Translations under genes and position numbers: made by a program | In this document: positions 1 to 64,000 of the stretch, one piece after another | How the letters are laid out: each line of letters begins with the position of its first letter | Position numbering within the stretch: the first letter of the stretch is position 1 | The notes under the pieces: generated by a model | The model's database searches: none | Told to the model about the DNA's origin: nothing | The model's input: the letters and a program-made list of their open reading frames with translations, nothing else | Origin: a virus | Lineage: Duplodnaviria; Caudoviricetes | Length of the DNA: 64,000 nt | Direction: 5' to 3' (one strand) | Virus record (IMG/VR): IMGVR_UViG_3300028738_000008

Positions 1-285
1 TTAGTATTAAATTCTTATGATGCTGAATCAGTATTAAAGGCTTTAAATATACACGTTAAAAGTCATAATGTAAATGGTATATTTCCTATTTCTTGGGTGT
101 TCCAAAAAAATGACCCTTTATTGACTGAACAAAAAGATAATAATTTTTTAGCTTTAGTTGTTATGAATGAAGAAATAAACTATATGTATATGAAAAAAAT
201 ATCAGAAGTAGATTTTAAGCCACCATTAAAAGAAAGTCTAAGAATGACAAAGGTTTGTGTATACGAAGCTGATTTAAAGGATTAA
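1..285 (+). CDS. hypothetical protein, 5'-truncated by the window edge
   Basis: Frame is open from base 1 to TAA at 283-285, in the same frame as ORF 97..285. Confidence 0.6.
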   Translation, partial: LVLNSYDAESVLKALNIHVKSHNVNGIFPISWVFQKNDPLLTEQKDNNFLALVVMNEEINYMYMKKISEVDFKPPLKESLRMTKVCVYEADLKD

Positions 286-327
286 TTACATGAGCAGTGG
301 CTATATAACAATTAATAATTACAATAA

Positions 328-1482
328 ATGAAAAGTTATCAAAAGGTTTTGAAAAAGATCATCGCTAAGGGCGTTGAAAAAGAAAGTGGCAGAGCCAATA
401 TGCCTAATACAATTGGCATATCGCATGCGGTTATAAAAATGGACTTGCAAAAGGGCTTTCCATTGCTAACGACAAAGAAAATGCATTGGAAAGGCATTAT
501 TCATGAATTGCTATGGTTTCTACGTGGCGAAACAAACATTAAATATCTTATTGATAACAATTGCAATATCTGGAATAGTGATGCATATCGTTGGTATTTA
601 AAGTATGTCGGCACAATGGTTGAGCCTGATTACGACTATTTGATGGACGACCCAATTGAAAATAAGACCAGACCATTCACATCCGAAGAATTCGTTGAGA
701 GAATTAAATTAAATCAGCTTGGTGATGATTTATCATATAAATTAGGCGATCTTGGTAAAGTTTATGGTTATCAATGGAGAAATCAAAATGGTGTTGATCA
801 GGTTGCCGAGGTATTAGACGGCTTGAAAAATAATCCATACTCACGCTATCATATTATTGATGCATGGAACAAAGCCGAGTTCAAAGAAATGGCCCTTCCA
901 CCATGTCATTTGTTATATCAGTTTATCGTCAGACCTATAAGTATTGAGAAAAGGGTGAAAATGTATTATGACAATGGTGAAATGGTTCATGTTATATTGG
1001 GCAATGCTGTTTACGATATTGATAGTACGTATACAAGCGAAAATGATATACATGGCGACAATTGTCCCGATCCGATTGGTATAGAATACTCAAAAGAAAA
1101 TATTGAATATCTTGATAAACAGAACATACCAAAGTTCTATCTTGACCTAAACATGTATCAAAGATCGGCAGATTCTGCGCTTGGAATTCCATTTAATTTA
1201 GCGTCAATGTCTTTATTATTGATGTTGTTTGCAAAAGCAAATAATATGATAGCTGGAATATCAACATGGATTGGTGGAGATACACATCTATATGTTAATC
1301 ATGTTGAAACAGCTAAAGAACAGCTTACTAGAACTCCGTTAGGCTTGCCTGAAATGAAAATTAACAAAGAATTGAATAATCTTGATGATATTTTATCATT
1401 AGATATAAATGATTTTGAGTTGGTTGGATACGAGTCATACCCAAAAATAAACTATGAATTATTTGTGGGACTTGCGAAATAA
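328..1482 (+). CDS. thyA: thymidylate synthase
   Basis: Motifs GFPLLTTKK, ELLWFLRG, DLGKVYGYQWR, ALPPCH (catalytic Cys), YQRSAD..LGIPFN; about 70 aa insertion before LDLNMYQRS. Confidence 0.97.
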   Translation: MKSYQKVLKKIIAKGVEKESGRANMPNTIGISHAVIKMDLQKGFPLLTTKKMHWKGIIHELLWFLRGETNIKYLIDNNCNIWNSDAYRWYLKYVGTMVEPDYDYLMDDPIENKTRPFTSEEFVERIKLNQLGDDLSYKLGDLGKVYGYQWRNQNGVDQVAEVLDGLKNNPYSRYHIIDAWNKAEFKEMALPPCHLLYQFIVRPISIEKRVKMYYDNGEMVHVILGNAVYDIDSTYTSENDIHGDNCPDPIGIEYSKENIEYLDKQNIPKFYLDLNMYQRSADSALGIPFNLASMSLLLMLFAKANNMIAGISTWIGGDTHLYVNHVETAKEQLTRTPLGLPEMKINKELNNLDDILSLDINDFELVGYESYPKINYELFVGLAK

Positions 1483-1538
1483 TTTTCGGTGTGCCTTTTA
1501 AGTTTTGGTTTTCATAGTATTTATAAGAAATAGATACT

Positions 1539-2273
1539 ATGAAAACTGGAATTTATCGAATTCGAAATACCATTACCAATGACAGCTATATTGGCTCTGC
1601 TAAGAATATCATAAGAAGATGGCAAAGACATAAAAGCGGATTGATACATAATAAGCATGAAAATGCTCATTTACAAAGAGCGTGGAATAAATATGGCGGC
1701 GATAACTTTGTTTTTGAAATTGTTAAAGAATGTATGTTCGATGATTTGCTTGAGATTGAGCAAAAATATTTAGACTTGAAGCCTGAATATAATATTGGCA
1801 TAATATCTAGTGGTGGAGATAATTTAACGAACAATCCGAATAGAGACGATATTATTCGACGAATGAAAATTAGCTTGCGTGAGACAATTCTTAATATGAG
1901 CGATGACTGTCGTAAAACAAAATATTCGAGACCGATGGAGTTAAACCCTAATTGGAAGGGTGGTATAAATATTAAGTATTGTAAATGTGGTAACGTTATG
2001 AGTTATTCAGCTAAAACTTGTAGAAAATGTTCGGATAAGTCTGGCGATGGAAATTCATTTTTTGGAAAACATCACAGTAATGTTACAAGAGAGGCTTTAT
2101 CTAATAGCATGACTGGAAAATATAATGGCGAACAAAACATTTCAATTATAGTTAATGATATTGAATATCGATCAGCTGGTGAGGCTTCAAAAGTATTATG
2201 TATTCCAATGGCTACCATAAGGTGGCGAGTTATGAGTAAAAATAATAAATTTAGCAATTATAAATACAAATGA
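1539..2273 (+). CDS. free-standing GIY-YIG homing endonuclease with NUMOD3-like C-terminus
   Basis: GIYRIRN...YIGSAKNIIRRWQRH, NSFFGKHHS (NUMOD3), terminal HTH-like YRSAGEASKVL. Confidence 0.9.
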   Translation: MKTGIYRIRNTITNDSYIGSAKNIIRRWQRHKSGLIHNKHENAHLQRAWNKYGGDNFVFEIVKECMFDDLLEIEQKYLDLKPEYNIGIISSGGDNLTNNPNRDDIIRRMKISLRETILNMSDDCRKTKYSRPMELNPNWKGGINIKYCKCGNVMSYSAKTCRKCSDKSGDGNSFFGKHHSNVTREALSNSMTGKYNGEQNISIIVNDIEYRSAGEASKVLCIPMATIRWRVMSKNNKFSNYKYK

Positions 2274-2524
2274 GAAGACGAAGAAAACTAGAAGTAGGAA
2301 CAGAAGTGATTATTATTAAAATTGGTCTTGAGGTTGCTAAGGATATGATATTCCTAGCAACCAAATATAGCGATGATACTTTAATTCAAGCTATGGATAG
2401 TTTTATTAATGAACTTAAAGGCAAGAATGTTGAGATATTTCTCAGAGAGAAGAACATAATTATAACTGAAAATGGATATTACATATCAGTGTATCCCAAA
2501 GATTTAGTTGAGGTAAAAGAATGA
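2270..2524 (+). CDS. hypothetical protein
   Basis: 84 aa ORF with ATGA overlaps to both neighbours. Confidence 0.6.
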   Translation: MRRRRKLEVGTEVIIIKIGLEVAKDMIFLATKYSDDTLIQAMDSFINELKGKNVEIFLREKNIIITENGYYISVYPKDLVEVKE

Positions 2525-2760
2525 TAAACATTATAATATTAATATTAGCGATAATAATATTATTCCTAGTATTAATATTATTTGTATTATCGAAAAGATT
2601 CTTAATACTATCCAGCAAAGAAAAGGATTTCATTAAATTTGCTTTCGATATATTCATAGACTACGGCGATACGCTGGGAATCCAGTCCGAAGACCAACGA
2701 AAACTGATTACATCCGAACTCGAAAAGATAAAAAGGAAATTAGACAAAAATGTCCAGTGA
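2521..2760 (+). CDS. small membrane protein with one N-terminal transmembrane segment
   Basis: Hydrophobic INIIILILAIIILFLVLILFVL followed by KR. Confidence 0.65.
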   Translation: MINIIILILAIIILFLVLILFVLSKRFLILSSKEKDFIKFAFDIFIDYGDTLGIQSEDQRKLITSELEKIKRKLDKNVQ

Positions 2761-2786
2761 ATACGATTATTTGCTGGACATTTTTT
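2746..2786 (+). terminator. intrinsic terminator between convergent genes
   Basis: AAAAATGTCCAG...CTGGACATTTTTT inverted repeat. Confidence 0.55.
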
Positions 2787-2864
2787 GCTGCTATAGCGGT
2801 AAAGATTAGTATTTTACAGCCATCCACCTATGGCGATCAGTCGATATAGGTGCTATAGCGGTAA

Positions 2865-3398
2865 TTACTCAATGTTTATTACATCACCCTTGACAGGTAC
2901 ACACTTCACAGTTTTGAAGTAGGGTTTGAATCCGCCTATACTTTTCTTGGTTGTGTCAGTTACATTATTTGCGTTTTCAACCTCGTAGAATCGGCTCTTT
3001 TCGCCACTAAAGTTATATTCAATGATGTCGCCTCTAGCTATATCGGCGTTCTTTTCTTCAAGTTCTTGAAGATACACTCCGAAGCTTAAAATACCTGAAT
3101 CATCACGAGCAATTCCGCCTGAACCATCACCATAATTTACCTGTGTTCCATCTTCAACGCCAACCATAACATTTAGTCTGATCGGTGGAAAAAATTTCTT
3201 ATCAATGCTTTTTGCTTGACCGTATAAACTATGGGTTTTTGTTTCAATGATATTAATTTTATGGAATGTTACAAATTGAACGTTATCGGTTTTCAGATAT
3301 TGTCTACCATAAAATATGTCAAGATCAAACGAACTGTCCGTCATGAACAATCCGTATCTCTCGTCTTCCAAATTAATTCTATTTGCTTTCTTTTTCAT
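2865..3398 (-). CDS. putative head-completion/neck protein (T4 gp14-like)
   Basis: Directly follows the gp13-like gene; ..GDIIEY....RFYEV..A pattern; assignment largely from synteny. Confidence 0.45.
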   Translation of the reverse strand: MKKKANRINLEDERYGLFMTDSSFDLDIFYGRQYLKTDNVQFVTFHKINIIETKTHSLYGQAKSIDKKFFPPIRLNVMVGVEDGTQVNYGDGSGGIARDDSGILSFGVYLQELEEKNADIARGDIIEYNFSGEKSRFYEVENANNVTDTTKKSIGGFKPYFKTVKCVPVKGDVINIE

Positions 3399-3399
3399 A

Positions 3400-4527
3400 T
3401 TAAATAGCGATTATTGGGAACATAATAGGTTGAAAACCTCTTTCCTTGTTAATATTCTCTGCAATTGTTGCTCTTTCCAATGTTAAATTAGCCTGAGACA
3501 TTTTTTCCAATGCGTCGATAATGACTTTTTCAGTGTCTTCTTTTAATTTTATGCCTTCATCAAGTAAATGACGATAGTCCATAACAAGTGCCTTTTCAGC
3601 CACGCCTAGTTCACCAGTAAAGAAACCTCTAATACCGCCGACAACCATTTTCACCTTTGCAATTAAGAGATTTCTTATTTGCTGCTTTGCAACATCATTA
3701 AGATTATCCCATTGTAAAACTTCTGTCGGCGCATCTGATGGTAATCTAACGATATCCGAATTCTTTTTTAAGCATTTCTTAACGTCTTTTGAAGACGAGA
3801 ACATTGTATCGTAATACCAATACCAAACCTTTCTACCAGCATAATGTTTACCCCAACCATAGGCAATTTCATGGCGACCCCCAGGAATTGGGTATAAATG
3901 AAGCATCTTTTCGCCTGTCTCTAAGCCAGTTATGCGATAAGTCAAAATCGATTGAAGTACCCTTTGTTTCATACTTCTGTCCTGTGCTGATAATATTGCA
4001 GAATATGTTGGCTGCACATACATAGACGGACGACCAAGATATGACCACCCTGCCATGCCTGGCGTAAACGTGTTAAGTGCCATAGGATCAATGAGTCCAG
4101 CGTCTACTTCTGGAGGAGTTTCCCACAAAACTTCATTAACTTCTCTGCCAGCAGGTATTAAATAATGTTGTGTATTTTCGGTAGTTAGAATGAAGTCACG
4201 TTTAAGTTCCCAGCCTGCTCCAGCTGGTGCATTTGTACCCAACCCAACTTGTTTTGAATAAGCATAGGTGAATGACTTCATGTAGTTGTTAGACTTGGTT
4301 GTAAAAGCCGAAAGAAAGTCACCGCCAGTCTTATCCATGCCCTCTAAGTTAATCCAGTTCTGATGTATCAACCATGCGTTGACAAACGATGAATAGTCCT
4401 CTATAACCATTTCAAGGTATGACATCATCATATCATCTTTGATTTCAAAAGGTCTTAATGGATAACCCATTTCATGCTTAACATGAAGAAATAATTTATT
4501 TTTATTTGTGCTTGTTATTATCGCCAT
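3400..4527 (-). CDS. neck protein (T4 gp13-like)
   Basis: N-terminal EMGYPLRPFEIKDDMMMSYLEMVIEDY resembles gp13 LG.P...VE...D; lies in the head module. Confidence 0.6.
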   Translation of the reverse strand: MAIITSTNKNKLFLHVKHEMGYPLRPFEIKDDMMMSYLEMVIEDYSSFVNAWLIHQNWINLEGMDKTGGDFLSAFTTKSNNYMKSFTYAYSKQVGLGTNAPAGAGWELKRDFILTTENTQHYLIPAGREVNEVLWETPPEVDAGLIDPMALNTFTPGMAGWSYLGRPSMYVQPTYSAILSAQDRSMKQRVLQSILTYRITGLETGEKMLHLYPIPGGRHEIAYGWGKHYAGRKVWYWYYDTMFSSSKDVKKCLKKNSDIVRLPSDAPTEVLQWDNLNDVAKQQIRNLLIAKVKMVVGGIRGFFTGELGVAEKALVMDYRHLLDEGIKLKEDTEKVIIDALEKMSQANLTLERATIAENINKERGFQPIMFPIIAI

Positions 4528-4573
4528 AATTTAGTATTTTTGTACCTAAATATAAATACTAAAAAATTGGAAT

Positions 4574-5050
4574 ATGATAAAGATTGAATACGACATTAAA
4601 TTGAATGATGAAACTGGTATGCCGTACATAGATTTACCTGTAGACTATGTGATGAAGCCAGAGGATAAATTCTTCGCTTTTGAGATTGTGAGGTATATTT
4701 TGAATGGAATGATCGCTAGTAAGAATTATAGTGTAAATCCAGTTTTACAACAGTTGCTTGAAGATAATTATGCATTTATTAGCGATATATCAGCAGAAGT
4801 TGGCGAATTAATACTAGGTCAAATGAAAACAAATGCTGAAATAAGCAGAGCATTTGACTTGTTTTACAATTTCAAGGTTGATACGATTGACGATTTATTA
4901 AACAAGGATAAATTTCAATATGACGATAAGCTTTTTTTACTTGATGATGGTTTGCTCGTATATGTGATCGACGAAAAGGAAGTTTACGAGTATAAAGTAG
5001 ACGAAGTTACAAACCTTTCATCTTGGGTAAGAAAGGACGGGGTTTTTTAA
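4574..5050 (+). CDS. hypothetical protein
   Basis: 158 aa ORF; its TAA overlaps the helicase ATG. Confidence 0.7.
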   Translation: MIKIEYDIKLNDETGMPYIDLPVDYVMKPEDKFFAFEIVRYILNGMIASKNYSVNPVLQQLLEDNYAFISDISAEVGELILGQMKTNAEISRAFDLFYNFKVDTIDDLLNKDKFQYDDKLFLLDDGLLVYVIDEKEVYEYKVDEVTNLSSWVRKDGVF

Positions 5051-6546
5051 TGAAAATGATACCCACAGCAGAACAGAAAACAATTTTTAAATTTGTTAAA
5101 GATAGATCAGAGAATATTCTAATTGAAGCATTTGCTGGCGCAGGTAAAACCACCACAATTGTCGAGGCAGTTAAATTATTACCTTCATCATTAGCTATAA
5201 CATTTTTAGCATTTAATAAACATATTAAAGAAGAACTTTCTTTAAAGCTTCCAGAGCATGTGAAATGCTATACAACCTATGGATTAGGCTATTCAGCAAT
5301 TATGCGCAAATATAAGGGTAAGATCAAATTTGACGAATTGAAAATCGATAAGATAATTCAGAAAAAAGCAAAATCATGGTCTTATTCGGACAACATAAAG
5401 AACGAGTCCGATAAATACGTATATTTCGGACAAATAAAACGCTTAGTGGACGCTTGTCGTTTAACTTTAACGCTAAAGCCTGAATATGTTCCATATATAT
5501 CGGACAGATATGATATCGGTCTGAATAAACCAGAGGACATAAAAAGGGCACTCAAAGTTTTGGATACTGCCACCAATGATCGCACGACATTTGACTATAC
5601 CGACATGGTATACTTACCTGCTGTCGATAACTCAATATGGATGTTTCCACAGGACGTTGTTTTTGTTGACGAGGTTCAAGACGTAAACAGATGCCAGATT
5701 CGCATTATTGAAAAGATTTTGAAAAAAGATAAGGTGACTGGTAAGACAGTTGGAAGGCTTATTGCAGTTGGTGATTATTTTCAAGGCATTTACGGGTTTA
5801 ACTATTCCGATGATAAGTCATTCCAATGGTTTCGGGATTATAAGAATACTGAAACATTAAAACTATCATATTCTTTCAGATGTGCAAAAAATGTCATACT
5901 TAAAGCCAATGAGATTGTTCCAGATATAAAAGCATTGGAGAATGCTCCTGACGGCGTAGTGAGAGAGGGTTCAATTTTAAAAGAAGCTGAAAGCGGTGAC
6001 TTTGTTTTATGTAGAACAACAGCACCTTTGATTAGACTGTTCTTTGAACTACTTGTTCAACATAAGAAAGCTGTTATTAAAGGTACAGATATCGGATTAG
6101 GCTTAATTGAAATGATCAAGGATCATAAGACTATCGATAAAATGATTTACTATTGGGAGACAAAACTATTTATGATGAAGAAGGACTTAGCAGCAACGCA
6201 AATGCTAAACCCTGAAAAACATAGTGGCTATGTTGCTTTGGAAGACAAGGTTTTAACTTTATCATTTCTGGGGAGATTGTCACAAGATGTTCTCGATCTA
6301 AAGGCAAAAATATCTATGATCTTTAGTGATGATAATGGTGACGGCATTATATTGTCTACCATACATAAAGCAAAGGGTAGCGAAGCTAATCGTGTTTTTA
6401 TTGCTCGTCCAGATTTAATGCCGCTGCCTTGTTCGAGAGGCTGGCAGATGGCACAAGAAAAGAATTTGGAATATGTTGCGATTACTAGAGCTAAGCATGA
6501 GTTAATATTTGACCATGAATGGACTGATGAAAAAATGGAGGATTAA
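5050..6546 (+). CDS. UvrD/Rep-like SF1 helicase
   Basis: Walker A AFAGAGKT, VDEVQD, VGDYFQGIYGF, SFRC, LSTIHKAKGSE, YVAITRAK; likely start is ATG 5050 coupled to the upstream stop. Confidence 0.93.
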   Translation: MKMIPTAEQKTIFKFVKDRSENILIEAFAGAGKTTTIVEAVKLLPSSLAITFLAFNKHIKEELSLKLPEHVKCYTTYGLGYSAIMRKYKGKIKFDELKIDKIIQKKAKSWSYSDNIKNESDKYVYFGQIKRLVDACRLTLTLKPEYVPYISDRYDIGLNKPEDIKRALKVLDTATNDRTTFDYTDMVYLPAVDNSIWMFPQDVVFVDEVQDVNRCQIRIIEKILKKDKVTGKTVGRLIAVGDYFQGIYGFNYSDDKSFQWFRDYKNTETLKLSYSFRCAKNVILKANEIVPDIKALENAPDGVVREGSILKEAESGDFVLCRTTAPLIRLFFELLVQHKKAVIKGTDIGLGLIEMIKDHKTIDKMIYYWETKLFMMKKDLAATQMLNPEKHSGYVALEDKVLTLSFLGRLSQDVLDLKAKISMIFSDDNGDGIILSTIHKAKGSEANRVFIARPDLMPLPCSRGWQMAQEKNLEYVAITRAKHELIFDHEWTDEKMED

Positions 6547-6549
6547 AAT

Positions 6550-6858
6550 ATGAAATGGTATGTAAAAATCGAAAACAAGCCTAACTTGCGCATAGCCGTA
6601 ACTTATGATGGGCTTACAAATACTCTTATCTTTACTGGCGAATACAAAGAAAAGAATCTTCTATGGATTCCGATAACCAGAAATGAGGTTAAGTATTCAA
6701 ATGAGACATTTGAGATAATCTCAGAAATTCTGTATAACGTCCATATAAAGATGGCGGCAGTCGTTGACAATATAAATTATATCGCTAATCAGTTCGAAAG
6801 CATAAAACTGATTGAAGTGGTTGACGATGCCGAAAATACTATAGGCGAAATAGATTAG
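6550..6858 (+). CDS. hypothetical protein
   Basis: 102 aa ORF ending TAG-TAA. Confidence 0.65.
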   Translation: MKWYVKIENKPNLRIAVTYDGLTNTLIFTGEYKEKNLLWIPITRNEVKYSNETFEIISEILYNVHIKMAAVVDNINYIANQFESIKLIEVVDDAENTIGEID

Positions 6859-6878
6859 TAAATGGCTTTAAATGGTGA

Positions 6879-8375
6879 TCAATATGACCATTTAAAGCCA
6901 TTCATTGTTTTATTATCTTTACACCATCTTGATATTGTAGACTGATTAACACCCTCAGACTTAGAAGCTATTAATGTGGACTCATATGTATTTATTATGA
7001 TGTTATTTAGATTTCTTTTGTAAACTGTTTTACATAATACTTCCTTCTGTTTATCAGATATACCATTTTTTAATTTAGTTTGACTTATTTTATCCTTTGT
7101 GGTCTGATCTCTTTCTTTACCGAGCCAGAATTTTGGAGAATTTATGCTCAATTCTGTTTTTTCATCATCTGTCTTTGCTTTGCCGTATTTTTTTGCGTTA
7201 TCAGACCCAGCAAGAGATATTCGCTTATTTATCCATTCAGTGCTTTGCTTAATTCCTAAATGTGATCTTGACATTTTCTCAAGAGTTTCTGTAGATGGAA
7301 TTGAATTACATCCGCCAGATTCTATGTTATATCCAAATTTTCGATCATTTGATTTATATTTCGAAATGTAATAGATTTCTTTTTCATTTAGTTCGGTTAT
7401 ATTTGTGGCACTATCAATCATGGTGAATTCAAATGCATCCCAGCCATATTTATTAAATGAGTTTAATAAATATTGATTATAAAATGCACCTTTATTATAT
7501 GCACTTTTATACTCCCATATTCTTTTATTAAGTGTTCGAGTTGTTTGACCTATATAGATTTTACCGTTTAATGCATTAGTTATTTTATATATATAACCAA
7601 AAATAACCATATTATTCTCATTCAATCTGATAACGTATCGTAATTTACCACAGTTCCACACCCTTTTAGAATCATCCCTTATCATACTTTTTTGTATGTC
7701 GCTAATTTCATTGTTTCTAAAAAATTTAGTGCCGTAAGTAAATTTATGATATAAAATATTTGAACTTTTTAATAAAATCTTGTAATCTGGTTGAATAACT
7801 TTATTCAGATAAAAATTATTTGAATCATATATATTTTTATCTTTATTTGTATAATTTAGATCGGCGTATGATGTTATTTTTAATGGCTTATAATCGTTTA
7901 TGAATTGTTTTAAAATCTTAGAAAAAACTCCAACGACAATATGTCCTAAACTTATCGAAAATCTTGACAAATCAAATTCATTATCATTTTGTTTGCCGTT
8001 CATTTTTGATTTATTATCGAAAGTCATGACAGCAATCAGCTCCTCATTTTTATAAGCACCGTAAAAAATTTGAGACTTATCAGTTCCTTGTATGTGATTT
8101 ACATTTAAAAAATCATTTTTTACAGTATTTTCAATGTGTCGTATTTTACATTCTCTAGCATTAATTCTTATTTGATCTCTAAAATTCAACTTATTTATCT
8201 TATCTTTTATGATGTTTTTATGATGTTTTAAATCATGATAATTATAAATTATACAGTTTTCATAAGATGTTAAATAATTTTCTTTAATTTTTTTTAAATC
8301 CCCTCTGTTCATCGTGATCATATCATCGATGCTTAGAAATAGGATTATAGTTTTATTATAAACCAGATTCCTCAT
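6879..8375 (-). CDS. two-domain GIY-YIG homing endonuclease-like protein
   Basis: N-terminal RECKIRHI...FLNVNHIQG...ELIAVMTF domain, then GYIYKITN..NGKIYIGQTT (GIY-YIG), NUMOD3-like repeats and a NUMOD1-like end; true start may be an internal Met. Confidence 0.8.
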   Translation of the reverse strand: MRNLVYNKTIILFLSIDDMITMNRGDLKKIKENYLTSYENCIIYNYHDLKHHKNIIKDKINKLNFRDQIRINARECKIRHIENTVKNDFLNVNHIQGTDKSQIFYGAYKNEELIAVMTFDNKSKMNGKQNDNEFDLSRFSISLGHIVVGVFSKILKQFINDYKPLKITSYADLNYTNKDKNIYDSNNFYLNKVIQPDYKILLKSSNILYHKFTYGTKFFRNNEISDIQKSMIRDDSKRVWNCGKLRYVIRLNENNMVIFGYIYKITNALNGKIYIGQTTRTLNKRIWEYKSAYNKGAFYNQYLLNSFNKYGWDAFEFTMIDSATNITELNEKEIYYISKYKSNDRKFGYNIESGGCNSIPSTETLEKMSRSHLGIKQSTEWINKRISLAGSDNAKKYGKAKTDDEKTELSINSPKFWLGKERDQTTKDKISQTKLKNGISDKQKEVLCKTVYKRNLNNIIINTYESTLIASKSEGVNQSTISRWCKDNKTMNGFKWSY

Positions 8376-8727
8376 ATATTCTATGTATTAGCGTTTGTGA
8401 TCTTTTTGAGGGTGCTTTTGTTAAAAATGCTGAATATCTTGACTCATTATAATTGATATCAAAATCATATTGATTTTTTGTAATATCTATGATTGTGCCA
8501 TCAAGTTTATTTTTTAAAAACCAGTGAGTATCGTTATTTATTTTTAATATTGATGGACAATAAATTTCCTTTTCGTCATCATCTAATAAATGATATAACG
8601 TTTCAGTTGCAACATAACAGTGACCTGTATATTTGTTTCTGAATGGCATTTTTCTGTATTTAGGCTTTAATAAGCTGTCATCCAGATTTTCGATTATTAA
8701 TTTAATTAATTCTTTCATATTTTTCAC
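8356..8727 (-). CDS. hypothetical protein
   Basis: 123 aa, GHCYVATETLYHL motif; preceded by a Bacteroidota-type promoter. Confidence 0.7.
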   Translation of the reverse strand: MKNMKELIKLIIENLDDSLLKPKYRKMPFRNKYTGHCYVATETLYHLLDDDEKEIYCPSILKINNDTHWFLKNKLDGTIIDITKNQYDFDINYNESRYSAFLTKAPSKRSQTLIHRIYEESGL

Positions 8728-8750
8728 GCATCTTATTTACTAATGCGATG

Positions 8751-8790
8751 CAAAGATAAAAAAAAGGACTCACAAATGCAAGTCCTTTTT
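8751..8790 (-). terminator. capsid-operon terminator overlapping a Bacteroidota sigma-type promoter
   Basis: Minus strand AAAAAGGACT-N10-AGTCCTTTTTT hairpin; CTTG (8782-8779) N20 TATCTTTG (8758-8751). Confidence 0.7.
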
Positions 8791-8805
8791 TAAATATATT
8801 TACGA

Positions 8806-10449
8806 CTAGTTTAAATCGCCGATTCCGAATGTCTGTAGACCATCGCAGAAGATTCTACCGAAGTAACGGTTAAGAACCATTTTCTTAGCATAACGAGTGA
8901 TGATACCACGTATTGGTGTGAAATCAAAAGGGTTATACATTACAGGTGTTAACTGCATGGGAACGTAGGGAGCATAAATGTAACCGGTTTCTAGGATACT
9001 TGTTCCTTTGTGACCGATAAGGATCGTGTTTGCTGGTGCATATGGGTCACGATACACAAGGTAACGTGCTGATAATGTACCTACTTTTTCGATACCCATG
9101 TTATATTTATCCTGTTCTGGGTCTGCATTAGACACGTGGAAATACTCTAAGTCATCCATTACGGCACTAACTTCTGGAGAAACAACGATCCAAGATGCGC
9201 CACCACGAAGGGTAGATTTGTGAATCTGAGCACTGATCTGGTTGATCTTGGTTAACAAGGTCTGATTCCAGTCTTTCTGTGTACCCATGTAGGCAGTAGT
9301 CTGACGTCTAAGACCGTTATAGTCCCAACGTGCTGTCCAAGCTGCACCTCTACGTAAGTCACGTAAGATTTCTCTGTCGATTTCAGCTGCCATTTGTTCT
9401 GACAATAAAGCAGTCAATTCAGCTTCTGCATCGATGTTGTGGAATGCGCTAACGTCCTGTGCAAGTTCTGGAGTCCACTGTGATCTCATTTTACGAGTTT
9501 CAACAGAAACAGTTACCTGATCAAGAACGAAAGTTACCTCAGCCATGTGAGAATCTTCTTCAAGATCGCTGTATGTTCTGTAAGTATAGTTGAAAGTTAC
9601 GCCAGAAGTTGCAGCTGATAATGGTTGGTAACCATCTGCGCCTGGGTATGTTAGGTCAACGATCAATTCAATAACGCCAGCTGTATTGACAATTGCTTGT
9701 CCGTATTTCTGAACCTTAACATTGAAAGGAAGAGTTGCTCCAGCAAGAATGCTTTCAGTTGCAAAAGCAGCTGGTGCATTGAAGGCTGTGTTGGAAGTGA
9801 TTTTCAAACCTGCAAGGAATGATTCAGTATCCTGAGCAGCACCCTTAGGCCCGATCAATTTACCTTGTTCTGTTGCAGTGAAACCACTGAATTTTACACT
9901 TACATACTTGTCACCAACAACATATGTTGAAACAGTTGTACCTGTGTTAGTGGTAATTTCCCCTTTAGAGTTGTCGAACAATGAAGTTCCTTCGTCGTTG
10001 TAGCTCTGAGCATAGAATGCATCATACAATGAACGTGATTCGTACTGAGTACCAGCATCTGGTTGATTGTCAGCAGCATTTCCATAAGCACCACGAGGGG
10101 CCGTATGAGGAGCAGTACTAGTTTTAGGGTTGATGTAATACAATTTACCGATAGGTAAATTCAACGCCTGAACACTAACGATATCGTTGGCAAGCAATTT
10201 TGCGAATACCCTACGAATTACAGGGAACGCAACAGTCTCAAACTGACCTGATGATGCTGAATCGGTTGATTCATTGATCATATAAGATAACTGGTTTTCG
10301 AAAAGCTGTGCGCAGTTTTCTTTTACATGTCCGTCAAGACCTTTAAGCAAACCGATTTTTTCCCAACGGTTTGTAGTTATTTCTCTTTGTTCACGAAGTT
10401 GTTTAAGACCAATGTTTCCTACTTCGTTACTTTCTGTTAAAAATCCCAT
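8806..10449 (-). CDS. major capsid protein, T4 gp23 family
   Basis: VSVQALNLPIGKLYY, TRKMRSQWTPELAQDVSAFHNIDAEAELTALLSEQMAAEIDREI, GYIYAPYVP, RGIITRYA. Confidence 0.96.
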   Translation of the reverse strand: MGFLTESNEVGNIGLKQLREQREITTNRWEKIGLLKGLDGHVKENCAQLFENQLSYMINESTDSASSGQFETVAFPVIRRVFAKLLANDIVSVQALNLPIGKLYYINPKTSTAPHTAPRGAYGNAADNQPDAGTQYESRSLYDAFYAQSYNDEGTSLFDNSKGEITTNTGTTVSTYVVGDKYVSVKFSGFTATEQGKLIGPKGAAQDTESFLAGLKITSNTAFNAPAAFATESILAGATLPFNVKVQKYGQAIVNTAGVIELIVDLTYPGADGYQPLSAATSGVTFNYTYRTYSDLEEDSHMAEVTFVLDQVTVSVETRKMRSQWTPELAQDVSAFHNIDAEAELTALLSEQMAAEIDREILRDLRRGAAWTARWDYNGLRRQTTAYMGTQKDWNQTLLTKINQISAQIHKSTLRGGASWIVVSPEVSAVMDDLEYFHVSNADPEQDKYNMGIEKVGTLSARYLVYRDPYAPANTILIGHKGTSILETGYIYAPYVPMQLTPVMYNPFDFTPIRGIITRYAKKMVLNRYFGRIFCDGLQTFGIGDLN

Positions 10450-10492
10450 AGTTTTTTTAATTTTTATTCTTTATTTCTTATGTTTGCCTAAA

Positions 10493-11836
10493 TTATCTTT
10501 TTTCAACGTAGTCAATAACCTTCTGCATTCTTCTCATGTGCTCGTTATTGATGTAAGTAGTTTTTTCGCTCACTTCATCTAATTTTTGTTTTGAAGACGG
10601 CTGTATAGAGGCTGATACTTTCGCTTCAAGACTTTCAGTGATAGGTTTCTTTCCTTTTTTCATTTCTGAAATAACGGATTTGTACTTATTCTGTGATTCG
10701 GTGATATCATTAATGTTTTTGAATTCATTAATAACTTTTAATTTTTCTTGTTGAGTCAATGCTAATTCTTCATTTATCAAGATATTGTTAACATGTGCAA
10801 GGTTGGTATTAAATACAGCCATTTCTTTTAACTGAGTTCTGTATTTTCCCAAGGCAGTTTTGTATTTGTCGATAATTGCCGTAGCTTCTTCGTTCAACTT
10901 AATAGTAGCATTCAATTTCTTGGTTACTGCTTTGTTTTCGTTGATAAGTCCAGCTACTTTCTTTTTAGACTCTTGCATAAAGGCTGGAGACTGATCCTTT
11001 TCGCCTGCGCTAAGATATTCATTGTTTGGGGTATGTCTGCCAGTGTTGTTACGTCTAGCAGTATAAGACAAACCATGAGATTCATCAACTTCGGGTTCAT
11101 TTGAAAATTCTTCTTCCTGTAATGCACTGTCGATTTCGTCGTCAGATGGAAGTTCGATTTCATATACAGAATCAAGACCTTCTTCCGCACCTGCTTCTGT
11201 TGAATCGTCAAATGATGTTTCTGCACCTGCTTCTGTGTCACCTGTGACATCAGTTTCTGGTTCAGTACCTTCAAGACCCATTGCAGCTATAATGCTATCC
11301 AATTTATTTCTTAATTCGATTAATTCGTTTCCAACACTTTCGTCGTCGCCAACTTCTTCGCCTGCGGCTTTTTCACCTGCTTCTTCACCTTCTGGTTCAT
11401 TGCCTTCAATTCCGCCATCTGGAGCTTCTTCGCCTGTGTCGCTCATGTTATCAAATTCTGATAATTCCCTTTCAATGTCTTCCATTGTCAGAGACATGCC
11501 ACCAGCATTTGCGTCACCTTCTGTTTGATCAAATTCTTCTTTGATTACATCCTTTGCTGGGATGTCTTTACCTTTAACTTTTTTCTCGGTCTCTTTGGTT
11601 TTCATAACAGAATCTTTGTTTTTTTTATCGTCCGATTCTTCGGACTCTTTATTTTTGTCAACATCATCCTTGTCGGATTCTTCTGTTGATTTTTTATTTT
11701 TCTTAAATTCTTCCTTGATCAATTCGCTGATCTTAGCAGGGTATTCTTCAGCCAACAAATTTTTAGCTCTTGCCGTAGCAGCTTCTTTCAATTGGTTGTA
11801 CTCTATTAAGGCTTCTTTTAATTTATTCTTTTCCAT
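10493..11836 (-). CDS. prohead core/scaffolding protein (gp22-like)
   Basis: Acidic N-terminal half and coiled-coil C-terminal half; located between protease and capsid genes. Confidence 0.75.
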   Translation of the reverse strand: MEKNKLKEALIEYNQLKEAATARAKNLLAEEYPAKISELIKEEFKKNKKSTEESDKDDVDKNKESEESDDKKNKDSVMKTKETEKKVKGKDIPAKDVIKEEFDQTEGDANAGGMSLTMEDIERELSEFDNMSDTGEEAPDGGIEGNEPEGEEAGEKAAGEEVGDDESVGNELIELRNKLDSIIAAMGLEGTEPETDVTGDTEAGAETSFDDSTEAGAEEGLDSVYEIELPSDDEIDSALQEEEFSNEPEVDESHGLSYTARRNNTGRHTPNNEYLSAGEKDQSPAFMQESKKKVAGLINENKAVTKKLNATIKLNEEATAIIDKYKTALGKYRTQLKEMAVFNTNLAHVNNILINEELALTQQEKLKVINEFKNINDITESQNKYKSVISEMKKGKKPITESLEAKVSASIQPSSKQKLDEVSEKTTYINNEHMRRMQKVIDYVEKR

Positions 11837-11921
11837 ATTAATAATCGTAATTAATTTAATATTTTACTAATAAATACATTTCATTTGTAAAAAAGTATAT
11901 ATTTTTAATAAAATAATTTAT

Positions 11922-12602
11922 TTATAGTAAAAATTTATCGAGTGCATTTAACATCTTATCCTCGCTCTCACTCAGCTTTTTAGTTGCAACAATTGGTTTT
12001 TCACCGTTATCTGGAAACAAAAAGGCCCCAGGCGTACTAGGTGAACTAACTAAGTCAAAGCTAATTAGCTCGAAATCGTCTTGCACATAATTCTCGCCTC
12101 TGATCTCTTTTAATGTTCCAACGCCTCTAGAAGAAATCCCTAATTTGATCTTATTCATAATGTATAAAAGTATCTTATCGCCTATAACAGATACAACGCC
12201 ACTTCTTATGAAACCTGGGCTGACGATCAATTTTAGCTTACCATATAAAGTATTTTCGTTATCATCAGTGCCCCACCACATCTTTGTGATCATATGTGAT
12301 ATGTTTTGTAATGATATAACAGAACTATCTGGATGGTCTGTTTCGCCCATAGCCTGATTGTTATCTACCAGCTTTTGGTATTCCAAAATTTGCGGCAATA
12401 ACACTTCCTTGGAATATATTCTACCGTTCTTATTTTTTACACCCCATTTCTGCAAAATACACGTAATCATCACTGGTTCATTTTCTTTAAACTGAAAACT
12501 TTCCGTAATGAGTTCTTGATTTAGTTCTGCTGATATGTAGCCTGAATCAGATTCAATCAATATCCCGAATCCACACTCGCCTTTTTTTAATATATTGCTC
12601 AT
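11922..12602 (-). CDS. prohead protease, T4 gp21 family
   Basis: NKNGRIYSKEVL, MGETDHP, SHMITKMW, LGISSRGVG, FDLVSSPSTPGA. Confidence 0.93.
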   Translation of the reverse strand: MSNILKKGECGFGILIESDSGYISAELNQELITESFQFKENEPVMITCILQKWGVKNKNGRIYSKEVLLPQILEYQKLVDNNQAMGETDHPDSSVISLQNISHMITKMWWGTDDNENTLYGKLKLIVSPGFIRSGVVSVIGDKILLYIMNKIKLGISSRGVGTLKEIRGENYVQDDFELISFDLVSSPSTPGAFLFPDNGEKPIVATKKLSESEDKMLNALDKFLL

Positions 12603-12688
12603 CTAATGTGTTATTTTCTATATAAATAGTTGAGATTAAATATAAAGTAGTATTTTTGTTTATTAACTATTTATTTTAAACTTATACA

Positions 12689-15600
12689 ATGGCTGTCAAT
12701 TTAATCGATCCTAATGAAATAAATAATGAGAATGTTATTAATGGTGCTCCACAGTATCAAGACATGCATATTTTCGCCAAATTAACAGCCACTGCAAAGG
12801 ATAGAACTGTTATAACTATTAATGGCAACTCTGCCAAAGTGAAGACAGAAAGTGGATCAGATTTTGAAACCAATTTTCTAGGTGGAAATAAGAACCTTGA
12901 CTTTACCACAAATTGGTATGACGGAAGTACACCGAATACTCAGGAAGCATTTGGTATTACGTCTATAAAAACTGTTATTAATTCGTCCTTCATACCGCAG
13001 GTGAATATCAAATTTGCTGACATTCGAGGATTATCATTCTTTAATAATGCCGAATCACCATATAGAATATTATTTGACTTTCCGCCTCCAACATTTGAGC
13101 TGACCATAAAAGGATTTTATGGAAAGGCTCTTACATATAAATTACATTTAGTTAAATATACTAGTGAGTTTCAGTCAGAAACTGGCAACTTTGTTATTGA
13201 TGCAGACTTTGTAGCTATGACTTATGCACCATTAAGCGATGTCTTGCTTCAATATTCGGCTCATACAGCATTTATAGGTAAAGGCGAAACGCTTAGCACC
13301 AATGTTGGTGTTAGACCTACTAATACGCTTGATCTTATCGAAAAGATTAAGAATTTGTATTCGGTTTTACCAAACAAAATAAAAAATGATGTTAACAGTG
13401 GCGTATTAACAAAGTCAATTACAGGTATTGAAAATAATTCAGAAGCCTTTACATTCCTTTCGTCATTCAAAGAAGACGAATACTTAAGAGTAGGTAGTCC
13501 TGAGATATATACACTGACAACCGATGCCGCTAAGACAGATAATGAGCAATTGGTACTAATTCCATCCTTTAACAGCTATAGAAGCAAATATAAGGACTAT
13601 AATTATGTCACTAAGAATTCACCAAAGCCAGCCTTATTAATAGGATTTGAAACAGGTGTTTTGGCTGGAACTACAACTATTACCCCAACGCAAGTTTTTA
13701 CAACTGTAACTGACAGCACTACCAATATGTTGATAAATGCTTTGAAGAATTATACTACAGAAGTTATTAAAAGGTTTGATCTTTTATTCTCTGGCGATGC
13801 TCTATCTTTTACAGGTACTATAAAATCGCCTAAAATAATTAACAATATGAGCAGAAACGGCAATAGAATCGTTGAATATGTTTGTATTGATATTACTGAT
13901 ATGTATAACTTATTGCGTAGCCAAAGTGCTAAGTCCACAAATTCAAAAAATAAAGCTAGCGATGACTTAACTACGAATATAAATAAAATGGTATATGACA
14001 TTCTGGGTATGAACCCTACCATATATAATATATTCGAAATATTGTTAGATGATGTTGACACATTTTTCGATGCTCTAAGATATACCGCAAATAAGGCACA
14101 GAATGAACATACTATTGATAAGGGTTTATTTGTAGCTGATAAGGCGTATACTAATGGAGAGCAGCAGAATACAGATGTAATCTATTCGTTTCCATTGATT
14201 ATCGAAAACAATAAAAGAGAGTCGCCTATAGACCTGCGTGAGAGAATGGGTATTAAATTTCCAGAATTAGACTTTATTGACGATTATATTGCAACTTACT
14301 TAAAATATAAGAAAGAGCTAAAAAAATTACACAGTAAAGATAATGCAAATACAAACGGCGACAATGTTTGGATTCCATTCACGCCAGCCGATTCAGTGTT
14401 TGCCACCAGTCATTCAACTGGCAGTATGACACCATATGATAATCCTAGGGATGCTGGCTATACATATGGTAAACTAATTGAAAGATATAACGTATTGACT
14501 AATACTGTACGCAATGCTGTTCTTAACAACGAATTATATACGCAAATGTATAGTAATTCTGAGGCTATTAATTTAGCAAATTCAATTCAGGATTCTGTTG
14601 TTGTTGATATGATGATCACTCAATCAGATAAATACGCTTCGGATATCAGTTCTTTTCTAACATATGCAAAAAATGAATTATCATCACTATATAATTTCGA
14701 GGACGCATCAGCCAATTTAAATGGCGTTGATTTTTATACGTCACGCGAAAATGATAACTACGTCGGGTTTGAGATTAATAATAAGCTAGACATAACGCCA
14801 AAATCTGACGTAACAGACGAAAGCGATCCATTAAATGCTGCCATAAAGAAAATGAGACCGCCAGTATGGGCATTCATTGATACAGACTATTATGGAAAGA
14901 AATACTTTTACTCAAAGGAAAATGTTTTAGTTATTAAAGACACTAATAATACGCCTGACATGCCTTTCACCGCTACAAAATTCTTGTGTGGACATGGTGA
15001 CGCAACATCGCACACAATTGATCAATTGTTTAACAGTGGAAATATTCTATACGACTCATTGGTAGACAAGGTTACTGCCTTTGAGTTGAAAAATGCAGGC
15101 GACTTTATAGACATATGGTCAACATTTTTGGGCGCACATGCTAAAACGTTATTTGACACTTATGGCATGACAACATTGAATGATCCAGAAATGTTATCTT
15201 TATTTTATTTGTCCAGCTTTGGAAATACATGCTCAATGTTTAACAAAGCACCAAATTATCTTAATGAGTCAACATTTTCATTTGCATCTATTGTGGAAAT
15301 GCCAGAATTTATGCCAGCATACATTGGAGCAATATTGAGGGTATCATCATCGTCATTTAAAGTTGATGCAATGAAAGAATTATTTAGTAATATAGCTAAT
15401 GTGCATTTATTTGCTGATATGCATGACTGTAACAAATATTTGAGCAAGAATGATAAAGCCGCATTTATTGCGCAATATAACGATTTTATGGCTAGCCGTT
15501 TTCCACAGCTAAGACTTGCGATGGCTAATATGTATACAGTTGCTTTAAATAGAGACGTACTTAATCGTACTAAATATTACGAAGAAGCTATTACTAGCGC

Positions 15601-17764
15601 AGGTATTGATAAATTGATGATGAATAGGATTTATCTGATAAATTATAACGAGATTACATTTAAAATGACTCCAGATAATGACAAGTATACATCATTAGCT
15701 ACTATTGTAACATCACCAGCCTCAAACAAAGCTGTCGGCGACTTCTTCACAACCTTCTTTAAAAAACTTGGCAGTGAATTGAGATTTAGAAAGAAAGCAA
15801 TTGTTGACGATGATAATGCCTTTAAAAGCATGTCACAGGATAAGGATGTTATAAATCAAATGTATTATTCATTTAAAAATATAAATGATAAATGGATTTC
15901 AGGAACAAGCCCAACAATTATAGGTTATCCATTTAATTTAAGTGGAAATAGGCTTATTGATATGTTTGCGTTTGTTGATCGTAGCATGAATCCTATTGGC
16001 GACACAATGATAAATCCTGAAATGCTTGTTAATTTGTTTGAGAGTGATGAAACAAGTATATTCACAGTTCTAAGTACACTATTATCTGTCAACGGATTCG
16101 AATTCTTTCCAATTCAGAATTTTATGACCGTAAAAGGCTCTGAGAATTGGAAAGACTGTTTTAGAATTAACACAGGTACAATTATAAATACCAGTCCAAT
16201 GTATGTCTGCATGTATGTCGGCGGTTCGTCAAATTATCTGTCAAATAGTAACAACAATTACTTTAATGACGGTATTGAAAACTTGGACAAGGAATCACAG
16301 GTCTTTAACGACAAAGCATTTATTTTTGAGAGTGCTGGCGAAAACCTGAATCAAATGAACAATAAAAATGTAGACTGGAGCAATGTGAATGCGTTCAAGA
16401 TTAAATTCGGTGCGCAGAATCAAAGCATGTTTAAAGACATTAAAATTGATAGCAAAGAATTCCCTGAAACAAATGAATCATTGCAAATTTTATCAAGATT
16501 AGCTGGAGACAATTCTAAACAAGCACCGACGCCAAAAGGTCAGAATCTTTTCAATCTTTATGAGAATAGAGCATATAAGGCTACAGTAACAGGACTTGGA
16601 AATGCAATGATTCAACCGACACAGTATTTTCAATTGGAAAACGTTCCCATGTATAATGGCGTGTATTTGATATTGGGCGTTGAGCATAACATCAGTGAAA
16701 ACCATATGACAACCTCTTTCAATGGTACAAAGATATTGAAATATCCTATACCAAGAGTAATCGAGTCATCAGTAGCATTCGGATACGGCGGAAGTAGTTC
16801 GCATGTGTCAAATAATGACGATAACACAGTGGCAGAGATAAAGACTCCAATCGGAGATATGGGTAGGGTTAAATCAATGTATGAACATAAGATCGGTGGG
16901 GCATTTGTTAAATTGACAAGCAAAGGTGAAGACTTTATTAAATCAGTGTGTGCAAGTTATCATCACAATGAATTATTCTCAAAAACCGCTTATTATAATG
17001 GTATACAGAGAACATGGGTAGCAACGCCGTCATACACACACCGAACAATGGACGCAAATGGTAATGTACTTTCAGAAACTCCTAATGTTGTAATGACAAA
17101 TAGCAATTATGCTGAGGCAATTATCTCGATGATTAATTACTATTCAGCTAAATATAATTTGAATGCAAACATTATAGCGGCTGAGGAATATAAAGAATCT
17201 GGATATAGAACTGCAAACTATTCGTATAATAAAGACAGAACGGTTGCAGCTATGGGCATGTCACAATTTATAACTGAAACAGCTATACGTGCTATATTAA
17301 AATCATCTGAATTTACATCAACCGAAAAGAATAGCTTACTTAAAGGCATGAGTACTAATGATACAGCTATGCTTTTAAGTCCATTTAAGAGTAATTCTGA
17401 AATTAAGTACGAAAGAAATATCATGAAATCCGACACCAATTTGCCTATATTCATGCAAAACGTATTTGATAATCCAGAAATAATGATAAAAGCTCACTGT
17501 TCACTAATTGAATCGATTGAGAGACAGTGTAATGGACTTGCATCTAGTAGTATCTTCTGTTATTATCATGGATCACATTATGCAAAAAACTATGCCGCCA
17601 CAATCGAAAGAGCTAGGATGAATGGCATAAGTGAGGCGGATATATCTACAGGTGTAAAATATGTATATGGTATTTTTGATACGTTGAATAAGTCGTTCTA
17701 TGCAGCAAACATTCTGAAAATGGACGAGCTAGCCTTGGACGATCATAGTACACATTTAGCATAA
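12689..17764 (+). CDS. large baseplate-hub-like protein with C-terminal lytic transglycosylase domain
   Basis: YKATVTGLGNAMIQPTQYFQLENVP..NGVYLILGVEHNI (hub fold-like); NIIAAEEYKESGY...AMGMSQFI (SLT catalytic motif). Confidence 0.65.
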   Translation: MAVNLIDPNEINNENVINGAPQYQDMHIFAKLTATAKDRTVITINGNSAKVKTESGSDFETNFLGGNKNLDFTTNWYDGSTPNTQEAFGITSIKTVINSSFIPQVNIKFADIRGLSFFNNAESPYRILFDFPPPTFELTIKGFYGKALTYKLHLVKYTSEFQSETGNFVIDADFVAMTYAPLSDVLLQYSAHTAFIGKGETLSTNVGVRPTNTLDLIEKIKNLYSVLPNKIKNDVNSGVLTKSITGIENNSEAFTFLSSFKEDEYLRVGSPEIYTLTTDAAKTDNEQLVLIPSFNSYRSKYKDYNYVTKNSPKPALLIGFETGVLAGTTTITPTQVFTTVTDSTTNMLINALKNYTTEVIKRFDLLFSGDALSFTGTIKSPKIINNMSRNGNRIVEYVCIDITDMYNLLRSQSAKSTNSKNKASDDLTTNINKMVYDILGMNPTIYNIFEILLDDVDTFFDALRYTANKAQNEHTIDKGLFVADKAYTNGEQQNTDVIYSFPLIIENNKRESPIDLRERMGIKFPELDFIDDYIATYLKYKKELKKLHSKDNANTNGDNVWIPFTPADSVFATSHSTGSMTPYDNPRDAGYTYGKLIERYNVLTNTVRNAVLNNELYTQMYSNSEAINLANSIQDSVVVDMMITQSDKYASDISSFLTYAKNELSSLYNFEDASANLNGVDFYTSRENDNYVGFEINNKLDITPKSDVTDESDPLNAAIKKMRPPVWAFIDTDYYGKKYFYSKENVLVIKDTNNTPDMPFTATKFLCGHGDATSHTIDQLFNSGNILYDSLVDKVTAFELKNAGDFIDIWSTFLGAHAKTLFDTYGMTTLNDPEMLSLFYLSSFGNTCSMFNKAPNYLNESTFSFASIVEMPEFMPAYIGAILRVSSSSFKVDAMKELFSNIANVHLFADMHDCNKYLSKNDKAAFIAQYNDFMASRFPQLRLAMANMYTVALNRDVLNRTKYYEEAITSAGIDKLMMNRIYLINYNEITFKMTPDNDKYTSLATIVTSPASNKAVGDFFTTFFKKLGSELRFRKKAIVDDDNAFKSMSQDKDVINQMYYSFKNINDKWISGTSPTIIGYPFNLSGNRLIDMFAFVDRSMNPIGDTMINPEMLVNLFESDETSIFTVLSTLLSVNGFEFFPIQNFMTVKGSENWKDCFRINTGTIINTSPMYVCMYVGGSSNYLSNSNNNYFNDGIENLDKESQVFNDKAFIFESAGENLNQMNNKNVDWSNVNAFKIKFGAQNQSMFKDIKIDSKEFPETNESLQILSRLAGDNSKQAPTPKGQNLFNLYENRAYKATVTGLGNAMIQPTQYFQLENVPMYNGVYLILGVEHNISENHMTTSFNGTKILKYPIPRVIESSVAFGYGGSSSHVSNNDDNTVAEIKTPIGDMGRVKSMYEHKIGGAFVKLTSKGEDFIKSVCASYHHNELFSKTAYYNGIQRTWVATPSYTHRTMDANGNVLSETPNVVMTNSNYAEAIISMINYYSAKYNLNANIIAAEEYKESGYRTANYSYNKDRTVAAMGMSQFITETAIRAILKSSEFTSTEKNSLLKGMSTNDTAMLLSPFKSNSEIKYERNIMKSDTNLPIFMQNVFDNPEIMIKAHCSLIESIERQCNGLASSSIFCYYHGSHYAKNYAATIERARMNGISEADISTGVKYVYGIFDTLNKSFYAANILKMDELALDDHSTHLA

Positions 17765-17796
17765 AAAAAGCCTCTGAAATTCAGAGGCTTTTTTTT
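17763..17796. terminator. bidirectional intrinsic terminator
   Basis: AAAAAAGCCTCTGA-AAT-TCAGAGGCTTTTTTT between convergent genes. Confidence 0.85.
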
Positions 17797-18553
17797 AAAG
17801 TATTCCCATTTTTAAATCGTATAGCTTTAGAATATCGTCGTCGAACGTTTGTTCCGAGTATTTCATTTCATTTATGCGATCAATGGTTTTAGTTATTTTG
17901 CCTTCAATTTTTCCGTCATTGATGTTTTTCAATAGTAAGATATTTTCAGATATTAATTCATTAAACATTTCTTCTTTGTCTGTACAGTTGATAACTTTTC
18001 TTAAAAATTCGGTTTCAGATTCGTTTAGCTCGGAATATGTTTCATTAAATCTATTCATAGCTATTTCAATAACTTCGTCGTCATACAATTCTTCCACAGC
18101 TTTGCTTTCGCTGATCTTACCTTTCTTTATATGATCAATAACGAAATCCAAAGATTCGTGAATTATGTTTACGTCCACATCAGTACTAATTTTCAATGAT
18201 TCTTGAACTAGGTTTCCAATTGATTCGTATAATTTCAATCTATATTTATCAATTTTTTTAACATCTTCTTTTTTTATGAATCTTTTCAGTTTAGCATGTT
18301 CCGCATCCAACTCTCGCATCGTATAGGTTTCAAACAATTTAACATTGTTGTCAACATATCTCATTGCCTTAATATCTTCTGATATTGTCTTATTTTCAAT
18401 ATTGTCAAATACATTAAATTCAAGCTGTAACAGTTCCGAGCCGTTTAATATTTCAAAAATCTCGGAGACCATGCCAACGCCCTCATTCAAGCTGTTTTCG
18501 ATAATCTTATTTGATATTACTAAATTAGCAATTCCGATATTGATATTGTTCAT
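17795..18553 (-). CDS. head-module hypothetical protein
   Basis: 252 aa helical acidic protein downstream of the portal gene. Confidence 0.7.
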   Translation of the reverse strand: MNNINIGIANLVISNKIIENSLNEGVGMVSEIFEILNGSELLQLEFNVFDNIENKTISEDIKAMRYVDNNVKLFETYTMRELDAEHAKLKRFIKKEDVKKIDKYRLKLYESIGNLVQESLKISTDVDVNIIHESLDFVIDHIKKGKISESKAVEELYDDEVIEIAMNRFNETYSELNESETEFLRKVINCTDKEEMFNELISENILLLKNINDGKIEGKITKTIDRINEMKYSEQTFDDDILKLYDLKMGIL

Positions 18554-18632
18554 AATTGGATATTTAATTTGTATATAAATACTATCACTAAATCATTTGT
18601 TGTATTTATTTATCATTTATTATAACACTTAG

Positions 18633-20570
18633 TTATTTACCATCTGGCAACTTTATATTTTTGGCGAATTCGCCAACATCATTAAGATCACCGTTAATCA
18701 GTTCGTCAATTTCGTTAATCATTTCAATTGCATTATTGTTAGACTCATTCAATTCGTTTTCATAAAGAACCTGTGGATTTGATTCGCTTTTTAGCTTATG
18801 TCCATATACAAGCTTCTCAACTCTTTCATCAAATTCTGTTTCAGACATTAATTTCCTTTTACCAACACTTTCAGCTTCAATCGGTGGAAGTTCTGCAGGT
18901 GTTTGATTCGGTAAACCTGCTGCTGGTGGCGGCATTTCGCCTTCACCGCCGCCCATATCATTCATATTGATTGGTGGCATACCACCGCCGCCAGCTGGTG
19001 CTCCACCTTGCTCGGTGTTGCCGCTAGCGACTGATGCTATTGCAGTTGGGTCACCATATCGTTTATCAATGTCTGCAAATAAACCTGATTTCTTAATCGT
19101 AACAGGAGCATCAGCAAATTCTTGCATGATAACCTTCTCCATTTTCTGTTGTTTCAAATCTTCAACGATTTCTCTGTCAGTCATATTGAACAACATTCTC
19201 TTTGCGCCTGTATGTGACATTGCTGCGATACCACCTTCTGACCTTGTAAGTTCAGTATATGTTTGAGACTTTTCTCTTAGTAATTCAGATTTCTGAATAT
19301 CTAATTGAGTTGATGGATTTGTTAGCGTTAATGTGAAATCATTAAAATCTTCGGTGCTATAACCTAAAAGATATAAATGAATCATACCCATTTTGGTTAA
19401 CTCTTGAACCATTGCCTGCTGAATTCTATTTACCTTTTTAGCAAATCTAATATCAAACTGTGATACGTTTTTACCGCCGCCACTAGCATCCTGAAATGAT
19501 AGAAATGGTTTTGGAACGCCAAGTCCCATGAATAAATTATCTCTCAGATATTCGATATCATGAATATCATTAAGGTTTGTGGCCCCTGGTAATGTGTCAA
19601 TTCCAGTCTGAGTGTTAGCGTTTCTAACAGGTAAAAAGTAATCTTCATCGTTACCTAGAATGTTGAATCTATAGTCAATTTGACCATCATTGGGAGAAAC
19701 CTGCTGTACCTTTTTAAATTTGGTAGCAACTTTATACATATATTCTTCAATATCGTCGTCATCAATGTTTCCGACGTCGATTTTAAATACCTTTTTTTCA
19801 CCTGCACGAATGATTCTATATGTAAGCATGGCATCCTCTGCCATTATAAGCTGTCTAAAAACTCTTCTAACTTTGTTTAGTAGTGATGAACCATACGGAA
19901 TATATTTGTCGTCTCCAAGCAGTCTAAAGTGCGCTATTTCAAATGCATTGAATTCATCGCCAGTCATTCTTTCTTTGAAAAGAATACTAGATTTGCCATT
20001 GATAATTCTTTCAGTTCTTTCTATTTCAAAATTTACCATTTGCTTGATCGCTGTGATACCCTTTTTTCTTTCGCCCAGCATTAATACGAAATTGTCGCCA
20101 TATTTACAAGTATTTCTTGTCCAGAATGGAAGATTCGTGTTAACGTTTAGAATATTGTAGTAGAAATCCTCTAAAAGGTATTTAATACGATCCTTATTCG
20201 AATAAATGTTTAGCATTTTACCATCCAAGCCTATTGTGGTTGCTTCTTCCATAAATAAATCAAGTGCACTTGAAATAATTGGGTAATATTCCATACCCTC
20301 ATAGTCCATATATGCTGGCAACCTAGCTGATTCATATTGTAAAGCTTTCTGATAGTTTCTATCAGTCGTTTTTGTGAATTTATTTATAAGACTTCTCTTC
20401 TGTTCAAGCTCAAGTCCCTTTCTTTGAACCTCTTCTGGCGAATTACCCTTTATAATTACTTTATTGTTCTTTACATCACGCTCAACACCTGTGGTAATAC
20501 CAAAACCGTCAAAATTGAAGATACCATTTAGCTTTTGATATACTGTTCCTTTGTCCTTATCTTTTTCCAT
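18633..20570 (-). CDS. portal protein, T4 gp20 family
   Basis: LIMAEDAMLTYRIIRAGEKKVFKIDVGN, EDYFLPVR, TGIDTLPG, DIEYLRDNLFMGLGVP. Confidence 0.94.
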   Translation of the reverse strand: MEKDKDKGTVYQKLNGIFNFDGFGITTGVERDVKNNKVIIKGNSPEEVQRKGLELEQKRSLINKFTKTTDRNYQKALQYESARLPAYMDYEGMEYYPIISSALDLFMEEATTIGLDGKMLNIYSNKDRIKYLLEDFYYNILNVNTNLPFWTRNTCKYGDNFVLMLGERKKGITAIKQMVNFEIERTERIINGKSSILFKERMTGDEFNAFEIAHFRLLGDDKYIPYGSSLLNKVRRVFRQLIMAEDAMLTYRIIRAGEKKVFKIDVGNIDDDDIEEYMYKVATKFKKVQQVSPNDGQIDYRFNILGNDEDYFLPVRNANTQTGIDTLPGATNLNDIHDIEYLRDNLFMGLGVPKPFLSFQDASGGGKNVSQFDIRFAKKVNRIQQAMVQELTKMGMIHLYLLGYSTEDFNDFTLTLTNPSTQLDIQKSELLREKSQTYTELTRSEGGIAAMSHTGAKRMLFNMTDREIVEDLKQQKMEKVIMQEFADAPVTIKKSGLFADIDKRYGDPTAIASVASGNTEQGGAPAGGGGMPPINMNDMGGGEGEMPPPAAGLPNQTPAELPPIEAESVGKRKLMSETEFDERVEKLVYGHKLKSESNPQVLYENELNESNNNAIEMINEIDELINGDLNDVGEFAKNIKLPDGK

Positions 20571-20646
20571 TTTTATAAAATATTATAATTTTCTATAAAT
20601 ACTTGAATTTATCGTAAAGTATCAATATATAAATAGTATTTCTTTT

Positions 20647-23142
20647 TTATTTTTGTTTTATGCCGCTAAATAGCCATGCATTTACAATATAAGGATTTAA
20701 GGGCGATGAACTATTCGGAGATATCTTTGGCACAGGCTTCTCACCTCTTTGTTCGCTAATAACCTTTATATCATTGGCAGACAAAATAGATTTTAACATT
20801 TGCTCAGTCGTGCTATTACTTTGTTTAAATCTAGCCATATCAAAGTTGATAACATATAGTCCAATTGACAGTCCCATAATTGAGTCATCGTGAAATGATC
20901 TCTTATGGTCTGCAACACGATTTCCAGCAACAGTAACAAATGTCTTCAATTCCATTAATAATCTTGTTGATCTGATTATAATATCCTCTAAGTGAATCGA
21001 TCTTTGAAGCTCTAATAGCACTGATGCTCTGTTATTTCCTATGAAAAAACCTGGAATTAAGTCAACATAAATAACAGCACCATCTGTCATAGATTTCTGA
21101 CCTTTCTTAATGTATCCCTGTAAACGATCTCTCGACGGTTTATGAGATACTTCGGCATAGTGTACATTGTCATAGCCAATCTCCAATAATTTTTCAACAG
21201 CTTGCACACCATAGCCACCAGTTATATCCACGACAACATAAGCATTATTATAAGCCTTTCCATATTGGTATACGATTTCTGCAAGACCTTGCGGCACTAT
21301 TTTACCATAATATTCGGCAACCTGTTCTATTTTAAATTTCTTTAACTTGACTTCCTTTGTCTTACCATTTTTTGTGATCATTTTCTTTTCAATATATTCA
21401 TTACGTTTAAGTATATTGATTGTTGAATTATCCTCTCCATGGCCTGGCGATGCATCGACAGCTAGAACATATTGTTCCTCTGGAATAGGATCTTCAAATA
21501 TCCACATATTCTTATCGGTATATTCCTGACGTATTGGAACTCTAACCTCATGATCCTGTATTCTTTTTAGATATTCTTCGTCAATAAAGTTATCGCCAGA
21601 ACCTAAGAATGAACAATTATGATTTGAAATATTGTTGGCAAAATATTCACATCCCTCTGAATCAATAATATCATAAAACTCTGTTTCATCGCACGGCTCA
21701 ATCGATTTTACGAATGAATCTTCATAAATAGTAGTAAGATATGACACATCTGGTATTAATGAATTTAATGGCATATTCTTACCATTAGCTAGAAATATAT
21801 GATCCTCACTCACTACAATCTGATCATCGGTCGCCAATGAAACTTTAAATCCGTTGTTTTTATATTTTTTATCAACGCCATAAAATTTCGAATATCCATT
21901 TGTGGTGAAAATTTCAAGTCTGCTGTTTATATTTATACTTGACGTTAAATGAGGCAAATTGTTATATAACTCGGAAATGCTTAAATTAATCACATCCAAG
22001 GTTGCAACATCTCTTATGGTTACAATTGAATCTTTCCCAACACATAAAATTTCCTGAGCAATTTTTTTCATGTCACCGTTGGCGTCTCTTACCTGTTCCT
22101 CAAACCAAGGTGATGAAGCTTCCCAGCCGTCATCCATTAATTTGATTCGATAGTCGTCAGCCCAATTATCGTCAACTAGCTTAATCTCAGTATCCTTGTT
22201 CTTGTTTTTCAGCCAAACAAGGTCTTTATTATATCGTGGATCATTATACCACCATAATTCAATTGCATTAAAGTTATTTTTTTCTTCCTTTTTTCTAGCA
22301 CCCTCAAATGTTTTATAGAAAACGGGGTCTAAGCCAGATGGCGTGCTTACCATAATAGTACTACCCCCTGTACTCATAGTAGGTCTGGCAGCAGTCCAAA
22401 ATTTATCAGATTTTTCAGTCCAAGCAGTTTCATCCCAAAACAATAGTGTTGGAGTTGTACCACGAAGTCCACTCTTAGCTGAAAATGCACCCAATGCGGA
22501 GTTATTATCATAACGTTTTAACTTCTGAGTATCTTTGTAGTTCTTTTCAGCACCAGCCATTTTACCTGTTTTCGGTCTAAGCCAGTCAGGACAGCCGTCA
22601 ATGAATTCAACAACGTCATTCATTAACTCGTCACGAGCAGTTTCAAGTTTATCGGCAACAATCGCTGCCGTTCTATTACTATTAAACATCACATACCAAG
22701 CAATGAATGCACATGTTGCTGTAGAAATACCTGCCTGTCTATATTTATTAGCAATATTATATCGGAATGATAAATATGCTTTAATTAATTTACGCTGAAA
22801 AGGAAATAATTTAAAAGGAACAATTCGACCAGCAAGCCCTTGCGTCTGGTCAAAAATTGTTAAATAGGTCTCAATAAAATAGGCTGGGTCAGAAGTACAT
22901 CTTACGATTTCGCATTTCTTTTCAGCCATATTAAGTTCACTGGCTTTTTTTATTGTTCCGTTTGTTGTTATGATAACTGGTTCAACCTTACCGCCAGATT
23001 TTCTTAGCTCCTTGGCTAATTTTCTTAATTCGTCTTTTTTTATCTGTTCGCTAGCACTTGATAAAGCGACAGCTGGTATATGGTCTGGGAACTGATTATT
23101 ATCAATTTCCGAATTATCATCATTATTTCTTTTTGTAGCCAT
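20647..23142 (-). CDS. terminase large subunit containing an intein
   Basis: KYRQAGIST (Walker A), LLFWDETAW (Walker B), VSTPSG, nuclease motifs VDASPGHGED and FHDDSIM. Confidence 0.95.
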   Translation of the reverse strand: MATKRNNDDNSEIDNNQFPDHIPAVALSSASEQIKKDELRKLAKELRKSGGKVEPVIITTNGTIKKASELNMAEKKCEIVRCTSDPAYFIETYLTIFDQTQGLAGRIVPFKLFPFQRKLIKAYLSFRYNIANKYRQAGISTATCAFIAWYVMFNSNRTAAIVADKLETARDELMNDVVEFIDGCPDWLRPKTGKMAGAEKNYKDTQKLKRYDNNSALGAFSAKSGLRGTTPTLLFWDETAWTEKSDKFWTAARPTMSTGGSTIMVSTPSGLDPVFYKTFEGARKKEEKNNFNAIELWWYNDPRYNKDLVWLKNKNKDTEIKLVDDNWADDYRIKLMDDGWEASSPWFEEQVRDANGDMKKIAQEILCVGKDSIVTIRDVATLDVINLSISELYNNLPHLTSSININSRLEIFTTNGYSKFYGVDKKYKNNGFKVSLATDDQIVVSEDHIFLANGKNMPLNSLIPDVSYLTTIYEDSFVKSIEPCDETEFYDIIDSEGCEYFANNISNHNCSFLGSGDNFIDEEYLKRIQDHEVRVPIRQEYTDKNMWIFEDPIPEEQYVLAVDASPGHGEDNSTINILKRNEYIEKKMITKNGKTKEVKLKKFKIEQVAEYYGKIVPQGLAEIVYQYGKAYNNAYVVVDITGGYGVQAVEKLLEIGYDNVHYAEVSHKPSRDRLQGYIKKGQKSMTDGAVIYVDLIPGFFIGNNRASVLLELQRSIHLEDIIIRSTRLLMELKTFVTVAGNRVADHKRSFHDDSIMGLSIGLYVINFDMARFKQSNSTTEQMLKSILSANDIKVISEQRGEKPVPKISPNSSSPLNPYIVNAWLFSGIKQK
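21616..22044 (-). mobile_element. 143-aa mini-intein without endonuclease domain in terminase
   Basis: Starts CVGKDS, has block-B-like SEDHIF and block-F FYDIID, ends ISNHN followed by Cys; splicing restores QEILCSFLGSG. Confidence 0.88.
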
Positions 23143-23151
23143 GCCGATTGT

Positions 23152-23634
23152 TTAAAATTTGATTGATGACACCTCAACAAAATTATCGTTCCGTAAGATT
23201 ATTTTTCTGGCACTGAATATTTCTTTTACTCTGGCTAAAGTCATTCCATAATGAAATACCAACAATGGCTGATCTTCGTCATCTTCCATCAATTTTTCAA
23301 ATTGGGTATAACCATTATCACTTGTTCGTTCGGTTTCATATGCTAATGCGTGAATTGTATGAACACCATGCATATATTCTCTGGTAACGTCTTCATGTAA
23401 ACAGAATAAGTCAAACGTTGACGTTTTTAAGCCTATTACAGCCCCGATATAGTCTTCGGTAGGTGGTATTGCATTATCGTAGGCTGGAATCAAATCCCAA
23501 CACCATTCCTTAATATTAATATTCGTAGGATCATTGGAGAAAATAAACTCGAACATTCCTTCGTCTTTCGAATTATATCCGATTTTCAATACATAGATTA
23601 ATTTAAGACCTTCTTCGTCATATACAGTTGCCAT
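23152..23634 (-). CDS. hypothetical protein
   Basis: 160 aa ORF whose stop abuts the terminase start. Confidence 0.7.
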   Translation of the reverse strand: MATVYDEEGLKLIYVLKIGYNSKDEGMFEFIFSNDPTNINIKEWCWDLIPAYDNAIPPTEDYIGAVIGLKTSTFDLFCLHEDVTREYMHGVHTIHALAYETERTSDNGYTQFEKLMEDDEDQPLLVFHYGMTLARVKEIFSARKIILRNDNFVEVSSIKF

Positions 23635-23689
23635 AAGATTACTTTTATATTAAATAGTATTAAATTCATTTTATTACAATTTTTTATAA

Positions 23690-23724
23690 AAAACAAATGC
23701 CTCTATATAAGAGGCATTTGTTTA
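23690..23724. terminator. intrinsic terminator
   Basis: AAACAAATGCCTCT-ATATA-AGAGGCATTTGTTT. Confidence 0.75.
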
Positions 23725-23740
23725 AAACATATACGATTTG

Positions 23741-26092
23741 TTATTTTATACTAAGCTTTTTAAAATCCGCATACTGACTTTCGATCAGTTTGTCTAATTG
23801 TTTCAATTTTGGAGATTTAGCACTTTCGTTTAGAGTAGCTTTTTTCAAACCAGCAATTTCGAGTAAATGATTTTTAACATATTTTCTCAATTTTGTTTCT
23901 GATTCGCTCATAGATACTTTACCTTTAGCTAAAGCTGCCGCTACAATTGATGCGGAGTTTCCTTTTTCGCCGCCATTTGGTGTTTTAGCTACGCTTGTAA
24001 CTGCCCCAGCTTTCTTAGCAGTTCCTTTTGCTAATGAGGATGCTACAACAGATGCTGAATTTCCCTTTTCACCGCCAGCTGGTGTTTTAGCCACGCTTGT
24101 TACAGGAGTTGTTTTCTTAGCAGTTCCTTTAGCCAATGCTGCTTTAACATCCGATGCGTCTTCGGAAATTTCTTCTTTTTCGCCATCCTTTTTACCGAAA
24201 TCTGGTTTCTGACCTTTAACAAATGTAGGTTTCGCACCCTTTTTTTCATCTTTAGGTTTATCATCCTTTTTACCAAAGTCTGGTTTTTGACCTTTAATGA
24301 ATGTAGGCTTTTTACCTTCATTCATTTTTACATTAACAGTTTTTGACTGAGCATTAACATCAACAACAACGCCAGTTTCAGCACCCATTGAAATAGGTTC
24401 TGTTGTAGCCATTGGTGATGGATTAACTGCTCCCAATGATTGAGAATCAGTTGCGAACATACTATCCTCAGCAGGAGTTTCAATAGGTGCGCCACTTGTA
24501 ACAGCAGTAACATCATCAACATCGTCTACGTTTGCATCGGTATCGCCTTCTGCACCCAAATCAAGATCGCCAAGCGCACTAAGATCATCAATGTTATCAT
24601 TATCATTTTCAACTTCGTCGTCTTCGGTTTCATTGATTTTTTTTGGTTCGGCTACAACCACGTAACCAGCATCATTTCCAAATACATGGTTTACGCCAGC
24701 ATTCATCTTTTTAGCATAGGCATCGGCTTCATCCTTTGTAAGGAAAGATTTCTTCAATGTACCTTTATCTTCTGTCTTAAATTTGTCTTTTTTGAAATAT
24801 ACTTTAAATTTCTGATCGTTTTCTTCTTTGATTAAAGTATTTCCAGTGCTAACGGCGGCTTTCTTACCAATTTTTGCAACTTTCCAACTTTCAGCAATCT
24901 TTAATTGTTTGTCTTCGTCAGTGGCTTCGCTTAGTTTCATGATTTCTGGTTTCAGAACCTCATTAACATAATCCTCATGACCATATTCTTCGACTAATGA
25001 TTCATTAACCTTTGGATTGGTATATAAAGACACTGTTTCAGCATCACCGTTATTTTTACCTTCTTTATGTGCATTAGCATAACCAGAAATAAGACTTCCC
25101 ATTTCGTCGTCGCCGCATTCCATAATGCTTTCCTGTGTATAACCACGAGATTCAGCGTACTGTGTAAATCCACCGCATTCTGAGCAAGTTTCTTCGCCAA
25201 CTTCGGCAGTTTCGTCAACCTCAGTTTCGTCTGGCATACTATCTTCAAGGTCTTTTTCACCTGAGTCATTAATTTTCATTAACTTGTTGGCAAGTTCTTT
25301 TCTATCTTCAACCTCAATTTCGGGTAGTTTTTCTTTAAACGATGAAATCAATGAAGCTAAAAATGATTTGCTTTCTTCTGGAGTCATATCGGCTTTTCTA
25401 ATAGTATTGGTTAATTTGCCAATTGCTTTTTCAATTGCTTTGTTACCATCAACGCCAACTTCATCACCTTCTGCACCAGCAGGTTCATCACCTATTTCGC
25501 TTCCGTCACCCATGTCATCGCCCATTTCGCCGCCAGCACCCATATCACCAGTACCAGTGTTCATATCGTCGCCCATACCAGCTTCGCTTCCGTCACCCAT
25601 ATCGCCAGCACCCATGTTGCCGCCATCATTTGCTGTGATCTCTGGTGAGCTTTTTTCAGCAGCCGTAGCAGCTTCTAAAGTGTCCAAAGAAGCTTCGGCA
25701 TTCTTAATATGTTCGCCAGCAACATCTTCGCTTATAATCATTTTACTTACAGATGCGTTGACGCGAATACCAGCTGACTGATTCATTTCAGCGATCATAT
25801 AGTTTCTTTGTTTTTCAGATTCAGCAAGAGTATGAAACTGATATGATGTGATATTCTCAAGACCACCGATATAGCAAAAGTCTGATGCGTCAAGGTTTTG
25901 TTTAGTTCCGCCTCTTTTAATATAATAATTGTGGTTTTCCTTTACAATACCAAAAGCGACGCCGTCGCTGTTTCTCTCAATGTCAATTAGTGTACCGATA
26001 TTTCTGTCGTTAGATTTTGATTTAAAATCCTTAATATCAGATAATTCTTGGAGTCTGTTGCAAAACGCCTCTTTAGATGTATTTTTTTTCAT
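23741..26092 (-). CDS. acidic low-complexity putative internal head protein
   Basis: 783 aa; G/D/M-rich tract; duplicated LAKGTAKK....VAKTP.GGEKGNSAS segment; several xxE sites such as TLNES. Confidence 0.6.
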   Translation of the reverse strand: MKKNTSKEAFCNRLQELSDIKDFKSKSNDRNIGTLIDIERNSDGVAFGIVKENHNYYIKRGGTKQNLDASDFCYIGGLENITSYQFHTLAESEKQRNYMIAEMNQSAGIRVNASVSKMIISEDVAGEHIKNAEASLDTLEAATAAEKSSPEITANDGGNMGAGDMGDGSEAGMGDDMNTGTGDMGAGGEMGDDMGDGSEIGDEPAGAEGDEVGVDGNKAIEKAIGKLTNTIRKADMTPEESKSFLASLISSFKEKLPEIEVEDRKELANKLMKINDSGEKDLEDSMPDETEVDETAEVGEETCSECGGFTQYAESRGYTQESIMECGDDEMGSLISGYANAHKEGKNNGDAETVSLYTNPKVNESLVEEYGHEDYVNEVLKPEIMKLSEATDEDKQLKIAESWKVAKIGKKAAVSTGNTLIKEENDQKFKVYFKKDKFKTEDKGTLKKSFLTKDEADAYAKKMNAGVNHVFGNDAGYVVVAEPKKINETEDDEVENDNDNIDDLSALGDLDLGAEGDTDANVDDVDDVTAVTSGAPIETPAEDSMFATDSQSLGAVNPSPMATTEPISMGAETGVVVDVNAQSKTVNVKMNEGKKPTFIKGQKPDFGKKDDKPKDEKKGAKPTFVKGQKPDFGKKDGEKEEISEDASDVKAALAKGTAKKTTPVTSVAKTPAGGEKGNSASVVASSLAKGTAKKAGAVTSVAKTPNGGEKGNSASIVAAALAKGKVSMSESETKLRKYVKNHLLEIAGLKKATLNESAKSPKLKQLDKLIESQYADFKKLSIK

Positions 26093-26187
26093 TATAAAAT
26101 TTTTATCGTTTTTATTTCTTATTTACTAAGTTTCTTATAAATAGTTTATTTTTTAGTAAAATAAACATTATTTTTATATTATTTATT

Positions 26188-26955
26188 TTACTGATCTAAA
26201 GTGAGTTCGTAATCAATACGTTTATTTTTTTCATCGATTAGTTTTTTCAGATAACCATTATTTCTCAAAATCTTGAAGACCAGATTTTCCACAGAGTACT
26301 CGCCATTAGTATCTAAGCCTGCCTGTCTATAGTTTTTTAGCTTATGCAAGAACTTAGTATAGGTTTTATAGAATAGTTCATTATCCTTTATATTGCCAAG
26401 TTCGTCAATTGCTTGCATTATATCGTTGGCTTTAGTCATAACTGTTTTAGTATCAATATTCACAATTTTCTTCAACGGTTTAGCAATCCATTCGTTTTTG
26501 ATCAGAGAATACATTCCAGTTGATTTGTGAGGTTCATCAGTATCTTGAACATAAATCTCAACGTCGTATCCTTTAATAGTAATGTCATGTTTATTAGCCC
26601 ACAAGTCTTTTTTTAATTTAAAATAGTCTCTGACGAATTCCTCATTATCAGAGATTTGATCAAAATCTAGTACGATATGAATATCAATATCCGAAGTAGC
26701 ATTATAATTAAAATTTGCCATACTACCTGTGAGAATAATATCATTATATTTCATTGACTCAATATCACAGAACTCAATAAATCGTCTGGCATTCAATAAT
26801 AACTGTTTTCTAATCTCTGGTCGTAAAGCACCTCTCTCATCCCATATCACAGGATTTAGAGTTGTTTGCATTTTTAAGGAGTTGATATTTACCTCTTCTG
26901 GCTCTAATACTTCCTTAATTAATTCTGTAACATTATCCTTATTAATACGATTCAT
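26188..26955 (-). CDS. Pol-beta superfamily nucleotidyltransferase
   Basis: DIILTGSMANFNY..TSDIDIHIV (GS...DxD) plus third Asp in YDVEIYVQD. Confidence 0.85.
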   Translation of the reverse strand: MNRINKDNVTELIKEVLEPEEVNINSLKMQTTLNPVIWDERGALRPEIRKQLLLNARRFIEFCDIESMKYNDIILTGSMANFNYNATSDIDIHIVLDFDQISDNEEFVRDYFKLKKDLWANKHDITIKGYDVEIYVQDTDEPHKSTGMYSLIKNEWIAKPLKKIVNIDTKTVMTKANDIMQAIDELGNIKDNELFYKTYTKFLHKLKNYRQAGLDTNGEYSVENLVFKILRNNGYLKKLIDEKNKRIDYELTLDQ

Positions 26956-27061
26956 ATCAAAATATTTATTGTTTGGTTTCTCAACGTAATTTTTTATTAT
27001 AAATACTGTCCCACAATATAATAAATTAGTATTTATATATTAAATACATTTAAGCAATAAA

Positions 27062-28762
27062 ATGGATATAAATAGAGAGTTGGTAAACAGTTTAGCTGTG
27101 AATATAGATATCTGCGATAGCGGATCATGGAACTTCGGTAATGAATACATTATTAAGAGTATTAATGGCTTAAGTAATGTAACTGTAAATGCATTAACTT
27201 TACCTGATTTTGGCTTAACTGCAATCGACAATGGTAGAGTTTCACATATTGGCGATGGTTTCTACATTGATCCGTCAGACAATAAAATGATTATGGATCG
27301 TGTTGGGTATTATTCAGTATCTGGCGATAGTATTAACTATGACGGTTACGAGTTAAATGCCGTAACAGGAACATCTGTTGGTAACTACATGAGCTTGGTA
27401 AACGGCTATTTTCAAGGCTTTTTCAAGCTGGACGGCTATGACTACGAATTACTTCCATCGAGATATAATGATGGCATCACAATTGAAACGCTAATCGAAA
27501 TACTTCCCCAAAGTGCTGGCATATTTTACCTAATGGGCTTAAGAGCAGAGGATAAATATTCACAGGCATATTTCGGAGAAACTATAACCGTTAGTGGCAC
27601 GACAATACTATACAACGCAAAAGAAACTGGCTATACCTATACTTTATCTGGTATAACTACATCCAAATTACATTATCTTGCTGGATATGATAAGCTTGAC
27701 GCAACATACACATCATTTAGACAGCCAGAAGAATACGCTGTCGTTGTTGATATTGACACAATGCAAATTGATAACATCAAGAATAATATAATTGCTTTCG
27801 AAATTACTTCTGATAAACGAATCGGAATACGATATGTCAATGCACAGGGCAATGTGATGTATGTTGTATCACCGAATATTATTAGCAGAATCGGATGGTC
27901 TTTAATAGATATCGTCTTCACTCCTGATAGCATAATTCAGAATTATGATCCGAATAAAGCACAATGCTATGCTCAAAGAAAGGGAACGTTAAGCATTTAT
28001 ATCAATGGTGGCTTATTCTGGGGAATATCTGATTTCGATGAATTCTATTTTAGAGGATTGAAAAATGACGATGAAAAACAATTGGGTGTACCATATAATA
28101 TAAGCTGGGGTGGCGGATCATTCGGATTGAAACATTCGTTACATTATACTGACTTTGATAAGACTTCTTTAACTCTTGACCCATCGAAATACGATCAACT
28201 TATCGAACACAATTTCAATAGTTCTTATATCGGTAATATTCAGAAGCTTAGAATTTATAATAAGGCATTAGCAAATAATGAGGTTAGACAAAATGCCATT
28301 ATTTTAGCGTTATCCAATTCGGCTTATGATCTCTCTGTAATAAATGGCGGTAGATTAATCAGACGATTAAATCAGCCAGTAACATTTACACAGATAAATG
28401 CAGGCTCAGATATTAGAAAGTCTATAAAATACAGGAATATTGACGGTACATATAAAAATTTATCGGATATGCTTGATATAAAGGTCGTAATTAAGAGTAG
28501 AAATAACCCAAGCGTTGAGTTGGCTAAATATAAGAAAGCTTCTGAGGCTGGATGGAGACCATTAATATATGTTAATGATTTCATCTATGACTTTATTGTT
28601 CCGAATGAGATCACGTCGCCGCATAGCAATGAGATATTGTTCGCAGAGATAAAATTTCAATGGACAGATATTAGCGATATTGATGATGGTATATTTGATA
28701 GAATATTTGTTATTAATATTACAAATATAGAATTAAACGATAACAGTGTTAAAAATTATTAA
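27062..28762 (+). CDS. structural protein with LamG/concanavalin-like domain
   Basis: WSLIDIVF...GTLSIYING and YIGNIQKLRIYNKAL...EV. Confidence 0.55.
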   Translation: MDINRELVNSLAVNIDICDSGSWNFGNEYIIKSINGLSNVTVNALTLPDFGLTAIDNGRVSHIGDGFYIDPSDNKMIMDRVGYYSVSGDSINYDGYELNAVTGTSVGNYMSLVNGYFQGFFKLDGYDYELLPSRYNDGITIETLIEILPQSAGIFYLMGLRAEDKYSQAYFGETITVSGTTILYNAKETGYTYTLSGITTSKLHYLAGYDKLDATYTSFRQPEEYAVVVDIDTMQIDNIKNNIIAFEITSDKRIGIRYVNAQGNVMYVVSPNIISRIGWSLIDIVFTPDSIIQNYDPNKAQCYAQRKGTLSIYINGGLFWGISDFDEFYFRGLKNDDEKQLGVPYNISWGGGSFGLKHSLHYTDFDKTSLTLDPSKYDQLIEHNFNSSYIGNIQKLRIYNKALANNEVRQNAIILALSNSAYDLSVINGGRLIRRLNQPVTFTQINAGSDIRKSIKYRNIDGTYKNLSDMLDIKVVIKSRNNPSVELAKYKKASEAGWRPLIYVNDFIYDFIVPNEITSPHSNEILFAEIKFQWTDISDIDDGIFDRIFVINITNIELNDNSVKNY

Positions 28763-28765
28763 ATT

Positions 28766-29116
28766 ATGGGAACTATGTCTGGAGATTTAATATTGAGTGA
28801 TAGTCATGAGAATGTATTAGAGTTTGTTGATATTATGCCAGTATCTTCTGGTATGCGTGACGGAAATTCAGGTATTATTATTATTAGTAATAGCCCAAAT
28901 ACAGAAATGCAAATAAGTCCAGTGCATTATTTCAGATTTGAACAAAGTATTCCCTCAGATATCTGGCACATATTGCATACTATGAATAAAAAGCCATCGG
29001 TAACAATCACAGATAGTGCTGGATCAGTTGTTGAGGGAGCTATACAATATATTGATAATTATAATATTATCGTAACATTTTCAGCTGGTTTCAGTGGATT
29101 TGCTGAACTAAATTAA
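28766..29116 (+). CDS. small tail/fibre-associated protein
   Basis: WHILHTMNKKPSVTITDSAG...Y...N.I.V.F pattern. Confidence 0.55.
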   Translation: MGTMSGDLILSDSHENVLEFVDIMPVSSGMRDGNSGIIIISNSPNTEMQISPVHYFRFEQSIPSDIWHILHTMNKKPSVTITDSAGSVVEGAIQYIDNYNIIVTFSAGFSGFAELN

Positions 29117-29151
29117 AAATAATACATGAAAAAATAAAACAAGAAATACTT

Positions 29152-30435
29152 ATGGCAAAAAGAGATTATCTATTTGATATTGATTTAAATAAAAATCAAT
29201 TATTGAATCTCAAATTACAAAATTTAGCTACGCACCCAACATTAACTATTAATGATGCTGGCTTTACCTACTGGAATACAGCTGATAAATTGGCATATAA
29301 TTGGACTGGCACTGCATGGATCGCTGGTGGTACAGGCACAAATCTTACAAATACGCCGACGCCAACAGGTATCACTATTAATAGTAGTACTGGCTCTGGC
29401 ACTGTGTTGCCTGTTGCTGATACCATAAATGCTGGATTATTATCTAAAGCATTGTATGATAGATTAATGGGCACAGTTCTATCTAATGATTATGGTGCAT
29501 ACTCAGTTTTGGCGAAACAGGCTGCGAGTATGAGTGCTATCACATTACCTGTAAATAGCATATTGGGTAGAATTGCTGGAGATATTCAAGCCATTTTAAT
29601 TGATTCGGATTTAACAACTGTTAGTGCTAGTGATGACACTTTAGCAACAGCTAAAGCAATTAAAACTTATATAGATAGTGTTGTGACTGGTGCGTTAGTC
29701 TATCAGTCAGGATACGATGCTGCCGCCAACTCCCCAATGCTCGACTCAACTCCAATAACAGGGATAACTAAAGGCTGGACATATACTGTTACAACCAATG
29801 GCACATTTTTTACTGAGCCTGTTCAGGTCGGCGATATGATCATTGCTGAAGTGAATTCTCCCACAACATTATCCGATTGGACATTGGTAAATAAAAATAT
29901 ACCTGACATTGTATCAGCAAGTGAAGGTGCTCAAGGTATTATTGCGATTGCTACGGCTTTAGAGGTCGCTGCTGCTGTTGATACATCAAAAGCAATAGTT
30001 CCATCAAAACTTAGCAGCGTTTCAACTCTAGGTACTATAACAACAGGTACGTGGCATGGTACTATTATTGATCCTACCTATGGCGGCACAGGTATTAATA
30101 ATGGTGCAAAAACTATAACTGTTAAAGGAAATCTAACTTTAAGTGGATCGTCAGACACTATTATTAATACCACAGATACTACAAATATAACATTACCGAC
30201 AGCAGGTATATTAACAGCAAAATATGCAACAACCATTTCTGGCAATAATGTGACAACAACATTTACCATAACGCATGGCTTAAAAACCTTAGATATTGTT
30301 GCATCCGTTTTAAATGCATCCACATTGGCTAAAGTTGAGGTGAGTGAAACAATTACAGATTTAAACACATTGACGCTTAATTTTAATAATGCACCTTTGA
30401 ATGGGGTTGCTTATAGGGTTATCGTTGTTGGATAA
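29152..30435 (+). CDS. tail fibre-like virion protein
   Basis: Thr/Gly-rich; G..Y.V...GT....V..GD; LGTITTGTWHGT..GGTG; C-terminal FTITHGLKT module. Confidence 0.6.
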   Translation: MAKRDYLFDIDLNKNQLLNLKLQNLATHPTLTINDAGFTYWNTADKLAYNWTGTAWIAGGTGTNLTNTPTPTGITINSSTGSGTVLPVADTINAGLLSKALYDRLMGTVLSNDYGAYSVLAKQAASMSAITLPVNSILGRIAGDIQAILIDSDLTTVSASDDTLATAKAIKTYIDSVVTGALVYQSGYDAAANSPMLDSTPITGITKGWTYTVTTNGTFFTEPVQVGDMIIAEVNSPTTLSDWTLVNKNIPDIVSASEGAQGIIAIATALEVAAAVDTSKAIVPSKLSSVSTLGTITTGTWHGTIIDPTYGGTGINNGAKTITVKGNLTLSGSSDTIINTTDTTNITLPTAGILTAKYATTISGNNVTTTFTITHGLKTLDIVASVLNASTLAKVEVSETITDLNTLTLNFNNAPLNGVAYRVIVVG

Positions 30436-30458
30436 TATCAGTATTTATTTTTAAAACT

Positions 30459-30656
30459 ATGAGCGAGAAACAAATATTTGAAGACCTGAATATTGACGGA
30501 GACGTTAAGAGTGATAATTTCATTCGAAAAAATGGAACGGCTTCACAGTTTTTAAAGGCTGACGGTAGTATAGATGATAACACATATCTTACAGCTGGCA
30601 GCGGATCGGGAATTAGCGAAACATTAGCAATTGCTTACAGCATTGCATTGGGATAA
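30459..30656 (+). CDS. small fibre-associated protein
   Basis: GTASQFLKADGSID motif; C-terminal hydrophobic AIAYSIALG. Confidence 0.55.
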   Translation: MSEKQIFEDLNIDGDVKSDNFIRKNGTASQFLKADGSIDDNTYLTAGSGSGISETLAIAYSIALG

Positions 30657-30668
30657 AACACATTATAA

Positions 30669-31235
30669 ATGAAACTACGTATAGATAATTATTTATTTGA
30701 TAAAAATGCAAAAACAATAACATTTACAGACTATGCATCTGTGGATATAAGCGGAATATTATTGATAACAAATGTTGTTGATAACATTATTATTTATAAC
30801 TTTGCCAATAACTTGCTTGGAGGCACTGTTGTAAATAATGTTTTAACATTAACATATAACACATCTGGAATGTCTAACACCGATAGTTTGCAGATTTTTT
30901 ATGATGATGGGAATTCAGCTGCATTGGCGGCATTGCAATTAACATTGAATACAATGCTGGATAATGATAATGCTCTTGCAAGACAAATACTTCAGCTACT
31001 CAGACCATTAGGCGTTACAGTTGGGGGTACTGGACGATTGAGTTTAGATGTGTTCAGTATAGGAACATTGCCAACATTAACAAATGTTACGACAGTCGGA
31101 ACTGTAACCAATTTAGGCGCAAGTGCAACATTAGCAACATTAACAAATCAAACCAATATTGGTGGATTAAATGCTTTAGACCAACAATTTAACATAGCAC
31201 ATATAGCATTTAATACATTGAGAAATTTAGTATAA
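30669..31235 (+). CDS. virion structural protein
   Basis: 188 aa; Y.FD..AKTITF...LLITNV.DN.IIYNF pattern. Confidence 0.55.
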   Translation: MKLRIDNYLFDKNAKTITFTDYASVDISGILLITNVVDNIIIYNFANNLLGGTVVNNVLTLTYNTSGMSNTDSLQIFYDDGNSAALAALQLTLNTMLDNDNALARQILQLLRPLGVTVGGTGRLSLDVFSIGTLPTLTNVTTVGTVTNLGASATLATLTNQTNIGGLNALDQQFNIAHIAFNTLRNLV

Positions 31236-31250
31236 ATAAAAAATATAATT

Positions 31251-34082
31251 ATGACAATAAAAAAAGTTTGGGATACTCCATTATGGCTTCCGACTGCTCA
31301 ATTTAGAACAGCAACAAGTGCAACATCTTCGATGACGGTATCTAAAGATACGCTTGGAAGATATATATATTATCTTGCTGGCACATTATTTTATAAATAT
31401 GACACATGGAAAGATACTCATATTAAATTGGCTTCGCCACCTATCGCAGCTGTAACCGCATCATGTATTAAATTTACAGCCGATGATGGTTATAGAGGTA
31501 ATTGCTTATCTGGCGGTACAAATGTTATGAAAATTGCTGGATTAAATGGCGATATATTGGTGGGCGAAACTATAAAAATAATGCAAGGCAAAGGTGTTGG
31601 TCAGGAGAGAACTATAACTAATTCCACAGGTGTTAAGGTTGAAAAATCTGGCATTGTGACATCAGCTTCCGCAACATCTATAGGAGACACAACAAAAAAA
31701 TGGGAAATAAATCAATGGATCGGATATCAAGTACGAATCGTTGCAAATACTGGTTTGAGTCAGATTAGAAAGGTTTTATATAATGACGCAAGCACGTTGT
31801 ATTTTCAAGACCCGAATTATCAGCAGCTTGAAGTTTGGAATAATACAGCATTTTCAGCAACAGCACCTTACGCTTTACCTGCTTCAACGGCTGGTTCGCA
31901 ATCAAACTATTATATAGAATCATCTATTATCACAGTTGATTCTGACTGGACAGTTGTACCTGATGCGTCGTCATCTTATGTAGTAAAGGGTGGCGGAGTT
32001 TATATGTTATCAGCAGTAGCTGGTGCACCATTTAGTTCATTACAGTTTTACGATGTATTATCGGATACTTGGACAACAAAAACAGCTATAGGTGGATTGT
32101 TATTGGCAGCATTAGGTACAGACTTTTCAATGGAAATAATAACAAGAGCAACGCCATATGAATCTGGCACATCAACTTCAACAACCACTAGAACATTAAC
32201 AGATACATCGAAAACACTTGAGATTGATCGATATTGTAATTATGAGCTAAGAATAACAAGTGGCACTGGTATGGGTATGAAAAATCGTATAGTATCTAAC
32301 GGAGTGAATTATTATGAAGTTGAACATCCGTTTCTAGTGCAGCCAGATGCGACATCGACATATGAAATACGTGGAGAAACTAAAAAAATATATGTTGTGG
32401 GCAATAATGCTTCATCTATTTACCAGTATTGTATTGATTTTGATCAATGGATAACGGGGCCGTCAATAGATTTGGGACAAACTAGAAACGCATCTATCTC
32501 ATATCCAGGTCAGGAGGCTCAGGCTATATTCTCTGGCGTTATAAATCCTAATGGAATTAAAGTGTTAAACCCAACGCCAACAGTGAAAGGCTCAGGATAT
32601 GCCGTTGGTGATTTATTTAACATTACGACTGTCGGTACTGTTGGAAAGGGACGTGTTGAATCTATAAGTACTGGTGGGGCAGTTGAATCGGTATCATTAT
32701 ATTCAGCTGGATTGAATTATACCACAGGGTCAGGTAAAGCTACCACAATTATTTCAGGTGGTGGTAATAATGCTTTAACGGTAAATATAACCACTGTTGG
32801 AACTGTTGCAAGAATGACAACTGTCAGCAATGTAAATTTTTATAAGGGAGACACTGTTACTGTTGCAGGTTGTAATGAGTCTGCATGGAACGCACCGTAT
32901 TCTATACTTGCGATTGATTCATTAACCACTTTTGATCTTGTGACAACAGCTACACTTACAATTGTACCATCATTTGTGAATAGTGTTGTATTGATTGTAG
33001 ATTCAACAAAGAATTGGGTTGTCAATGAACATGTTGGCAAAATTGTTAAACTTGACGTCGCAGGTACGTCACCAACCACACAATTAAGAAGAATTACATC
33101 AAATACAGCAACAACATTAACAGTTGCGACCATTGTGGCAGGTGTCAACGGTACATCAAGATATGCTATTCATGGGCCTGAAGGATTTGGCAGGGATAGA
33201 ATGTATGATCTAATTTCTGAAAATGGCGAAGGGCATGCAGCAAGTGGAACATCTGTTACTTTAACTGACACGAGTAAGAATTGGCAGGTTAATCAGTTCC
33301 TTGGTTATAAGGTTAGAATTATTGCAGGCACTGGCGTAGGTAGTGAAATAGCTATTTCAGCCAATGATGCCTCAACTCTAACTCTCACTACGCCAGGATT
33401 TACGCCAGATTCTACGACAAAATATGCTGTTATGGGAGCACATGGGACTGCTAACGGCACATTTGCGCTTACAACATTGGGAGACACTACAAAGAATTGG
33501 ACTGTGAATAAATGGGCTGGCAAAAGAGTTGTTTTTACATCGGGTACTGGACAAAGACAGGAAAGTACAATAGCGTCTAATACTGCAACTGTTTTGACAT
33601 TTGGTGCTGTTGGCGTTGCTCCAGATGCGACAACAACATATACAATATTAGGCGAATCTACACGTGCCACAGCCACATCATTAAGATGGTTGTATGGCAC
33701 AACCCATGATAAGGGTAGATGGCTAATATCTCCACGTGGAGGAAATACAAATACAATTGATAGATATGATATAGTGAACGATATATGGGATATATCAATG
33801 ATCTTTTCGCCGCAATCTGAAATATTTTCGGCTGGAACTTCATACTGTTATGACGGCTTAGATACTTATTACGCTTCAATTGCAGTTGCAGGTGATTTCG
33901 TATATATATTGTCTATAAATTTATTAACGATGGAACTGAATGGCGCATTTCAGACAACAGTATTACAAGGCACAGCACATATAGGCAATCTAATGGAAGT
34001 TGTGACATCTCCCGATGGTGGCAAATTTTTATTCTTGGGCGTTGATACCTCAAGGTTAATGTATAAGACCGCAATATTTTAA
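31251..34082 (+). CDS. large fibre/adhesin protein with repeated G.G.GQ.R.I.SN..T.LT modules and Kelch-like blades
   Basis: About six repeats of the YRVRIIAGTG.G..(R)..I..N..T.L type; YD..SD.W blades. Confidence 0.6.
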   Translation: MTIKKVWDTPLWLPTAQFRTATSATSSMTVSKDTLGRYIYYLAGTLFYKYDTWKDTHIKLASPPIAAVTASCIKFTADDGYRGNCLSGGTNVMKIAGLNGDILVGETIKIMQGKGVGQERTITNSTGVKVEKSGIVTSASATSIGDTTKKWEINQWIGYQVRIVANTGLSQIRKVLYNDASTLYFQDPNYQQLEVWNNTAFSATAPYALPASTAGSQSNYYIESSIITVDSDWTVVPDASSSYVVKGGGVYMLSAVAGAPFSSLQFYDVLSDTWTTKTAIGGLLLAALGTDFSMEIITRATPYESGTSTSTTTRTLTDTSKTLEIDRYCNYELRITSGTGMGMKNRIVSNGVNYYEVEHPFLVQPDATSTYEIRGETKKIYVVGNNASSIYQYCIDFDQWITGPSIDLGQTRNASISYPGQEAQAIFSGVINPNGIKVLNPTPTVKGSGYAVGDLFNITTVGTVGKGRVESISTGGAVESVSLYSAGLNYTTGSGKATTIISGGGNNALTVNITTVGTVARMTTVSNVNFYKGDTVTVAGCNESAWNAPYSILAIDSLTTFDLVTTATLTIVPSFVNSVVLIVDSTKNWVVNEHVGKIVKLDVAGTSPTTQLRRITSNTATTLTVATIVAGVNGTSRYAIHGPEGFGRDRMYDLISENGEGHAASGTSVTLTDTSKNWQVNQFLGYKVRIIAGTGVGSEIAISANDASTLTLTTPGFTPDSTTKYAVMGAHGTANGTFALTTLGDTTKNWTVNKWAGKRVVFTSGTGQRQESTIASNTATVLTFGAVGVAPDATTTYTILGESTRATATSLRWLYGTTHDKGRWLISPRGGNTNTIDRYDIVNDIWDISMIFSPQSEIFSAGTSYCYDGLDTYYASIAVAGDFVYILSINLLTMELNGAFQTTVLQGTAHIGNLMEVVTSPDGGKFLFLGVDTSRLMYKTAIF

Positions 34083-34094
34083 TATAAAACGTTA

Positions 34095-34131
34095 ATAATG
34101 CCATTATTATATGATAATAATGGCATTATTA
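34095..34131. terminator. inverted repeat, probable terminator
   Basis: AATAATGCCATTATTAT-ATG-ATAATAATGGCATTATT. Confidence 0.6.
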
Positions 34132-34176
34132 TGTGACATTATCATATAATTAGTATTTATATAAAACAAATTATTA

Positions 34177-35184
34177 ATGAAAACCATACATATAATCGAT
34201 GGGGTTACAACTGGTAGAGTATTTGCCAAAGATATTAACGATAATTTTGCCGAACTGAACTCAATCGCTTCTGGCATTACTGAGCTACATCAAGCTGATA
34301 TTGACCTACATCAAGCTGATATTGACCTACATCAAGCTGATATTGACCTCGGTATTCGTATTAATCATATAGTTGTTGGCAGTGGTAGTACATCAACCAC
34401 AGTGTATACAAATCAAACTCCAACACCGTCGGCTTTAGGTGGATGGAATGCTGGCAGCACATTTTCTGGCGCAACCATGCAACAAATGTTTGATGGCTTA
34501 CTATATCCTTATCAAACGCCTACATTGGCAAGTTTTGCAATTACTGGTCAAGCTGGATTGGTTGAGGTTGGTACTAATTTATCAGGATTGAAAACATTTA
34601 CATGGTCTAAAACTAACAGCTCAAATATTAAATCTAATATAGGCTTAATTAGAGATACTGGAGATAATTCTATAATTGAATCTGGAATTAATGTTTTTGG
34701 TCTTACGAGCAAGGTTAGCACATTAACGATAAATAATTCAACGCCAATTACAAAAACATATAGACTTGAGTCTGAAAATACTAATAGTCAGACAATTTTA
34801 AGTAATTCATTTACATTCAGGTCAATTTATCCTGTATTTTCTGGATTCATTGCACAGGCTGATAGACCTTCGTCGTCATCGCTTGATATCGTTAATTCTA
34901 ATAAGAGAATTGTGCTTAGCAATGGTGATACAGTGTTTGCAATTAATTCAGCTGCTACTGACTATAGCTGGATTGCAATTCCTCAAACAGGAAATACACA
35001 ATACACAAATTGGTTTATAACAGCTCTTAATAGTGGTAGTATTGGTGGATCGAGCAACTTATTTGATACAGGTGAAAGTGTATTATTAACGTCGGCAACT
35101 GGACTATGGACAAATGTTCCATATTGGATATATATAACAAATTATCGCACACCAATATTATCAATAACTTTAAAAAGATCATAA
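34177..35184 (+). CDS. virion structural protein
   Basis: 335 aa; LHQADID x3 heptads then a beta-rich domain. Confidence 0.6.
   Translation: MKTIHIIDGVTTGRVFAKDINDNFAELNSIASGITELHQADIDLHQADIDLHQADIDLGIRINHIVVGSGSTSTTVYTNQTPTPSALGGWNAGSTFSGATMQQMFDGLLYPYQTPTLASFAITGQAGLVEVGTNLSGLKTFTWSKTNSSNIKSNIGLIRDTGDNSIIESGINVFGLTSKVSTLTINNSTPITKTYRLESENTNSQTILSNSFTFRSIYPVFSGFIAQADRPSSSSLDIVNSNKRIVLSNGDTVFAINSAATDYSWIAIPQTGNTQYTNWFITALNSGSIGGSSNLFDTGESVLLTSATGLWTNVPYWIYITNYRTPILSITLKRS
34285..34347 (+). repeat. 3 x 21-bp perfect tandem repeat (in frame, LHQADID)
   Basis: CTACATCAAGCTGATATTGAC three times. Confidence 0.95.
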
Positions 35185-35185
35185 A

Positions 35186-37246
35186 ATGGCAATACAATTA
35201 AGTGATAACATAAACATAAACGCAGCCAAACCAGATGGTGCGAGATATTTTAATAGAGCTAATAGACCTTACGAAAATGTTCAACAGGTTTTAAGTGAGC
35301 TTGCTCAATCTGTCTTACATGAAGGACTTACAGTCAATGTAATGGGAGTAGAGTATTGGTTTCCAGATGGAATTAACTTAGTGGTTAAAGCAGTTGGAAG
35401 TGTAGGCGTTATAGACGTCACCTATTATGAGTTAGCTAATATGATTGATGGCGGCGAATTAACAGCAGGTGCTCAATATCGTATTACTGATTATGCCACA
35501 GTGCATAATATGCTTGATTATGCTAATATGAACGTATTACTTGATTATGATAAGCCAGTGCCAGCACCGACGAATATTGTTGTTCTTCCAGATGCTGTAG
35601 GCTCTAATCCTATAACATATTATTGCGTTGCTTTTGGCTTATTTGATGAAGGTACTAAAATAGGGGGCGAAACATACGTATCCTTATTTTCAGAGGAATT
35701 CACATATACTGAGGGAGGCGAAACAACGTCAACTATGATTAGTTATGATTTTAGCAGTATTGATAATGTGGATTTCTCAAATATAGTGATATTAAGAGGT
35801 TTAGAATCTGGTGTATATACTGCCGAATTGAATGGCATAAGTGCTCAAGATTCGCTTCCTTATGATATGTTCAATCAATTCTTCACTACCGATATATCAT
35901 ATTACTATGAGTATCACGGCTATCCAGAAGACTTTATCAATATAGGTACTACTGAGGAACTTATCGTAACAGCTAATGATAATTATAATTTAGATAAATT
36001 TGCACGATCAGCAGAATATCCACAGGATATTATTTATTATGATTGGAATCCAAATAACTGGCTTTATGATCCTGCATTTTCAAATTACAGTGACTATAGA
36101 AATGGGTATGCTAAGAACCAAAACGTTGTTAGTGGATTTAAAGGTGTGATCAATTTTAGACACGATACGCTTAACGATAATTATATGGGTTATGATTTTA
36201 GAAATGTTAAATATCGTAGATGGTCTACAAACACTGATAGTTGGGTTAATAATATTCCATATGGCGTAGGTAAATATGTTATATATAATAATATACTTTA
36301 TAAGTCAAAAGCTGACAATAATTTAAATTTTAATCCATCATCTAATGTTGAGACTAAATGGCTGATTGTTATGCCTATGAATACACATGGATTTTTTGTT
36401 GCTGAATTTGATTATATTAATGGTAACGGTGAATTTTCAGCTGGTGATAAATATATTGACGTTAAAACATTTGATGTTGACCCCACATCAGGATTTAATA
36501 ATACATACGAGGAATCATGTCTGTCGAATCATTTTCAATCATATAAGGATGATTCTGATAATTGGTATGCATCAGGAAGTTTACTTACAAATAATGTATT
36601 TTTTCTAAATAGCTCAACACAAATCATTATGAATACTTTTGGCTTTGGCTTTTACAGTAATACAGTATACTCTAATTTTTCAAATAATAATTTTGATGAT
36701 TTTTGTTCATATAACATATTCGCATATGAATTTATGTCATCAAAGGCTTCATCAAATTTTTATGGAAATATATTCAAGCTGTCAAACTATAATACATTCG
36801 GCGGAGATTTTGGAAATAATTTTATTGATGAAATCTTATATAATAATACTTTTGGTAGTGGTAATAATAACAACATAATTGGTTATGGCTTTACGAATAA
36901 TACCACTGATAGTGGCTTTCAGAACAACATTATTGGTAGAGATTTTGGCTATAATTCTATAGGCGTAGGTTTTCATGGTAATAACATTAATAATAATTTT
37001 TATAGTAATACTATAAAAAATAATGTTGCTAACTGCGTTATAGGCGAGAGCATGTTAAATTGCGAATTTGATAATAATGTCTCTGAAATTGATTTAACTA
37101 CACAGCCTGAATTAGCCTCTGAAATATATGATTCGAATTATAATCATAGAATATTTGTCGGAGTTAATAGTACTATTTTTGTTGAATGGATTGACGAATT
37201 CTATGATAAAAATATATCAACGATTTCAAATATATCAATGAATTGA
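35186..37246 (+). CDS. fibre/adhesin protein with Asn-rich parallel beta-helix C-terminus
   Basis: YRITDY.T, YDFRNVKYRRW, and N.FG..F..N repeats. Confidence 0.65.
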   Translation: MAIQLSDNININAAKPDGARYFNRANRPYENVQQVLSELAQSVLHEGLTVNVMGVEYWFPDGINLVVKAVGSVGVIDVTYYELANMIDGGELTAGAQYRITDYATVHNMLDYANMNVLLDYDKPVPAPTNIVVLPDAVGSNPITYYCVAFGLFDEGTKIGGETYVSLFSEEFTYTEGGETTSTMISYDFSSIDNVDFSNIVILRGLESGVYTAELNGISAQDSLPYDMFNQFFTTDISYYYEYHGYPEDFINIGTTEELIVTANDNYNLDKFARSAEYPQDIIYYDWNPNNWLYDPAFSNYSDYRNGYAKNQNVVSGFKGVINFRHDTLNDNYMGYDFRNVKYRRWSTNTDSWVNNIPYGVGKYVIYNNILYKSKADNNLNFNPSSNVETKWLIVMPMNTHGFFVAEFDYINGNGEFSAGDKYIDVKTFDVDPTSGFNNTYEESCLSNHFQSYKDDSDNWYASGSLLTNNVFFLNSSTQIIMNTFGFGFYSNTVYSNFSNNNFDDFCSYNIFAYEFMSSKASSNFYGNIFKLSNYNTFGGDFGNNFIDEILYNNTFGSGNNNNIIGYGFTNNTTDSGFQNNIIGRDFGYNSIGVGFHGNNINNNFYSNTIKNNVANCVIGESMLNCEFDNNVSEIDLTTQPELASEIYDSNYNHRIFVGVNSTIFVEWIDEFYDKNISTISNISMN

Positions 37247-37301
37247 CGAATTCTATGATATTAGAATTACAAAATAATAATAAATAAAAAAAATATATAT
37301 A

Positions 37302-40300
37302 ATGGCATCATTTAGTTTAGTTTTTGATAATATAAGTAATGCTGACGCCTTAATAGGTGGATCATCGTCAGATATTAATGTTTGGAATACATTCCTTGAC
37401 TTGCCTAATAATGGCACGCCTATTAATAACGTATCTGTCGATGTGAATACAGTAATATTAGCTGGCGGCGCAAATATTCATTTAAAGGATTCGCTATTTG
37501 CAAACAGATTAGCTCTGCTTTCTATTAGCGATACTAATTGTATTGTGAGTGCTGGAGACCAATGCTTTTATGGTTGTACGTCAGTTAATACTTTAAATCT
37601 ACCCACATTAGCAACTGCTGGGGATCAATGTTTTTATGGCTGTAATTCCATAAATACGTTTGAATTGCCATTACTATTAACTGCTGGAAATAGTTGTTTT
37701 GGCGGATGCACAGCAGCTAATTCATTTAATCTATCCTCTTGTACTAATTTAGGAACTGATTTAGGTAATAATAATGTTTTTTATAATATTAGCGGTGGAA
37801 ATATAAGCCTAACAATACCAGCAGCATTAATGACTATTAACGGCGGAAATCCTGATGGTGATATAAGTGATTTATATTCAAGAAATTATATAAACTATAA
37901 TTTAGTTTATTATCCTTTAGAGTTGACATTTAATGATATAGCTAATGCCGATACCTTGATAGGCGGGTCGTCAACTGATGTGAGTTTTTGGAATGCATTT
38001 TTTGACTTACCTAATAATGGTACAGCGTTTACATCTGTAGAGGTTCTTGATAGTACCGTTAAATTATTCGGTGGAGCAAACATTCATTTAAAGGACGATA
38101 TATTTAATTCGAATTTGACATTAATTTCTGTTAATGATATCTTAGGATGCATTGTATCAGCTGGATTTGGCTGTTTTAATGCCTGTACATCTGCAACGTC
38201 TTTTAATTTACCGTCTTTAGCCAATTCTGGCGCATATTTATTTTATAGCTGTACATCTGCAACGTCTTTTAATTTACCATCTTTGATATCTGTCGTTGAT
38301 AGCTGTTTTAATAACTGTATAGCGGCAACATTTTTTAATTTATCATCATGTGTTAATTTAGGATCAACAGCAGATAGTAATTTTGTTTTTGCTAATAATA
38401 TTGGCAATACAATTAGCTTGACAATCCCAATTGAATTGATGACTGTGAATGGCGGAAATCCTGATGGAGATATTCAATATTTACAAGCTAATAACACCGT
38501 TAATATAACTGAGGTTGTAACCACAACCACAACAACCACGACAACAACCACGTTGCCTCCGACAACCACAACTACGACAACCACCGTTAGTCCATTTCCT
38601 CATATAGTTAACTCAAGTACCGAATATGATAGAATAATCATACACTTTAATACGAACGTATATGAGTATATGACATTGGGTAGTATGATCATATTCATTA
38701 ATGGTCAGCAATCAGTAAAGCGCATTCCACATGTATACGGGACTACAACTATCACAATAGACACCGATATAATATCATATGACGATAGCGTTTCTGTATA
38801 TATTCCTCAATATGCTCTTGCTGATAGTAGCAATAACTCTGTTGCAGAGGGAAATTATGCTATAAACAATACAGTCCCGATGTCTACAACCTCGACAACA
38901 ACCACGACAACAACCACGTTGCCACCTGTGCCGCCAAAGAGAAAGGTTCAGCCTAAATTGTTTGCTGATAGAGACCCTTTGAATACTGATAATGCTTTAA
39001 CTTTTATATCTGTTGGACAAATGTGGCATAATAATATTACTGGTGATGAGTTCTACCATAAATTTGATGGGGAATGGGTTGCACTTGGTAGCGGAAGCGG
39101 CGGTGGTATTATTGAAATACTTTATGATGATCTTTATACTTTATACGATAATGGTGAATTTGTAGCTGGACAGCAATATTTATTAACTGATTATATGACG
39201 ACATATACAAGACCTGTTACTAATGAAAATATTGAGTCAGGATTTGTAGAGCCATTATTGCTTACAGCAATCTCAAGTAGGGCTATAAATCCTATATGTT
39301 CAAGTATAATAAGGACTGATGATATTATATATTATCAAATACCCAATAACAGTATTGGATCAACAAAAGGGATTATATACAGGAGAATCGATACTGTGTA
39401 TAATAATGACGTATATACTGATTGGAGAAATATCAAATACCGTAGATGGGCTGTTACCGTTCCTAATGCATGGAATGTAAATGATATACATAATTCAGGA
39501 GATTTGGTTTATAACAGTGCTGATAATAGTATTTATATATGTGCAAAAGATGGTGTTACAGGCGGAGATCCTAATAATGATTATGATAATTGGTTTAATA
39601 CAGGCATTAAAAATGGCTCATATATTTCATCATCATCAACAAATTTCCCTATACAATATAATGGCAATATGTATAATTTGGCTGTTAACGCAGGTATATA
39701 TCTTGATTTTTTGATGATGAATACCGAATCGAGTGTTGATATTCAGAATAATGTTATTATTTCTGGGTATGACGTATTGCCTAATATTGTTATTGATAGC
39801 GTATATGCTAAAGATATTAAAATTGTTAATAGTAGCGATATTACCATCGGCTATGAAAATTCAATGATATCTATTGACTCTAATAATGAACATATTGTAA
39901 TCGGCTCTGGTAACCATAATATATCAATAGGTGCAGGCAATAACAATATTACTATAGGTTCTAATAATCATTCAGTCGCTATTACTAATTACAATAATGA
40001 TATTACAATTGGAAATGACAATTGTACATTATTTATGGATGAATATAATAACAGTGTCACAATTGGCTCAAATTGTGACACTGTTATTATAAGCGTTGAT
40101 AATAATAGTGTGCTTGTAAGCGGTGGCGTAATTGAAGTAAACATTGGATCATATAATAACGGCGTTCGCATGAGTAGTAATTGTTTCAGTGTATATATTC
40201 AAGGTGAAAATTCAAATATATTTATTGGCTCAAATACTGGTAATATATTTATGAGTACAGATAACAGCAACATTATATTTGGTACTAATTGTGCGTATAT

Positions 40301-40517
40301 AACTTTTGATAGCAGTAACCGTAACATTACGTTCGGTGACAATGTTTTAAAATATAACGTTAATAATGCGTTCTTTAATAATTCTACATATTTTGTACCT
40401 GCACAGGTGATGACTAATAAGAGATATAAATTATATGGTAGTGTTAACGGTAACAATGCTTATATGTCATATATCGATAACTTTGACGACATTAATATTA
40501 TAGACATTACAATTTAA
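37302..40517 (+). CDS. modular adhesin: two BspA-LRR units, Thr linkers, QPK module, beta-helix
   Basis: L.FDNI.NAD.LIGGSS modules, L.TAG..CF.GC LRRs, poly-Thr tracts, KRKVQPKLFADRDP, DWRNIKYRRW, I.IG..N..I.IG repeats. Confidence 0.75.
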   Translation: MASFSLVFDNISNADALIGGSSSDINVWNTFLDLPNNGTPINNVSVDVNTVILAGGANIHLKDSLFANRLALLSISDTNCIVSAGDQCFYGCTSVNTLNLPTLATAGDQCFYGCNSINTFELPLLLTAGNSCFGGCTAANSFNLSSCTNLGTDLGNNNVFYNISGGNISLTIPAALMTINGGNPDGDISDLYSRNYINYNLVYYPLELTFNDIANADTLIGGSSTDVSFWNAFFDLPNNGTAFTSVEVLDSTVKLFGGANIHLKDDIFNSNLTLISVNDILGCIVSAGFGCFNACTSATSFNLPSLANSGAYLFYSCTSATSFNLPSLISVVDSCFNNCIAATFFNLSSCVNLGSTADSNFVFANNIGNTISLTIPIELMTVNGGNPDGDIQYLQANNTVNITEVVTTTTTTTTTTTLPPTTTTTTTTVSPFPHIVNSSTEYDRIIIHFNTNVYEYMTLGSMIIFINGQQSVKRIPHVYGTTTITIDTDIISYDDSVSVYIPQYALADSSNNSVAEGNYAINNTVPMSTTSTTTTTTTTLPPVPPKRKVQPKLFADRDPLNTDNALTFISVGQMWHNNITGDEFYHKFDGEWVALGSGSGGGIIEILYDDLYTLYDNGEFVAGQQYLLTDYMTTYTRPVTNENIESGFVEPLLLTAISSRAINPICSSIIRTDDIIYYQIPNNSIGSTKGIIYRRIDTVYNNDVYTDWRNIKYRRWAVTVPNAWNVNDIHNSGDLVYNSADNSIYICAKDGVTGGDPNNDYDNWFNTGIKNGSYISSSSTNFPIQYNGNMYNLAVNAGIYLDFLMMNTESSVDIQNNVIISGYDVLPNIVIDSVYAKDIKIVNSSDITIGYENSMISIDSNNEHIVIGSGNHNISIGAGNNNITIGSNNHSVAITNYNNDITIGNDNCTLFMDEYNNSVTIGSNCDTVIISVDNNSVLVSGGVIEVNIGSYNNGVRMSSNCFSVYIQGENSNIFIGSNTGNIFMSTDNSNIIFGTNCAYITFDSSNRNITFGDNVLKYNVNNAFFNNSTYFVPAQVMTNKRYKLYGSVNGNNAYMSYIDNFDDINIIDITI

Positions 40518-40541
40518 TTTGCAGATTAATTATAAAAAATT

Positions 40542-43500
40542 ATGACAATACCATTTATAGCGACTTGGGACACTACTAAGGTTAGTGGCGGCGGAAGCGA
40601 ATATAATCAAATAAAGCTGCCCTTAGTTAGCGGCGGAACTTATAATTTTGATATTAATTGGGGTGACGGCAATTCGGAAACTATTACTGCATGGGATCAA
40701 TCTGGTACTATGCATAGTTACGAGACTCCTAATATTTACGAAATTAATATAGACGGCGTTATTAACGGCTGGTCGTTTGCAGATAATAATGATCGTCAGA
40801 AATTGCTTGATGTTATACAGTGGGGTGATTTATTAGTTAGCGATGGCGGAAATCAGTTTAACGGCTGTGGATACTTTACATGCAGTGCAACTGATACGTT
40901 AAATATATCTGGAATTACAAACATGTCGTACATGTTTGCCAATTGTTTTGAATTTACACATAATATCAGTAATTGGGATGTATCTAATGTTACAGATATG
41001 TCATACATGCTTCAATACTGTTGGCAATTTAACCACGATCTCAGTAATTGGGATGTTTCAAAGGTTACCAACATGTCAGGATTATTTAACGGCTGTGAAA
41101 GTTTTAATTCAAATATCAGTAATTGGACTGTATCTGGAGTCACCGATATGTCATATATGTTTGATGCGGCTAAAGCATTTAATCAGGATCTTAGCTCTTG
41201 GGATGTTTCGAATGTGACTACAATGTCATATATGTTTTTTAATGCTCAAATATTCAATCAGGATATTAGTTCTTGGAATATATCTGGTGTTACAAACATG
41301 GATAATTTAATATATCTTAATACAGTATTTTCAACTACTAATTATGATAAACTTTTAAATTCATGGTCATTACAAAGTGTTCAGCCAAACGTGCTTCTTG
41401 GCGTATATCAAACAACTTACACAGCGGTAGCAGCAAAAGAAATATTAACGTCTGCACCGAATAACTGGATAATAACTGACGGCGGATTATACTCTGCCGC
41501 AACTACAACCACTACGACAACTGTTATGCCTGCTGGGGAATTTATATCCACTTGGGTGACATCACGTGGCGATAATGCATCATCCAATAGTATTAAATTA
41601 CCGTTAGTTAGCGGCGGTACTTATAGTTTCACTGTAATTTGGGGCGATGGCTCAAGCGATTATATTTCTGCTTGGGATCAAGCAGAAATTAATCATATAT
41701 ATGCATCAGGAGGCACTTATATAGTTGAAATAAATGGATTGATTAATGGGTGGAAATTTATTGGAGGCCATACAGATGAAGAAAAAATAGACAATATAAA
41801 TCAGTGGGGTTGCTTACAGTTTGGAAATGGCGGCGGAATGGGCGGATGTGTAAATTTAAATTGTAGTGCCACAGATATCCCCAATTTAAGCGGTATCACA
41901 GATATGTCGAGTATGTTTTTTAATTGTTATTATTTGGTATTGGATGCGAGTAGCTGGGACGTTTCGAATGCTACTAATATGGCTGGTATGTTTTCTGGCT
42001 GCTATAATTTCAAATCGGATTTAAGCCAATGGCGTACTGGTAATGTCGTTGATATGAGAAGCATGTTTAGTGATTGTAGTAATTTTACTTCAGATTTAAG
42101 TCAATGGGACACTGCTAATGTTACCGATATGTCTGGGATGTTTTATCAGTGTACATCATTCACATCAAATCTAAGCCAATGGATTACTAGTGCTGTTATC
42201 GACATGAATAATATGTTTAATATGTGTACTTTATTTTCATCTGATTTGAGTCAATGGGACGTGTCTAATGTAACTCAAATGTATTTGATGTTTTACAGAT
42301 GTACCAATTTCAACTCAAATCTCAGTGGATGGAATGTATCGAAGGTTATAGACATGGGCGAAATGTATAATTATGCAAAGTTAAGCATAGTAAATTATAG
42401 TAATATGCTTATTAGCTGGTCTATGAAATCTGTGCAATCTGATGTATCATTGGGAGCAAATGATACTCAATATCTACCATCGGCAGAATCAGCCAGAACA
42501 TTTTTAATGAGTGCCCCTAATAATTGGATGATTTCAGATGCTGGGTTATTTTCAGGAACAATAACAAGTTTAGATTTAACATTTGATAATATAAGTAATG
42601 CTGATACGTTGATAGGCGGATCATCATCGGACGTTAGTCTTTGGAATACTTTATTTGATCTGCCTAATAATGGTACATCATTTACATCTGTTGCTGTTGA
42701 TGGAAACACAGTTAGTTTAGATGGCGGTGTTAATATTCATTTAAGGGATTATTTATTCATAAATAACGTATCATTATTATCTATTGTTGCCGTTAATTGC
42801 GTTACAACAGCTGGAGATAGTTGTTTTCAGAATTGCACAGCAGCAACAAGCTTTAGTTTACCAGCCTTAACAACAGCTGGAGATAGTTGTTTTTATAATT
42901 GCACAGCAGCAACAAGCTTTAGTTTACCAGCCTTAACAACAGCTGGAAACGGTTGTTTTTATTTTTGTACAGCAGCAACAAGCTTTAGTTTACCAGCCTT
43001 AACAACTGTTGGAGATAGTTGTTTTCAGAATTGCACAGCAGCAACAAGCTTTAGTTTACCAGCCTTAATAACTGTTGGAGATTATTGTTTTTATTTATGC
43101 ACAGCAGCAACAACATTTGATCTTAGTTCTTGTACTAATTTAGGTGGTACAACTGGGGACAATAATGTGTTTTATGGTATATCTACGAATTCAATTGATT
43201 TAACAATACCATCAGCCTTGTTGACTGTTAATAACGGTAATCCTGATGGTGATATTCAATACCTTCAAGCAAATAACACTGTTACAATAGTTCGAATGGT
43301 ATTACAGAAGAAGATTCAGCCTAAAATATTTACTGAATATGACCCAACAGATGTAAATAATATGGCTTCTGGATTTTCTTTGGGTCAGGTTTGGCATAAT
43401 ACATTAACAAATAAAGAATTCATTCATGATAGTGATGGCGTATGGATATCGAATAATATAATTGTTGAGGATTCATTCAATGGTATTTATGTTTTATACC

Positions 43501-43574
43501 AAAATGAGTATGATGCATTAAATTTTCCTGTTGATGGTATCTTATATTTCGTCAGAGAAGTGCAATTAACATAA
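40542..43574 (+). CDS. modular adhesin: two DUF285-type repeat domains, BspA-LRR, QPK module
   Basis: INWGDG (PKD-like), WDVSNVTDMSYMF repeats, TTAGDSCF.NCTAATSFSLPAL repeats, MVLQKKIQPK. Confidence 0.8.
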   Translation: MTIPFIATWDTTKVSGGGSEYNQIKLPLVSGGTYNFDINWGDGNSETITAWDQSGTMHSYETPNIYEINIDGVINGWSFADNNDRQKLLDVIQWGDLLVSDGGNQFNGCGYFTCSATDTLNISGITNMSYMFANCFEFTHNISNWDVSNVTDMSYMLQYCWQFNHDLSNWDVSKVTNMSGLFNGCESFNSNISNWTVSGVTDMSYMFDAAKAFNQDLSSWDVSNVTTMSYMFFNAQIFNQDISSWNISGVTNMDNLIYLNTVFSTTNYDKLLNSWSLQSVQPNVLLGVYQTTYTAVAAKEILTSAPNNWIITDGGLYSAATTTTTTTVMPAGEFISTWVTSRGDNASSNSIKLPLVSGGTYSFTVIWGDGSSDYISAWDQAEINHIYASGGTYIVEINGLINGWKFIGGHTDEEKIDNINQWGCLQFGNGGGMGGCVNLNCSATDIPNLSGITDMSSMFFNCYYLVLDASSWDVSNATNMAGMFSGCYNFKSDLSQWRTGNVVDMRSMFSDCSNFTSDLSQWDTANVTDMSGMFYQCTSFTSNLSQWITSAVIDMNNMFNMCTLFSSDLSQWDVSNVTQMYLMFYRCTNFNSNLSGWNVSKVIDMGEMYNYAKLSIVNYSNMLISWSMKSVQSDVSLGANDTQYLPSAESARTFLMSAPNNWMISDAGLFSGTITSLDLTFDNISNADTLIGGSSSDVSLWNTLFDLPNNGTSFTSVAVDGNTVSLDGGVNIHLRDYLFINNVSLLSIVAVNCVTTAGDSCFQNCTAATSFSLPALTTAGDSCFYNCTAATSFSLPALTTAGNGCFYFCTAATSFSLPALTTVGDSCFQNCTAATSFSLPALITVGDYCFYLCTAATTFDLSSCTNLGGTTGDNNVFYGISTNSIDLTIPSALLTVNNGNPDGDIQYLQANNTVTIVRMVLQKKIQPKIFTEYDPTDVNNMASGFSLGQVWHNTLTNKEFIHDSDGVWISNNIIVEDSFNGIYVLYQNEYDALNFPVDGILYFVREVQLT
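42804..43112 (+). repeat. about 4.7 x 66-bp tandem repeat encoding 22-aa LRR units
   Basis: Units start at 42804, 42870, 42936, 43002 and 43068 and are near-identical at DNA level. Confidence 0.92.
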
Positions 43575-43587
43575 TAAATAAAATACT

Positions 43588-43851
43588 ATGACATTACAGA
43601 AGAAAATACAGCCTAAGTTATTCTCGGATAGAAATCCCACTGAAAATGATAATATAAGTACAGGATTTTCTTTGGGTCAGATTTGGCGCAACGTATTAAC
43701 CAATGACGAATATATTCATTTTTCGGATGGTATTTGGTATTTAGCTAATTTGAAAACTAATAATACTTTCACAGGTGTTTACGTACTAACACTGGCAGAT
43801 TATAACTTAATAACGCCTGATGCAAATATCTTATACATTTTAAAACAATAA
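43588..43851 (+). CDS. stand-alone QPK-module protein
   Basis: MTLQKKIQPKLFSDRNP...GFSLGQIW.N; homologous to internal modules of neighbouring genes. Confidence 0.75.
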   Translation: MTLQKKIQPKLFSDRNPTENDNISTGFSLGQIWRNVLTNDEYIHFSDGIWYLANLKTNNTFTGVYVLTLADYNLITPDANILYILKQ

Positions 43852-43853
43852 AT

Positions 43854-44957
43854 ATGGCAAGTTTAGATTTAACATTTGATAATATAAGTAATGCTGATAC
43901 ATTAATAGGAGGATCATCATCAAGCATTACAATTTGGAACAGATTTTTCGACATATCTAATAATGGGTCGCCATTTACATCAGTTATTGTGAGTGGAAAT
44001 ACTGTTGGCTTATCAGGTGCTACAAATATTAATTTAAGAGACGGTTTATTCCAAGGTATTGCGTCAATATTGTCTGTGGAAGATAATGCACATTGCGTAA
44101 CAACAGCTGGTAATAATTGTTTTGCTAATTGCGAATTCGTAGCATCCCTTAATTTTCCAGTATTAATATCTGCTGGCGATAGTTGTTTTATTAGCTGCAT
44201 CGCATTAACGTCTATAAATTTTCCACTATTAGCAACAGCTGGTAATTATTGCTTCGGATTGTGTTCGCCAACCACTATTTACTTACCGTCTCTAATAATC
44301 GCAAGCCCTAATTGTTTCAATAGTTGTAGATTCACAACGAATTTTAATTTGCCTTTAACGACAACAGTTGGTTTCAACTGTTTTGAAGGTTGCGTATCTG
44401 TTGCATTATTAAATTTGTCGTCATGTTTAAATTTAGGCGAATCTGTTGATGATAACAGCGTATTTGCAAGCATAATCGGCAAGACATTCACATTATTGAT
44501 ACCAGTAGCATTGTCAACATGTAATGCAGGCTCGCCAGACGGCGATATCCAATATTTATTATCTAATGATAATGTGACTATTAATTACATATTACCACCA
44601 ATGGTATTACAGAAGAAGATTCAGCCTAAAATATTCGCTGAATATAATCCAACAGATGTAAATAATATGGCTTCTGGATTTTCTTTGGGTCAGGTTTGGC
44701 GTAACACATTAACCAATAAAGAGTTTTTACATAGAACAGATGACGAATGGATTCCTTTGAGTTTTATTATTGATAATTCATTCGACGGAATTCAAGCAGC
44801 TTCAGATAGTATAACCATTCTCCCAACAAGTGAAAACCCTATCGGGGCATTCCTTGGTAATGAAAAGATAATAGCAGTATATTTTAACGGTGTAAAGATA
44901 TATGATTGGAGCAGTATTATTGGTACAACTACAACAACCACGCTGCCGCCTGTTTAA
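43854..44957 (+). CDS. BspA-LRR protein with QPK module
   Basis: MASLDLTFDNISNAD, LRRs, PDGDIQYL cap, MVLQKKIQPK. Confidence 0.78.
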   Translation: MASLDLTFDNISNADTLIGGSSSSITIWNRFFDISNNGSPFTSVIVSGNTVGLSGATNINLRDGLFQGIASILSVEDNAHCVTTAGNNCFANCEFVASLNFPVLISAGDSCFISCIALTSINFPLLATAGNYCFGLCSPTTIYLPSLIIASPNCFNSCRFTTNFNLPLTTTVGFNCFEGCVSVALLNLSSCLNLGESVDDNSVFASIIGKTFTLLIPVALSTCNAGSPDGDIQYLLSNDNVTINYILPPMVLQKKIQPKIFAEYNPTDVNNMASGFSLGQVWRNTLTNKEFLHRTDDEWIPLSFIIDNSFDGIQAASDSITILPTSENPIGAFLGNEKIIAVYFNGVKIYDWSSIIGTTTTTTLPPV

Positions 44958-45036
44958 TATTTTAGAAACTAAAAGCTTACTATTTATACTTGATTACAAT
45001 AACATTAAAGGGAATGATAGTATACAGTTAAATATA

Positions 45037-45822
45037 ATGAATTTAAAACAGATTATAAAGGAAGTCATTAACGAAATTTATTACGAAGATGACTACGAAG
45101 CCATATCCGATGTATACGAGAAACTTGGCGAAATGATTTATAAACTTTTTTCAGACTTTTTGTATGAAAACAATCAGGATATGACAAAGAACGTATCGTG
45201 GCAGTTAATTCCATTCAATAGGCTGAAAAAAATCCTCGAAGACTTTATTCGTACTAAATTGGTCAGGGATGAAAAGGGAATTGACTATATTGAAGCGATT
45301 ATGTATCGTAATATCCTAAAAATAATGGCATTCACTATGCTGCTCGGTCATCAGCAAGACGATCCAGAGGAACATTACGAGCAACATCTTGGTCAATTCG
45401 TCGATGAGTTTCTTGAATCTGATAAAAATAAGCCAGAGTACGCTTTTCTAAATAAGTTATATGAAGAAGACTATCTCGAAGATGATGAAAATAGACGAAC
45501 AATATTGTATGAGGCTTTAAAAGATAGATTCATGGACTATTACGCCGAAGACCCTAAATCAGGTCAAGCATATATTAGCGATTTTGGCTTAAGACCATTG
45601 GAAGTTTTATTGAAAACATTATTAATGGAAAGAGAACCTGAGAAGAAGATCGTCACAATAGACAAAATGTTGAACGTAATACACCAACGATCAGATATAG
45701 CAGCATGGTTTATTGAAGGTGGTACAAAGGCTCTTTCAGATATTAGCGGCTACTATGGGGCTGAAAATGATAAAGACGACAGCGTTGTTTCTGGACAATA
45801 TCGCATGCATGACTATCGTTAA
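45037..45822 (+). CDS. hypothetical acidic protein
   Basis: Likely start MNLKQIIKEVINE at 45037, inside ORF 44902..45822. Confidence 0.7.
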   Translation: MNLKQIIKEVINEIYYEDDYEAISDVYEKLGEMIYKLFSDFLYENNQDMTKNVSWQLIPFNRLKKILEDFIRTKLVRDEKGIDYIEAIMYRNILKIMAFTMLLGHQQDDPEEHYEQHLGQFVDEFLESDKNKPEYAFLNKLYEEDYLEDDENRRTILYEALKDRFMDYYAEDPKSGQAYISDFGLRPLEVLLKTLLMEREPEKKIVTIDKMLNVIHQRSDIAAWFIEGGTKALSDISGYYGAENDKDDSVVSGQYRMHDYR

Positions 45823-45857
45823 ATAATAATTATCGTATTTATAAAAAAATATTGATC

Positions 45858-46073
45858 ATGAGCGTATTATTAGAAATTATAGATGGATGGAAAAACTTCA
45901 TCTTTGAAAACAAGGAAGTCGAAATAGAGGCAAAACGTCGAATAACAATATGCGTTGATTGTGAATTTTTTACGAGTAGAAATACATGCGAAAAATGCGG
46001 ATGTTATATGCCTTTTAAAACAAGAAGTCTTAAATCGAAATGTGCTCTGCCAGAGCCTTTAAAAAAATGGTAA
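45858..46073 (+). CDS. small Cys-rich putative zinc-binding protein
   Basis: C..C......C..CGC.M..K......C....KW. Confidence 0.7.
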   Translation: MSVLLEIIDGWKNFIFENKEVEIEAKRRITICVDCEFFTSRNTCEKCGCYMPFKTRSLKSKCALPEPLKKW

Positions 46074-46144
46074 TGATAAATTCAAAGTCATGTAAAGGCT
46101 GAATCCAGAATTTATAAACGAACAGGATACGCCAGTTTCTGGCG

Positions 46145-46185
46145 AAACAATATTGCTCAGTTACTTAAACTGAGCAATATTGTTT
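46145..46185. terminator. 18-bp perfect inverted repeat at the end of convergent genes
   Basis: AAACAATATTGCTCAGTT-ACTTA-AACTGAGCAATATTGTTT. Confidence 0.6.
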
Positions 46186-46709
46186 GCAACCATATCGTAA
46201 AGATATTGTTTAATAAAAATACCCTTAATCTTTGGACTAGCTTTTTCAAATGTTGTAAATGGAACTTCCTCGCCGCCATCGGTGTAAAGAGAAACGGCAA
46301 TGTCACTCCATTCAACATGACTTATCAATGACGACGTTTCGTCTGGCATATCGTAGTCACTGCTTCTATTGCTTTGATTGTCCATAAGACATTTGACATT
46401 TACGCCATTCATATATATCTGAAATGAAACAGGCTCTTTGGTAGGGTCAAATGTATAATTAATATCGCTAATGTATTCAAGATCAAAATTACAACTATCG
46501 TTATCATTTTTTTCTTTGATGTTCGAATCTATAACGTTTTCCTTAATCTTATTTCTATTTGATATAGAGTCGATTACGAATTGTTTTTGGAAATCTTCGC
46601 TTGCAAGCAATTGCGCTTTTTCGTCTTCGCTAACTTGCTTATCGTTATTAAGATAGTCGAAGTTTGATATTTCTTCGTTTATGGTTCTAATAATGTCTTT
46701 ACTTATCAT
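46161..46709 (-). CDS. hypothetical protein
   Basis: 182 aa, begins MISKDIIRTINEEI. Confidence 0.7.
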   Translation of the reverse strand: MISKDIIRTINEEISNFDYLNNDKQVSEDEKAQLLASEDFQKQFVIDSISNRNKIKENVIDSNIKEKNDNDSCNFDLEYISDINYTFDPTKEPVSFQIYMNGVNVKCLMDNQSNRSSDYDMPDETSSLISHVEWSDIAVSLYTDGGEEVPFTTFEKASPKIKGIFIKQYLYDMVANNIAQFK

Positions 46710-46735
46710 GATTATAATATTTTATATAAATACGC

Positions 46736-47224
46736 TTAAATTTTATTAATGATCTTATTTTCGAAATCTTCAATAGCATTATCAACATTTTCCATTGTAT
46801 TGCTAACGTCTTCAATAGCATTATCAACATCATGTCCTATTTCATCTGTTTTACGCTCAATCTTTTCAGATAATTCTTCGATGATTTTATCAACGTCGTC
46901 AATAACATCGTCAACATCAACGCCAATTTCCTCTGTTTGGCGTTCAATCTTTTCAGATAATTCTTCGATCTTTTTTATAATACTATCAGTTCTAGCACCG
47001 CCTAATTTAGATGTATAGCCTAATACTGGTAAGGCGACTCCTTGAAAGAACACGGATACAATATATTGCATCCATCCGACCAGTCCGACTGGCTGCACGA
47101 AAAATAGTGGCACAATTACCAATAAAGATATAATCCAAAACATTGTCATAGAAGACAGTGAATCAGATAGTACCATTGCAAAGCTTTCCATCAAATTTTT
47201 ATATTTTTCTATGAACTTAGACAT
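46736..47224 (-). CDS. membrane protein with two transmembrane segments and an acidic coiled coil (DUF1003-like)
   Basis: MFWIISLLVIVPLFFV, WMQYIVSVFFQGVALPVL; duplicated KIIEELSEKIER. Confidence 0.6.
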   Translation of the reverse strand: MSKFIEKYKNLMESFAMVLSDSLSSMTMFWIISLLVIVPLFFVQPVGLVGWMQYIVSVFFQGVALPVLGYTSKLGGARTDSIIKKIEELSEKIERQTEEIGVDVDDVIDDVDKIIEELSEKIERKTDEIGHDVDNAIEDVSNTMENVDNAIEDFENKIINKI

Positions 47225-47295
47225 AATGATTGGGTTTTATATAAATACTTAACACAATAATTAAGGTATAAGTATTTATATGAAAAGTAATTCAA

Positions 47296-47670
47296 ATGAT
47301 GTATGATATAATAATAATGGCGGCTATCAAGGATTTTGAGAAAATTGAATTCGTTTATAACAGTATTCTAAAAAACCTTCCGAAGGAGTATAATAAAATT
47401 TATTGCTTCACGCCTGTAGAATCATTCGGAAAAATAGAAGGCATTACATATATGCTTGATAGTGATGTTTTAAAGGTTGATATGTCTAGCGTCAACTTCA
47501 ATCCTAGTTGGCCTTCGGTACTTGATAATTACGTATTTGCTTACATTGGTACTCGTAGAAATATCTCGTTAACAATACCGACAGCACTGATGACAGTAAA
47601 CGGCGGACAACGTGATGGCGATATTGCAAGCTTATCAGTTTCACATAATTTAAATGTTATTTTAGTATAA
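47296..47670 (+). CDS. chimeric protein: glycosyltransferase-like N-terminus fused to an LRR C-terminal cap
   Basis: YDIIIMAAIKDFEKI... then ISLTIPTALMTVNGGQRDGDI, which matches the cap of the LRR proteins. Confidence 0.5.
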   Translation: MMYDIIIMAAIKDFEKIEFVYNSILKNLPKEYNKIYCFTPVESFGKIEGITYMLDSDVLKVDMSSVNFNPSWPSVLDNYVFAYIGTRRNISLTIPTALMTVNGGQRDGDIASLSVSHNLNVILV

Positions 47671-47681
47671 AATATTTATAA

Positions 47682-50597
47682 ATGGCAAAACTAACTACTA
47701 ATCTCATAACAGGCATTGAGATGCTTCTAACGGGTTTCGATGTTAGCGGAAATACGGTCACCGAAACAGACCCCACAGTTCCAACATATGTTAAAGCCAT
47801 AACGACTGGCGATATATCTAGCTGGAACTCAAAACAACAAGCTGGTAATTATTTAGTTCAAGGTGATGTTATTGCTACCGATGCTTTGGGTCGTAATAAA
47901 TTGAAAATGTACATAACTGTTAATCCGTCAAACGTTGACATGAATGCATGTAACATTACTATACCAGCTCTAAAATACAATAAGAAGGTAGCATTTTCGC
48001 ATTCAAGTGACGATAGTGACATCCTTGTTCATTCTTTATGGCAAGAATATTGCAACGGACATTGGATAGATGATATACTGTGGATTAATAGTCAACCATT
48101 TCATGAATTGACTCCAAGAACTACTGGTAGTTATGCTCCACGAATTTTACGAAGTACTGACGGATGCGGAAATGACATTAGATTTAGAATGACTTTAGCT
48201 TATCTGTCATATAATGGTGCTGGAACTAATTTATTAACATCAACGAATCTTGCTTCACCATACTCACAGAAAACAGACATTCAAAAAATGCTTGATTTTT
48301 TTGGCGACATATCTAATCATGGTCAAGGTATTCCCAATGGCGGTAAACTTGGCGTTGATGGCGACTGGTATGACTCATTAACTGGAACAGAAAATAACTT
48401 TAATACAAATATGGGATTCAAGCCCGCCACAGTCTGTCAGGCTGACGGCGATATAAATTATTTGTATGCTGCGCAGATTATGGACGAGATTTATATGATG
48501 ACAGATAATCTGGTAAAATATGACCCATTTAATGCCGCTGATAACGCTGCGGACATAGATAAATTATGTATCAACAGACGATCCATAGTAAGCATGATAT
48601 CATTTACAGGTAATACAACAGACGTTCAAACAAGCTTAATTGCTGCTCATAATGCATGCGTAGCAGACCCTTCAAAAAGATATTGGTTAATTAGCGGCGG
48701 ACATAATTGGTCAGCATCGGCAAATATGCATAATGACGCCGTAGGCTTTCTTAATTATATTCATGATCATTATGGCGCAGGCGGCGACGATTCCATTTGG
48801 TTTGCAGGTATGTCAGAAATCTACGAATATTTGTTTTTAAGAAAACTTATAAAGAATAATATTGTGAAAACAATTTCAGGCAATACAATAATGTTTGAGT
48901 TTGAAATCCCAGATCCTTATAATGTGTCGTGGAAGGAATTATCATTCCTTATATCTGGAATCGCAAATATGAATGACGTTATCACATTCAGCGTTGATGG
49001 GCCAGCATATGGCGTATCCAAGGCTATTAATGACTCGTCATTATTGGTGAATATTGATTACAATAAAAACAGTAAAGCATTAGCTGAAAAGTATTTGGCT
49101 TTAGCTATTGCATCCCCAACAAGTGAGAGAGTTGCTGATGCATATTATTTTATAAATAGACTCAACCCAAATATCAACTCGGTGTTAAGAAGTAAATTAT
49201 CAACATATGCAATAGCACCAACATTAAACTCAATCGTTATCAATAATAATGACACCTCAACCGCAAATAGATTGGTAACAATATCTTTAAGTTATACTGG
49301 CTACATGTCCGAATATATGGTATCTGAAACATCAACATTTTCAGGTGCTACTTGGAATGTGTTAACAACAACATCATTTCCATATACTTTCGCAACAAGT
49401 ATCATTGAGACAAAAACGATATATGTGAAAATTAGAAATGCTTATGGCGTGTCAGCAACTATGGTCGATTCAATTAGTTATCTTGGCTTAGTGTTATCAT
49501 TTAATTCAGTTATTATTAATTCTGGCGCAGGTACTACACAAACTGCTGAGGTGGTTGTGTCTACGACATATAGTAATAGTACGCCGACATACTATAGAAT
49601 TGGCGAAACACCCGATCTATCAACAAATCTTTGGATTACATGGACTGGATCGCAAATATCCTATAACTTAACAGCATTGGGAACACGAACCGTATACGTT
49701 CAATTACAGGATAATATCACAACAACAAATACCCTTAGTGACTCGATTCTATATTCGCCAATTGATCTTAAATCGGTTATAATTAATAGTGGCTCAACAT
49801 CAACCCCCGATCAAATAGTACACATTGCATTTAATTACTTAGGATATCCTACTGATTATATGCTATCGGAAAATGCTGACTTTTCGGGTGCTACATGGAC
49901 TCAGTGGATAGGAGGCTCAGGATCAACCGTCACGTTTACTCTTAGTTTGAATAACGGTGTAAAAACGGTATATGGAAAAATGCGAGACATTAATAGTTAT
50001 GAGAGTGTTGTTGTTAATGATACAATATCATTAGCGATTGCATCTGCAAAAAGAATGAAAGCAAGTTTAACAACGTATAGTGGAACATCGCCATTTGTCA
50101 GTTTAGTATCAAATGGCGAAACTTGGAATCAAGGAAAACCATCAGTTACTTCAAAAGCATTGAAGGATACAAATGGTAATGCATACTGTAGTGTTATAGC
50201 ATCATACACTGGCATAATATCAGCATCTTTACCAATTCCTATGACTGGCACAGTTTATGACGCCGTGTTGTCAGGTGGGCTTGTATGGTACACAGGATCG
50301 CCAGTGGTTTACACTATACCGTTTATTATTACATTCACAGGTTTGGTTGTTGGTAAAATAATAAGAGTTAAAGTATTTGGCACTGATAACAGATCAACCG
50401 AGCAACATGGTGCAGTGACTATATCTGGCATTGGTTCTGAAACGCAGGCAATAAATCCTAAATATAATGTATCGAATATAAACATATTTGAAAACGTTGT
50501 AGTGCCAAGCAACGGTAGTATTACACTTAGTTTAGTTGGCGTTACGCCTGATACTAAAACTTGCATTCAGATTGTTGAATTTGAAGAAGTGGGTTAA
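47682..50597 (+). CDS. polysaccharide deacetylase-like domain plus Ig-like repeats
   Basis: LKYNKKVAFSHSSDD, ISNHG, ISGGH; four SV.IN.G..ST repeats with Y..SE...FSGATW. Confidence 0.55.
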   Translation: MAKLTTNLITGIEMLLTGFDVSGNTVTETDPTVPTYVKAITTGDISSWNSKQQAGNYLVQGDVIATDALGRNKLKMYITVNPSNVDMNACNITIPALKYNKKVAFSHSSDDSDILVHSLWQEYCNGHWIDDILWINSQPFHELTPRTTGSYAPRILRSTDGCGNDIRFRMTLAYLSYNGAGTNLLTSTNLASPYSQKTDIQKMLDFFGDISNHGQGIPNGGKLGVDGDWYDSLTGTENNFNTNMGFKPATVCQADGDINYLYAAQIMDEIYMMTDNLVKYDPFNAADNAADIDKLCINRRSIVSMISFTGNTTDVQTSLIAAHNACVADPSKRYWLISGGHNWSASANMHNDAVGFLNYIHDHYGAGGDDSIWFAGMSEIYEYLFLRKLIKNNIVKTISGNTIMFEFEIPDPYNVSWKELSFLISGIANMNDVITFSVDGPAYGVSKAINDSSLLVNIDYNKNSKALAEKYLALAIASPTSERVADAYYFINRLNPNINSVLRSKLSTYAIAPTLNSIVINNNDTSTANRLVTISLSYTGYMSEYMVSETSTFSGATWNVLTTTSFPYTFATSIIETKTIYVKIRNAYGVSATMVDSISYLGLVLSFNSVIINSGAGTTQTAEVVVSTTYSNSTPTYYRIGETPDLSTNLWITWTGSQISYNLTALGTRTVYVQLQDNITTTNTLSDSILYSPIDLKSVIINSGSTSTPDQIVHIAFNYLGYPTDYMLSENADFSGATWTQWIGGSGSTVTFTLSLNNGVKTVYGKMRDINSYESVVVNDTISLAIASAKRMKASLTTYSGTSPFVSLVSNGETWNQGKPSVTSKALKDTNGNAYCSVIASYTGIISASLPIPMTGTVYDAVLSGGLVWYTGSPVVYTIPFIITFTGLVVGKIIRVKVFGTDNRSTEQHGAVTISGIGSETQAINPKYNVSNINIFENVVVPSNGSITLSLVGVTPDTKTCIQIVEFEEVG

Positions 50598-50601
50598 AAC
50601 A

Positions 50602-50636
50602 CTTGCAAGATACTGATATTAATAGTATCTTGCAAG
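50602..50636 (+). promoter_or_regulatory. palindromic Bacteroidota-type promoter
   Basis: CTTGCAAGATACT-N9-AGTATCTTGCAAG; CTTG N20 TATCTTGC. Confidence 0.55.
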
Positions 50637-50653
50637 CCTAAAAAATATATGAT

Positions 50654-50827
50654 ATGAATGAACAATTAAAAATTGGCGACGTGGTTGATTTAAAATCAGG
50701 AGGCCCACGAATGACATTAGGTACTTTCCAGAGCAATGGAAAATGGCTTGCGCAGTGGTTTACTGGTGAAGAACTGAGACATGGCGAATTCCGTACTGAG
50801 CAAATCGAATTGTCAAAAGACGAATAA
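50654..50827 (+). CDS. YodC/DUF2158-like small protein (57 aa, absent from the ORF track)
   Basis: LKIGDVVDLKSGGPRMTL...WF. Confidence 0.85.
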   Translation: MNEQLKIGDVVDLKSGGPRMTLGTFQSNGKWLAQWFTGEELRHGEFRTEQIELSKDE

Positions 50828-50838
50828 TCAATGATTTC

Positions 50839-50890
50839 GTTTCACAATTCATGAAATAATTTACAGAATTTCATGAATTGTGAAACTTTT
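50839..50890 (+). terminator. 19-bp perfect stem followed by a T run
   Basis: GTTTCACAATTCATGAAAT-N10-ATTTCATGAATTGTGAAAC-TTTT. Confidence 0.7.
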
Positions 50891-50903
50891 TCAAAATATT
50901 TTG

Positions 50904-50942
50904 TATTTATATTTGCAAGTTACAAATTAATGATTACCTTTG
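50904..50942 (+). promoter_or_regulatory. composite promoter of tRNA operon 1
   Basis: TATTTATA (50904-11), TTTG (50912-15), N19, TACCTTTG (50935-42). Confidence 0.8.
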
Positions 50943-50971
50943 TACCGAAATAAAATTTTAAGAAATATACA

Positions 50972-51043
50972 ATGAGAACAATTTTTAACATAGTACCGCA
51001 GCATCAACCACAACCCTTGAAGTATCTTCAATCGAATGGCTGA
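50972..51043 (+). CDS. leader peptide 1, MRTIFNIVPQHQPQPLKYLQSNG
   Basis: 23-aa ORF between promoter and terminator; core codons CCG CAG CAT CAA CCA CAA CCC. Confidence 0.8.
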   Translation: MRTIFNIVPQHQPQPLKYLQSNG

Positions 51044-51071
51044 ACTATGTAAAAAATAAACATACATAATG

Positions 51072-51108
51072 ATCCCCTTTAATTGAAAGATTAAAGGGGA
51101 TTTTTTTT
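51072..51108 (+). terminator. attenuator terminator 1
   Basis: ATCCCCTTTAAT-TGAAAG-ATTAAAGGGGAT followed by a T run, ending 3 nt before the first tRNA. Confidence 0.88.
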
Positions 51109-51110
51109 AT

Positions 51111-51195
51111 CTAGGCGTAGCCCTGTAGTTGGTAGCAGTCCTGATTTGGGATCAGGCGTGGTAACACCTCGTGAGTTCGACCCTCACCGCTTAGA
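51111..51195 (+). tRNA. tRNA-Pro(TGG) with long variable arm
   Basis: CCTGA-TT TGG GA-TCAGG; acceptor CTAGGCG/CGCTTAG. Confidence 0.8.
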
Positions 51196-51205
51196 CAAAA
51201 TTTAT

Positions 51206-51282
51206 CTGGGAGTTATGCAGAGGCAATACAACGGTATTTTGGAAATATCGGCTCGTGAGTTCGATTCTCACCTCTCAGACCA
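51206..51282 (+). tRNA. tRNA-Pro(TGG)
   Basis: TT TGG AA loop; GTGAG TTCGATT CTCAC; encoded CCA. Confidence 0.8.
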
Positions 51283-51310
51283 CTGATTATCAGTTCTTTG
51301 AATAATTTAT

Positions 51311-51383
51311 AGAGTAGTATATCAATTGGCAGATTACCGCATTCGGGATGCGGAGGCTCTGGATTCGAGTTCCAGTTACTCTA
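51311..51383 (+). tRNA. tRNA-Pro(CGG)
   Basis: CCGCA-TT CGG GA-TGCGG. Confidence 0.82.
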
Positions 51384-51393
51384 CTGATTAGAT

Positions 51394-51467
51394 GGTGTCT
51401 ATAGTGCAATTGGTAGCATGACAGATTGTGGTTCTGTTGATGACAGGTTCGAACCCTGCTAGACACA
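51394..51467 (+). tRNA. tRNA-His(GTG)
   Basis: ACAGA-TT GTG GT-TCTGT; G-1 present. Confidence 0.85.
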
Positions 51468-51495
51468 CTAAATGCGAATTGCATTTTATTAAAAT

Positions 51496-51570
51496 GGTGA
51501 TTGTAGCTTAAACGGATAAAGCGCATGCCTGTGAAGCATGTATATGCGAGATCGTACCTCGTCTTTCACC
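51496..51570 (+). tRNA. tRNA-His(GTG), divergent
   Basis: CATGC-CT GTG AA-GCATG; G-1/C73; two T-T acceptor mismatches; atypical T-loop. Confidence 0.7.
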
Positions 51571-51590
51571 CTAATTTTAAATTAAAGATC

Positions 51591-52355
51591 ATGTATTACG
51601 TTGTACAGAAGAATGTTTTTAGGGAAGAAAATTACGATAATTTGATTATCGCTTTGAATCGGTTGGAGTTGCCATATGAGATCGTTGATGTATTACCTTT
51701 TGTAGACACCTTCGAATTCAAGACAACCAGAAAGGATGTTTTTCCTTTCGGAGCTGTTAAAATGTCAAGAATTGCCAAAGAATTGGACTGGAATCCAGGC
51801 TCTCAATTATGTGACAATCATGACTATAACGTATATAGTAAGTATTATAAAGAAAACTTGCTGAACTACGATTCAAGGATTATCAGGTTTGGCGATGATT
51901 TCTTTCAAACAGAAAGGTTCTTTGCACGTCCGACATTGGATACTAAAGTGTTTACTGGTCATGTGTTTGACATGGGCGAATGGATTAAGTTCAGAGACGA
52001 ATCCATTGTCAATGGACATAGCACTTTACTGAACACAGATACTGAAATTCAGATTTCTTCTGTAAAAAATATACAGAAAGAAATAAGGTTTTGGATTGTG
52101 AAAGGCGAAATCGCCACAGCAAGTCAGTATTCTCTGGGTGGAAGATTCTGTGTGAATGAAAACGTCGATCAGTCGGCATATGACTTCGTAAACAGAATGA
52201 TTAAGATATTCGAATTGAATGATACCTTTATTATAGATGCATGCCTTGTTAAAGGCGAATACAAAATAGTTGAATGCGGTTGCACAAACAGTGCTGGCTT
52301 CTATCGAGCAGATATGCAAAAGCTGCTTATGAAATTGGAAGACGCTTTCAATTAA
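51591..52355 (+). CDS. ATP-grasp protein (DUF4343/R2K-like) embedded in tRNA operon 1
   Basis: FFARP..DTKVFTG, IQKEIRFWIVKGEI, FIIDAC...YKIVECGC.NSAGFY; start corrected to ATG 51591 because the listed start lies inside tRNA-His. Confidence 0.8.
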   Translation: MYYVVQKNVFREENYDNLIIALNRLELPYEIVDVLPFVDTFEFKTTRKDVFPFGAVKMSRIAKELDWNPGSQLCDNHDYNVYSKYYKENLLNYDSRIIRFGDDFFQTERFFARPTLDTKVFTGHVFDMGEWIKFRDESIVNGHSTLLNTDTEIQISSVKNIQKEIRFWIVKGEIATASQYSLGGRFCVNENVDQSAYDFVNRMIKIFELNDTFIIDACLVKGEYKIVECGCTNSAGFYRADMQKLLMKLEDAFN

Positions 52356-52362
52356 TATAAAT

Positions 52363-52438
52363 TGCCTTATGGTGTAATTGGCAACACACCTGATTCTGAT
52401 TCAGTTGAGTGAAGGTTCGAGTCCTTCTAAGGCATCCA
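52363..52438 (+). tRNA. tRNA-Gln(CTG)
   Basis: TT CTG AT loop; U1-A72; encoded CCA. Confidence 0.85.
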
Positions 52439-52445
52439 ACTATAT

Positions 52446-52517
52446 TGCCCTGTTATGTAATGGCTAGCATACGACACTTTGACTGTCGGAGTTACGGTTC
52501 GAATCCGTACAGGGCAA
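52446..52517 (+). tRNA. tRNA-Gln(TTG)
   Basis: CGACA-CT TTG AC-TGTCG. Confidence 0.87.
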
Positions 52518-52603
52518 CAAAATTTAACGATATATTAGCGTTATTTAGAATCATTTTTTTTACATAATGTGCATATTTTTACTATTTATAGGTAAAATAT
52601 ACC

Positions 52604-53617
52604 ATGAAAATATTATTTATATTAAAAGAAAGATTTTATAATAATTCGTTAATCAAGTCATATGGACTAATGAATTCATCAACGCATGTTTCGAAGTATT
52701 TAGACTCTATTGGACTTTGCACAAAAGTAGTGAGAGTTGTTGATGGAAATTCAATTGATAAAGAGGTTCATGAATACAAACCAGATGTCGTCATTATTGA
52801 GGCTTTATGGGTAAGCGGCGAAAAACTAAAAGAACTTATTGAGATAAAGAGATATTCCCATATCAGATGGATTGTAAGAGTTCACAGCGATATTGGCTTC
52901 TTGGCTGCTGAGACTTTGGCATTGAAATATATTAATGATTACATTAGCCTCAATAAGCATAATTTGGTCATAGCACCAAACAATAAGGAATTTAATGAGT
53001 ATCTTACGAATGCTATGAATTTTAAATTCAAATATCTTCCCAATATTATTAATGTTAAATCATCAGATCATTCTTTAGTAAAGCATCCGCACTCAATAGA
53101 TATTGGATGTTTTGGTGCATTAAGAATACTGAAAAATCATGTATTTCAAGCTATGTGTGCAATGAGCGCAGCGGATATATTAAATAAGACATTGCGCTTT
53201 CACATTACTGTAGATGCGAACGCCGATAAAGCAAATCTAAATCCAGTATTAAAGAATTTGGAGGAATTATTTAAACGTAGTTCTCATGAATTGATCTGTC
53301 ATCCTTGGATGGAGAATGACGAGTTTCAGGGTCTGGTTAGAAAAATGGACATAGGCTTACAGCTTTCATATACCGAAAGCTTCAACATTGTCGCAGCAGA
53401 TTTTGTTAATAATGATATTCCAATTATCGTATCAGATGCCATTGATTGGATGCCAGATATATTTAAAACATCTACAATTGATTACGAAGAAGCGACTAAT
53501 AAAATAGTTTCAATCTATAAATCCAGAACTTTGGGTCATAAAAAGAATGTTGCTTTTGATAGTTTGGTAAAATATAATCGTAAGGCTCAACAAGAATGGC
53601 TAGATTTCATTATCTAA
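52604..53617 (+). CDS. glycosyltransferase (GT-B, GT4-like)
   Basis: IGCFGALRILKNH, LQLSYTESFNIVAADFV...PII. Confidence 0.8.
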   Translation: MKILFILKERFYNNSLIKSYGLMNSSTHVSKYLDSIGLCTKVVRVVDGNSIDKEVHEYKPDVVIIEALWVSGEKLKELIEIKRYSHIRWIVRVHSDIGFLAAETLALKYINDYISLNKHNLVIAPNNKEFNEYLTNAMNFKFKYLPNIINVKSSDHSLVKHPHSIDIGCFGALRILKNHVFQAMCAMSAADILNKTLRFHITVDANADKANLNPVLKNLEELFKRSSHELICHPWMENDEFQGLVRKMDIGLQLSYTESFNIVAADFVNNDIPIIVSDAIDWMPDIFKTSTIDYEEATNKIVSIYKSRTLGHKKNVAFDSLVKYNRKAQQEWLDFII

Positions 53618-53666
53618 AGTCAAGTGCTTATTATGAAATTAAAAGTATTTATTTTAAAATAATATC

Positions 53667-54437
53667 ATGACAGTAACGAATAGTAAACAGAGACTTTTTG
53701 AAATGATGTCCAGATTGGATGGCAATTTCAATTCAAGTCTAAACGAAAATGACGATAAGCTTGTTGATAGAGAGTTAATAGAAAACAAACGAACCGAAAA
53801 GAAGAAGGTTATCAATGAAAACAAGCTTTTCGAAATGAATAATAAGTTGAATGAGTTGGGTCAAAACGATCCTTGGGATGCTGAGGTTGATGCAGCATCA
53901 CGTAGAGCTGAAATTAAAGCTTATTATGGTGGTAATCATACTCAGGGTGATGACGATGATGATTACGATGTAAAACCTCGTAGAGCTAGATTTTATTCTG
54001 ATGATGAAGATGAAATGGACGAAAATAAGCTGACTGAATATCCTTCCGAGAAACCCACACATGGTCAAGACCCTAATTGGAGTATTGACCCAAAAAATCC
54101 TTCGGGATGTCTACCTAATCTTCCTATGGATGAGGGCGATATGAATGAGGCTATTAACGTTGGTGACGTTTTACAATATTTAGATGACGGCACATTTTGG
54201 AAAATAATTGATATAACCAACGGAATAGCAACAGCTTTTGACGGATTTAAAACAAAAGGAAAAATTGAGGCGAACAAATTAGTTGCCAATAATAATCTAA
54301 AAATATCTAAAGATGTTGACGGTAGGTTATTTAAAAGCTTAGTAGCGAAAGCAAAAGAGCATATTAAGAATAATGGCACAGATGAGGATGATTATATTAA
54401 TAGCGGCTACCCAATGGACGAAAATGAGCTGAACTAA
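53667..54437 (+). CDS. acidic hypothetical protein, putative internal head protein
   Basis: N-terminus SKQRLFEMMSRLDGNF is shared with 57226..58299. Confidence 0.65.
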   Translation: MTVTNSKQRLFEMMSRLDGNFNSSLNENDDKLVDRELIENKRTEKKKVINENKLFEMNNKLNELGQNDPWDAEVDAASRRAEIKAYYGGNHTQGDDDDDYDVKPRRARFYSDDEDEMDENKLTEYPSEKPTHGQDPNWSIDPKNPSGCLPNLPMDEGDMNEAINVGDVLQYLDDGTFWKIIDITNGIATAFDGFKTKGKIEANKLVANNNLKISKDVDGRLFKSLVAKAKEHIKNNGTDEDDYINSGYPMDENELN

Positions 54438-54477
54438 TAAAATAGTGAATTATTTTAAACTTTTTTGATTTTTTTAC

Positions 54478-54516
54478 TATTTATATTTGCAGGTATCAAA
54501 AATTGTATTACCTTTG
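54478..54516 (+). promoter_or_regulatory. composite promoter of tRNA operon 2
   Basis: TATTTATA, TTTG, N19, TACCTTTG. Confidence 0.8.
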
Positions 54517-54546
54517 TACCGAAATTAATATTTAAGAATAGAAACA

Positions 54547-54639
54547 ATGAGAAATTTACTTAACATAGAATTATTGGCAGTGGATCAGGTCAACCTCCTA
54601 TTATGGGCGGATGAAGATAGATTATGCCATGCTGGTTAA
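54547..54639 (+). CDS. leader peptide 2, MRNLLNIELLAVDQVNLLLWADEDRLCHAG
   Basis: 30-aa ORF between promoter and terminator; 19 of 30 residues are L/D/E/V/A/W. Confidence 0.78.
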   Translation: MRNLLNIELLAVDQVNLLLWADEDRLCHAG

Positions 54640-54664
54640 GTAGAGTTTAAGAATATTTTAAACT

Positions 54665-54695
54665 AAACCCCCAGCATACGTGTTGGGGGTTTTTT
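54665..54695 (+). terminator. attenuator terminator 2 with competing antiterminator
   Basis: AAACCCCCAGCA-TACG-TGTTGGGGGTTTTTT; ATGCTGG (54629-35) can pair with CCAGCAT (54671-77). Confidence 0.88.
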
Positions 54696-54739
54696 GTTTA
54701 TGTACGTTATTTGACATGTTGGGTTATAAAATTAAAATT

Positions 54740-54811
54740 GGTCTATTGGGGTATGGGTTATCCTTTGTGGTTGTCAGCCATGAGAAGCGAGTTCAAGTCT
54801 CGCATAGACCG
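54740..54811 (+). tRNA. tRNA-Asp(GTC)
   Basis: TT GTC AG loop; G73. Confidence 0.8.
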
Positions 54812-54870
54812 CACTAAGCATTATGAGAGTACTTGCCACTAGGGTAAGCCAACCTAAATTGCTTTTTCAT

Positions 54871-54944
54871 ACCTTCGTAGGGGAGTGGTCGTCCCTGTCG
54901 CACTGTCTATGCGAAGATCGCCAGTTCAAATCTGGTCGGGGGTG
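54871..54944 (+). tRNA. tRNA-Asp(GTC)
   Basis: TCGCA-CT GTC TA-TGCGA; G73. Confidence 0.82.
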
Positions 54945-54973
54945 CTGGTTTCATAATAAATGAAACATTTAAT

Positions 54974-55046
54974 GCTCGGTTCATCTAACTGGTTAGGATA
55001 GGTGACCTTCAATCATCCAATACGGATTCAAGTTCCGTACCGAGTA
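54974..55046 (+). tRNA. tRNA-Glu(TTC)
   Basis: CC TTC AA loop (C33). Confidence 0.78.
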
Positions 55047-55056
55047 CTTTTTTCAT

Positions 55057-55131
55057 GCTCCTATCGTCTAGTTGGTTCAAGGCGTCTGTTTTACAAGCAG
55101 AATATCGGTGGTTCGAATCCATCTGGGAGCA
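55057..55131 (+). tRNA. tRNA-Val(TAC)
   Basis: TCTGT-TT TAC AA-GCAGA. Confidence 0.85.
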
Positions 55132-55140
55132 CAAATTTAT

Positions 55141-55213
55141 GGCTTAGTAGACCAACGGCAGAGTCATCAGACTTAAACCCTGTACAGTGTGGGTTCGAAT
55201 CCCACCTAAGCTA
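55141..55213 (+). tRNA. tRNA-Leu(TAA), short variable arm
   Basis: CT TAA AC loop with weak anticodon stem; canonical T arm. Confidence 0.72.
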
Positions 55214-55220
55214 CAAATAT

Positions 55221-55294
55221 GGCTCAGTATCCCAATTGGCAGAGGAAGTTGACTCAAAAACAACTAGTTGTCGGTTCGAATCCGACTTGAGCTA
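55221..55294 (+). tRNA. tRNA-Leu(CAA), short variable arm
   Basis: GTTGA-CT CAA AA-ACAAC. Confidence 0.8.
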
Positions 55295-55305
55295 CAATAT
55301 AATAT

Positions 55306-55378
55306 GGATCGGTAGACCAACGGCAGAGTCACTTGTTTTAGAAGCAAGCCAGTGAGGGTTCGAATCCCTCTCGATCTA
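55306..55378 (+). tRNA. tRNA-Leu(TAG), short variable arm
   Basis: CTTGT-TT TAG AA-GCAAG. Confidence 0.82.
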
Positions 55379-55388
55379 CAATATTTAT

Positions 55389-55475
55389 GGGGAATTGATG
55401 GAATGGTAGACATCCTAGTTTTAGAAACTAGTGCGAAATAATAGTAGCGTGTGAGTTCGAGTCTCACATTCCTCA
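55389..55475 (+). tRNA. tRNA-Leu(TAG), long variable arm
   Basis: CTAGT-TT TAG AA-ACTAG. Confidence 0.87.
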
Positions 55476-55595
55476 CGCAATATTCAATGGGAACGCATGT
55501 GTTAACATCGTGGCGTCCGTCACGTAGATGGGAAACAGAACAGGGAGCATGCCTAGAATCTCGTTTAGGGTTGGAGATTTACTTTAATAATTATG

Positions 55596-55668
55596 GGGCA
55601 GTAGCTCAATTGGCTAGAGCACTACACTTGCAATGTAGAGGTTGTGGAATCGTCCTCCATCTGCTCCA
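55596..55668 (+). tRNA. tRNA-Ala(TGC)
   Basis: CTACA-CT TGC AA-TGTAG; G3-U70; atypical T-loop. Confidence 0.85.
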
Positions 55669-55696
55669 CTGATAATCAGGAGATTATCTATTTTAC

Positions 55697-55786
55697 ACGT
55701 CTATGTCCGAGTGGCTTAAGGAACTGGTCTCCAAAACCAGCGTGGGTGACACCATATCCAAGGTTCGAATCCTTGTTGGCGTGCCA
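55697..55786 (+). tRNA. tRNA with Trp anticodon (CCA) and long variable arm
   Basis: CTGGT-CT CCA AA-ACCAG; G73; encoded CCA; 90 nt. Confidence 0.8.
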
Positions 55787-55853
55787 GAGAATAAATGTTG
55801 CGAATCTTGTAACATTTATTCTTTTTTTTCGTATAATTTGTAAAAATAACAAT

Positions 55854-56042
55854 ATGAGAGTTAAGATTGGCGATAAAATTGTGGATACAGAAGACGAGCC
55901 TATCATGCTTATTTTCGAAGACGATGCTGAAAGAAAAATGGTTGCGAATACAATTGGCGACATGATTTCAGGCTGTAAACGTTATTGCATGTATCCAAAA
56001 GATACCGATATTGATACTATTAATTTTTTCATGATATGTTAA
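55854..56042 (+). CDS. hypothetical protein
   Basis: Start corrected to MRVKIGDK; the listed upstream extension overlaps tRNAs. Confidence 0.65.
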   Translation: MRVKIGDKIVDTEDEPIMLIFEDDAERKMVANTIGDMISGCKRYCMYPKDTDIDTINFFMIC

Positions 56043-56716
56043 TTATTTCAAAGAAAAAGGACTATTACGATGGCGTTGTTCAAACAACAGGCATTGATAA
56101 GACAATTGTTTATAATAGAAAGCAAAATGATATCAGAGATTCATTCGATGATTATAAAAAGCTTCCAGCGGACTTAATTAAGTTGGTTGAAAATCTCACA
56201 GCCTTTCATTTGGATACTAAGAAGACTAATTTGGAATTAAAGGGGATTTACATAATCGCTTTTTGCGGACAAATGTATGTCGCATGGGAAATGATTGACA
56301 GAAAACCATTCAATGATTATGATCCGAAATCAATTATAACGTATGATTTAAAAGGCATGCAAGAAATTGTTATCGATAAAACATGGCGTGATGCTGTTGG
56401 CATTGTAGACGCTTATAGAAACCTTGTTAATTACGACCCTATGAAGCTTCACAGATTATATAATAGTCCTGTTTTCGCCATCGATACGGCATTTGTAAGG
56501 TATGGCGCACGTGACTCCAACTTCATACTCAACCCAACGTTGAAAACGTATAAATTCTTCAAGCTTTTTGATTCATTTCAGGCTTTGCAAGAAATTCAAA
56601 TGTTTATTTCTGGTGTGTTGGGAACTGGCGAGAATAAGATGATAGAAGTAGCTGATAAATATAAAATAGAAAGTCATGGATTCGACAAAACATCCTTCCG
56701 AAAAGAAAAAAAGTGA
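56036..56716 (+). CDS. hypothetical phage protein
   Basis: MLIISKKKDYYD...QEIQMFISGVL...GFDKTSFRK. Confidence 0.75.
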   Translation: MLIISKKKDYYDGVVQTTGIDKTIVYNRKQNDIRDSFDDYKKLPADLIKLVENLTAFHLDTKKTNLELKGIYIIAFCGQMYVAWEMIDRKPFNDYDPKSIITYDLKGMQEIVIDKTWRDAVGIVDAYRNLVNYDPMKLHRLYNSPVFAIDTAFVRYGARDSNFILNPTLKTYKFFKLFDSFQALQEIQMFISGVLGTGENKMIEVADKYKIESHGFDKTSFRKEKK

Positions 56717-56785
56717 GCCTGAAAACTGCTGCGGCAAAACTGCCAATGTCATTGAGCAGAGAAAGAAAAGTAAAGTAAAAAAGAA

Positions 56786-57190
56786 ATGAGATTATTAATA
56801 TTACTTTTTTACTTACCAATATTATCCTTTTCGCAGACCACTGTGATCGGTCATGTTTCAGCAACTGTAATTGAGTCTGTGTTTGTCAAGAATGTGTATA
56901 ATTCTGGGTATACGGCAATAGATAAGAGTATCGACTCAACAACCGTTACATCTGCAATCATAACTACAACGCAGTTCAATCCGAATATTTTTACGATTAC
57001 AATTCCAACAACAAGTAAAATTGTTAAGAATACTAATGGCAAGGATTCAATGAGTGTTTTCAATTTTAAAACCGTTGGGTTTAAAATTGACACAATTACA
57101 ATAAATGGGATAGTAGCACCAATGCCAAAGCAATCTTCTGGCAATTATATATCGACTACGCCCATACCAATCATAGTAAATTATAATTGA
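56786..57190 (+). CDS. secreted beta-rich protein (DUF4402-like)
   Basis: Signal peptide MRLLILLFYLPILSFS-Q; C-terminal GNY.....IIVNYN. Confidence 0.6.
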   Translation: MRLLILLFYLPILSFSQTTVIGHVSATVIESVFVKNVYNSGYTAIDKSIDSTTVTSAIITTTQFNPNIFTITIPTTSKIVKNTNGKDSMSVFNFKTVGFKIDTITINGIVAPMPKQSSGNYISTTPIPIIVNYN

Positions 57191-57223
57191 AAAAGGGAAG
57201 CTTTATTAGCCTCCCTTTTTCTT
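57190..57223. terminator. bidirectional terminator
   Basis: AAAAAGGGAAGCT-TTATT-AGCCTCCCTTTTT. Confidence 0.75.
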
Positions 57224-57225
57224 GT

Positions 57226-58299
57226 TTAGTATTTGGTTGAGTATGTGGCATACATTTTGAAGTCATTTTTCGTTAAAGCAGAGTCTCCGCCATCACGACC
57301 AGACATCTTGTCAGCCAATTTTTTTGCCAATTTAGCATTGTATATCAAAACATTTACCATTTGCGGATTAAACTCATATTTATCAATGTTATTTAAATAT
57401 TCGTCGTCAGCTGGGTTATACATTAAGGTAATACTGGCATTTTTTTCTTGTGAGAAGAATGTAAATGCAAATATGTCCCCATTATTAGCACCTCTTAACT
57501 CGACTTTAGCAAATCTAAATGGAACTGGAGCACTTTGACCAGATGATCTATCCATAATCATAAGCTGAACATCAATGTTATTAAGATACTTCTTAAATAA
57601 GCTATCGAGAACATCTTGTCTTATCTTTCTAGTTCGTGAATCGGTTCTATCCGCCTTAAATGCTTTAGCTCCCATTTCGGGCCCGATTTCATCAATAGCC
57701 AAATCCGCTTTAAATGACTTATTATCAGCATTTTTATCATAAACATCGCCATCATTGAACGATTTAATGCCGTCACGTGGACGAACGTCTTGATCTTCAT
57801 CCATATCATTTTCGTCATCAACAGTATATTTTCCAATATCCTCAACTCCAACTCCTTCAATTGAATCGTCAGTAGTTCCGTCATTAAGATCGGCTTCATC
57901 CATTTCGCCTTCATCTGACATTCCATCATCGCCAAAGAAATTTTCTCTACTCTCAACAAAGTCACCCCAAGAGGTCGCTAGAAATTGTTTGTTCTTTGTA
58001 TCGTAAACAATTGTTTTTGTATATGTATCACCCATATTAACATATATGCCAATTGCATCCCTGAAATAATTGTCAACGAATTCATTTTCATCTGTAATAG
58101 ATTCCACACCATATCCTTCAAGATATTTATTAGCCGCATCCATAGCATTTTCAGCGGCTGCGTGTGATAAATGTTGTGTATTAAGTTTCTCAGCATATTT
58201 TTCGATCATATCGCCATTTTCATCGGCTTCATTTGCGTTGAAGTTTTGATCCATTCTACCCATGACTTCAAATAGTCTGTTTTTACTAGTTTTTTTCAT
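57226..58299 (-). CDS. acidic hypothetical protein, putative internal head protein
   Basis: N-terminus SKNRLFEVMGRMDQNF is shared with 53667..54437. Confidence 0.7.
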   Translation of the reverse strand: MKKTSKNRLFEVMGRMDQNFNANEADENGDMIEKYAEKLNTQHLSHAAAENAMDAANKYLEGYGVESITDENEFVDNYFRDAIGIYVNMGDTYTKTIVYDTKNKQFLATSWGDFVESRENFFGDDGMSDEGEMDEADLNDGTTDDSIEGVGVEDIGKYTVDDENDMDEDQDVRPRDGIKSFNDGDVYDKNADNKSFKADLAIDEIGPEMGAKAFKADRTDSRTRKIRQDVLDSLFKKYLNNIDVQLMIMDRSSGQSAPVPFRFAKVELRGANNGDIFAFTFFSQEKNASITLMYNPADDEYLNNIDKYEFNPQMVNVLIYNAKLAKKLADKMSGRDGGDSALTKNDFKMYATYSTKY

Positions 58300-58305
58300 A
58301 TTGTT

Positions 58306-58737
58306 TTAATTAAATCCTACTATGCAGGTATTATTTTTAAAATCGAATTGTAAGTCAGCAGCATATAATGTTCCGCCATTTTGTAATGTCGCTCCGCCGA
58401 TAACATACTTCCATTTATATTCGTTAATGTTTTTCTTTGTGCTTGAAATAAGCTCGTCACTATTCTTATCACGTAATTCGAGATCAAAAGTACCTGTCAA
58501 GCCATTTATAACAATTTTCATAAGTCCAATACCCTCTTCGTCAGGATTAAAGCCAACACCCCAGCTAAGTACAATACTACTATCATTAATATCTGACTCA
58601 TACTCGGATGATATGTTATCATAATTAAAAAAATGTGACTGAGCAATTGGTTGTGTGAAGGCGAATTGTCCGTTTGTGAATGAGTAATTCTCATTGATTG
58701 ACTTTATTTCGTCGTCGATTATTTTGTTAATATTCAT
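58306..58737 (-). CDS. hypothetical protein
   Basis: 143 aa, begins MNINKIIDDEIKSINE. Confidence 0.7.
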   Translation of the reverse strand: MNINKIIDDEIKSINENYSFTNGQFAFTQPIAQSHFFNYDNISSEYESDINDSSIVLSWGVGFNPDEEGIGLMKIVINGLTGTFDLELRDKNSDELISSTKKNINEYKWKYVIGGATLQNGGTLYAADLQFDFKNNTCIVGFN

Positions 58738-58840
58738 AATGTCAATATTTTTATAATAAATACTTACACAAACTCTTTTCGTTTGTATTTATGTTAAAAC
58801 AATTTAAAGCATATTTTTTTATTAAAAATACCTGATTTAT

Positions 58841-60463
58841 ATGAAAACATTACACGAATCGCCATTTGTATATTTATATGAAAACTCTGGCCATAAGGAA
58901 AAAACTGTTCGTAGCATTAATATAAATGCAAGTAAGGCACAAGCAATATACGTTCCAGTGCCACCACCAACAGTTAACGCCTTATTAATGACTTTTAATG
59001 ATATATCAGGTACTTTTGTTACAGACCCATCATCTGTTGAAGAATGGAACATATTTTTTGATTTACCAGTAAATGGTAATCCGTTTACATCTGTCTCAAT
59101 ATCTTCAAATACCGTTAGTTTATTTGGCGGTAGTGACATAACTCTAAAAAATTACTTATTCGGCGATACTGATTTTGGAAACAATCTGTTGGAGTTCATT
59201 GATGATAGCGGAATCATTATTAATAGTGGTAATGGAGCATTTAGCGATACAGGCGAAATTGGTAATGGATGCCACAATATAACAAAAATATCAATGTCAG
59301 CATGCGTATCATTAGGTGATGAAACATTTGCTGATTGCTATTCATTAACAGATTTATCATTACCATTCGATAGTTATGTTACCTTGGGTTCAAATATTTT
59401 TCGTTCTTGTGGTATGGCATCATTAAGCTTTTCATCATTAACAATGGCTGGAGATAGCTGCTTCAATAGCTTGTCACTTTTAACTGAATTTAGTGCACCA
59501 ATATTAATCGTTGCGGATATGAATTGTTTTTCTGGATGCGTTGCAATATCAGCAATATCATTGCCGTCATTAACAACGGCTGGAGACGGCTGTTTCAGTA
59601 ATTGCGTATCGTTATCAATTCCTGATCTACCAATTGCAACAACTGCTGGAGTTAACTGCTTTTACAATTGTTCGACATTATCATCATTATCATTACCAGA
59701 TTTAGTTACTGCTGGAGAAAGCTGTTTCAGTAATTGCGTATCGTTATCAACTGTCGATCTGCCATTATTAACAACTGCTGGAAATGGTTGCTTTTACGGT
59801 TGTCCATTATCATCATTATCATTACCAGATTTAGTTACTGCTGGAGAAAGCTGCTTTATGGGAATAAGATCATTTACTACCATGAATTTACCATCCTTAT
59901 CATCGATAGGTACTACTTGTTTTCAAGATTGCGCATCTTTGTTAGCAGTTAATTTACCAGCATTAATCACAATGGGCGAAGGCTGTTTTAATGGATGCAC
60001 ATCTTTACTAACAGTAGACATGCCACAGTGTCAAACAGCTGGCGGCGGTTGCTTTAGTTATTGTACGTCGTTAACATCAGTAGACATGGCATCACTGATT
60101 TCAATGGGAAATTCATTTTTTTTAAACTGCATATCTTTAGTGACATTAAATCTTCCTTTATTATCGTCTGCCACGCAATCTTGTTTTGCGACCTGTACAT
60201 CATTGGTAGACATCAGTTTACCATCATTAATATCAACTGGTAATTATTTCTTTAACGGCTGTACGTTATTAACAAACATCAGTTTACCGTCATGCGTTAG
60301 TTTAGGACTTACTTTATATAATGATTCAGTTTTCAATAATATTACAGGCAAAAAAATAACTTTAACAGTGCCAACAGCTTTAATGACTTGTAATAGTGGA
60401 TCGCCTGATGGTGATATAGCTTATTTACAGGCTAATAACATAGTAACACTGATAACAGTTTAA
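58841..60463 (+). CDS. BspA-type leucine-rich repeat protein
   Basis: LLMTFNDI module, about 14 L.TAG..CF..C..L repeats, TVPTALMTCNSGSPDGDIAYL cap. Confidence 0.82.
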   Translation: MKTLHESPFVYLYENSGHKEKTVRSININASKAQAIYVPVPPPTVNALLMTFNDISGTFVTDPSSVEEWNIFFDLPVNGNPFTSVSISSNTVSLFGGSDITLKNYLFGDTDFGNNLLEFIDDSGIIINSGNGAFSDTGEIGNGCHNITKISMSACVSLGDETFADCYSLTDLSLPFDSYVTLGSNIFRSCGMASLSFSSLTMAGDSCFNSLSLLTEFSAPILIVADMNCFSGCVAISAISLPSLTTAGDGCFSNCVSLSIPDLPIATTAGVNCFYNCSTLSSLSLPDLVTAGESCFSNCVSLSTVDLPLLTTAGNGCFYGCPLSSLSLPDLVTAGESCFMGIRSFTTMNLPSLSSIGTTCFQDCASLLAVNLPALITMGEGCFNGCTSLLTVDMPQCQTAGGGCFSYCTSLTSVDMASLISMGNSFFLNCISLVTLNLPLLSSATQSCFATCTSLVDISLPSLISTGNYFFNGCTLLTNISLPSCVSLGLTLYNDSVFNNITGKKITLTVPTALMTCNSGSPDGDIAYLQANNIVTLITV

Positions 60464-60502
60464 ATTAATTTGAAGAATTTAAACTTTTTTATAAAAAATC
60501 AC

Positions 60503-60542
60503 TATTTATACTTGCAGATGTAATTTATTTGAATTACTTTTG
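60503..60542 (+). promoter_or_regulatory. composite promoter of tRNA operon 3
   Basis: TATTTATA, CTTG, N20, TACTTTTG. Confidence 0.8.
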
Positions 60543-60571
60543 CACCAGTTAAAAACAATTAAAAAATAGAA

Positions 60572-60649
60572 ATGATGAATGCAACACTTAAATACGGAAA
60601 GACTACTAAATCTTATAAAAAATATAAGATGAAGAAGGACTGTGTGTAA
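60572..60649 (+). CDS. leader peptide 3, MMNATLKYGKTTKSYKKYKMKKDCV
   Basis: 25-aa ORF with 8 Lys and 3 Tyr between promoter and terminator. Confidence 0.8.
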   Translation: MMNATLKYGKTTKSYKKYKMKKDCV

Positions 60650-60671
60650 GTGAACTATATATAATATATTC

Positions 60672-60706
60672 AAAAACCCAGTCTTAATTTAAGTCTGGGT
60701 TTTTTT
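60672..60706 (+). terminator. attenuator terminator 3 with competing antiterminator
   Basis: AAAAACCCAGTCTTAA-T-TTAAGTCTGGGTTTTTTT; AGGACTG (60636-42) can pair with CAGTCTT (60679-85). Confidence 0.85.
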
Positions 60707-60720
60707 ATGTTAAAAAATTC

Positions 60721-60792
60721 GCTCCTATAGCTTAATGGTAAAGCCTTCGACCTTTAATCGAATGACCCCTGAATCAGTATCAGGTGGGAGCA
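60721..60792 (+). tRNA. tRNA-Lys(TTT), divergent
   Basis: TTCGA-CC TTT AA-TCGAA (C33); T-loop ATCAGTA. Confidence 0.75.
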
Positions 60793-60808
60793 CAGAGTAT
60801 AGTAAGTC

Positions 60809-60879
60809 GCTTCTATAGCTCAATGGTAGAGCTTGTAACTTTTAATTATAAGACCTCGGTTCGATTCCGAGTAGGAGCA
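60809..60879 (+). tRNA. tRNA-Lys(TTT)
   Basis: CT TTT AA loop; canonical T arm. Confidence 0.85.
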
Positions 60880-60889
60880 CAAAATTATT

Positions 60890-60962
60890 GCCTTCGTAGC
60901 TTAATCGGGAAAGCTGTACACTCTTAATGTAAGGAGCGTGAGTTCGATCCTCACCGAGGGCA
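60890..60962 (+). tRNA. tRNA-Lys(CTT)
   Basis: CT CTT AA loop. Confidence 0.85.
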
Positions 60963-60969
60963 CAAATAT

Positions 60970-61051
60970 GGGATGGATGGTAAGCAGGCGAAATCAGCGG
61001 ATTGTAAACCCGTCGCTACCAGCTATTTAGGTTCGAATCCTAACCGTCCCA
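60970..61051 (+). tRNA. tRNA-Tyr(GTA)
   Basis: TT GTA AA loop; long variable arm. Confidence 0.82.
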
Positions 61052-61110
61052 CGTGAGAGACCGTTATAATTTCAAAGTCCACTTGGTATCGGAAGCGTAG
61101 AAATTAATTT

Positions 61111-61194
61111 GGGGATGTATGCAAATGGTTGAAGCAAGCGGTCTGTAAAACCGTGACGTAAGAGACGATGCTGGTTCGAATCCAGCCAGCCCCA
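61111..61194 (+). tRNA. tRNA-Tyr(GTA)
   Basis: GCGGT-CT GTA AA-ACCGT; long variable arm. Confidence 0.87.
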
Positions 61195-61256
61195 CTTGGT
61201 AGACTGTTATAATTTCATAGAACCCATTAAGTGTGGTATGCGTGGAAATTAAAAAT

Positions 61257-61337
61257 GGCGGCAGACGGGTAATGGAAATCCTAGGGGCATGCAATCCTGA
61301 GTCACAGACTATGTTGGTTCGAATCCAACCGTCGCCA
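61257..61337 (+). tRNA. atypical tRNA-like gene of unresolved identity
   Basis: Acceptor GGCGGCA/CGTCGCC and T arm GTTGG TTCGAAT CCAAC; anticodon region GGGGCATGCAATCCT is non-canonical. Confidence 0.5.
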
Positions 61338-61361
61338 CAATGAATTAAAAATTAATTAGAT

Positions 61362-61601
61362 ATGGAAACATTAGTAGAAATCATCAAAGGAAATCGTGCC
61401 GTTATGTCGCACGTATGCAATGCTAAAGCTTATTTTATCATTGAAACAATGAATAACAAGTATCAACTTGAAATGGACAGCACTGATGGTGATTGGAAGA
61501 CAACACACATGCAGACTGAATACGCTGCTATCACATTAATGCGATGGATACGCCGAGGTATTGACGAAAAGGACGGAACATTTATATCACTATATGAATA
61601 A
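61362..61601 (+). CDS. hypothetical protein at the end of tRNA operon 3
   Basis: 79 aa ORF followed by a terminator. Confidence 0.7.
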   Translation: METLVEIIKGNRAVMSHVCNAKAYFIIETMNNKYQLEMDSTDGDWKTTHMQTEYAAITLMRWIRRGIDEKDGTFISLYE

Positions 61602-61623
61602 GTTACAATCAGCTTGGAAATAA

Positions 61624-61658
61624 GAATGGCGATTGAAGAAATTTAGTCGCCATTTTTT
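61624..61658 (+). terminator. intrinsic terminator
   Basis: AATGGCGATT...AGTCGCCATT followed by a T run. Confidence 0.75.
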
Positions 61659-61697
61659 GTAACCTTTTTGGTTTCTTAACGTATAAGTATTAAAATT

Positions 61698-61769
61698 GGC
61701 TCGTTAGTTCAGCGGTTAGGGCGTCTGACTCTAAATCAGAAGGCATGGTTTCGAATACCATACGAGCCG
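61698..61769 (+). tRNA. amber suppressor tRNA (anticodon CTA)
   Basis: TCTGA-CT CTA AA-TCAGA; perfect acceptor stem GGCTCGT/ACGAGCC; G73. Confidence 0.88.
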
Positions 61770-61783
61770 CAAATAATTATAAT

Positions 61784-62080
61784 ATGAGAAAAATAACTGT
61801 TGAAAATGTGATGGCTGATGATCCTATGAAGGTACTCCAGCAATGGCGTAGCGTTAATGATAAGATCACCAGATTCATAAACGTGGCAAATCCAAGGGTT
61901 TATATGTTCATATTTGGCGAATCAGAAGGCATGCGACTATGGGAACATTTCGTAAACAATTGCGACAGACATGATTTCCAGAAATTTATGACATATTTAA
62001 CATCAGAGCAATACAATGACCTGATGATCAATTTATATTATAATGACGGCATGTATTCATTGGTGCATTATAACGATTAA
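61784..62080 (+). CDS. hypothetical protein
   Basis: Start corrected to MRKITVENV; the listed start lies inside the suppressor tRNA. Confidence 0.7.
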   Translation: MRKITVENVMADDPMKVLQQWRSVNDKITRFINVANPRVYMFIFGESEGMRLWEHFVNNCDRHDFQKFMTYLTSEQYNDLMINLYYNDGMYSLVHYND

Positions 62081-62090
62081 TAAAAAAAGA

Positions 62091-62122
62091 CTTGCATAAT
62101 TGAATTATTTAGTTTATTTTTG
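62091..62122 (+). promoter_or_regulatory. Bacteroidota sigma-type promoter for the Pth2-like gene
   Basis: CTTG N20 TATTTTTG, 35 nt before ATG 62158. Confidence 0.7.
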
Positions 62123-62157
62123 CAGTCTATTAGTATTTAATATTAAAAAGTAAGATT

Positions 62158-62487
62158 ATGACGTAGGTTAAATTAGTAACAGTAACAAGGAAAGACCTCA
62201 AAGCAGGTTATCAATTAGTACAGTCAGCACACGGCTTAGCTGAGTTTGCACATGTATATCCAACACATTTCAATGATTGGATGCGAGATTCAAAGTATCT
62301 CGTTTCATTGTCAGTCGATAATGAAGAAAACCTCAAAGAATTATTTAGTGAATTAACCAGTAATGGCGCAATCATTGTGGCATTTAACGAACCTGATATA
62401 AATGATCAGCTGACATCGATATGCTTTTATGGTACGCCAGAGATTAGGAAATTGACTGAACATTTAGATTTAGCATTAAAAAATTAA
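62158..62487 (+). CDS. peptidyl-tRNA hydrolase type 2-like protein with in-frame TAG at codon 3
   Basis: ATG ACG TAG GTT AAA...; MT*VKLVTVTRKDLKAGYQLVQSAHGLAEF...YLVSLSVDNEE...FNEPDINDQLTSICF resembles Pth2 K...V.R.DL....AQ.AHA; frame continuous with ORF 62281..62487. Confidence 0.82.
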
Positions 62488-62491
62488 CGTT

Positions 62492-62521
62492 ATGAGAAAG
62501 ATATAGATACGTCCTCCATAA
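62492..62521 (+). other. micro-ORF MRKI*IRPP* with an internal TAG
   Basis: ATG AGA AAG ATA TAG ATA CGT CCT CCA TAA, 4 nt after the Pth2-like stop. Confidence 0.5.
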
Positions 62522-62635
62522 CGTCATAGGAAACTATGAATTTGCAATTCGCAAATTGCAAATCACATGCATGAATCATTTAGAATGACGACTGTATTAA
62601 TTATAAATGAATAAATTTAAATAAAAAAACACATC

Positions 62636-63091
62636 ATGGAAGCAGTAGCAAATAGTTCAAAAATAGTATCAAAGGATACACAGGCATTAGTAAACGGTAT
62701 TTCAGAAGTTATCGCCGTAATCAATAGCAAAATCAAAACAACTGACTGGAAGCAGTCATCGTCATTAAGTGTTTACAACAATCCAAAGTTGTTCTCATTG
62801 GTAGCTGATTTAGGCACATGCGACAGAAAAAGATTGAAGAGAATTCTAAACAGATGCATGACTAACACAAGTCTTAGGAACATCAATTCAGTTATACATT
62901 TCTTATCAAAAACAGTATATAACGATCTAATTCCTACGGCTTATGTTCGTTTATCAGCCACAGAAACAGCTATACAGTTAGCTAGAAAAAAATACGTGGA
63001 ATCTCGTAAGGCAACAGAAGCTTTACAGGCTAAATACAAGGTAGTTAAAGGGGATTACTACAAAATGAAAACAGCATTAGACTTAAAATAA
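62636..63091 (+). CDS. hypothetical basic protein
   Basis: 151 aa ORF with an A-rich start context. Confidence 0.72.
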   Translation: MEAVANSSKIVSKDTQALVNGISEVIAVINSKIKTTDWKQSSSLSVYNNPKLFSLVADLGTCDRKRLKRILNRCMTNTSLRNINSVIHFLSKTVYNDLIPTAYVRLSATETAIQLARKKYVESRKATEALQAKYKVVKGDYYKMKTALDLK

Positions 63092-63244
63092 TATCGAAAT
63101 TATTTTAAAAAATCGTTGCCGAATCGAAAAAGAACTGGTATATTTGCAGAATGTATCGGTTCTTTTTTTATGTTTGAAATTATGATAATTTAACATCAAA
63201 AAAACGTATTCGGTTCTATTTATAAAAGCAAAAATTAATTATAT

Positions 63245-64000
63245 ATGACACAAGAAAATGATTTAAGTCCTATTTCGCCAGACCTCATAAAGAAGGCGTC
63301 ACTAGAATATTTCGGCGGAGATTCATTAGCAGCCGAAGTTTGGATGAACAAGTATTGTTTGAAAGACGACAATAGCTTTTACGAACTAACTCCAGACGAT
63401 ATGCATCGGAGAATCTCAGGAGAGATCGCAAGAATTGAAAACAACTATCCAAATCCAGTATCCGAGGAAGAAATCTTCCAATCCCTATCACATTTTAAAA
63501 GAATTGTTCCGCAAGGAGGCCCAATGAGTGGCATTGGCAATAACCTTCAAATCGTATCATTAAGTAATTGCTTTGTGATTGGCGATAAAGGTGTTTCAGA
63601 TTCATATGGTGGTATCTTGAAAATTGATCAGGAGCAAATTCAATTAATGAAACGACGTGGTGGAGTTGGTCACGATCTATCACACATTAGACCATCAGGA
63701 TCACCAGTAAAAAACAGCGCATTAACCTCAACAGGTATTGTGCCATTCATGAAACGTTATAGCAACTCAACAAAAGAGGTTGCACAAGATGGTAGACGTG
63801 GTGCTTTAATGCTTTCAATAGCCGTAAAACATCCAGACTCGGAAGCTTTCATCGACGCAAAATTGGAGAAAGGCGAAATATCTGGCGCAAACATTTCTGT
63901 TAAACTTGACGACGAGTTTATGAACAGCCGTTATCTTCCCAACGGAGAATTCGTTCAACAATATCCTATTAACAGTGAAAACCCATCAGTAACCAAAACT
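63245..64000 (+). CDS. nrdJ: class II (adenosylcobalamin-dependent) ribonucleotide reductase, 3'-truncated
   Basis: YFGGDSLAAEVWMNKY, LSNCFV, MKRRGGVGHDLSHIRP, VAQDGRRGALM, HPD..FI..K. Confidence 0.9.
   Translation, partial: MTQENDLSPISPDLIKKASLEYFGGDSLAAEVWMNKYCLKDDNSFYELTPDDMHRRISGEIARIENNYPNPVSEEEIFQSLSHFKRIVPQGGPMSGIGNNLQIVSLSNCFVIGDKGVSDSYGGILKIDQEQIQLMKRRGGVGHDLSHIRPSGSPVKNSALTSTGIVPFMKRYSNSTKEVAQDGRRGALMLSIAVKHPDSEAFIDAKLEKGEISGANISVKLDDEFMNSRYLPNGEFVQQYPINSENPSVTKT

Follow-up and report, generated by a model that had tools for sequence, protein, structure and literature searches.

The window analysed here is a 64-kb stretch of DNA from a large, uncultured phage from peat. Three cassettes were located in it, at positions 50883-52518, 54458-55824 and 60481-61336. 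Each is composed of a promoter, an ORF of 23 to 30 codons, a nested AT-rich hairpin, an intrinsic terminator and a cluster of tRNA genes. The initial annotation had reported this architecture three times, and all three cassettes were found as described. On both strands of the whole window, no short ORF (<40 aa) other than these three leaders ends just 5' of a strong terminator. The features are as follows.

50883-50942, + strand: unit 1 promoter cassette, aligned with the promoters of units 2 and 3 and of a fourth unit of a relative; it contains a AAACTTTTT tract, a first TAnnTTTG (TATATTTG, 50908-50915) whose TTTG (50912-50915) is the putative -33 element and, 19 nt after this TTTG, the putative -7 box TACCTTTG (50935-50942)
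50972-51043, + strand: leader ORF 1, 23 codons and stop
50996-51016: sensing block of leader ORF 1, codons 9-15 (P Q H Q P Q P)
50981-50994: segment 1 of leader 1; segment 2 is at 51027-51039 (antiterminator) and 51044-51057 (1:2 helix)
51071-51110, + strand: unit 1 intrinsic terminator, 14-bp stem (51071-51102) followed by a T-run
51027-51039 with 51075-51087: predicted antiterminator of unit 1, weak
51111-52518, + strand: operon 1, tRNA-Pro(UGG) twice, Pro(CGG), His(GUG) twice, an ATP-grasp gene, Gln(CUG) and Gln(UUG)
51591-52355: the ATP-grasp (R2K) gene inside operon 1, between the His and Gln tRNAs
54458-54516, + strand: unit 2 promoter cassette, with TTTG at 54486-54489, a 19-nt spacer and TACCTTTG at 54509-54516
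54547-54639, + strand: leader ORF 2, 30 codons and stop, in which L, A, V, D, E and W make up 19 of 29 residues
54556-54568: segment 1 of leader 2; segment 2 is at 54629-54643 (last codons, stop codon and 4 nt further)
54644-54698, + strand: unit 2 AT-rich hairpin (54644-54664) and terminator (54665-54692, then a T-run)
54629-54635 (AUGCUGG) with 54671-54677 (CCAGCAU): antiterminator of unit 2, enclosing the AT-rich hairpin
54740-55824, + strand: operon 2, Asp(GUC) twice, Glu(UUC, C33), Val(UAC), Leu(UAA), Leu(CAA), Leu(UAG) twice, Ala(UGC) and Trp(CCA)
55786-55824: terminator at the end of operon 2
60481-60542, + strand: unit 3 promoter cassette, a variant with CTTG as -33 element (60511-60514) and the -7 box TACTTTTG (60535-60542)
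60572-60649, + strand: leader ORF 3, 25 codons and stop, with eight Lys (four AAA, four AAG) and three Tyr codons (one UAC, two UAU)
60585-60597: segment 1 of leader 3; segment 2 is at 60636-60652
60673-60708, + strand: unit 3 terminator, 14-bp stem with one mismatch (60673-60703) followed by a T-run
60636-60647 with 60676-60685: antiterminator of unit 3
60721-61336, + strand: operon 3, a Lys(UUU)-like tRNA with C33 (60721-60792), Lys(UUU), Lys(CUU) and Tyr(GUA) twice
61257-61336: weak tRNA-like element at the end of operon 3

The tRNA clusters are those described previously, except that two tRNAs had been overlooked: Glu(UUC) at 54974-55046 and the Lys(UUU)-like tRNA at 60721-60792. Both are detected by Rfam and missed by ARAGORN, and both carry a C at position 33. 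Cluster 2 therefore includes Glu, an amino acid that is also present in leader 2. The AT-rich hairpin is likewise present, with the amendment that it is nested within the predicted antiterminator. A permissive Rfam scan of positions 50000-64000 (E up to 1) returned only the tRNAs and chance-level matches, with no leader or riboswitch family and no T-box leader fold (specifier loop, T-box sequence). One of these chance matches was to PyrG_leader at 51042-51113 (30.5 bits for a threshold of 65, E=1).

The consensus of Bacteroidota sigma-A promoters is TTTG at -33 and TAnnTTTG at -7. The element annotated as a composite promoter does exist at each unit and was re-read as a putative -33/-7 promoter of this type, but the motif count alone is not above chance: exact matches to TTTG, about 19 nt, TAnnTTTG occur in the 64 kb only at units 1 and 2 (two found, 2.7 expected from shuffled sequences). 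The alignment reveals that the promoter cassettes of the units, of about 60 nt, are homologous to one another. The putative promoter function is backed by this homology and by position, in the absence of transcription start site data.

The composition of each leader follows its own tRNA cluster. A cognate codon is found in the own leader for 16 of the 16 anticodon species of the three operons. The claimed enrichment in the amino acids of the own cluster was recovered against the composition of the phage's own proteome (binomial P of 6e-5, 3e-4 and 2e-5 for leaders 1, 2 and 3), and the claimed exclusions are all correct (no D, E, A or W in leader 1; no P, K or Y in leader 2; no P, Q, H, E or W in leader 3). 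Over 11 units, the binomial P of this enrichment ranges from 4e-2 to 2e-7, and the assignment of leaders to clusters within a genome ranks first of 24 in two genomes. At the residue level, the mean in-set fraction is 0.531 versus 0.264 +/- 0.038 after permutation, a value reached in none of 100,000 permutations (17 distinct tRNA sets). At the codon level with strict wobble, the match is 0.466 versus 0.201 (0/50,000). Three calls of the automated unit finder were false: a 79-aa ORF preceding a suppressor tRNA, and ORFs of 46 aa and 15 aa in the loci L052 and L082, for which antiterminator complementarity is absent. The 79-aa and 15-aa units did not enter the permutation because they are followed only by a suppressor tRNA. 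The 46-aa unit stayed in the residue-level permutation, a conservative choice, and was excluded from the codon-level and structure tests.

It had been proposed that leader composition should co-vary with the tRNA set in related phages, and this was observed, including in lineages where the tRNAs are regrouped. In divergent relatives, the leader core is LLQQLQLLQL before a Gln/Leu cluster, SSISISTTITSSSIT (an S/I/T run) before an Ile/Thr/Ser cluster, LLLSCLLLVV before a Cys/Val/Leu cluster, HSIHTISISSST before a Ser/Thr/Ile/His cluster and FFGNINVEFNSNFIEDW before a Glu/Asp/Val/Phe/Ile/Asn/Trp cluster. A close relative carries a fourth unit, seen in that relative only and not in the 64-kb window, which covers the remaining nine amino acids, so that its four leaders jointly contain all 20. 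Leader 3 is identical in this close relative; in the other two leaders, the substitutions between the window and the relative exchange one in-set residue for another (leader 1, P to Q; leader 2, D to E). A diverged, K/Y-rich orthologue of leader 3 is situated 5' of Lys/Tyr/Lys tRNAs, and leader 2 has 16 more distinct orthologues, each upstream of Asp/Glu/Val/Leu/Ala/Trp tRNAs. In the orthologues of leader 1, P, Q and H are permuted in order but conserved in composition, evidence for selection on codon content and against a function of the peptide. The orthologue alignment also shows that the leader frame is retained across a 14-codon in-frame insertion. No relatives were found among the INPHARED phages, where the sole matches are chance hits to a tRNA-Leu in Streptomyces phages.

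The leader RNA has a four-segment layout of the trp type, in which mutually exclusive 1:2, 2:3 and 3:4 pairings are present, each specific to its own unit. The terminators (3:4) of the three units have stems of 12 to 14 bp with T-runs and folding z-scores of -5.0 to -5.9. The last leader codons copy the 3' arm of the terminator and so are complementary to its 5' arm, which gives the antiterminator (2:3). The first leader codons pair with the stop-codon region (1:2). Over 21 units, the antiterminator duplex has an energy of -13.0 kcal/mol within the own unit versus -7.15 kcal/mol with other units (0/20,000 permutations). The 1:2 helix is similarly unit-specific (-12.4 versus -7.8 kcal/mol; 0/20,000 permutations), and the minimum-energy fold of each of the three full leaders contains it. 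In units 2 and 3 the antiterminator reaches -11.3 and -10.1 kcal/mol, at -12 to -1 relative to the stop codon. That of unit 1 is weak: its duplex of -5.2 kcal/mol is no better than shuffles and ranks 17 of 21, and a constrained fold gives merely an interrupted helix of 11 bp. The terminators are not homologous between lineages, so that lineage alignments could not be used for pair counting. Compensatory changes were compared arm by arm. Within one orthologous family of 18 leaders, we observe CAGUCGGG with CCCGACUG, UAGUCGGG with CCCGACUA, AUGUCGGG with CCCGACAU, GGUCGAGA with UCUCGACC and AUGCUGG with CCAGCAU. The antiterminator co-varies with the terminator.

Equilibrium folding with a ribosome footprint always prefers the terminator and gives no discrimination; the switch would therefore have to be kinetic. 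Nascent-transcript folds, cut before the 3' arm of the terminator, were used instead. They yield the antiterminator only with the ribosomal A-site at codons 9-15 in unit 1, 3-23 in unit 2 and 3-17 in unit 3, and in none of the three units with the ribosome at the stop codon. The untranslated leader RNA folds into the 1:2 helix and the terminator. Some in-set codons are too near segment 2 for a stall to give read-through (codons 24-29 of leader 2, codons 18-22 of leader 3).

From these data, each cassette is predicted with high confidence to be a ribosome-mediated leader-peptide transcription attenuator controlling a phage tRNA operon. The ribosome-stalling reading, advanced in the initial annotation, is strongly supported, by comparison only (codon match, co-variation, mutually exclusive pairings) and without RNA or experimental data. 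Very probably, the phage withholds each tRNA set until ribosomes are slow to decode the matching codons. Transcription would begin at a strong promoter of host type, with translation of the short leader ORF while it emerges. When the sensed codons are decoded fast, the ribosome would reach the stop codon and cover segment 2, the terminator would form and RNA polymerase would halt just 5' of the first tRNA. When any sensed codon is slow, its charged tRNA being scarce, the ribosome would stall in the central block and leave segment 2 free to pair with the 5' arm of the terminator, and RNA polymerase would continue into the tRNA genes. In an untranslated leader, segment 2 would be held by segment 1 and termination would be the default. 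The outcome would be a negative feedback fitting phage tRNA output to decoding demand, with one sensor per tRNA group. The sequences themselves establish the anatomy, the codon match and two co-variations (leader and tRNA set, segment 2 and terminator). Leader translation, the direction of the response and its physiological trigger are inferred, as there are no transcript, 3'-end, ribosome-profiling or reporter data and the sequencing runs listed are of peat-metagenome DNA, with none of RNA; for leader translation, frame conservation and within-set substitutions give indirect support only. Since more tRNA would not relieve an amino-acid shortage, whether the phage benefits depends on what runs short. 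As to the trigger, the alternative to routine supply-and-demand control of phage tRNA dosage, namely a tRNA nuclease of anti-phage systems or starvation for an amino acid, is neither excluded nor supported.

A version of the same switch, possible but tentative, is that it exists mainly to sense the loss of host tRNAs to anticodon nucleases (of the PrrC, PARIS AriB and retron PtuAB types) and to release replacement phage tRNAs, some with altered anticodon loops. It refines the attenuator explanation and does not exclude it. Unit 3 groups Lys and Tyr; tRNA-Lys is reportedly attacked by PARIS (PMC11464382) and tRNA-Tyr by the retron PtuAB effector (PMC11555353), with rescue by phage tRNAs in each case. 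The first tRNA behind terminator 3 is moreover the Lys(UUU)-like one with C33, and operon 2 holds the Glu(UUC) with C33. However, the four leaders of the close relative extend beyond the known nuclease targets to all 20 amino acids, the tRNA groupings of the distant relative show no obvious defence logic, neither a defence gene nor a host is known for the phage, and an effect of C33 on cleavage is hypothetical. Equally speculative is a complete, partitioned monitor of decoding capacity, in which a few leaders would jointly cover the 20 amino acids with their codons and every leader would open its own tRNA operon on slow reading. Its main use would be an inducible counter-defence, a stalled leader replacing the tRNAs lost to a host anticodon nuclease or to phage-induced shut-off, including C33 variants that the nuclease may not cut.

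It is improbable that the attenuator is a real switch opened by any slowing of translation (few ribosomes, inhibitors), with an incidental codon content. According to the nascent-transcript folds, every stall within the leader would free segment 2, and general translational stress is what induces the Anabaena trn array, the sole inducible tRNA operon published (PMC8421152). Against this, in all lineages examined the codon content follows the anticodons encoded downstream, to a degree never reached by permutation, and several differently composed leaders per genome would be pointless for a general sensor of translation health. A chance layout without sensing (untranslated ORFs, terminators serving merely as insulation from upstream transcription, or peptides with a function of their own) is barely tenable: there are no expression data for the phage, AT-rich DNA abounds in short ORFs (15 kb contain 218 of at least 20 aa) and Rfam has no matching leader family, but the enrichment, within-genome assignment and permutation tests rule out a chance composition match, the antiterminator, 1:2 and compensatory-change tests rule out chance pairings, the frames survive the 14-codon insertion, residue order is shuffled between orthologues and the 64 kb contain no other module of a short ORF plus terminator.

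The classical leader-peptide attenuators are trpL, hisL, leuL and pheL of E. coli and Salmonella, with the multivalent thrL and ilvGMEDA leaders. The phage units share with them a short leader ORF rich in regulatory codons, four RNA segments pairing as 1:2, 2:3 and 3:4 and a segment 2 at the end of the leader ORF. By prediction, they also share the translation of the leader, read-through upon ribosome stalling and, with the thr and ilv leaders, the sensing of several amino acids per leader. They differ in that they are phage-encoded, have a putative Bacteroidota-type promoter and would sense up to about ten amino acids per leader, with about one codon per downstream anticodon (a 'checklist') and not a single-codon run. 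The regulated genes of known members are biosynthesis or synthetase genes, whereas here they are tRNA genes and one embedded ATP-grasp gene. The operon product is the tRNA that reads the sensing codons, not an enzyme making the amino acid, and would therefore feed back directly on the sensor. This target is the point of novelty and leaves the mechanism unaffected. The pheM leader attenuates pheST, an aminoacyl-tRNA synthetase operon, and so also controls a component of the decoding apparatus and not a biosynthetic enzyme, but for a single amino acid and on a bacterial chromosome. In T-box riboswitches, the choice between terminator and antiterminator likewise reports the supply of a specific tRNA through a codon-like specifier. 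They bind uncharged tRNA directly, without translation or leader peptide, and control synthetase, biosynthesis and transport genes.

The trn operon (L-array) of Anabaena sp. PCC 7120 is an inducible array of 'spare' tRNAs (PMC8421152, PMC10272220), horizontally mobile, supernumerary and off until translation is impaired. It differs by its promoter control, through the repressor TrcR and direct repeats over the -10 box, and by its general translational stress response without codon matching; the words 'leader peptide' and 'attenuat' are absent from both papers. The tRNA clusters of T4-like, T5-like and huge phages, which also serve against tRNA-cleaving defences (PMC11464382, PMC11555353), are likewise phage-borne arrays that supplement or replace host tRNAs, and no description of their control by demand sensing was found in the literature searchable here.

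Literature searches found no publication describing leader-peptide attenuation of tRNA genes. The mechanism is classical; tRNA genes as its target and the 'checklist' sensing are new. tRNA genes are usually regarded as constitutive or controlled by growth rate, and phage tRNAs as codon-usage add-ons or as decoys against tRNA-cleaving defences. If a tRNA product is sensed through the decoding of its own codons, no supply-and-demand loop known for the translation apparatus would be more direct, and attenuation would explain how a large phage can have dozens of tRNA genes and yet not flood the cell. Moved into reporters, the cassettes would act as ready-made sensors that report tRNA availability codon by codon, and would help to find which tRNAs run short or come under attack when Bacteroidota hosts are infected. 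About 35 distinct leaders were collected from metagenome contigs of peat, sediment, freshwater and gut type; the design is widespread and therefore probably a general feature of a clade of large phages.

The window is identified as phage DNA by its genes for the terminase large subunit, the portal protein and the major head protein, and its sequence is present in many peat-metagenome runs. ARAGORN detected 21 tRNA genes, which all lie within 51111-61770 on the plus strand, and Rfam added two extra tRNAs. Direct reading of the loops of these two reveals a C at position 33, where U is near-universal in tRNAs. The tRNAs fall in three clusters, each with a promoter cassette, a leader ORF, an AT-rich hairpin and a terminator on its 5' side (units 1 to 3, operon included).

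8806-10446: major head protein
18633-20567: portal protein
20647-23139, minus strand: terminase large subunit
50883-52518: unit 1; leader of 23 codons with the run PQHQPQP; operon with tRNA-Pro(UGG, CGG), His(GUG) and Gln(CUG, UUG)
54458-55824: unit 2; leader of 30 codons, 19 of 29 residues being L, A, V, D, E or W; operon with tRNA-Asp, Glu, Val, four Leu, Ala and Trp
54974-55046: tRNA-Glu(UUC), C33, loop CCTTCAA; Rfam 48.7 bits, absent from ARAGORN default output
60481-61336: unit 3; leader of 25 codons with eight Lys (four AAA, four AAG) and three Tyr; operon with tRNA-Lys(UUU, CUU) and Tyr(GUA)
60721-60792: tRNA-Lys(UUU)-like, C33, loop CCTTTAA; Rfam 53.5 bits, absent from ARAGORN default output

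The promoter cassettes of the three units are mutually alignable, and the weak AT-rich hairpin is part of each layout. The leader ORFs start with ATG about 30 nt past the -7 box, and the terminators consist of a GC-rich hairpin of 12-14 bp with a T-run ending 3-50 nt 5' of the first tRNA. On both strands of the whole 64 kb, these leaders are the only ORFs of less than 40 aa that end directly before a strong terminator. For all 16 anticodon species, the leader of the same unit contains one or more cognate codons. With the long ORFs of the phage as reference for amino-acid composition, the residues of the own cluster are enriched in leaders 1, 2 and 3 with binomial P values of 6e-5, 3e-4 and 2e-5, respectively. 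The analysis bears out the threefold architecture and the enrichment described in the initial annotation, as well as the exclusions listed there: leader 1 is devoid of D, E, A and W, leader 2 of P, K and Y, and leader 3 of P, Q, H, E and W.

A search with the exact promoter pattern recovered a single IMG/VR contig of 148 kb, from a phage also present as a 328-kb metagenome contig. This close relative shares units 1 to 3 and displays a fourth one, whose leader (L033:3083-3277, 64 codons) has a central part composed of N, I, S, T, G, R, C, M and F and is followed by Cys, Ile, Phe, Gly, Met, Asn, Ser, Thr and Arg tRNAs. From units 1 to 3 and the composition of the fourth leader, it follows that all 20 amino acids are covered by the four leaders together. 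Synteny would place the corresponding unit of the window phage about 8 kb past the window end. A further search used as marker the ATP-grasp gene at 51591-52355 (Pfam R2K_3, E=8e-15), which is flanked by the His and Gln tRNAs within operon 1; it retrieved 8 viral and 80 metagenome loci. The gene is kept beside tRNA genes in at least 80 metagenome loci, with 33-95% identity.

Among the marker loci, differently grouped tRNAs are preceded by correspondingly different leaders. In a 425-kb relative (marker protein 46% identical), the leader core LLQQLQLLQL precedes a Gln/Leu cluster, FFGNINVEFNSNFIEDW a Glu/Asp/Val/Phe/Ile/Asn/Trp cluster, a 34-codon leader made nearly entirely of cluster residues the Tyr/Thr/Pro/Ala/Ser/Cys/His/Gly/Val tRNAs, and a leader rich in M, I (AUA codons), K and R the tRNAs with CAU anticodon together with Lys and Arg. 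On other contigs, SSISISTTITSSSIT is followed by Ile/Thr/Ser tRNAs, LLLSCLLLVV by Cys/Val/Leu tRNAs and HSIHTISISSST by Ser/Thr/Ile/His tRNAs. A second scan with a 14-base leader-2 pattern gave 16 additional distinct orthologous leaders, all of which precede Asp/Glu/Val/Leu/Ala/Trp tRNAs. The co-variation of leader composition with the tRNA set that the initial annotation had expected in related phages is therefore observed. Between the window and the close relative, leader 1 changes P to Q and leader 2 changes D to E, both within the sensed set, and the order of P, Q and H varies among leader 1 orthologues (PQHQPQP, PQPQQHPQ, PQQHPQ, APQQHQP). Shuffled order and within-set changes fit a selection acting on codon content and not on a peptide.

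In each of the two genomes tested, the actual assignment of leaders to clusters ranked first among the 24 permutations. For 17 distinct tRNA sets, the mean in-set residue fraction is 0.531, against 0.264 +/- 0.038 with leaders permuted (none of 100,000 permutations as high). With strict wobble rules, the codon-level match is 0.466, against 0.201 +/- 0.03 (none of 50,000).

The leaders display the four-segment design of the trp attenuator. In folds without ribosome, segment 1 (near the N-terminus codons) pairs with segment 2 (stop-codon region) in all three leaders, and the terminator forms too. Nascent transcripts were also folded, with the RNA cut before the terminator 3' arm and blocked up to the leading edge of the ribosome. 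The terminator 5' arm is then predicted to pair with segment 2 for a ribosome whose A site is on any of codons 9-15 (unit 1, precisely the PQHQPQP run), 3-23 (unit 2) or 3-17 (unit 3); with a ribosome on the stop codon or close to it, these folds show no such pairing. The AT-rich hairpin sits within this predicted antiterminator. Equilibrium folding always prefers the terminator, and the decision of the switch would therefore have to be kinetic. The antiterminator of unit 1 is weak and interrupted in the window, whereas it is strong in more distant orthologues (-14 to -18 kcal/mol).

For the 21 units compared, the 5' arm has a pairing energy of -13.0 kcal/mol with the last codons of its own leader, against -7.15 with leaders of other units, and the helix between segments 1 and 2 is also unit-specific (-12.4 against -7.8); none of 20,000 permutations reached either value. 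Two false units produced by the finder lack antiterminator complementarity. Leader-2 orthologues show concerted changes of segment 2 and terminator arm, and the C-terminal residues of the leaders are therefore dictated by the terminator sequence.

Segment 2 and matching terminator arm in the leader-2 family
CAGUCGGG, arm CCCGACUG
UAGUCGGG, arm CCCGACUA
AUGUCGGG, arm CCCGACAU
GGUCGAGA, arm UCUCGACC
AUGCUGG, arm CCAGCAU (window version)

Codon match, co-variation in relatives and unit-specific RNA pairings support the reading of the three tRNA operons as controlled by leader-peptide attenuators, as initially proposed; we consider it very probable, on comparative and computational grounds only and without RNA data. 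Mechanistically, the units would correspond to classical leader-peptide attenuators. Unlike these, the phage units would regulate tRNA genes, the operon product would feed back directly on its own sensor, and the leaders constitute a checklist with one codon per anticodon. A full-text literature search found no described system with these features, which we regard as the new elements, and nothing relevant on such control of tRNA genes, those of phages included, of which the initial annotation was likewise unaware. The closest published inducible tRNA array is the Anabaena trn operon, where the repressor TrcR acts at the promoter, in contrast to the attenuation proposed here; neither paper on this operon mentions a leader peptide or attenuation (PMC8421152, PMC10272220).

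The switch is best read as a negative feedback on phage tRNA supply: any leader codon decoded slowly would open the operon encoding the tRNAs for the codons of that leader, and fast decoding would keep it closed. Sequence does not distinguish between several candidates for the natural trigger: a late-infection demand set by codon usage, a loss of tRNA synthesis in the host, anticodon-nuclease cleavage or amino-acid starvation. A counter-defence purpose is suggested by the grouping of Lys with Tyr in unit 3, tRNA-Lys being the target of PARIS (PMC11464382) and tRNA-Tyr that of the retron PtuAB effector (PMC11555353), and by the C33 of the Lys and Glu tRNAs, which may be anticodon-loop variants escaping anticodon nucleases. 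Because the four leaders of the close relative cover all amino acids, however, it is safer to speak of a general control of supply, with counter-defence as a possible purpose.

The Lys(UUU)-like C33 tRNA has an identical copy in the close relative. Inserted ORFs are recurrent in the tRNA arrays of relatives (e.g. L033 4686-5096). In the close relative, the first two tRNA-Pro genes of operon 1 are separated by an ORF of about 100 aa (L032 2864-3175) that is missing in the window; its location within the tRNA array, without family search, tentatively suggests a homing-endonuclease-like gene. In the 425-kb relative, about 770 nt separate the terminator of the first leader from the first tRNA (L042 reverse strand, 2234-3008 of the reverse complement); this stretch contains neither a detected tRNA nor a long ORF, and could represent decayed tRNAs or a structured RNA not yet recognised.

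Three window tRNAs with Leu anticodons (55141-55379) are just 74-75 nt long and thus without the long variable arm usual in bacterial tRNA-Leu. One Pro tRNA (51111-51196) measures 86 nt and the Trp tRNA (55697-55786) 90 nt. A tRNA-like element at 61257-61336, which falls within the end coordinate of the initial annotation, has a good acceptor stem and T-arm and an odd anticodon region containing GCA; its sole match is a weak tRNA-Sec (21 bits, E=0.045). Downstream of operon 1, a 337-aa ORF (52604-53617) weakly resembles Pfam GT4-conflict, a family of glycosyltransferases from conflict systems, with a score below threshold (15.6 bits, cut-off 26; E=0.008). Finally, a suppressor tRNA with anticodon CUA (61698-61770, labelled 'Pyl' by ARAGORN) has its own terminator upstream (61626-61653) and no short leader of the three-cluster kind before it, as expected because no sense codon reports on a CUA tRNA. 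Read with code 11, the long ORFs of the window are uninterrupted. Suppressor tRNAs with CUA and with UCA anticodon also occur in the 425-kb relative, each at a site of its own (L045, L046).

Follow-up and report, generated by a model that had tools for sequence, protein, structure and literature searches.

Organization of the tRNA operon

The stretch of DNA analysed here, 64,000 nucleotides of IMGVR_UViG_3300028738_000008 and called the window throughout, derives from a huge, uncultured peat-soil phage in which Pro, His and Gln tRNA genes are preceded by a 23-codon leader and a terminator. This unit, operon 1, reads on the plus strand in the order promoter, leader ORF, intrinsic terminator, three tRNA-Pro genes, two tRNA-His genes, an ATP-grasp ORF and two tRNA-Gln genes. 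All seven tRNAs listed in an earlier note on this DNA, with the anticodons TGG, TGG, CGG, GTG, GTG, CTG and TTG, are called by ARAGORN, namely tRNA-Pro(tgg) at 51111-51196 and 51206-51282, tRNA-Pro(cgg) at 51311-51384, tRNA-His(gtg) at 51395-51468 and 51497-51571, tRNA-Gln(ctg) at 52363-52438 and tRNA-Gln(ttg) at 52446-52518. The Rfam tRNA model backs six of these seven; the first tRNA-Pro is matched with only 35 bits (51111-51195) and the second is the one without a match. Anticodon-loop variants (C33) are present among the tRNAs of the window.

The ATP-grasp ORF embedded in the operon (51591-52355, 254 aa) is of the R2K clade (Pfam R2K_3, 8e-15; R2K_2, 3e-12) and occupies the same place in the relatives G001 to G004. 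This ORF was absent from the earlier note, as were the promoter and the two anti-antiterminator elements described below, the hairpin H1 and the AACATAGT:ACTATGT helix. Searched with Rfam at E<=0.1, the region 50800-62000 gave tRNA matches alone, with no T-box, Rfam leader family or other known element.

The promoter region (50904-50946) consists of TTTG (50912-50915), a 19-nt spacer and TACCTTTG (50935-50942). As judged from these elements (50912-50942) it fits the Bacteroidota -33/-7 type, whereby the assignment is based on TTTG / TAnnTTTG, which we take to be the Bacteroides promoter consensus. Transcription is predicted to start near 50948, with the leader ATG located approximately 24 nt 3' of this position. 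Extended to 43 nt, the promoter motif occurs in exactly three copies in the 64-kb window, each upstream of a leader and a tRNA cluster, and has no match in 100 shuffles.

Directly upstream of the first tRNA lies the intrinsic terminator (51071-51110), with a stem at 51071-51102 (core ATCCCCTTTAAT / ATTAAAGGGGAT, loop TGAAAG) and a T8 tract at 51101-51108. The stem of 12-14 bp (-18.0 kcal/mol) confirms the 12-bp terminator claimed earlier, and the terminator is identical in G001; the distance given as 3 nt to tRNA-Pro is a gap of 2 nt after the T tract.

The leader ORF and its putative sensor codons

The leader ORF (50972-51043) extends from ATG to TGA and encodes MRTIFNIVPQHQPQPLKYLQSNG. The seven consecutive codons CCG CAG CAT CAA CCA CAA CCC (PQHQPQP) are present as had been noted, in frame at 50996-51016. 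With a background frequency of 0.068 for Pro, His and Gln taken together, the probability of such a run of seven in the leader ORF is approximately 1e-7, and PQHQPQP is the sole Pro/His/Gln run of seven when all six frames of the window (about 128,000 codons) are read. In the entire leader peptide, these amino acids account for 8 of 22 residues compared to 1.5 expected (p=6e-5).

The earlier proposal that every downstream anticodon has a cognate codon in the run holds insofar as all five distinct anticodons are readable, namely CCA by tgg, CCG by cgg, CAG by ctg and CAA by ttg; for His the pairing of CAT with gtg occurs by G:U wobble only and is not Watson-Crick. A match 'codon for codon', on the other hand, adds nothing to the match of amino acids, as given the peptide and the codon usage of the phage it arises with P~0.19. 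Leaders 2 and 3 of the window each match the tRNA set behind them and not that of the other.

A short ORF with a start codon was found in all 13 leaders examined. Among leaders the N-terminus M-[RK]-x-x-x-N-I is kept, while beyond it the composition, which tracks the tRNA set, is kept and the sequence is not. Stop-codon recoding was considered as a confounder; the leaders terminate in TGA or TAA, so that the amber suppressor tRNA is irrelevant to them.

Predicted alternative folds of the leader RNA

In the ribosome-free minimum free energy fold, the leader RNA forms a helix, P1, in which TTTTTAACATAGT (50982-50994; region 1), encoded by leader codons 4-8 and thus within the conserved N-terminal motif, pairs with ACTATGTAAAAAA (51044-51056), including the segment AACATAGT:ACTATGT. 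The P1 duplex amounts to -13.3 kcal/mol versus -8.6 +/- 2.6 kcal/mol in shuffled sequences (p=0.058), and 10 of 13 leaders contain an equivalent helix with p<=0.06. The 3' strand of P1 overlaps the TATGTA/TACATA hairpin, which is present after the stop codon as described before (51046-51051 / 51063-51068); in the entire segment 51044-51068 the single difference between the window and G001 is a loop base. The same fold contains the hairpin H1 (51017-51031; TTGAAG-TAT-CTTCAA), which in G001 reads TTGAAA-TCT-TTTCAA and thereby shows a compensatory change from G-C to A-T. As modelled, H1 would mask part of the antiterminator 5' strand when no ribosome is present.

Folding with a masked ribosome predicts an antiterminator with a 5' strand (TTCAAT, GAA and GG) at 51027-51039 and a 3' strand at 51075-51087 in the 5' arm and loop of the terminator. 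The pairing of TCTTCAAT with ATTGAAAGA suggested in the earlier note turned out to be partly right; in the folding the core is TTCAAT:ATTGAA, followed by GAA:TTT and by GG:CC into the terminator 5' arm, with the TATGTA/TACATA hairpin enclosed. The 5' strand is situated 2-14 nt upstream of the stop codon and thus within the footprint of a terminating ribosome. This composite pairing has a ddG of -5.4 kcal/mol versus -2.1 +/- 1.3 kcal/mol in shuffles (p=0.03), which is reduced to -0.3 kcal/mol when the ribosome sits at the stop codon. The antiterminator of operon 1 is weak, with about -5 kcal/mol versus -18 kcal/mol of the terminator. When simple duplexes between the leader and the terminator 5' arm alone were tested, none of the three window operons was significant (p=0.3 for operon 1, p=0.37 for operon 2), and operons 1 and 2 reached significance only when the loop and internal hairpins were allowed and the ribosome was masked. 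For operon 3, masked folding at the stall site tested gave no significant antiterminator.

Folding with the ribosome masked at the sensor codons or at the stop, a comparison that had been proposed for this locus, predicts an alternative structure that competes with the terminator only upon a stall at the sensor codons. In these calculations, which represent an equilibrium with an assumed ribosome footprint and not a kinetic simulation, pairing of the terminator 5' arm with the leader reaches P=0.57 only for A-site positions V8-P15 (codons 8-15) and amounts to 0.20 past P15, 0.14 at the stop codon and 0.20 without a ribosome. This dependence on the A site persists when the footprint edge is set anywhere between +9 and +15. 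A point against the model is that region 1 becomes accessible again behind a ribosome whose A site has reached the last sensor codons.

Leaders of related phages

Two further tRNA clusters of the window share the layout of operon 1, which is also found in at least five other lineages of huge phages, including Lak-B1, LR756500 and LR756501; a fourth putative attenuator is seen in G001. The orthologue of the operon 1 leader in G001 (L002:2941-3012) differs by changes that are synonymous, stay within the set (CCC to CAA, Pro to Gln) or compensate in a hairpin. The corresponding leaders of G002 (VPQPQQHPQ) and G003 (NPQQHPQ) have kept the composition and changed the sequence, and each holds GAATGGGG, a copy of the terminator 3' arm directly before the stop codon (p=0.004-0.018). 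Across the relatives, copies of the terminator 3' arm comprise 8-11 bp (p=0.002-0.024), and the predicted antiterminator is clear, strong and well placed. In 8 of 13 leaders, strands complementary to the terminator 5' arm outscore shuffled sequences. For 12 of the 13, a ribosome at the stop codon would cover the proposed antiterminator strand, a count in which the strands of window operons 1 and 3 are those proposed beforehand, from masked folding or in the earlier note. The terminator of operon 2 shows one compensatory change.

The composition of the leader shifts with the downstream tRNA set in 10 leader classes from at least six phage lineages. For example, in G004 the run LLQQLQLLQL is located upstream of three Gln and five Leu tRNAs, a leader rich in K, R and M upstream of Met, Lys and Arg tRNAs, and a leader with T/S/Y/H/A/G/R/C/P/V upstream of exactly those tRNAs, while in Lak-B1 a C/M/H/P/G/R leader precedes His, Pro, Arg, Gly, Cys and Met. 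In a 10x10 comparison each leader scores best on its own tRNA set, and the observed score is reached by 1 of 40320 permutations for 8 classes and by 0 of 1e6 for 10 classes, whereby the leaders were chosen by position, yet by eye, so that some selection bias is possible. No leader could be recognised for the first tRNA cluster of G004 (Glu/Asp/Val/Phe/Ile/Asn/Trp); the sole ORF upstream of it shows no enrichment for the tRNA set and lacks a terminator. A metagenome scan with the ATP-grasp ORF recovered four loci only, two of which (L028 and L029) lack nearby tRNAs, and a leader-specific DNA pattern gave 52 loci in viral contigs, among which the only real ones are the three already known.

A proposed attenuation mechanism

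The sequence itself shows the parts and the order in which they stand, the match between codons and tRNAs, the way leaders and tRNA sets covary from phage to phage, and that the switch is thermodynamically plausible. Overall, we consider it likely, with a probability of roughly 0.8, that a trp-like, ribosome-mediated leader-peptide transcription attenuator governs operon 1, with the tRNAs as the regulated genes and the supply of the phage's own tRNA families as the sensed signal. With a leader and a transcription stop located before the tRNA genes, the phage probably makes Pro, His and Gln tRNAs only upon slow reading of the sensor codons. We infer that the leader is translated, that the switch operates in this direction and that tRNA rather than amino-acid supply is the signal.

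In detail, transcription would begin near 50948 from the promoter that is common only to the tRNA operons of the window, and a ribosome would translate the 23-codon leader while RNA polymerase nears the terminator at 51071-51108. With plentiful Pro-, His- and Gln-tRNAs, the ribosome would reach the TGA and cover 51027-51039, upon which the terminator would fold and the transcript end 2 nt before the first tRNA. Should any one of the seven sensor codons be decoded slowly, the stalled ribosome would instead cover region 1 and the 5' half of H1, thereby freeing TTCAAT, GAA and GG to pair, around the TATGTA/TACATA hairpin, with the 5' arm and loop of the terminator. With the antiterminator formed, the polymerase would read through into the three Pro and two His tRNA genes, the ATP-grasp gene and the two Gln tRNA genes. 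When no ribosome is present, P1 and H1 would lock the leader and termination would prevail. The net effect would be a negative feedback that matches the supply of three tRNA families to the demand in the infected cell.

Alternative explanations

The sensor cannot separate low tRNA from low amino acid, and would be equally blind to whether a tRNA is uncharged or absent. This ambiguity, together with the weak antiterminator of operon 1, is in line with a translation-coupled switch that responds to a signal other than tRNA supply, such as overall translation capacity or starvation of the host for amino acids, or that acts as a timer opening the tRNA operons as host translation declines, perhaps without a defined antiterminator, e.g. 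by contact between ribosome and polymerase. One special promoter common to all tRNA operons also suggests shared temporal control. We regard such a switch as unlikely, as a general sensor does not need leaders whose composition tracks the tRNA set in every operon and lineage, and as strong, well-placed antiterminators are predicted in the relatives.

The conserved N-terminus of the leaders might alternatively indicate an independent small-protein gene with its own terminator, with the tRNAs transcribed by constitutive leakage or from another promoter, and operon 2 indeed has a sigma-70-like sequence (TTGACA-16-TAAAAT) in the gap that separates its terminator from its first tRNA. In operon 1, however, the 2 nt between the T tract and the first tRNA cannot accommodate a promoter. 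The conservation of the N-terminal codons is largely accounted for by the RNA helix P1, and the remaining peptide is conserved only in a composition that follows the tRNA set, which makes this explanation improbable.

The presence of a codon for each downstream anticodon would also be compatible with T-box-like direct sensing of tRNA without translation, the codon run acting as a row of specifiers that pair with anticodons. No T-box or related match was obtained with Rfam, and the runs are always in a single frame of an ATG-to-stop ORF despite stops making up 6.6% of codons. As in addition the stop codon always adjoins the antiterminator strand and the changes in the orthologue are synonymous or within the set, we consider direct sensing very improbable. 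An accidental Pro/His/Gln run in an ORF upstream of a tRNA cluster, which could draw only on the small size of the ORF (a 23-codon frame is open by chance with P~0.2), is effectively refuted by the rarity and uniqueness of the run in the six frames of the window, by the permutation tests of leaders against tRNA sets and by a design that three operons of the window share with no fewer than five other lineages.

Comparison with known regulatory systems

Enterobacterial trpL, hisL, leuL and pheL are leader-peptide attenuators of amino-acid operons. Attenuation of this kind has been modelled (PMC1183508). Like the trpL-type systems, operon 1 combines a promoter-proximal mini-ORF containing a run of regulatory codons with an intrinsic terminator and a predicted, weak antiterminator that would depend on a stall, 1:2 pairing would force termination without translation, and the stop codon is placed such that a terminating ribosome would mask region 2. 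Unlike these systems, operon 1, to which they show neither sequence nor Rfam similarity, would control seven tRNAs and one R2K ATP-grasp ORF and no biosynthetic enzymes, the element resides in a phage, and region 1 does not overlap the sensor codons and instead precedes them, within the conserved N-terminal codons. A further difference from the enterobacterial attenuators is that Bacteroidota, the likely hosts, initiate translation without a Shine-Dalgarno sequence.

Multivalent attenuators are represented by thrL (Thr and Ile) and by ilvL/ivbL (Ile, Leu and Val). As in these leaders, several amino acids would be sensed through mixed codon runs in one leader; in contrast, the mix of Pro, His and Gln is without metabolic logic, mirrors the downstream tRNA genes and is reshuffled between phages, with Gln combined with Pro and His here and with Leu in G004. 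In E. coli, the pheM leader controls pheST. A His leader peptide is located upstream of hisS paralogues in bacilli (PMC2965389). As proposed for operon 1, these leaders subject a translation component for the same amino acid to attenuation; they control the charging enzyme, whereas in operon 1 the tRNA itself would be controlled, so that the loop would close directly on the sensed molecule. The T-box (RF00230) likewise attenuates transcription according to the state of a particular tRNA, and its targets are genes related to translation. It binds uncharged tRNA independently of a ribosome, in contrast to the element of operon 1, which is an ORF without T-box match.

In all leader-peptide attenuators known to us, the regulated genes function in amino-acid biosynthesis or transport or encode aminoacyl-tRNA synthetases, and a full-text literature search yielded no description of tRNA genes controlled by a leader peptide. 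Phage tRNA arrays have been discussed as a counter to tRNA-targeting host defences or to codon-usage mismatch (PMC10264068; PMC11464382). These arrays carry the same class of cargo; in excerpt, the two papers address why tRNAs are carried and do not mention transcription control that senses demand.

Implications for phage biology

The reason for the presence of tRNA genes in phages, and their expression, has been debated for decades. If the attenuator reading of operon 1 is true, the phage gauges decoding speed per codon family and supplies tRNA on demand, and classical attenuation is extended from metabolism to adaptor molecules, with the product being the sensed molecule. The composition of a mini-ORF would then equal the downstream tRNA set and serve as a signature for tRNA transcription units in uncultured phages; such leaders could also act as compact, programmable sensors of tRNA supply.

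The hypothesis bears on the takeover of translation by phages and on the escape from tRNA-cleaving defences. Host transcription shut-off, tRNA turnover and anti-phage anticodon nucleases are the tRNA losses considered in this context. Tentatively, and as a possibility clearly more speculative than attenuation of operon 1 itself, the three predicted attenuators of the window together with the fourth of G001 might constitute an amino-acid-resolved monitor of decoding capacity during infection, in which the matching phage operon would make up on demand for each tRNA family lost by the host. Such a monitor might be widespread in huge phages of Bacteroidota and serve as a tRNA homeostat and as an inducible counter-defence.

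Organization of operon 1

Operon 1 is best read, with a probability of roughly 0.8, as a leader-peptide attenuator of the trp type, a proposal built on sequence comparison and RNA folding. On the plus strand, a promoter-like element (TTTG at 50912-50915, 19 nt, TACCTTTG at 50935-50942) precedes a leader ORF (50972-51043) that reads MRTIFNIVPQHQPQPLKYLQSNG up to its stop codon, a weak A/T hairpin (TATGTA/TACATA) and an intrinsic terminator (stem 51071-51102, T8 tract to 51108, -18 kcal/mol). From 51111 follow tRNA-Pro(tgg), Pro(tgg), Pro(cgg), His(gtg) and His(gtg), an R2K-clade ATP-grasp ORF of 254 aa (51591-52355) and, downstream of it, tRNA-Gln(ctg) and Gln(ttg). All elements listed in the earlier note are present, the ATP-grasp ORF being an addition to its description. 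The gap between the T tract and the first tRNA is 2 nt instead of 3 nt, and the seven tRNAs are recovered by ARAGORN, that at 51206-51282 by ARAGORN alone. The sensor run PQHQPQP (50996-51016) was said to match the tRNAs codon for codon; cognate codons for the anticodons do occur, CAT being read by GTG via wobble, but this gains nothing over the amino acid match, as all five anticodons are covered with P ~0.19 given the peptide and the phage codon usage.

If Pro, His and Gln codons are decoded fast, the ribosome would reach the stop codon and mask the antiterminator, and transcription would stop 2 nt ahead of the first tRNA, while upon slow decoding the ribosome would stall on the sensor run, the antiterminator would form and the tRNAs would be transcribed.

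No terminator was detected at 52519-54437 between tRNA-Gln(ttg) and the operon 2 promoter, so that transcription of operon 1 may extend into two ORFs, 52604-53617 (with a weak GT4-like match) and 53667-54437, and place them under the same attenuator. The ATP-grasp gene lies between His and Gln tRNAs also in the metagenome relatives G001-G004, and two further contigs (L028, L029) carry a homologue 64-69% identical without tRNAs nearby. In G001, the relative at 95% identity (L002:3176-3700), a 174-aa HNH_3 endonuclease ORF, missing from the window, separates the first tRNA-Pro from the remaining operon 1 and looks like a homing-endonuclease insertion within an attenuated tRNA operon. The first tRNA-Pro of the window (51111-51196) has 86 nt with a variable-region insertion and scores only 35 bits in Rfam, and the second (51206-51282) has an aberrant D arm, an encoded CCA and no Rfam match; each may be an unusual copy or one in decay.

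Leaders track their tRNA sets

In long ORFs of the window, P, H and Q together account for 6.8% of residues, which gives a P/H/Q run of seven in the leader 1 ORF a chance of ~1e-7; across the six frames of the 64-kb window, PQHQPQP is the sole run of this kind. The window contains exactly three copies of a 43-nt promoter motif, and every copy is followed by a mini-ORF, then a terminator and a cluster of tRNAs. Leader 2, MRNLLNIELLAVDQVNLLLWADEDRLCHAG before its stop, lies upstream of Asp, Asp, Glu, Val, Leu x4, Ala and Trp tRNAs, and leader 3, MMNATLKYGKTTKSYKKYKMKKDCV before its stop, upstream of Lys x3 and Tyr x2 tRNAs. Leaders 1, 2 and 3 are enriched for the amino acids of their own sets (p=6e-5, 3e-4 and 2e-5), and not for those of the other leaders. 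Between the operon 2 terminator and the first tRNA-Asp, a near-perfect sigma-70-type element (54711-54738, TTGACA-16-TAAAAT, 11/12), of which TTGACATGTTGG is kept in G001, may serve operon 2 as an additional promoter that escapes attenuation, or may have no role in a Bacteroidota host.

Relatives were found via the ATP-grasp ORF (95%, 67%, 66% and 46% identity) and further parts of their contigs then examined. The operon 1 leader orthologues of G001 (MRTIFNIVPQHQPQQLKSFQSNG), G002 (MKNLVNIVPQPQQHPQILEWGNYA) and G003 (MKNLMNINPQQHPQTLEWGFYA) keep the composition and not the sequence. The decisive case in this comparison is G004, a 425-kb contig, 97% complete, in which other groupings of tRNAs go with correspondingly altered leaders: MKNSVNILLQQLQLLQLRSCGRFCIM ahead of Gln x3 and Leu x5, MKTIITIKRRTIKRMMRKMIIFSNQV ahead of Met x3, Lys x3 and Arg x2, and MKTTSSTYHFASGRCSAGYPVAPTSDNPVTYVFE ahead of Tyr, Thr, Pro, Ala, Ser, Cys, His, Gly, Val and Arg, each ending in a stop. 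Gating is not universal among tRNA clusters, since no leader or terminator is recognisable upstream of the G004 cluster Glu, Asp x2, Val, Glu, Phe, Ile x2, Asn, Trp (L032, reverse strand, ~6780-11030). Many small ORFs are scattered through the G004 tRNA region.

The same design is present, unannotated, in three published genomes. Prevotella phage Lak-B1 has a C/M/H/P/G/R-rich leader ahead of His, Pro, Arg, Arg, Gly, Gly, Cys and Met, LR756500 a leader containing VHIIHIWEHLLEEV ahead of His, Glu, Val, Trp and Leu, and LR756501 one containing TPAPAVAFRRGTGTGTGTCVPAGCG ahead of Arg, Thr, Val, Ala, Gly and Pro. Scored against ten tRNA sets, 10/10 leader classes rank their own set top, the leaders having been picked by eye as the ORF ending just ahead of the terminator, with slight selection bias possible; the observed total is matched by 1/40320 permutations of eight classes and 0/1e6 of ten.

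The predicted switch

In most relatives, the last few codons of the leader contain a near copy of the terminator 3' arm able to pair with the 5' arm, for example GAATGGGG:CCCCATTC in operon 1 of G002 and G003, and elsewhere AACCCGGTT:AACCGGGTT, AACCAGG:CCTGGTT and ACAGTCGGG:CCCGACTG. Such pairings are better than dinucleotide shuffles in 8/13 leaders (p=0.002-0.024), and the proposed antiterminator strand falls within the footprint of a ribosome at the stop codon in 12/13, with window operons 1 and 3 counted by a separately proposed strand and not by the best duplex. In Lak-B1 (L031:24530-24727), the strand CTTTACTTGAGG lies 28-40 nt upstream of the stop codon, outside the footprint, which may reflect a different timing design. 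Also conserved is a long-range helix that joins codons 3-9, the side with the conserved 'N-I' motif (AACATAG), to the stop-codon region (p<=0.06 in 10/13 leaders), predicted to act as the 1:2 (anti-antiterminator) pairing.

The antiterminator of operon 1 is, as the earlier note remarked, less obvious, the window terminator being unlike that of G002/G003. When the nascent RNA was folded up to the terminator loop under a 28-nt ribosome mask, a predicted antiterminator engaged the terminator 5' arm with the ribosome on the sensor run only. It is composite, TTCAAT (51027-51032), GAA and GG pairing with CC, TTT and ATTGAA (51075-51087), and encloses the TATGTA/TACATA hairpin. Its gain of -5.4 kcal/mol (shuffles -2.1 +/- 1.3, p=0.03) falls to -0.3 with the ribosome on the stop codon. 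The 5' arm is engaged with P=0.57-0.58 only with the A site on V8-P15, the sensor run, and with 0.20 from L16 on, 0.14 at the stop codon and 0.20 without ribosome, values robust to footprint edges of +9 to +15 and to a polysome mask. In the ribosome-free fold, the long-range helix P1 (50982-50994 : 51044-51056) and the leader hairpin H1 (TTGAAG/CTTCAA, 51017-51031) sequester the antiterminator strand. Comparison of the window with G001 reveals one compensatory change in H1 (G-C to A-T) and one in the operon 2 terminator; over the 80 nt that begin at TTCAAT and run to the T tract, the two phages differ at one loop base alone.

The rivals to attenuation by a leader peptide are all much less probable; one is a translation-coupled switch of leader and terminator that reads another signal. 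The other three, an independent small-peptide gene, T-box-like direct sensing of tRNA and chance, conflict with the covariation, with the structure of the ORF, with the spacing of 2 nt and with the lack of Rfam matches.

The phage and its tRNA complement

The window derives from a huge phage; its DNA has only weak similarity, to the LR7565xx phages (462-735 kb) and Prevotella Lak phages, and near-identical DNA comes solely from peat metagenomes. ARAGORN finds 21 tRNA genes in three clusters and one lone CTA-anticodon tRNA in the window. This amber suppressor ('Pyl' according to ARAGORN, within 61626-61770) has no leader and stands behind a 79-codon ORF and the terminator of that ORF (61626-61653), an arrangement also found in G001. 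Rfam adds two tRNAs missed by ARAGORN, tRNA-Lys(UUU) (60721-60792, 53.5 bits) and tRNA-Glu(UUC) (54974-55046, 48.7 bits), both carrying C at position 33, next to the wobble base, where U is nearly universal; the G001 tRNA-Glu has a normal U33. Known anticodon nucleases cut both of these tRNA species in the anticodon loop. The C33 tRNAs may therefore be cleavage-resistant variants (cf. PMC10264068).

Relation to known attenuators

The proposed working resembles that of the leader-peptide attenuators of enterobacteria, the multivalent thr and ilv types among them, and nearest in spirit are the leaders of pheST and hisS, whose targets are synthetases; a search of Rfam found no sequence shared with any leader family. 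To our knowledge, all known leader-peptide attenuators regulate enzyme genes, whereas the operon 1 element precedes tRNA genes. Full-text literature searches turned up no account of tRNA genes controlled by a leader peptide. As the operon makes the very tRNA whose lack would stall the ribosome, its product would be the molecule in shortage, and the switch would exert direct negative feedback on tRNA supply.

Follow-up and report, generated by a model that had tools for sequence, protein, structure and literature searches.

Enterobacterial amino acid attenuators include trpL, hisL, pheL, and leuL, and some of them are multivalent, such as the ilvGMEDA leader (Leu, Val, and Ile) and the thr leader (Thr and Ile). 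In the pheST attenuator of Escherichia coli, the pheM leader peptide regulates the aminoacyl-tRNA synthetase of a single amino acid, and boxA is the NusB/NusE site of antitermination in rRNA operons. Phage tRNA genes have for decades been discussed as codon compensation, and to our knowledge hardly anything has been described of their regulation. More recently, a role in replacing host tRNAs that defense systems destroy has come under discussion for phage tRNAs (PMC10264068). Among the systems closest to the one described here, pheL is a leader-peptide attenuator (PMC3082878), and T-box riboswitches are terminator/antiterminator switches that respond to the state of a specific tRNA and precede translation-related genes (PMC9177973).

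We compared these systems with operon 2, a tRNA operon in a 64,000-nucleotide stretch of DNA (the window) from a giant tailed phage of peat soil. With a probability of roughly 0.78, we conclude that operon 2 is controlled by a ribosome-mediated (leader-peptide) attenuator that responds to decoding speed and adjusts tRNA transcription by feedback; most likely, the tRNAs are made only while ribosomes read their cognate codons slowly. As in enterobacterial attenuators, a short, presumably translated ORF with regulatory codons is combined with an intrinsic terminator and an antiterminator whose 5′ strand a ribosome would occlude, and as in the ilvGMEDA and thr leaders, one leader would sense several amino acids. 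The new point is that the regulated genes are tRNAs and not genes for amino acid biosynthesis, transport, or synthetases, so that, unlike in the enterobacterial systems, the sensed molecule would be the product. The phage unit differs further in covering six amino acids, in its Bacteroidota context without a Shine-Dalgarno sequence, and in matching no Rfam leader family. With pheST it shares leader-peptide attenuation directed at part of the translation apparatus and not at metabolism, but an array of tRNA genes takes the place of one synthetase. A T-box binds tRNA directly through RNA-RNA contacts and without a ribosome, whereas the phage unit would be read by way of an ORF, and no Rfam T-box match was obtained at the operon 2 leader. 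No description of leader-peptide control of tRNA genes was found in open-access papers and bioRxiv.

On the plus strand, a Bacteroidota-type promoter was followed by a 30-codon ORF, a strong intrinsic terminator, and ten tRNA genes (54740 to 55786); all features that a first-pass annotation had placed at 54547 to 55786 were found in the sequence. The genes are tRNA-Asp(GTC) (54740 to 54812 and 54871 to 54945), tRNA-Glu(TTC) (54974 to 55046), tRNA-Val(TAC) (55057 to 55132), tRNA-Leu(TAA) (55141 to 55214), tRNA-Leu(CAA) (55221 to 55295), tRNA-Leu(TAG) (55306 to 55379 and 55389 to 55476), tRNA-Ala(TGC) (55595 to 55669), and tRNA-Trp(CCA) (55697 to 55786). They serve six amino acids (Asp twice, Leu four times), and a conserved 115-nucleotide non-tRNA spacer (55477 to 55594) lies between the second Leu(TAG) gene and the Ala gene. 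Nine genes were called by ARAGORN; the tenth (54974 to 55046) came from Rfam and was called Glu(TTC) by ARAGORN at a lower threshold. Up to the operon-end intrinsic terminator (55786 to 55832; 18-bp stem, T8), the regulated genes were tRNA genes alone, without biosynthesis, transport, or aminoacyl-tRNA synthetase genes. Rfam covariance models at gathering score gave tRNA matches only and no leader or riboswitch family, and at an E value of ≤1 on 54529 to 54699 they gave sub-threshold noise only (T-box and Leu/Phe, His, Thr, and Trp leaders included). The stretch was present in 24 peat DNA runs, with no RNA run among the runs listed, and a "distant" blastn search of GenBank phages with the operon returned tRNA-level matches only and no cultured close relative.

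The promoter (54478 to 54520) consists of an upstream box, TATTTATATTTGCA (54478 to 54491), and a Bacteroidota-type −7 box within TTACCTTTGTACC (54508 to 54520), where the match reads TAccTTTG (54509 to 54516). The Bacteroides promoter consensus is TTTG / TAnnTTTG, and Bacteroidota housekeeping promoters are known to be of this type rather than of the TTGACA / TATAAT type. In the window, the composite occurred without mismatch only before the three tRNA operons, with a spacing of 30 to 31 nucleotides, and relatives carried a like-type box (TAtcTTTG) at the same promoter position. Used as a search pattern in IMG/VR and JGI metagenomes, the composite retrieved one related genome only (G001, Ga0209511_1000019); a further match, L059, was rejected as an unrelated bacterial promoter, and a 17-mer around the −7 box gave mostly chance matches.

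The leader ORF (MRNLLNIELLAVDQVNLLLWADEDRLCHAG; 54547 to 54639, with ATG at 54547 and the stop codon TAA at 54637 to 54639) begins 26 nucleotides past the end of the −7-box match (54508 to 54520), and its 5′ region is A-rich and unpaired. Within codons 8 to 24 (ELLAVDQVNLLLWADED; 54568 to 54618), the putative sensing block, 15 of 17 residues belong to the set {L,D,E,V,A,W} that the downstream tRNAs serve, as do 19 of the 29 residues after Met1 in the whole leader. At a background fraction of 0.325 for the six residues (long ORFs of the window), the probability of a total of at least 19 of 29 was 2.9e-4, and that of any 17-residue stretch with at least 15 in the set was 3.5e-5. The claimed match to the tRNA set was confirmed and exceeds chance (P of about 3e-5 to 3e-4). 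The leader was unique at 15/17 among 503 ATG-started ORFs of 20 to 45 codons in the window, and its other two frames hold 8 and 3 in-set residues, with stops. Its Leu codons are TTA (four times), TTG, CTA, CTC, and CTT; TTA, TTG, and CTA match the anticodons TAA, CAA, and TAG, a correspondence that had been proposed before and for which every element was located.

The first-pass annotation had warned that these residues are common and that composition is weaker evidence here than in operons 1 and 3. This concern was answered by cross-matching in three genomes (the window, G001, and G002), in which each leader showed enrichment for the amino acids of its own operon and of no other, and the true leader-tRNA pairing ranked first among the possible assignments (6 in the window, 24 in G001, and 24 in G002). 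G002 divides the amino acids among its operons in another way, and the match is kept: an LLQQLQLLQL leader precedes Gln/Leu tRNAs, a leader beginning MRTFFGNINVEFNSNFIEDW precedes Glu/Asp/Val/Phe/Ile/Asn/Trp tRNAs, IITIKRRTIKRMMRKMII precedes Met/Lys/Arg tRNAs, and a T/S/Y/H/A/G/C/P/V leader precedes tRNAs for those amino acids.

In related giant phages (IMG/VR), 15 distinct op2-type leaders were found, all before Asp, Glu, Val, Leu, and further tRNAs. The frame was open in all 15, all length differences were multiples of three, and each leader held 19 to 25 in-set residues. Residues changed in the variable core columns, yet 80 to 100% stayed inside the cognate set, and synonymous-only changes were seen at D, I, L, E, A, and G. 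Because the homologues were found by a pattern inside the conserved core, conservation of VLLWA is partly a matter of ascertainment. The G001 leader tolerates a 13-codon insertion of noncognate residues, and G004 and G005 combine an intact op2-type leader with a downstream set of just three Asp tRNAs plus one odd tRNA.

The intrinsic terminator (54667 to 54699) has a stem of 10 to 12 bp (54667 to 54676 paired with 54681 to 54690), a TACG loop, and a T6-G-T3 tract (T-run at 54690 to 54695, then G and TTT); the hairpin alone was at −15.5 to −16.7 kcal/mol, depending on stem bounds, and its stem carries a compensatory C-G to T-A change in G001. As the annotation had claimed, ATGCTGG (54629 to 54635; codons His28-Ala29-Gly30, adjoining the stop codon) is complementary to CCAGCAT in the terminator 5′ arm (54671 to 54677) over seven Watson-Crick pairs, which enclose an AU-rich 9-bp hairpin after the stop codon (54644 to 54664). 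This hairpin is kept in G001, with a G·U to U-A change, whereas relatives have another one, GTAATA..TATTAC, in its position; it is possibly an RNA polymerase pause or stacking element. Taken alone, the 7-bp antiterminator of the window was not significant (16% of shuffles were as good; z = −1.0), and what supports it is covariation in relatives.

In each homologue, the ORF tail paired with the terminator arm of that same unit, at −10.5 to −19.8 kcal/mol. The window helix was at the weak end of the family with −10.8 kcal/mol, compared with −11.3 to −19.8 kcal/mol in the main-clade and L136 leaders and −10.5 kcal/mol in the close relative L001. Cognate tail-arm pairing was stronger than noncognate pairing, and none of 20,000 permutations was as good. 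Three antiterminator helices occurred among the homologues (ATGCTGG/CCAGCAT, AGTCGGG/CCCGACT, and GGTCGAGA/TCTCGACC), with compensatory changes. Since a cross-clade MAFFT alignment put the terminators out of register, pairs were counted on the main clade only (alignment A3), and clades were compared via duplex energies instead. On A3, 87.7% of cells were paired in the antiterminator versus 18 to 45% when it was slid, both sides had changed in 5 of 10 pairs, and the covariation score exceeded that of 499 of 500 shuffles; for the terminator, 95.7% of cells were paired, with double changes in 4 of 9 pairs. A complement to the terminator lay in the last ~33 nucleotides of the ORF in 12 of 13 units from five genomes; in operon 1 of the window, no obvious antiterminator was seen. 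The multi-amino-acid leader-peptide attenuator proposed earlier is supported by the computational tests, with frame, composition, and terminator-complementary tail kept in 15 homologues.

Folding was modeled with an assumed ribosome footprint of −15 to +12 relative to the first base of the A site. With the A site at Asp24 (54616 to 54618), the last cognate codon of the block, 54629 to 54635 is left free. Before the terminator 3′ arm emerges, the predicted antiterminator probability was 0.87 to 0.97 with the A site anywhere in codons 9 to 24 and 0 once the A site had reached Cys27 or the stop codon; this modeled on/off pattern agrees with the earlier proposal that a ribosome at the stop codon would block the antiterminator and a stalled one would permit it. 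The antiterminator was also predicted at this stage without a ribosome (0.86). At equilibrium, the terminator was preferred in every ribosome state (P = 0.94 to 0.95), and the switch must therefore be kinetic. The full-length minimum-energy fold joins 54556 to 54564 with 54635 to 54643, a candidate for the 1:2 pairing that would sequester the antiterminator strand of an untranslated leader; it is not conserved in the main clade.

After the terminator lies a boxA-like box, GTTATTTGACATGTTGGGT (54707 to 54725), a variant of GTTCTTTGACATGTTGGAA, the spacer box of Bacteroidota rRNA operons. Relatives conserve the box in op2 and op4, and their copy exactly matches a 19-mer that GTDB genomes carry at 89 places, almost all of them in Bacteroidota and most of them in the spacer that separates tRNA-Ala from 23S rRNA; against this 19-mer, the window copy has differences at 3 of 19 positions. 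We take the box to resemble boxA (GTTCTTTGACA versus GCTCTTTAACA in E. coli), and by its position and this resemblance it is a putative boxA-type antitermination site; a search of the literature for the boxA sequence found nothing. Compared with boxA of rRNA operons, the phage copy, to judge by its match to the Bacteroidota rRNA-spacer box, would be the same element placed in a tRNA operon downstream of a regulated terminator. Two other roles were rejected: that of a general phage promoter, because TTTGACATGTTGG occurs only once in the window, and that of another terminator 3′ arm, to which its pairing with the arm in the window and G001 had pointed, because the box persists in relatives whose terminator differs. 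That the promoter is of host type and the box that of a host rRNA spacer argues for use of the host RNA polymerase.

From these features we infer that the leader is translated, that the two helices compete kinetically, and in which direction and by what physiological signal the unit is regulated. Host RNA polymerase would initiate at the Bacteroidota-type promoter, and a ribosome would translate the 30-codon leader. Fast decoding of the Asp, Glu, Val, Leu, Ala, and Trp codons would bring the ribosome to the last codons and the stop codon, so that it would cover ATGCTGG; the terminator hairpin would then form, and the transcript would end at ~54695 to 54699. Shortage of any cognate aminoacyl-tRNA would stall the ribosome within codons 8 to 24 and leave ATGCTGG free to pair with CCAGCAT as the terminator 5′ arm emerges; the polymerase would then run on beyond the box of host rRNA type and transcribe the ten tRNA genes. 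Since the products are the tRNAs tested by the leader, the circuit would be negative feedback on tRNA supply.

An unlikely alternative accepts the attenuator and differs as to what it reads: general translation capacity or amino acid starvation rather than the supply of particular tRNAs, so that any slowing of ribosomes or uncoupling of transcription from translation would open all tRNA operons and the matched composition would be a by-product of common descent. The mechanism cannot tell uncharged tRNA, missing tRNA, and slow ribosomes apart, the no-ribosome state also favors the antiterminator cotranscriptionally, and an N-terminal motif common to all leaders, M-[KR]-x-x-x-[ND]-I, suggests leader duplication from one ancestor. 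However, leaders follow different amino acid partitions in different phages, and op2-family residues drift yet remain within the cognate set, both of which are hard to explain without selection for specific codon classes; moreover, extra tRNA would be no help under amino acid starvation.

We consider it very improbable that the ORF is a gene for a small hydrophobic membrane peptide, followed by a terminator that belongs to it, with independently expressed tRNAs and a coincidental likeness to an attenuator. The core (ILVAVLMVDVLLWAA / ELLAVDQVNLLLWA) is hydrophobic and helix-like, L, V, A, and W are typical of small membrane helices, L, V, and A are common residues in any case, and the peptide is kept in 15 relatives. 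However, the same promoter-ORF-terminator-tRNA layout occurs with nonhydrophobic leaders (PQHQPQP, KSYKKYKMKK, ISSSVTISGITTRSS, and LLQQLQLLQL), each of which fits its tRNAs, and the acidic run DED/EEDD is cognate as well. Covariation of the ORF tail with the terminator arm is not required of a free-standing peptide gene, and no Bacteroidota-type promoter was found between the terminator and the tRNAs. Equally improbable is a terminator that acts as a constitutive insulator, with the tRNAs transcribed from an internal promoter, TTGACA-16-TAAAAT (54711 to 54738; 11/12), a near-consensus sigma-70-type match directly upstream of the first tRNA gene and overlapping the conserved box. Conservation does not extend to its second hexamer (in L062 and L063, ~10 nucleotides separate the box from the start of the first tRNA gene), its conserved part is the Bacteroidota rRNA-spacer box and not a promoter, and such matches were as numerous in the region as expected from shuffles. 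The TTGACA / TATAAT type is also not known to be that of Bacteroidota housekeeping promoters, and we rejected this promoter as not conserved.

If leader-peptide attenuation holds, the operon 2 unit would be one of four such units that jointly cover the 20 amino acids. We tentatively suggest, at less than even odds, that the attenuators, four in this lineage, work together as a modular network of tRNA supply in which each unit uses the ribosome to gauge decoding speed for its own share of the 20 amino acids, turns on just the matching tRNA genes, and passes the polymerase on to an antitermination box of rRNA type borrowed from the host. The network might detect and repair selective loss of host tRNAs, as both counterdefense sensor and homeostat, and the loss detected could stem from host shut-off or from anticodon nucleases. 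Because leader codon content sets specificity, the leader would be a compact, programmable sensor of tRNA availability, for which the family-wide covariation offers ready natural variants for experiments. If the main reading is true, the classical trp/his mechanism would here, for the first time, control the very molecules it senses, with product feedback acting directly on decoding capacity; the reading would also predict which tRNAs become limiting during infection and would place ribosome-coupled attenuation at work in Bacteroidota phages.

Operon 2 forms a single transcription unit on the plus strand (54478-55832). It is headed by a composite promoter (TATTTATATTTGCA, 16 nt and TTACCTTTGTACC, the latter including a Bacteroidota-type TAnnTTTG box), which within the window is found without mismatches only upstream of the three tRNA clusters. 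About 26 nt downstream lies the leader ORF (54547-54639; 30 codons, ATG start, MRNLLNIELLAVDQVNLLLWADEDRLCHAG), followed by a 9-bp AU-rich hairpin (54644-54664), a strong intrinsic terminator (stem 54665/54667-54690/54692, 10 to 12 bp; T-run from 54690), a conserved box (54707-54725), ten tRNA genes (Asp x2, Glu, Val, Leu(TAA), Leu(CAA), Leu(TAG) x2, Ala, and Trp) and a second terminator closing the unit (55786-55832), all on the same strand. The tRNA with the Trp anticodon CCA (55697-55786) is 90 nt long, with a long variable arm, a Ser-like D-loop, and one acceptor-stem mismatch, and its charging identity is uncertain; homologues measure 82 nt in the more distant phage G003 and a normal 74 nt in the 425-kb phage G002, and in the close relative G001 the position is taken by an unusual tRNA of 75 nt whose anticodon stem is poor. 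A 115-nt spacer between the Leu(TAG) and Ala tRNAs (55477-55594), which is kept in G001, is not a tRNA and matched no Rfam family; it may represent a small RNA or a processing element.

The leader was assessed for residues of the six amino acids carried by the ten tRNAs (L, D, E, V, A, and W). The first-pass annotation, whose coordinates and counts all proved correct on recheck, had placed 15 of 17 core residues in this set, and we reproduced that figure (P = 3.5e-5 by simulation); over the leader, 19 of 29 residues were in the set (P = 2.9e-4), against a background of 32.5% in the window's long ORFs. Among the 503 small ORFs of the window, only the operon-2 leader attained 15/17, and the bias was absent from the other reading frames of the leader DNA. 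Operons 1 and 3 have the same promoter-ORF-terminator-tRNA layout: the operon 1 leader (..VPQHQPQP..) precedes three Pro, two His, and two Gln tRNAs, and that of operon 3 (..KYGKTTKSYKKYKMKK..) precedes three Lys and two Tyr tRNAs. In a 3-by-3 matrix of leaders and sets, each leader was enriched for the set of its own operon only (diagonal P values of 6e-5, 3e-4, and 2e-5; off-diagonal P ≥ 0.6). The true assignment of leaders to operons ranked first of 6 possible assignments in the window and first of 24 in both G001 and G002. A small membrane peptide could likewise have the L, V, A, and W content of the operon-2 leader, although hydrophobicity is not a feature of the other leaders built this way.

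Several further elements accompany operons 1 and 3. An ORF of the R2K clade of ATP-grasp proteins (51591-52355) lies within operon 1, with His tRNAs on one side and Gln tRNAs on the other, and is conserved in all relatives at 46 to 95% identity, always adjoining tRNAs. In operon 3, two similar spacers (61053-61110 and 61196-61254; ..GTTATAATTTCA..) stand one behind each Tyr tRNA, followed by a degenerate tRNA-like sequence (61255-61337; 85 nt, anticodon TGC, and poor acceptor stem by ARAGORN at low threshold). A suppressor-type tRNA with anticodon CTA (61698-61770; Pyl according to ARAGORN) comes after operon 3, behind its own terminator, and is kept in G001.

Logan contigs from at least 24 peat metagenome runs contain DNA of the window, with no RNA run among those listed, and no cultured relative was found by blastn of the operon against GenBank phages. 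G001 (IMG/VR UViG_3300025140_000001; 328-kb contig) carries all four units; in the fourth, a leader of 48 codons (I/S/T/G/R/C/N/M/F) stands ahead of tRNAs for Cys, Ile, Phe, Gly, Met, Asn, Ser, Thr, and Arg. The operon-2 leader of G001 has a noncognate 13-codon insertion upstream of a retained core, and its operon-2 terminator shows a compensatory C-G to T-A change. In G002, amino acids are partitioned differently, and four leaders match that partition: F/N/I/V/E/D/W before Glu, Asp, Val, Phe, Ile, Asn, and Trp tRNAs; I/K/R/M/T before Met, Lys, and Arg tRNAs; T/S/Y/H/A/G/C/P/V before tRNAs for those amino acids; and LLQQLQLLQL before Gln and Leu tRNAs. The more distant phages G003 and G004, found via the ATP-grasp ORF embedded in operon 1, have Pro/His/Gln and Asp/Glu/Val/Leu/Ala/Trp operons as in the window, with diverged leaders. 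Two of these findings count against an attenuator. G001 tolerates the 13 noncognate codons, and in G004 (L063, 9450-9979), as in G005, which is nearly identical, an operon-2-type leader that is intact (L/V/A/W/E/D) precedes just three Asp tRNAs plus a fourth tRNA whose anticodon was called with 4 bases. About 6 kb separate this short array from the next tRNAs, which could reflect recent loss or rearrangement. An operon-2 unit (box, then Asp and Asp) is also carried by L228 (JBAZIW010000001.1; 362,763 bp), which is labelled a Candidatus Paceibacterota MAG and appears to be a giant phage genome placed among CPR bacteria; the same may hold for L179 and L207.

Scanning IMG/VR with a 15-mer from the core yielded 15 distinct operon-2-type leaders, all with Asp/Glu/Val/Leu.. 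tRNAs behind them; conservation of VLLWA is partly forced by this search pattern. One frame was open throughout in all 15, lengths differed by whole codons, and codons for some conserved Asp, Ile, Leu, Glu, Ala, and Gly residues varied only synonymously. Each leader held 19 to 25 in-set residues. Because variable core columns contained three to six different residues yet remained 80 to 100% in set, the alignment points to selection on codon class and not on one particular peptide. Between leader stop and terminator, the main clade carries AACCTCCTTTCTT (in L062 at ~10637-10650, and at the equivalent site of 12 further relatives), which is absent in the window and identical to the 3'-terminal anti-Shine-Dalgarno tail of Bacteroidota 16S rRNA (the 16S of L218 ends in ..ACACCTCCTTTCT).

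The putative antiterminator, in which the end of the leader ORF (ATGCTGG, 54629-54635) pairs with the terminator 5' arm (CCAGCAT, 54671-54677), is a perfect complement, as had been proposed. A 7-bp match within ~120 nt is not rare by itself (equalled in 16% of shuffles). In all 15 leaders, however, the final codons can form a duplex with their own terminator's 5' arm (−10.5 to −19.8 kcal/mol), through three unrelated helices: ATGCTGG/CCAGCAT in the window clade, AGTCGGG/CCCGACT in the main clade, and GGTCGAGA/TCTCGACC in L136; outer pairs vary as well. Cognate duplexes averaged −14.2 kcal/mol versus −10.7 kcal/mol for noncognate ones (window clade, −10.6 versus −3.1 and −5.9 kcal/mol), an advantage not equalled in 20,000 permutations. 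On the 13-sequence main-clade alignment, 87.7% of antiterminator cells were paired (18 to 45% when slid), 5 of 10 pairs had changed on both sides, and the covariation score exceeded 499 of 500 shuffles; for the terminator, 95.7% of cells were paired, with double changes in 4 of 9 pairs. Of 13 units from five genomes and all operon types, 12 have such a complement in the final ~33 nt of the ORF. Operon 1 of the window (50972-51108) and of G001 showed no clear antiterminator complement despite the PQHQPQP leader and a strong terminator; its counterparts in G003 and G004 do have one, perfect over 8 bp (GAATGGGG with CCCCATTC). The window antiterminator is the weakest in the family apart from that of its close relative L001. 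This weakness and the gap in operon 1 of the window also count against an attenuator.

Ribosome occupancy was modeled by masking −15 to +12 around the first A-site base in RNA as it stands before the terminator 3' arm emerges. The predicted antiterminator probability was 0.87 to 0.97 with the A site at Leu9, Leu17, Trp20, Asp22, or Asp24 and 0 at Cys27 or the stop, in agreement with the earlier proposal that a ribosome at the stop would block the antiterminator and a stalled one would allow it. The cognate block ends at codon 24, the last position where a stalled ribosome leaves ATGCTGG free, and of the six codons that remain, four are noncognate (R, C, H, and G). With the 3' arm present, the terminator was favored in all ribosome states (0.94 to 0.95), so that the choice would have to be made kinetically, as it is in the trp attenuator. 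The antiterminator was also predicted cotranscriptionally without a ribosome (0.86), so the untranslated default is uncertain. The 1:2-type pairing of the full-length fold was not kept in the main clade.

Downstream of the attenuator terminator and ahead of the first tRNA, relatives carry GTTCTTTGACATGTTGGAA (L062, L063, L117, L121, and L154; L052, ~1845-1865), which the window copy matches at all but 3 of 19 positions. The box resembles boxA of E. coli. The exact 19-mer occurs at 89 places in the GTDB genome set (~4 estimated by chance), nearly all in Bacteroidota and mostly between the tRNA-Ala and 23S rRNA genes of rRNA operons. The box also supports a Bacteroidota host and use of the host RNA polymerase. 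The phage seems to borrow a host rRNA antitermination signal for its tRNA arrays, and we infer that the box would render polymerases past the attenuator termination resistant along the long untranslated array.

Taken from sequence comparison and folding, the evidence supports interpretation of operon 2 as a leader-peptide attenuator. Since the operon's only products are tRNAs reading the leader codons, negative feedback on tRNA supply is the simplest and most likely reading: when a cognate tRNA is scarce, the ribosome would stall, read-through would follow, and more operon-2 tRNAs would be made, and when it is ample, transcription would terminate. Amino acid starvation would trip the same sensor, and extra tRNA would then be of no help. 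Possibly, the switch serves to replace host tRNAs lost to shut-off or tRNA-targeting defenses (for context, see PMC10264068). No curated Rfam leader or T-box model matched operon 2, and no description of leader-peptide attenuation of tRNA genes was found in the open-access literature and bioRxiv. The switch would work like the multivalent ilv and thr attenuators and, as in pheM-pheST, target the translation apparatus, whereas the genes regulated here are those of tRNAs; it would thus be a known mechanism in a new variant, with tRNA genes as its targets.

What the first reader, a model, noticed from the sequence alone, without database searches (positions are those of the whole stretch)
60572..61337. 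Operon 3: Lys/Tyr leader controlling the tRNA species known to be hit by anti-phage nucleases
KYGKTTKSYKKYKMKK contains 11 Lys or Tyr in 16 residues, uses both AAA and AAG, and precedes tRNA-Lys(TTT) x2, tRNA-Lys(CTT) and tRNA-Tyr x2. AGGACTG near the leader end can pair with CAGTCTT in the terminator arm. tRNA-Lys and tRNA-Tyr are established targets of PrrC/PARIS and retron PtuAB. The three Thr codons have no cognate tRNA in the cluster, which is an imperfect point in the match.
Basis: partly seen in the sequence, partly recalled or inferred. Interest (0 to 1): 0.84.

Follow-up and report, generated by a model that had tools for sequence, protein, structure and literature searches.

The report
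Leader-peptide attenuator gating phage Lys/Tyr tRNAs
A giant uncultured peat phage places a tiny translated test gene rich in lysine and tyrosine codons, plus a switchable transcription stop, in front of its lysine and tyrosine tRNA genes, so it probably makes these tRNAs only when ribosomes read those codons slowly; I found no published case of this control for tRNA genes.

Summary
Window 60503-61338 holds a Bacteroidota-type promoter, a 25-codon ORF (8 Lys and 3 Tyr codons), an intrinsic terminator, then tRNA-Lys x3, tRNA-Tyr x2 and a degenerate tRNA-like copy.

- **Folding:** it gives the classical four-segment logic. A ribosome paused at codons 2-18 frees an antiterminator. With no ribosome, or with one at the stop codon, the terminator forms.
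- **Paralogues:** the unit is one of three in the window. Relatives carry a fourth, and together the four leaders cover all 20 amino acids.
- **Relatives:** about 20 distinct Lys/Tyr leaders in IMG/VR phage contigs keep the reading frame, a KSYKK core, a terminator and a complementary leader segment. All but two, whose stretches end short, are followed by Lys or Lys and Tyr tRNAs.
- **Different grouping:** in a 425-kb phage that groups its tRNAs differently, the leader compositions change to match.

The attenuator reading is well supported (about 0.85). The claim that it exists because Lys and Tyr tRNAs are nuclease targets is not. Every amino acid has such a leader, and the Lys+Tyr grouping is not universal. 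One lead fits the defence idea: U33C variants are concentrated in the family's Lys and Glu tRNAs.

There is no expression evidence. I found no publication. This scan has noted the same kind of unit before on other DNA.

The parts
60503..60546 (+). Promoter of Bacteroidota type: -33 (C)TTG at 60511-60514, 20-nt spacer, -7 box TACTTTTG at 60535-60542
   Evidence: The composite motif occurs exactly three times in the window (50904, 54478, 60503), each time before a leader; 0 expected in shuffles. The match to the TTTG / TAnnTTTG consensus is read from the sequence. The consensus itself is recalled from memory.
60572..60649 (+). Leader ORF, 25 codons plus TAA; 8 Lys and 3 Tyr codons; A-rich 5' context without a Shine-Dalgarno sequence
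   Evidence: Homologous leaders with a KSYKK core occur in about 20 distinct relatives, and all indels are in frame.
60585..60597 (+). Segment 1 (codons 5-9, including AAA TAC): pairs with segment 2 when no ribosome is present
   Evidence: MFE helices 60585-60590/60647-60652 and 60592-60597/60640-60645. The leader fold is -19.1 kcal/mol, z = -6.4 against shuffles.
60636..60652 (+). Segment 2: 60640-60652 pairs with segment 1; 60636-60647 is the 5' strand of the antiterminator (AGGACTG plus 3 further pairs)
60651..60672 (+). AT-rich hairpin enclosed by the antiterminator helix
60676..60685 (+). Segment 3: terminator 5' arm, which alternatively pairs with segment 2
   Evidence: Antiterminator structure -12.2 kcal/mol, z = -3.1.
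60677..60706 (+). Intrinsic terminator: 10-bp stem with one U-U mismatch (60677-60699, -10.3 kcal/mol) and a T7 run (60700-60706)
60721..60792 (+). tRNA-Lys(UUU) variant with C33 (loop CCUUUAA) and a non-canonical T-loop
   Evidence: Rfam tRNA 53.5 bits, with alignment; missed by ARAGORN
60809..60880 (+). tRNA-Lys(UUU), canonical
60890..60963 (+). tRNA-Lys(CUU)
60970..61052 (+). tRNA-Tyr(GUA)
61111..61195 (+). tRNA-Tyr(GUA), second copy
61254..61338 (+). Degenerate class-II tRNA-like element: third copy of the [tRNA-Tyr + about 58-nt spacer] repeat. The acceptor stem has two mismatches and the anticodon loop is CAUGCAA.
   Evidence: Found by ARAGORN only at an 80% threshold. Rfam tRNA-Sec 21 bits, E 0.15. 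The spacers 61053-61110 and 61196-61253 are alike.

Best explanation
This is a ribosome-mediated (leader-peptide) transcription attenuator that gates a phage tRNA array.

Transcription starts at the promoter at 60503-60546. A ribosome translates the 25-codon leader while RNA polymerase moves toward the terminator at 60677-60706. Three outcomes follow.

- **Lys-tRNA or Tyr-tRNA is scarce.** The ribosome pauses on one of the Lys/Tyr codons 7-18. Segment 1 is covered, so segment 2 (60636-60647) pairs with the terminator 5' arm (60676-60685). The terminator cannot form and polymerase reads into tRNA-Lys x3 and tRNA-Tyr x2.
- **Decoding is fast.** The ribosome reaches codons 20-26 or the stop codon and covers segment 2. 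The terminator forms.
- **There is no translation.** Segment 1 sequesters segment 2, and the terminator forms again.

The result is negative feedback that sets phage tRNA-Lys/Tyr output by how well these codons are being decoded.

**Shown here:** the architecture, the codon bias, the alternative structures and their conservation and covariation.

**Inferred:** that the ORF is translated, that transcription and translation are coupled, that the terminator works, and the direction of the response.
For: 1. **Three paralogous units.** The window holds three promoter / short ORF / terminator / tRNA-array units.
2. **Codon match.** Each leader is enriched in the amino acids of its own array. In each of six genomes or fragments the true leader-array pairing gives the highest match of all permutations (1 of 6 or 1 of 24). 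For this leader, K/Y = 11 of 24, P = 1.5e-4.
3. **Folding.** With the A-site at codons 2-18, which include 8 of the 11 K/Y codons, 9 of 10 nucleotides of the terminator 5' arm are sequestered. With no ribosome, or from codon 21 or 22 (by the assumed ribosome edge) to the stop, none are. Leader fold z = -6.4 and antiterminator z = -3.1.
4. **Relatives.** About 20 distinct Lys/Tyr leaders occur in IMG/VR contigs. All keep the frame (indels of 3 nt) and a run like TYYYGKKSYKK; where the fetched stretch reaches that far, each has a terminator (CCCGATTC arm) and a complementary GAATCGGG in the leader. All but two, whose stretches end short, are followed by Lys or Lys and Tyr tRNAs. With a ribosome at KSYKK the 5' arm is fully or nearly fully paired upstream in 20 of 21 units, P at or below 0.05 in 16.
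5. **Covariation.** The window lineage has a different terminator arm (CAGTCTT) and a matching different leader segment (AGGACTG). Across 16 units with distinct terminator arms, the own leader pairs at a mean of -10.7 kcal/mol against -6.1 for foreign ones (permutation P < 1e-5).
6. **Natural re-partition.** In the 425-kb relative G005, the Lys tRNAs sit with Met/Ile(CAU) and Arg(UCU) behind a K/R/M/I-rich leader with no Tyr. The Tyr tRNAs sit with Thr/Pro/Ala/Ser/Cys/His behind a leader rich in exactly those residues.
Against: - No RNA data exist. All 24 public runs that hold the stretch are peat DNA assemblies, and nothing shows a 3' end at the terminator.
- The folding is at equilibrium, with an assumed ribosome footprint.
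- The antiterminator helix alone is marginal against shuffles (-8.9 kcal/mol, P = 0.07).
- Lys codons 19, 21 and 22 lie too close to segment 2 to give read-through.
- Three Thr codons are not cognate to the array.
- The KSYKK core is conserved at the nucleotide level, so a constraint other than codon identity is possible.
- The relatives are kin, so the counts are not independent events.
- Paralogue 1 in this window shows no significant antiterminator.
Confidence: 0.85

Rival explanations
1. Same device, but selected mainly as a counter-defence sensor. Host anticodon nucleases that cut tRNA-Lys or tRNA-Tyr stall ribosomes on the leader, and this switches on phage replacement tRNAs.
For: - PrrC, PARIS and retron-Eco7 PtuAB deplete tRNA-Lys or tRNA-Tyr, and phage tRNAs rescue infection (PMC10264068, PMC11555353).
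- The first tRNA of the array is a Lys(UUU) with C33, next to a canonical copy.
- Across the family, U33C is concentrated in Lys (11 of 42) and Glu (18 of 44) tRNAs. It often sits beside a U33 copy in the same array.
Against: - Leaders of the same build cover all 20 amino acids, including many with no known nuclease.
- The Lys+Tyr grouping is not kept in G005.
- No defence or anti-defence gene was identified next to the unit.
- The C33 counts are not corrected for shared ancestry.
Confidence: 0.2
2. The ORF is fortuitous. The hairpin is a leaky or upstream-gene terminator, or a processing signal, and the array is expressed constitutively.
For: AT-rich DNA favours Lys and Tyr codons. There is no expression evidence.
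Against: - A dedicated promoter lies between the upstream gene (which ends at 60463) and the ORF.
- The K/Y content is the extreme of 369 short ORFs.
- The frame, the K/Y run and the leader-terminator complementarity are kept in about 20 diverged relatives.
- Leader composition follows array content.
Confidence: 0.04
3. The small ORF encodes a functional micropeptide, either acting in trans or as an arrest peptide. Its conservation reflects the peptide, not codon sensing.
For: The core ...YYYGKKSYKK... and the N-terminus MKNLxNI of the other leader classes are conserved as sequence.
Against: - In the Pro/His/Gln class, the order of P, Q and H is shuffled while the composition is kept.
- The leader's 3' part is explained by the RNA pairing.
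- The peptides are low-complexity and differ entirely between arrays, in step with the tRNAs.
Confidence: 0.05
4. A translation-independent RNA switch that binds tRNA directly (T-box-like).
For: It controls genes of the translation apparatus through a terminator/antiterminator choice.
Against: - There is no T-box or other Rfam match in 60540-61400, even at E up to 10.
- There is no specifier-loop architecture.
- Many different codons in a conserved open frame argue for ribosomal reading.
Confidence: 0.02

Closest known systems
Leader-peptide attenuators of amino-acid biosynthetic operons (trpL, hisL, leuL, pheL; multivalent thrL and ilv leaders) of Enterobacteria
   Same: Promoter-proximal short ORF rich in regulatory codons. 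Four RNA segments give anti-antiterminator, antiterminator and intrinsic terminator. One leader senses several amino acids, as in thrL and ilvL.
   Different: The regulated genes are tRNA genes, not enzymes, so the sensed molecule and the product are the same kind of molecule. The unit is carried by a phage. A set of three or four leaders divides all 20 amino acids. There is no sequence or Rfam match to those families.
pheM leader / pheST attenuator of E. coli (from memory)
   Same: Leader-peptide attenuation applied to a gene of the translation apparatus and driven by the supply of charged tRNA.
   Different: It controls a synthetase, senses one amino acid, and is a host gene.
T-box riboswitches
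   Same: They read tRNA status and switch a terminator upstream of translation-related genes.
   Different: T-boxes bind uncharged tRNA directly, with no ORF and no ribosome. No T-box model matches here.
Phage tRNA regions used against tRNA-depleting defences (T5 tRNA-Tyr against retron-Eco7, tRNA-Lys against PrrC and PARIS; PMC11555353, PMC10264068)
   Same: Phage-encoded Lys and Tyr tRNAs that can replace depleted host tRNAs. Anticodon-loop variants occur.
   Different: In those cases expression is described as strong and constitutive, and no sensing leader is reported. Here no defence system has been identified.

Membership tests
Ribosome-mediated (leader-peptide) transcription attenuator | Short ORF directly downstream of a promoter, with a usable start context | tested here: met
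   The promoter motif lies 26 nt upstream of ATG 60572, with an A-rich leader. Translation itself has not been shown.
Ribosome-mediated (leader-peptide) transcription attenuator | Leader enriched in codons that report on the regulated product | tested here: met
   11 of 24 residues are K/Y, P = 1.5e-4. The own-array pairing is best in 6 of 6 genomes.
Ribosome-mediated (leader-peptide) transcription attenuator | Intrinsic terminator between the leader and the regulated genes | tested here: met
   Stem 60677-60699 plus a T7 run, 14 nt before the first tRNA.
Ribosome-mediated (leader-peptide) transcription attenuator | Mutually exclusive antiterminator whose formation depends on ribosome position | tested here: met
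   Position scan, helices, z-scores. This is an equilibrium model only.
Ribosome-mediated (leader-peptide) transcription attenuator | Conservation and covariation of ORF, terminator and antiterminator in relatives | tested here: met
Ribosome-mediated (leader-peptide) transcription attenuator | Read-through that rises when the cognate charged tRNA is limiting | not testable with these tools
   No RNA runs hold the stretch.
Curated Rfam leader families (Trp, His, Leu, Thr leaders and others) and T-box | Match to the covariance model | tested here: not met
   No such hit in 60540-61400 at E up to 10.
Counter-defence tRNA (nuclease-evading phage tRNA) | Anticodon-loop change at a nuclease recognition or cleavage site, and rescue of infection | tested here: inconclusive
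   A C33 tRNA-Lys is present, and C33 is concentrated in Lys and Glu tRNAs across the family. No nuclease is known for the host and there is no functional test.

The most novel reading that the evidence does not exclude
The leaders form a phage-borne, codon-resolved tRNA thermostat. Three or four tiny ORFs divide all 20 amino acids, and each one switches on its own tRNA array when its codons are decoded slowly. Host anticodon nucleases are one important trigger. On this reading, the Lys/Tyr unit, with its U33C tRNA-Lys kept beside a canonical copy, acts as an inducible counter-defence module.
Probability: 0.25. Interest if true: 0.9.

Novelty: new variant of a known kind. Interest (0 to 1): 0.8.

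Why it matters
Leader-peptide attenuation is a textbook mechanism, but it is known for amino-acid biosynthesis genes and one synthetase operon, not for tRNA genes.

- **A new layer of control.** Here the sensed quantity, decoding speed at given codons, is restored directly by the regulated product. This would give huge phages autonomous, demand-driven control of their own decoding capacity.
- **An open question.** It bears on why large phages carry near-complete tRNA sets: codon compensation, replacement of degraded host tRNAs, or defence evasion. The question becomes testable, because the leader is a built-in reporter of which tRNAs run short during infection.
- **A practical part.** The units are compact, about 200 nt, and could serve as natural codon-specific sensors of translation.
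- **Not a one-off.** The family is widespread in IMG/VR phage contigs of up to 425 kb, with about 90 leader matches in two pattern scans.

Tried and rejected
- **Expression evidence.** All 24 public runs that hold the stretch are peat-metagenome DNA assemblies. The contigs laid on it are identical in the leader and show no RNA ends, so they say nothing about termination.
- **GenBank phages.** blastn of the window and of a relative's unit hits only tRNAs and ribonucleotide reductase. tblastn with a Lys/Tyr leader finds nothing, though the low-complexity filter may mask it.
- **LR756500.1.** The 462-kb uncultured phage that shares the reductase has scattered tRNAs and no leader/terminator units in the 49 kb examined.
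- **Own genome.** No whole genome is held for the window.
- **DNA search with the window's Lys/Tyr tRNAs.** It found nothing in five relatives' records. Lys/Tyr units were then found through a Lys-tRNA DNA search in three further large contigs and a leader-core pattern scan.
- **Chance matches.** Some pattern hits, such as the recurring ORF starting MLYIITKKSYKK, have no tRNAs behind them and were discarded.
- **Literature.** Five full-text searches that combined leader peptide or attenuation with phage or tRNA genes found no description of this control.
By itself it is only marginally better than shuffles (P = 0.07). The case rests on the extended structure and on comparison with relatives.

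Full report
**What is in the sequence.** The window is 34% G+C phage DNA. It carries BspA-type LRR, ribonucleotide reductase and R2K ATP-grasp genes and 21-23 tRNA genes. At 60503-60546 lies a composite promoter motif that occurs exactly three times in the window, with none expected in shuffles. It fits the Bacteroidota -33 TTTG / -7 TAnnTTTG layout; the consensus is recalled from memory.

About 26 nt further on starts a 25-codon ORF at 60572-60649. Then come an AT-rich hairpin and an intrinsic terminator (60677-60699 plus T7). After that lie:
- tRNA-Lys(UUU) at 60721, found by Rfam only;
- tRNA-Lys(UUU) at 60809, tRNA-Lys(CUU) at 60890, and tRNA-Tyr at 60970 and 61111;
- a degenerate tRNA-like third copy of the Tyr repeat at 61254-61338.

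**Is it more than chance?** AT-rich DNA favours AAA and TAT, so I used nulls from the window itself. Eleven K/Y in 24 residues has P = 1.5e-4 among all stop-free windows of the six frames. It is the single highest value among 369 short ORFs.

The two paralogous units behave the same way:
- the leader at 50972 carries PQHQPQP and precedes Pro x3, His x2 and Gln x2;
- the leader at 54547 is L/A/V/D/E/W-rich and precedes Asp, Val, Leu x4, Ala and Trp.

In each of six genomes or fragments, the true leader-array pairing scores best of all permutations.

**Structure.**
- Untranslated, the leader folds at -19.1 kcal/mol (z = -6.4). In this fold 60585-60597 pairs with 60640-60652.
- If a ribosome is placed with its A-site on any of codons 2-18, the free RNA folds differently before the terminator 3' arm is made. 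Then 60636-60647 pairs with 60676-60685, which is 9 of 10 nucleotides of the terminator 5' arm (-12.2 kcal/mol, z = -3.1). Eight of the eleven K/Y codons lie in this range.
- With the ribosome at codons 20-26 or the stop, or with no ribosome, the 5' arm is free and the terminator forms.

This is the classical 1:2 / 2:3 / 3:4 logic. The terminator is modest (-10.3 kcal/mol, with a U-U mismatch), as expected for a regulated one. Lys codons 19, 21 and 22 are too close to segment 2 to help.

**Relatives.**
- A 148-kb IMG/VR contig (G001) carries all three units. Unit 3 is identical to the window's. G001 also has a fourth leader, rich in I/S/T/G/N/R/F/M/C, in front of Cys, Ile, Phe, Gly, Met, Asn, Ser, Thr and Arg tRNAs. 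The four leaders therefore cover all 20 amino acids.
- Contigs that share a 65%- or 46%-identical neighbouring protein have homologous leaders. The order of P, Q and H is shuffled, and indels are in frame.
- A scan for the conserved leader start (MKNLxNI) found about 50 further leaders, each followed by the matching tRNAs.

For the Lys/Tyr class, three large contigs and a pattern scan gave about 20 distinct leaders. One example is MRTFGTYYYGKKSYKKQLIGIGN.... All keep the frame; all but two, whose stretches end short, are followed by Lys or Lys and Tyr tRNAs and a terminator. A leader segment GAATCGGG is complementary to the terminator arm CCCGATTC. With a ribosome at KSYKK the arm is fully or nearly fully sequestered in 20 of 21 units.

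The window lineage has changed both partners, to AGGACTG and CAGTCTT. Over 16 units with distinct arms, the own leader pairs at a mean of -10.7 kcal/mol against -6.1 for foreign leaders (P < 1e-5).

**A natural re-partition.** In the 425-kb contig G005 the tRNAs are grouped differently, and the leaders follow:
- a K/R/M/I-rich leader without Tyr precedes Met/Ile(CAU) x3, Lys x3 and Arg(UCU) x2;
- a T/S/Y/P/A/H/C leader precedes Tyr, Thr, Pro, Ala, Ser, Cys and His;
- an L/Q leader precedes Gln and Leu.

This argues against simple inheritance of a fixed peptide.

**Interpretation.** The best explanation is ribosome-mediated attenuation that gives negative feedback on phage tRNA supply (confidence 0.85). 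The architecture, statistics, alternative folds and covariation are shown. Translation of the ORF, coupling to transcription, and the response itself are inferred.

The defence-specific reading is weaker. The literature statements are right. But the device serves all amino acids, and the Lys+Tyr grouping is lineage-specific.

One lead points that way. The first tRNA-Lys has C33, and in 631 distinct tRNAs from the fetched loci, non-U33 is concentrated in Glu (18 of 44) and Lys (11 of 42). A C33 copy often sits beside a U33 copy in the same array. From memory, PrrC-type nucleases cut next to position 33/34 of such tRNAs. These counts are not corrected for shared ancestry.

**Known or new.** No Rfam leader or T-box model matches. 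GenBank phages show only tRNA similarity. Five literature searches found no description of leader-peptide control of tRNA genes.

Within this scan the same kind of unit has been noted often on other DNA, and on overlapping windows of this genome. Those are unchecked AI notes. My verdict rests on the tests above.

I class it as a new variant of a known kind: a textbook mechanism with a new class of target and a new carrier.

**Limits.**
- There are no RNA data.
- The folding is at equilibrium.
- The relatives are related to one another.
- Paralogue 1 of this window lacks a significant antiterminator.

Noticed in passing
window 60721-60792, and the Lys/Glu tRNAs of loci L056-L267: U33C variants (loop CCUUUAA) are concentrated in tRNA-Lys (11 of 42) and tRNA-Glu (18 of 44) of this phage family, against 0-2% in Asp, Gln, His, Leu and Pro. 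They often sit beside a canonical U33 copy in the same array. They may be variants that evade anticodon nucleases. The counts are not tree-corrected.
   Followed up: partly
window 61254-61338, with spacers 61053-61110 and 61196-61253: The [tRNA-Tyr + about 58-nt spacer] unit is repeated. The third copy is a degenerate class-II tRNA-like element with a mismatched acceptor stem and the loop CAUGCAA. Its function is unknown.
   Followed up: partly
window 50972-51110: Paralogue 1 (the Pro/His/Gln leader) of this lineage shows no significant pairing between the leader and its 12-bp terminator arm (-3.4 kcal/mol, P = 0.43). Its homologues in other phages have a clear GAATGGGG/CCCCATTC antiterminator.
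   Followed up: partly
window 61698-61770 and 62158-62487: An amber-suppressor tRNA(CUA) follows a terminator at 61627-61652. Earlier notes of the scan link it to a Pth2-like gene with an early TAG. I did not examine this.
   Followed up: no
window 51525-52355: An R2K-clade ATP-grasp gene sits inside tRNA array 1, between the His and Gln tRNAs. It is conserved at that place in relatives at 46-95% identity.
   Followed up: partly
G005 (loci L018-L039), reverse-strand positions about 374560-374680: The 425-kb relative appears to use TTGAAA-N17-TATAAT-like promoters before its leaders, not the TTTG/TAnnTTTG type. The device may therefore span phages of different host groups.
   Followed up: no
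Loci L056-L135: Leaders of the Pro/His/Gln, Asp/Glu/Val/Leu/Ala/Trp and Gln/Leu classes share a conserved N-terminus, M(K/R)N(L/S)xx(N/D)I, whatever tRNAs they sense. The reason is unknown; it may concern initiation context or common descent.
   Followed up: no
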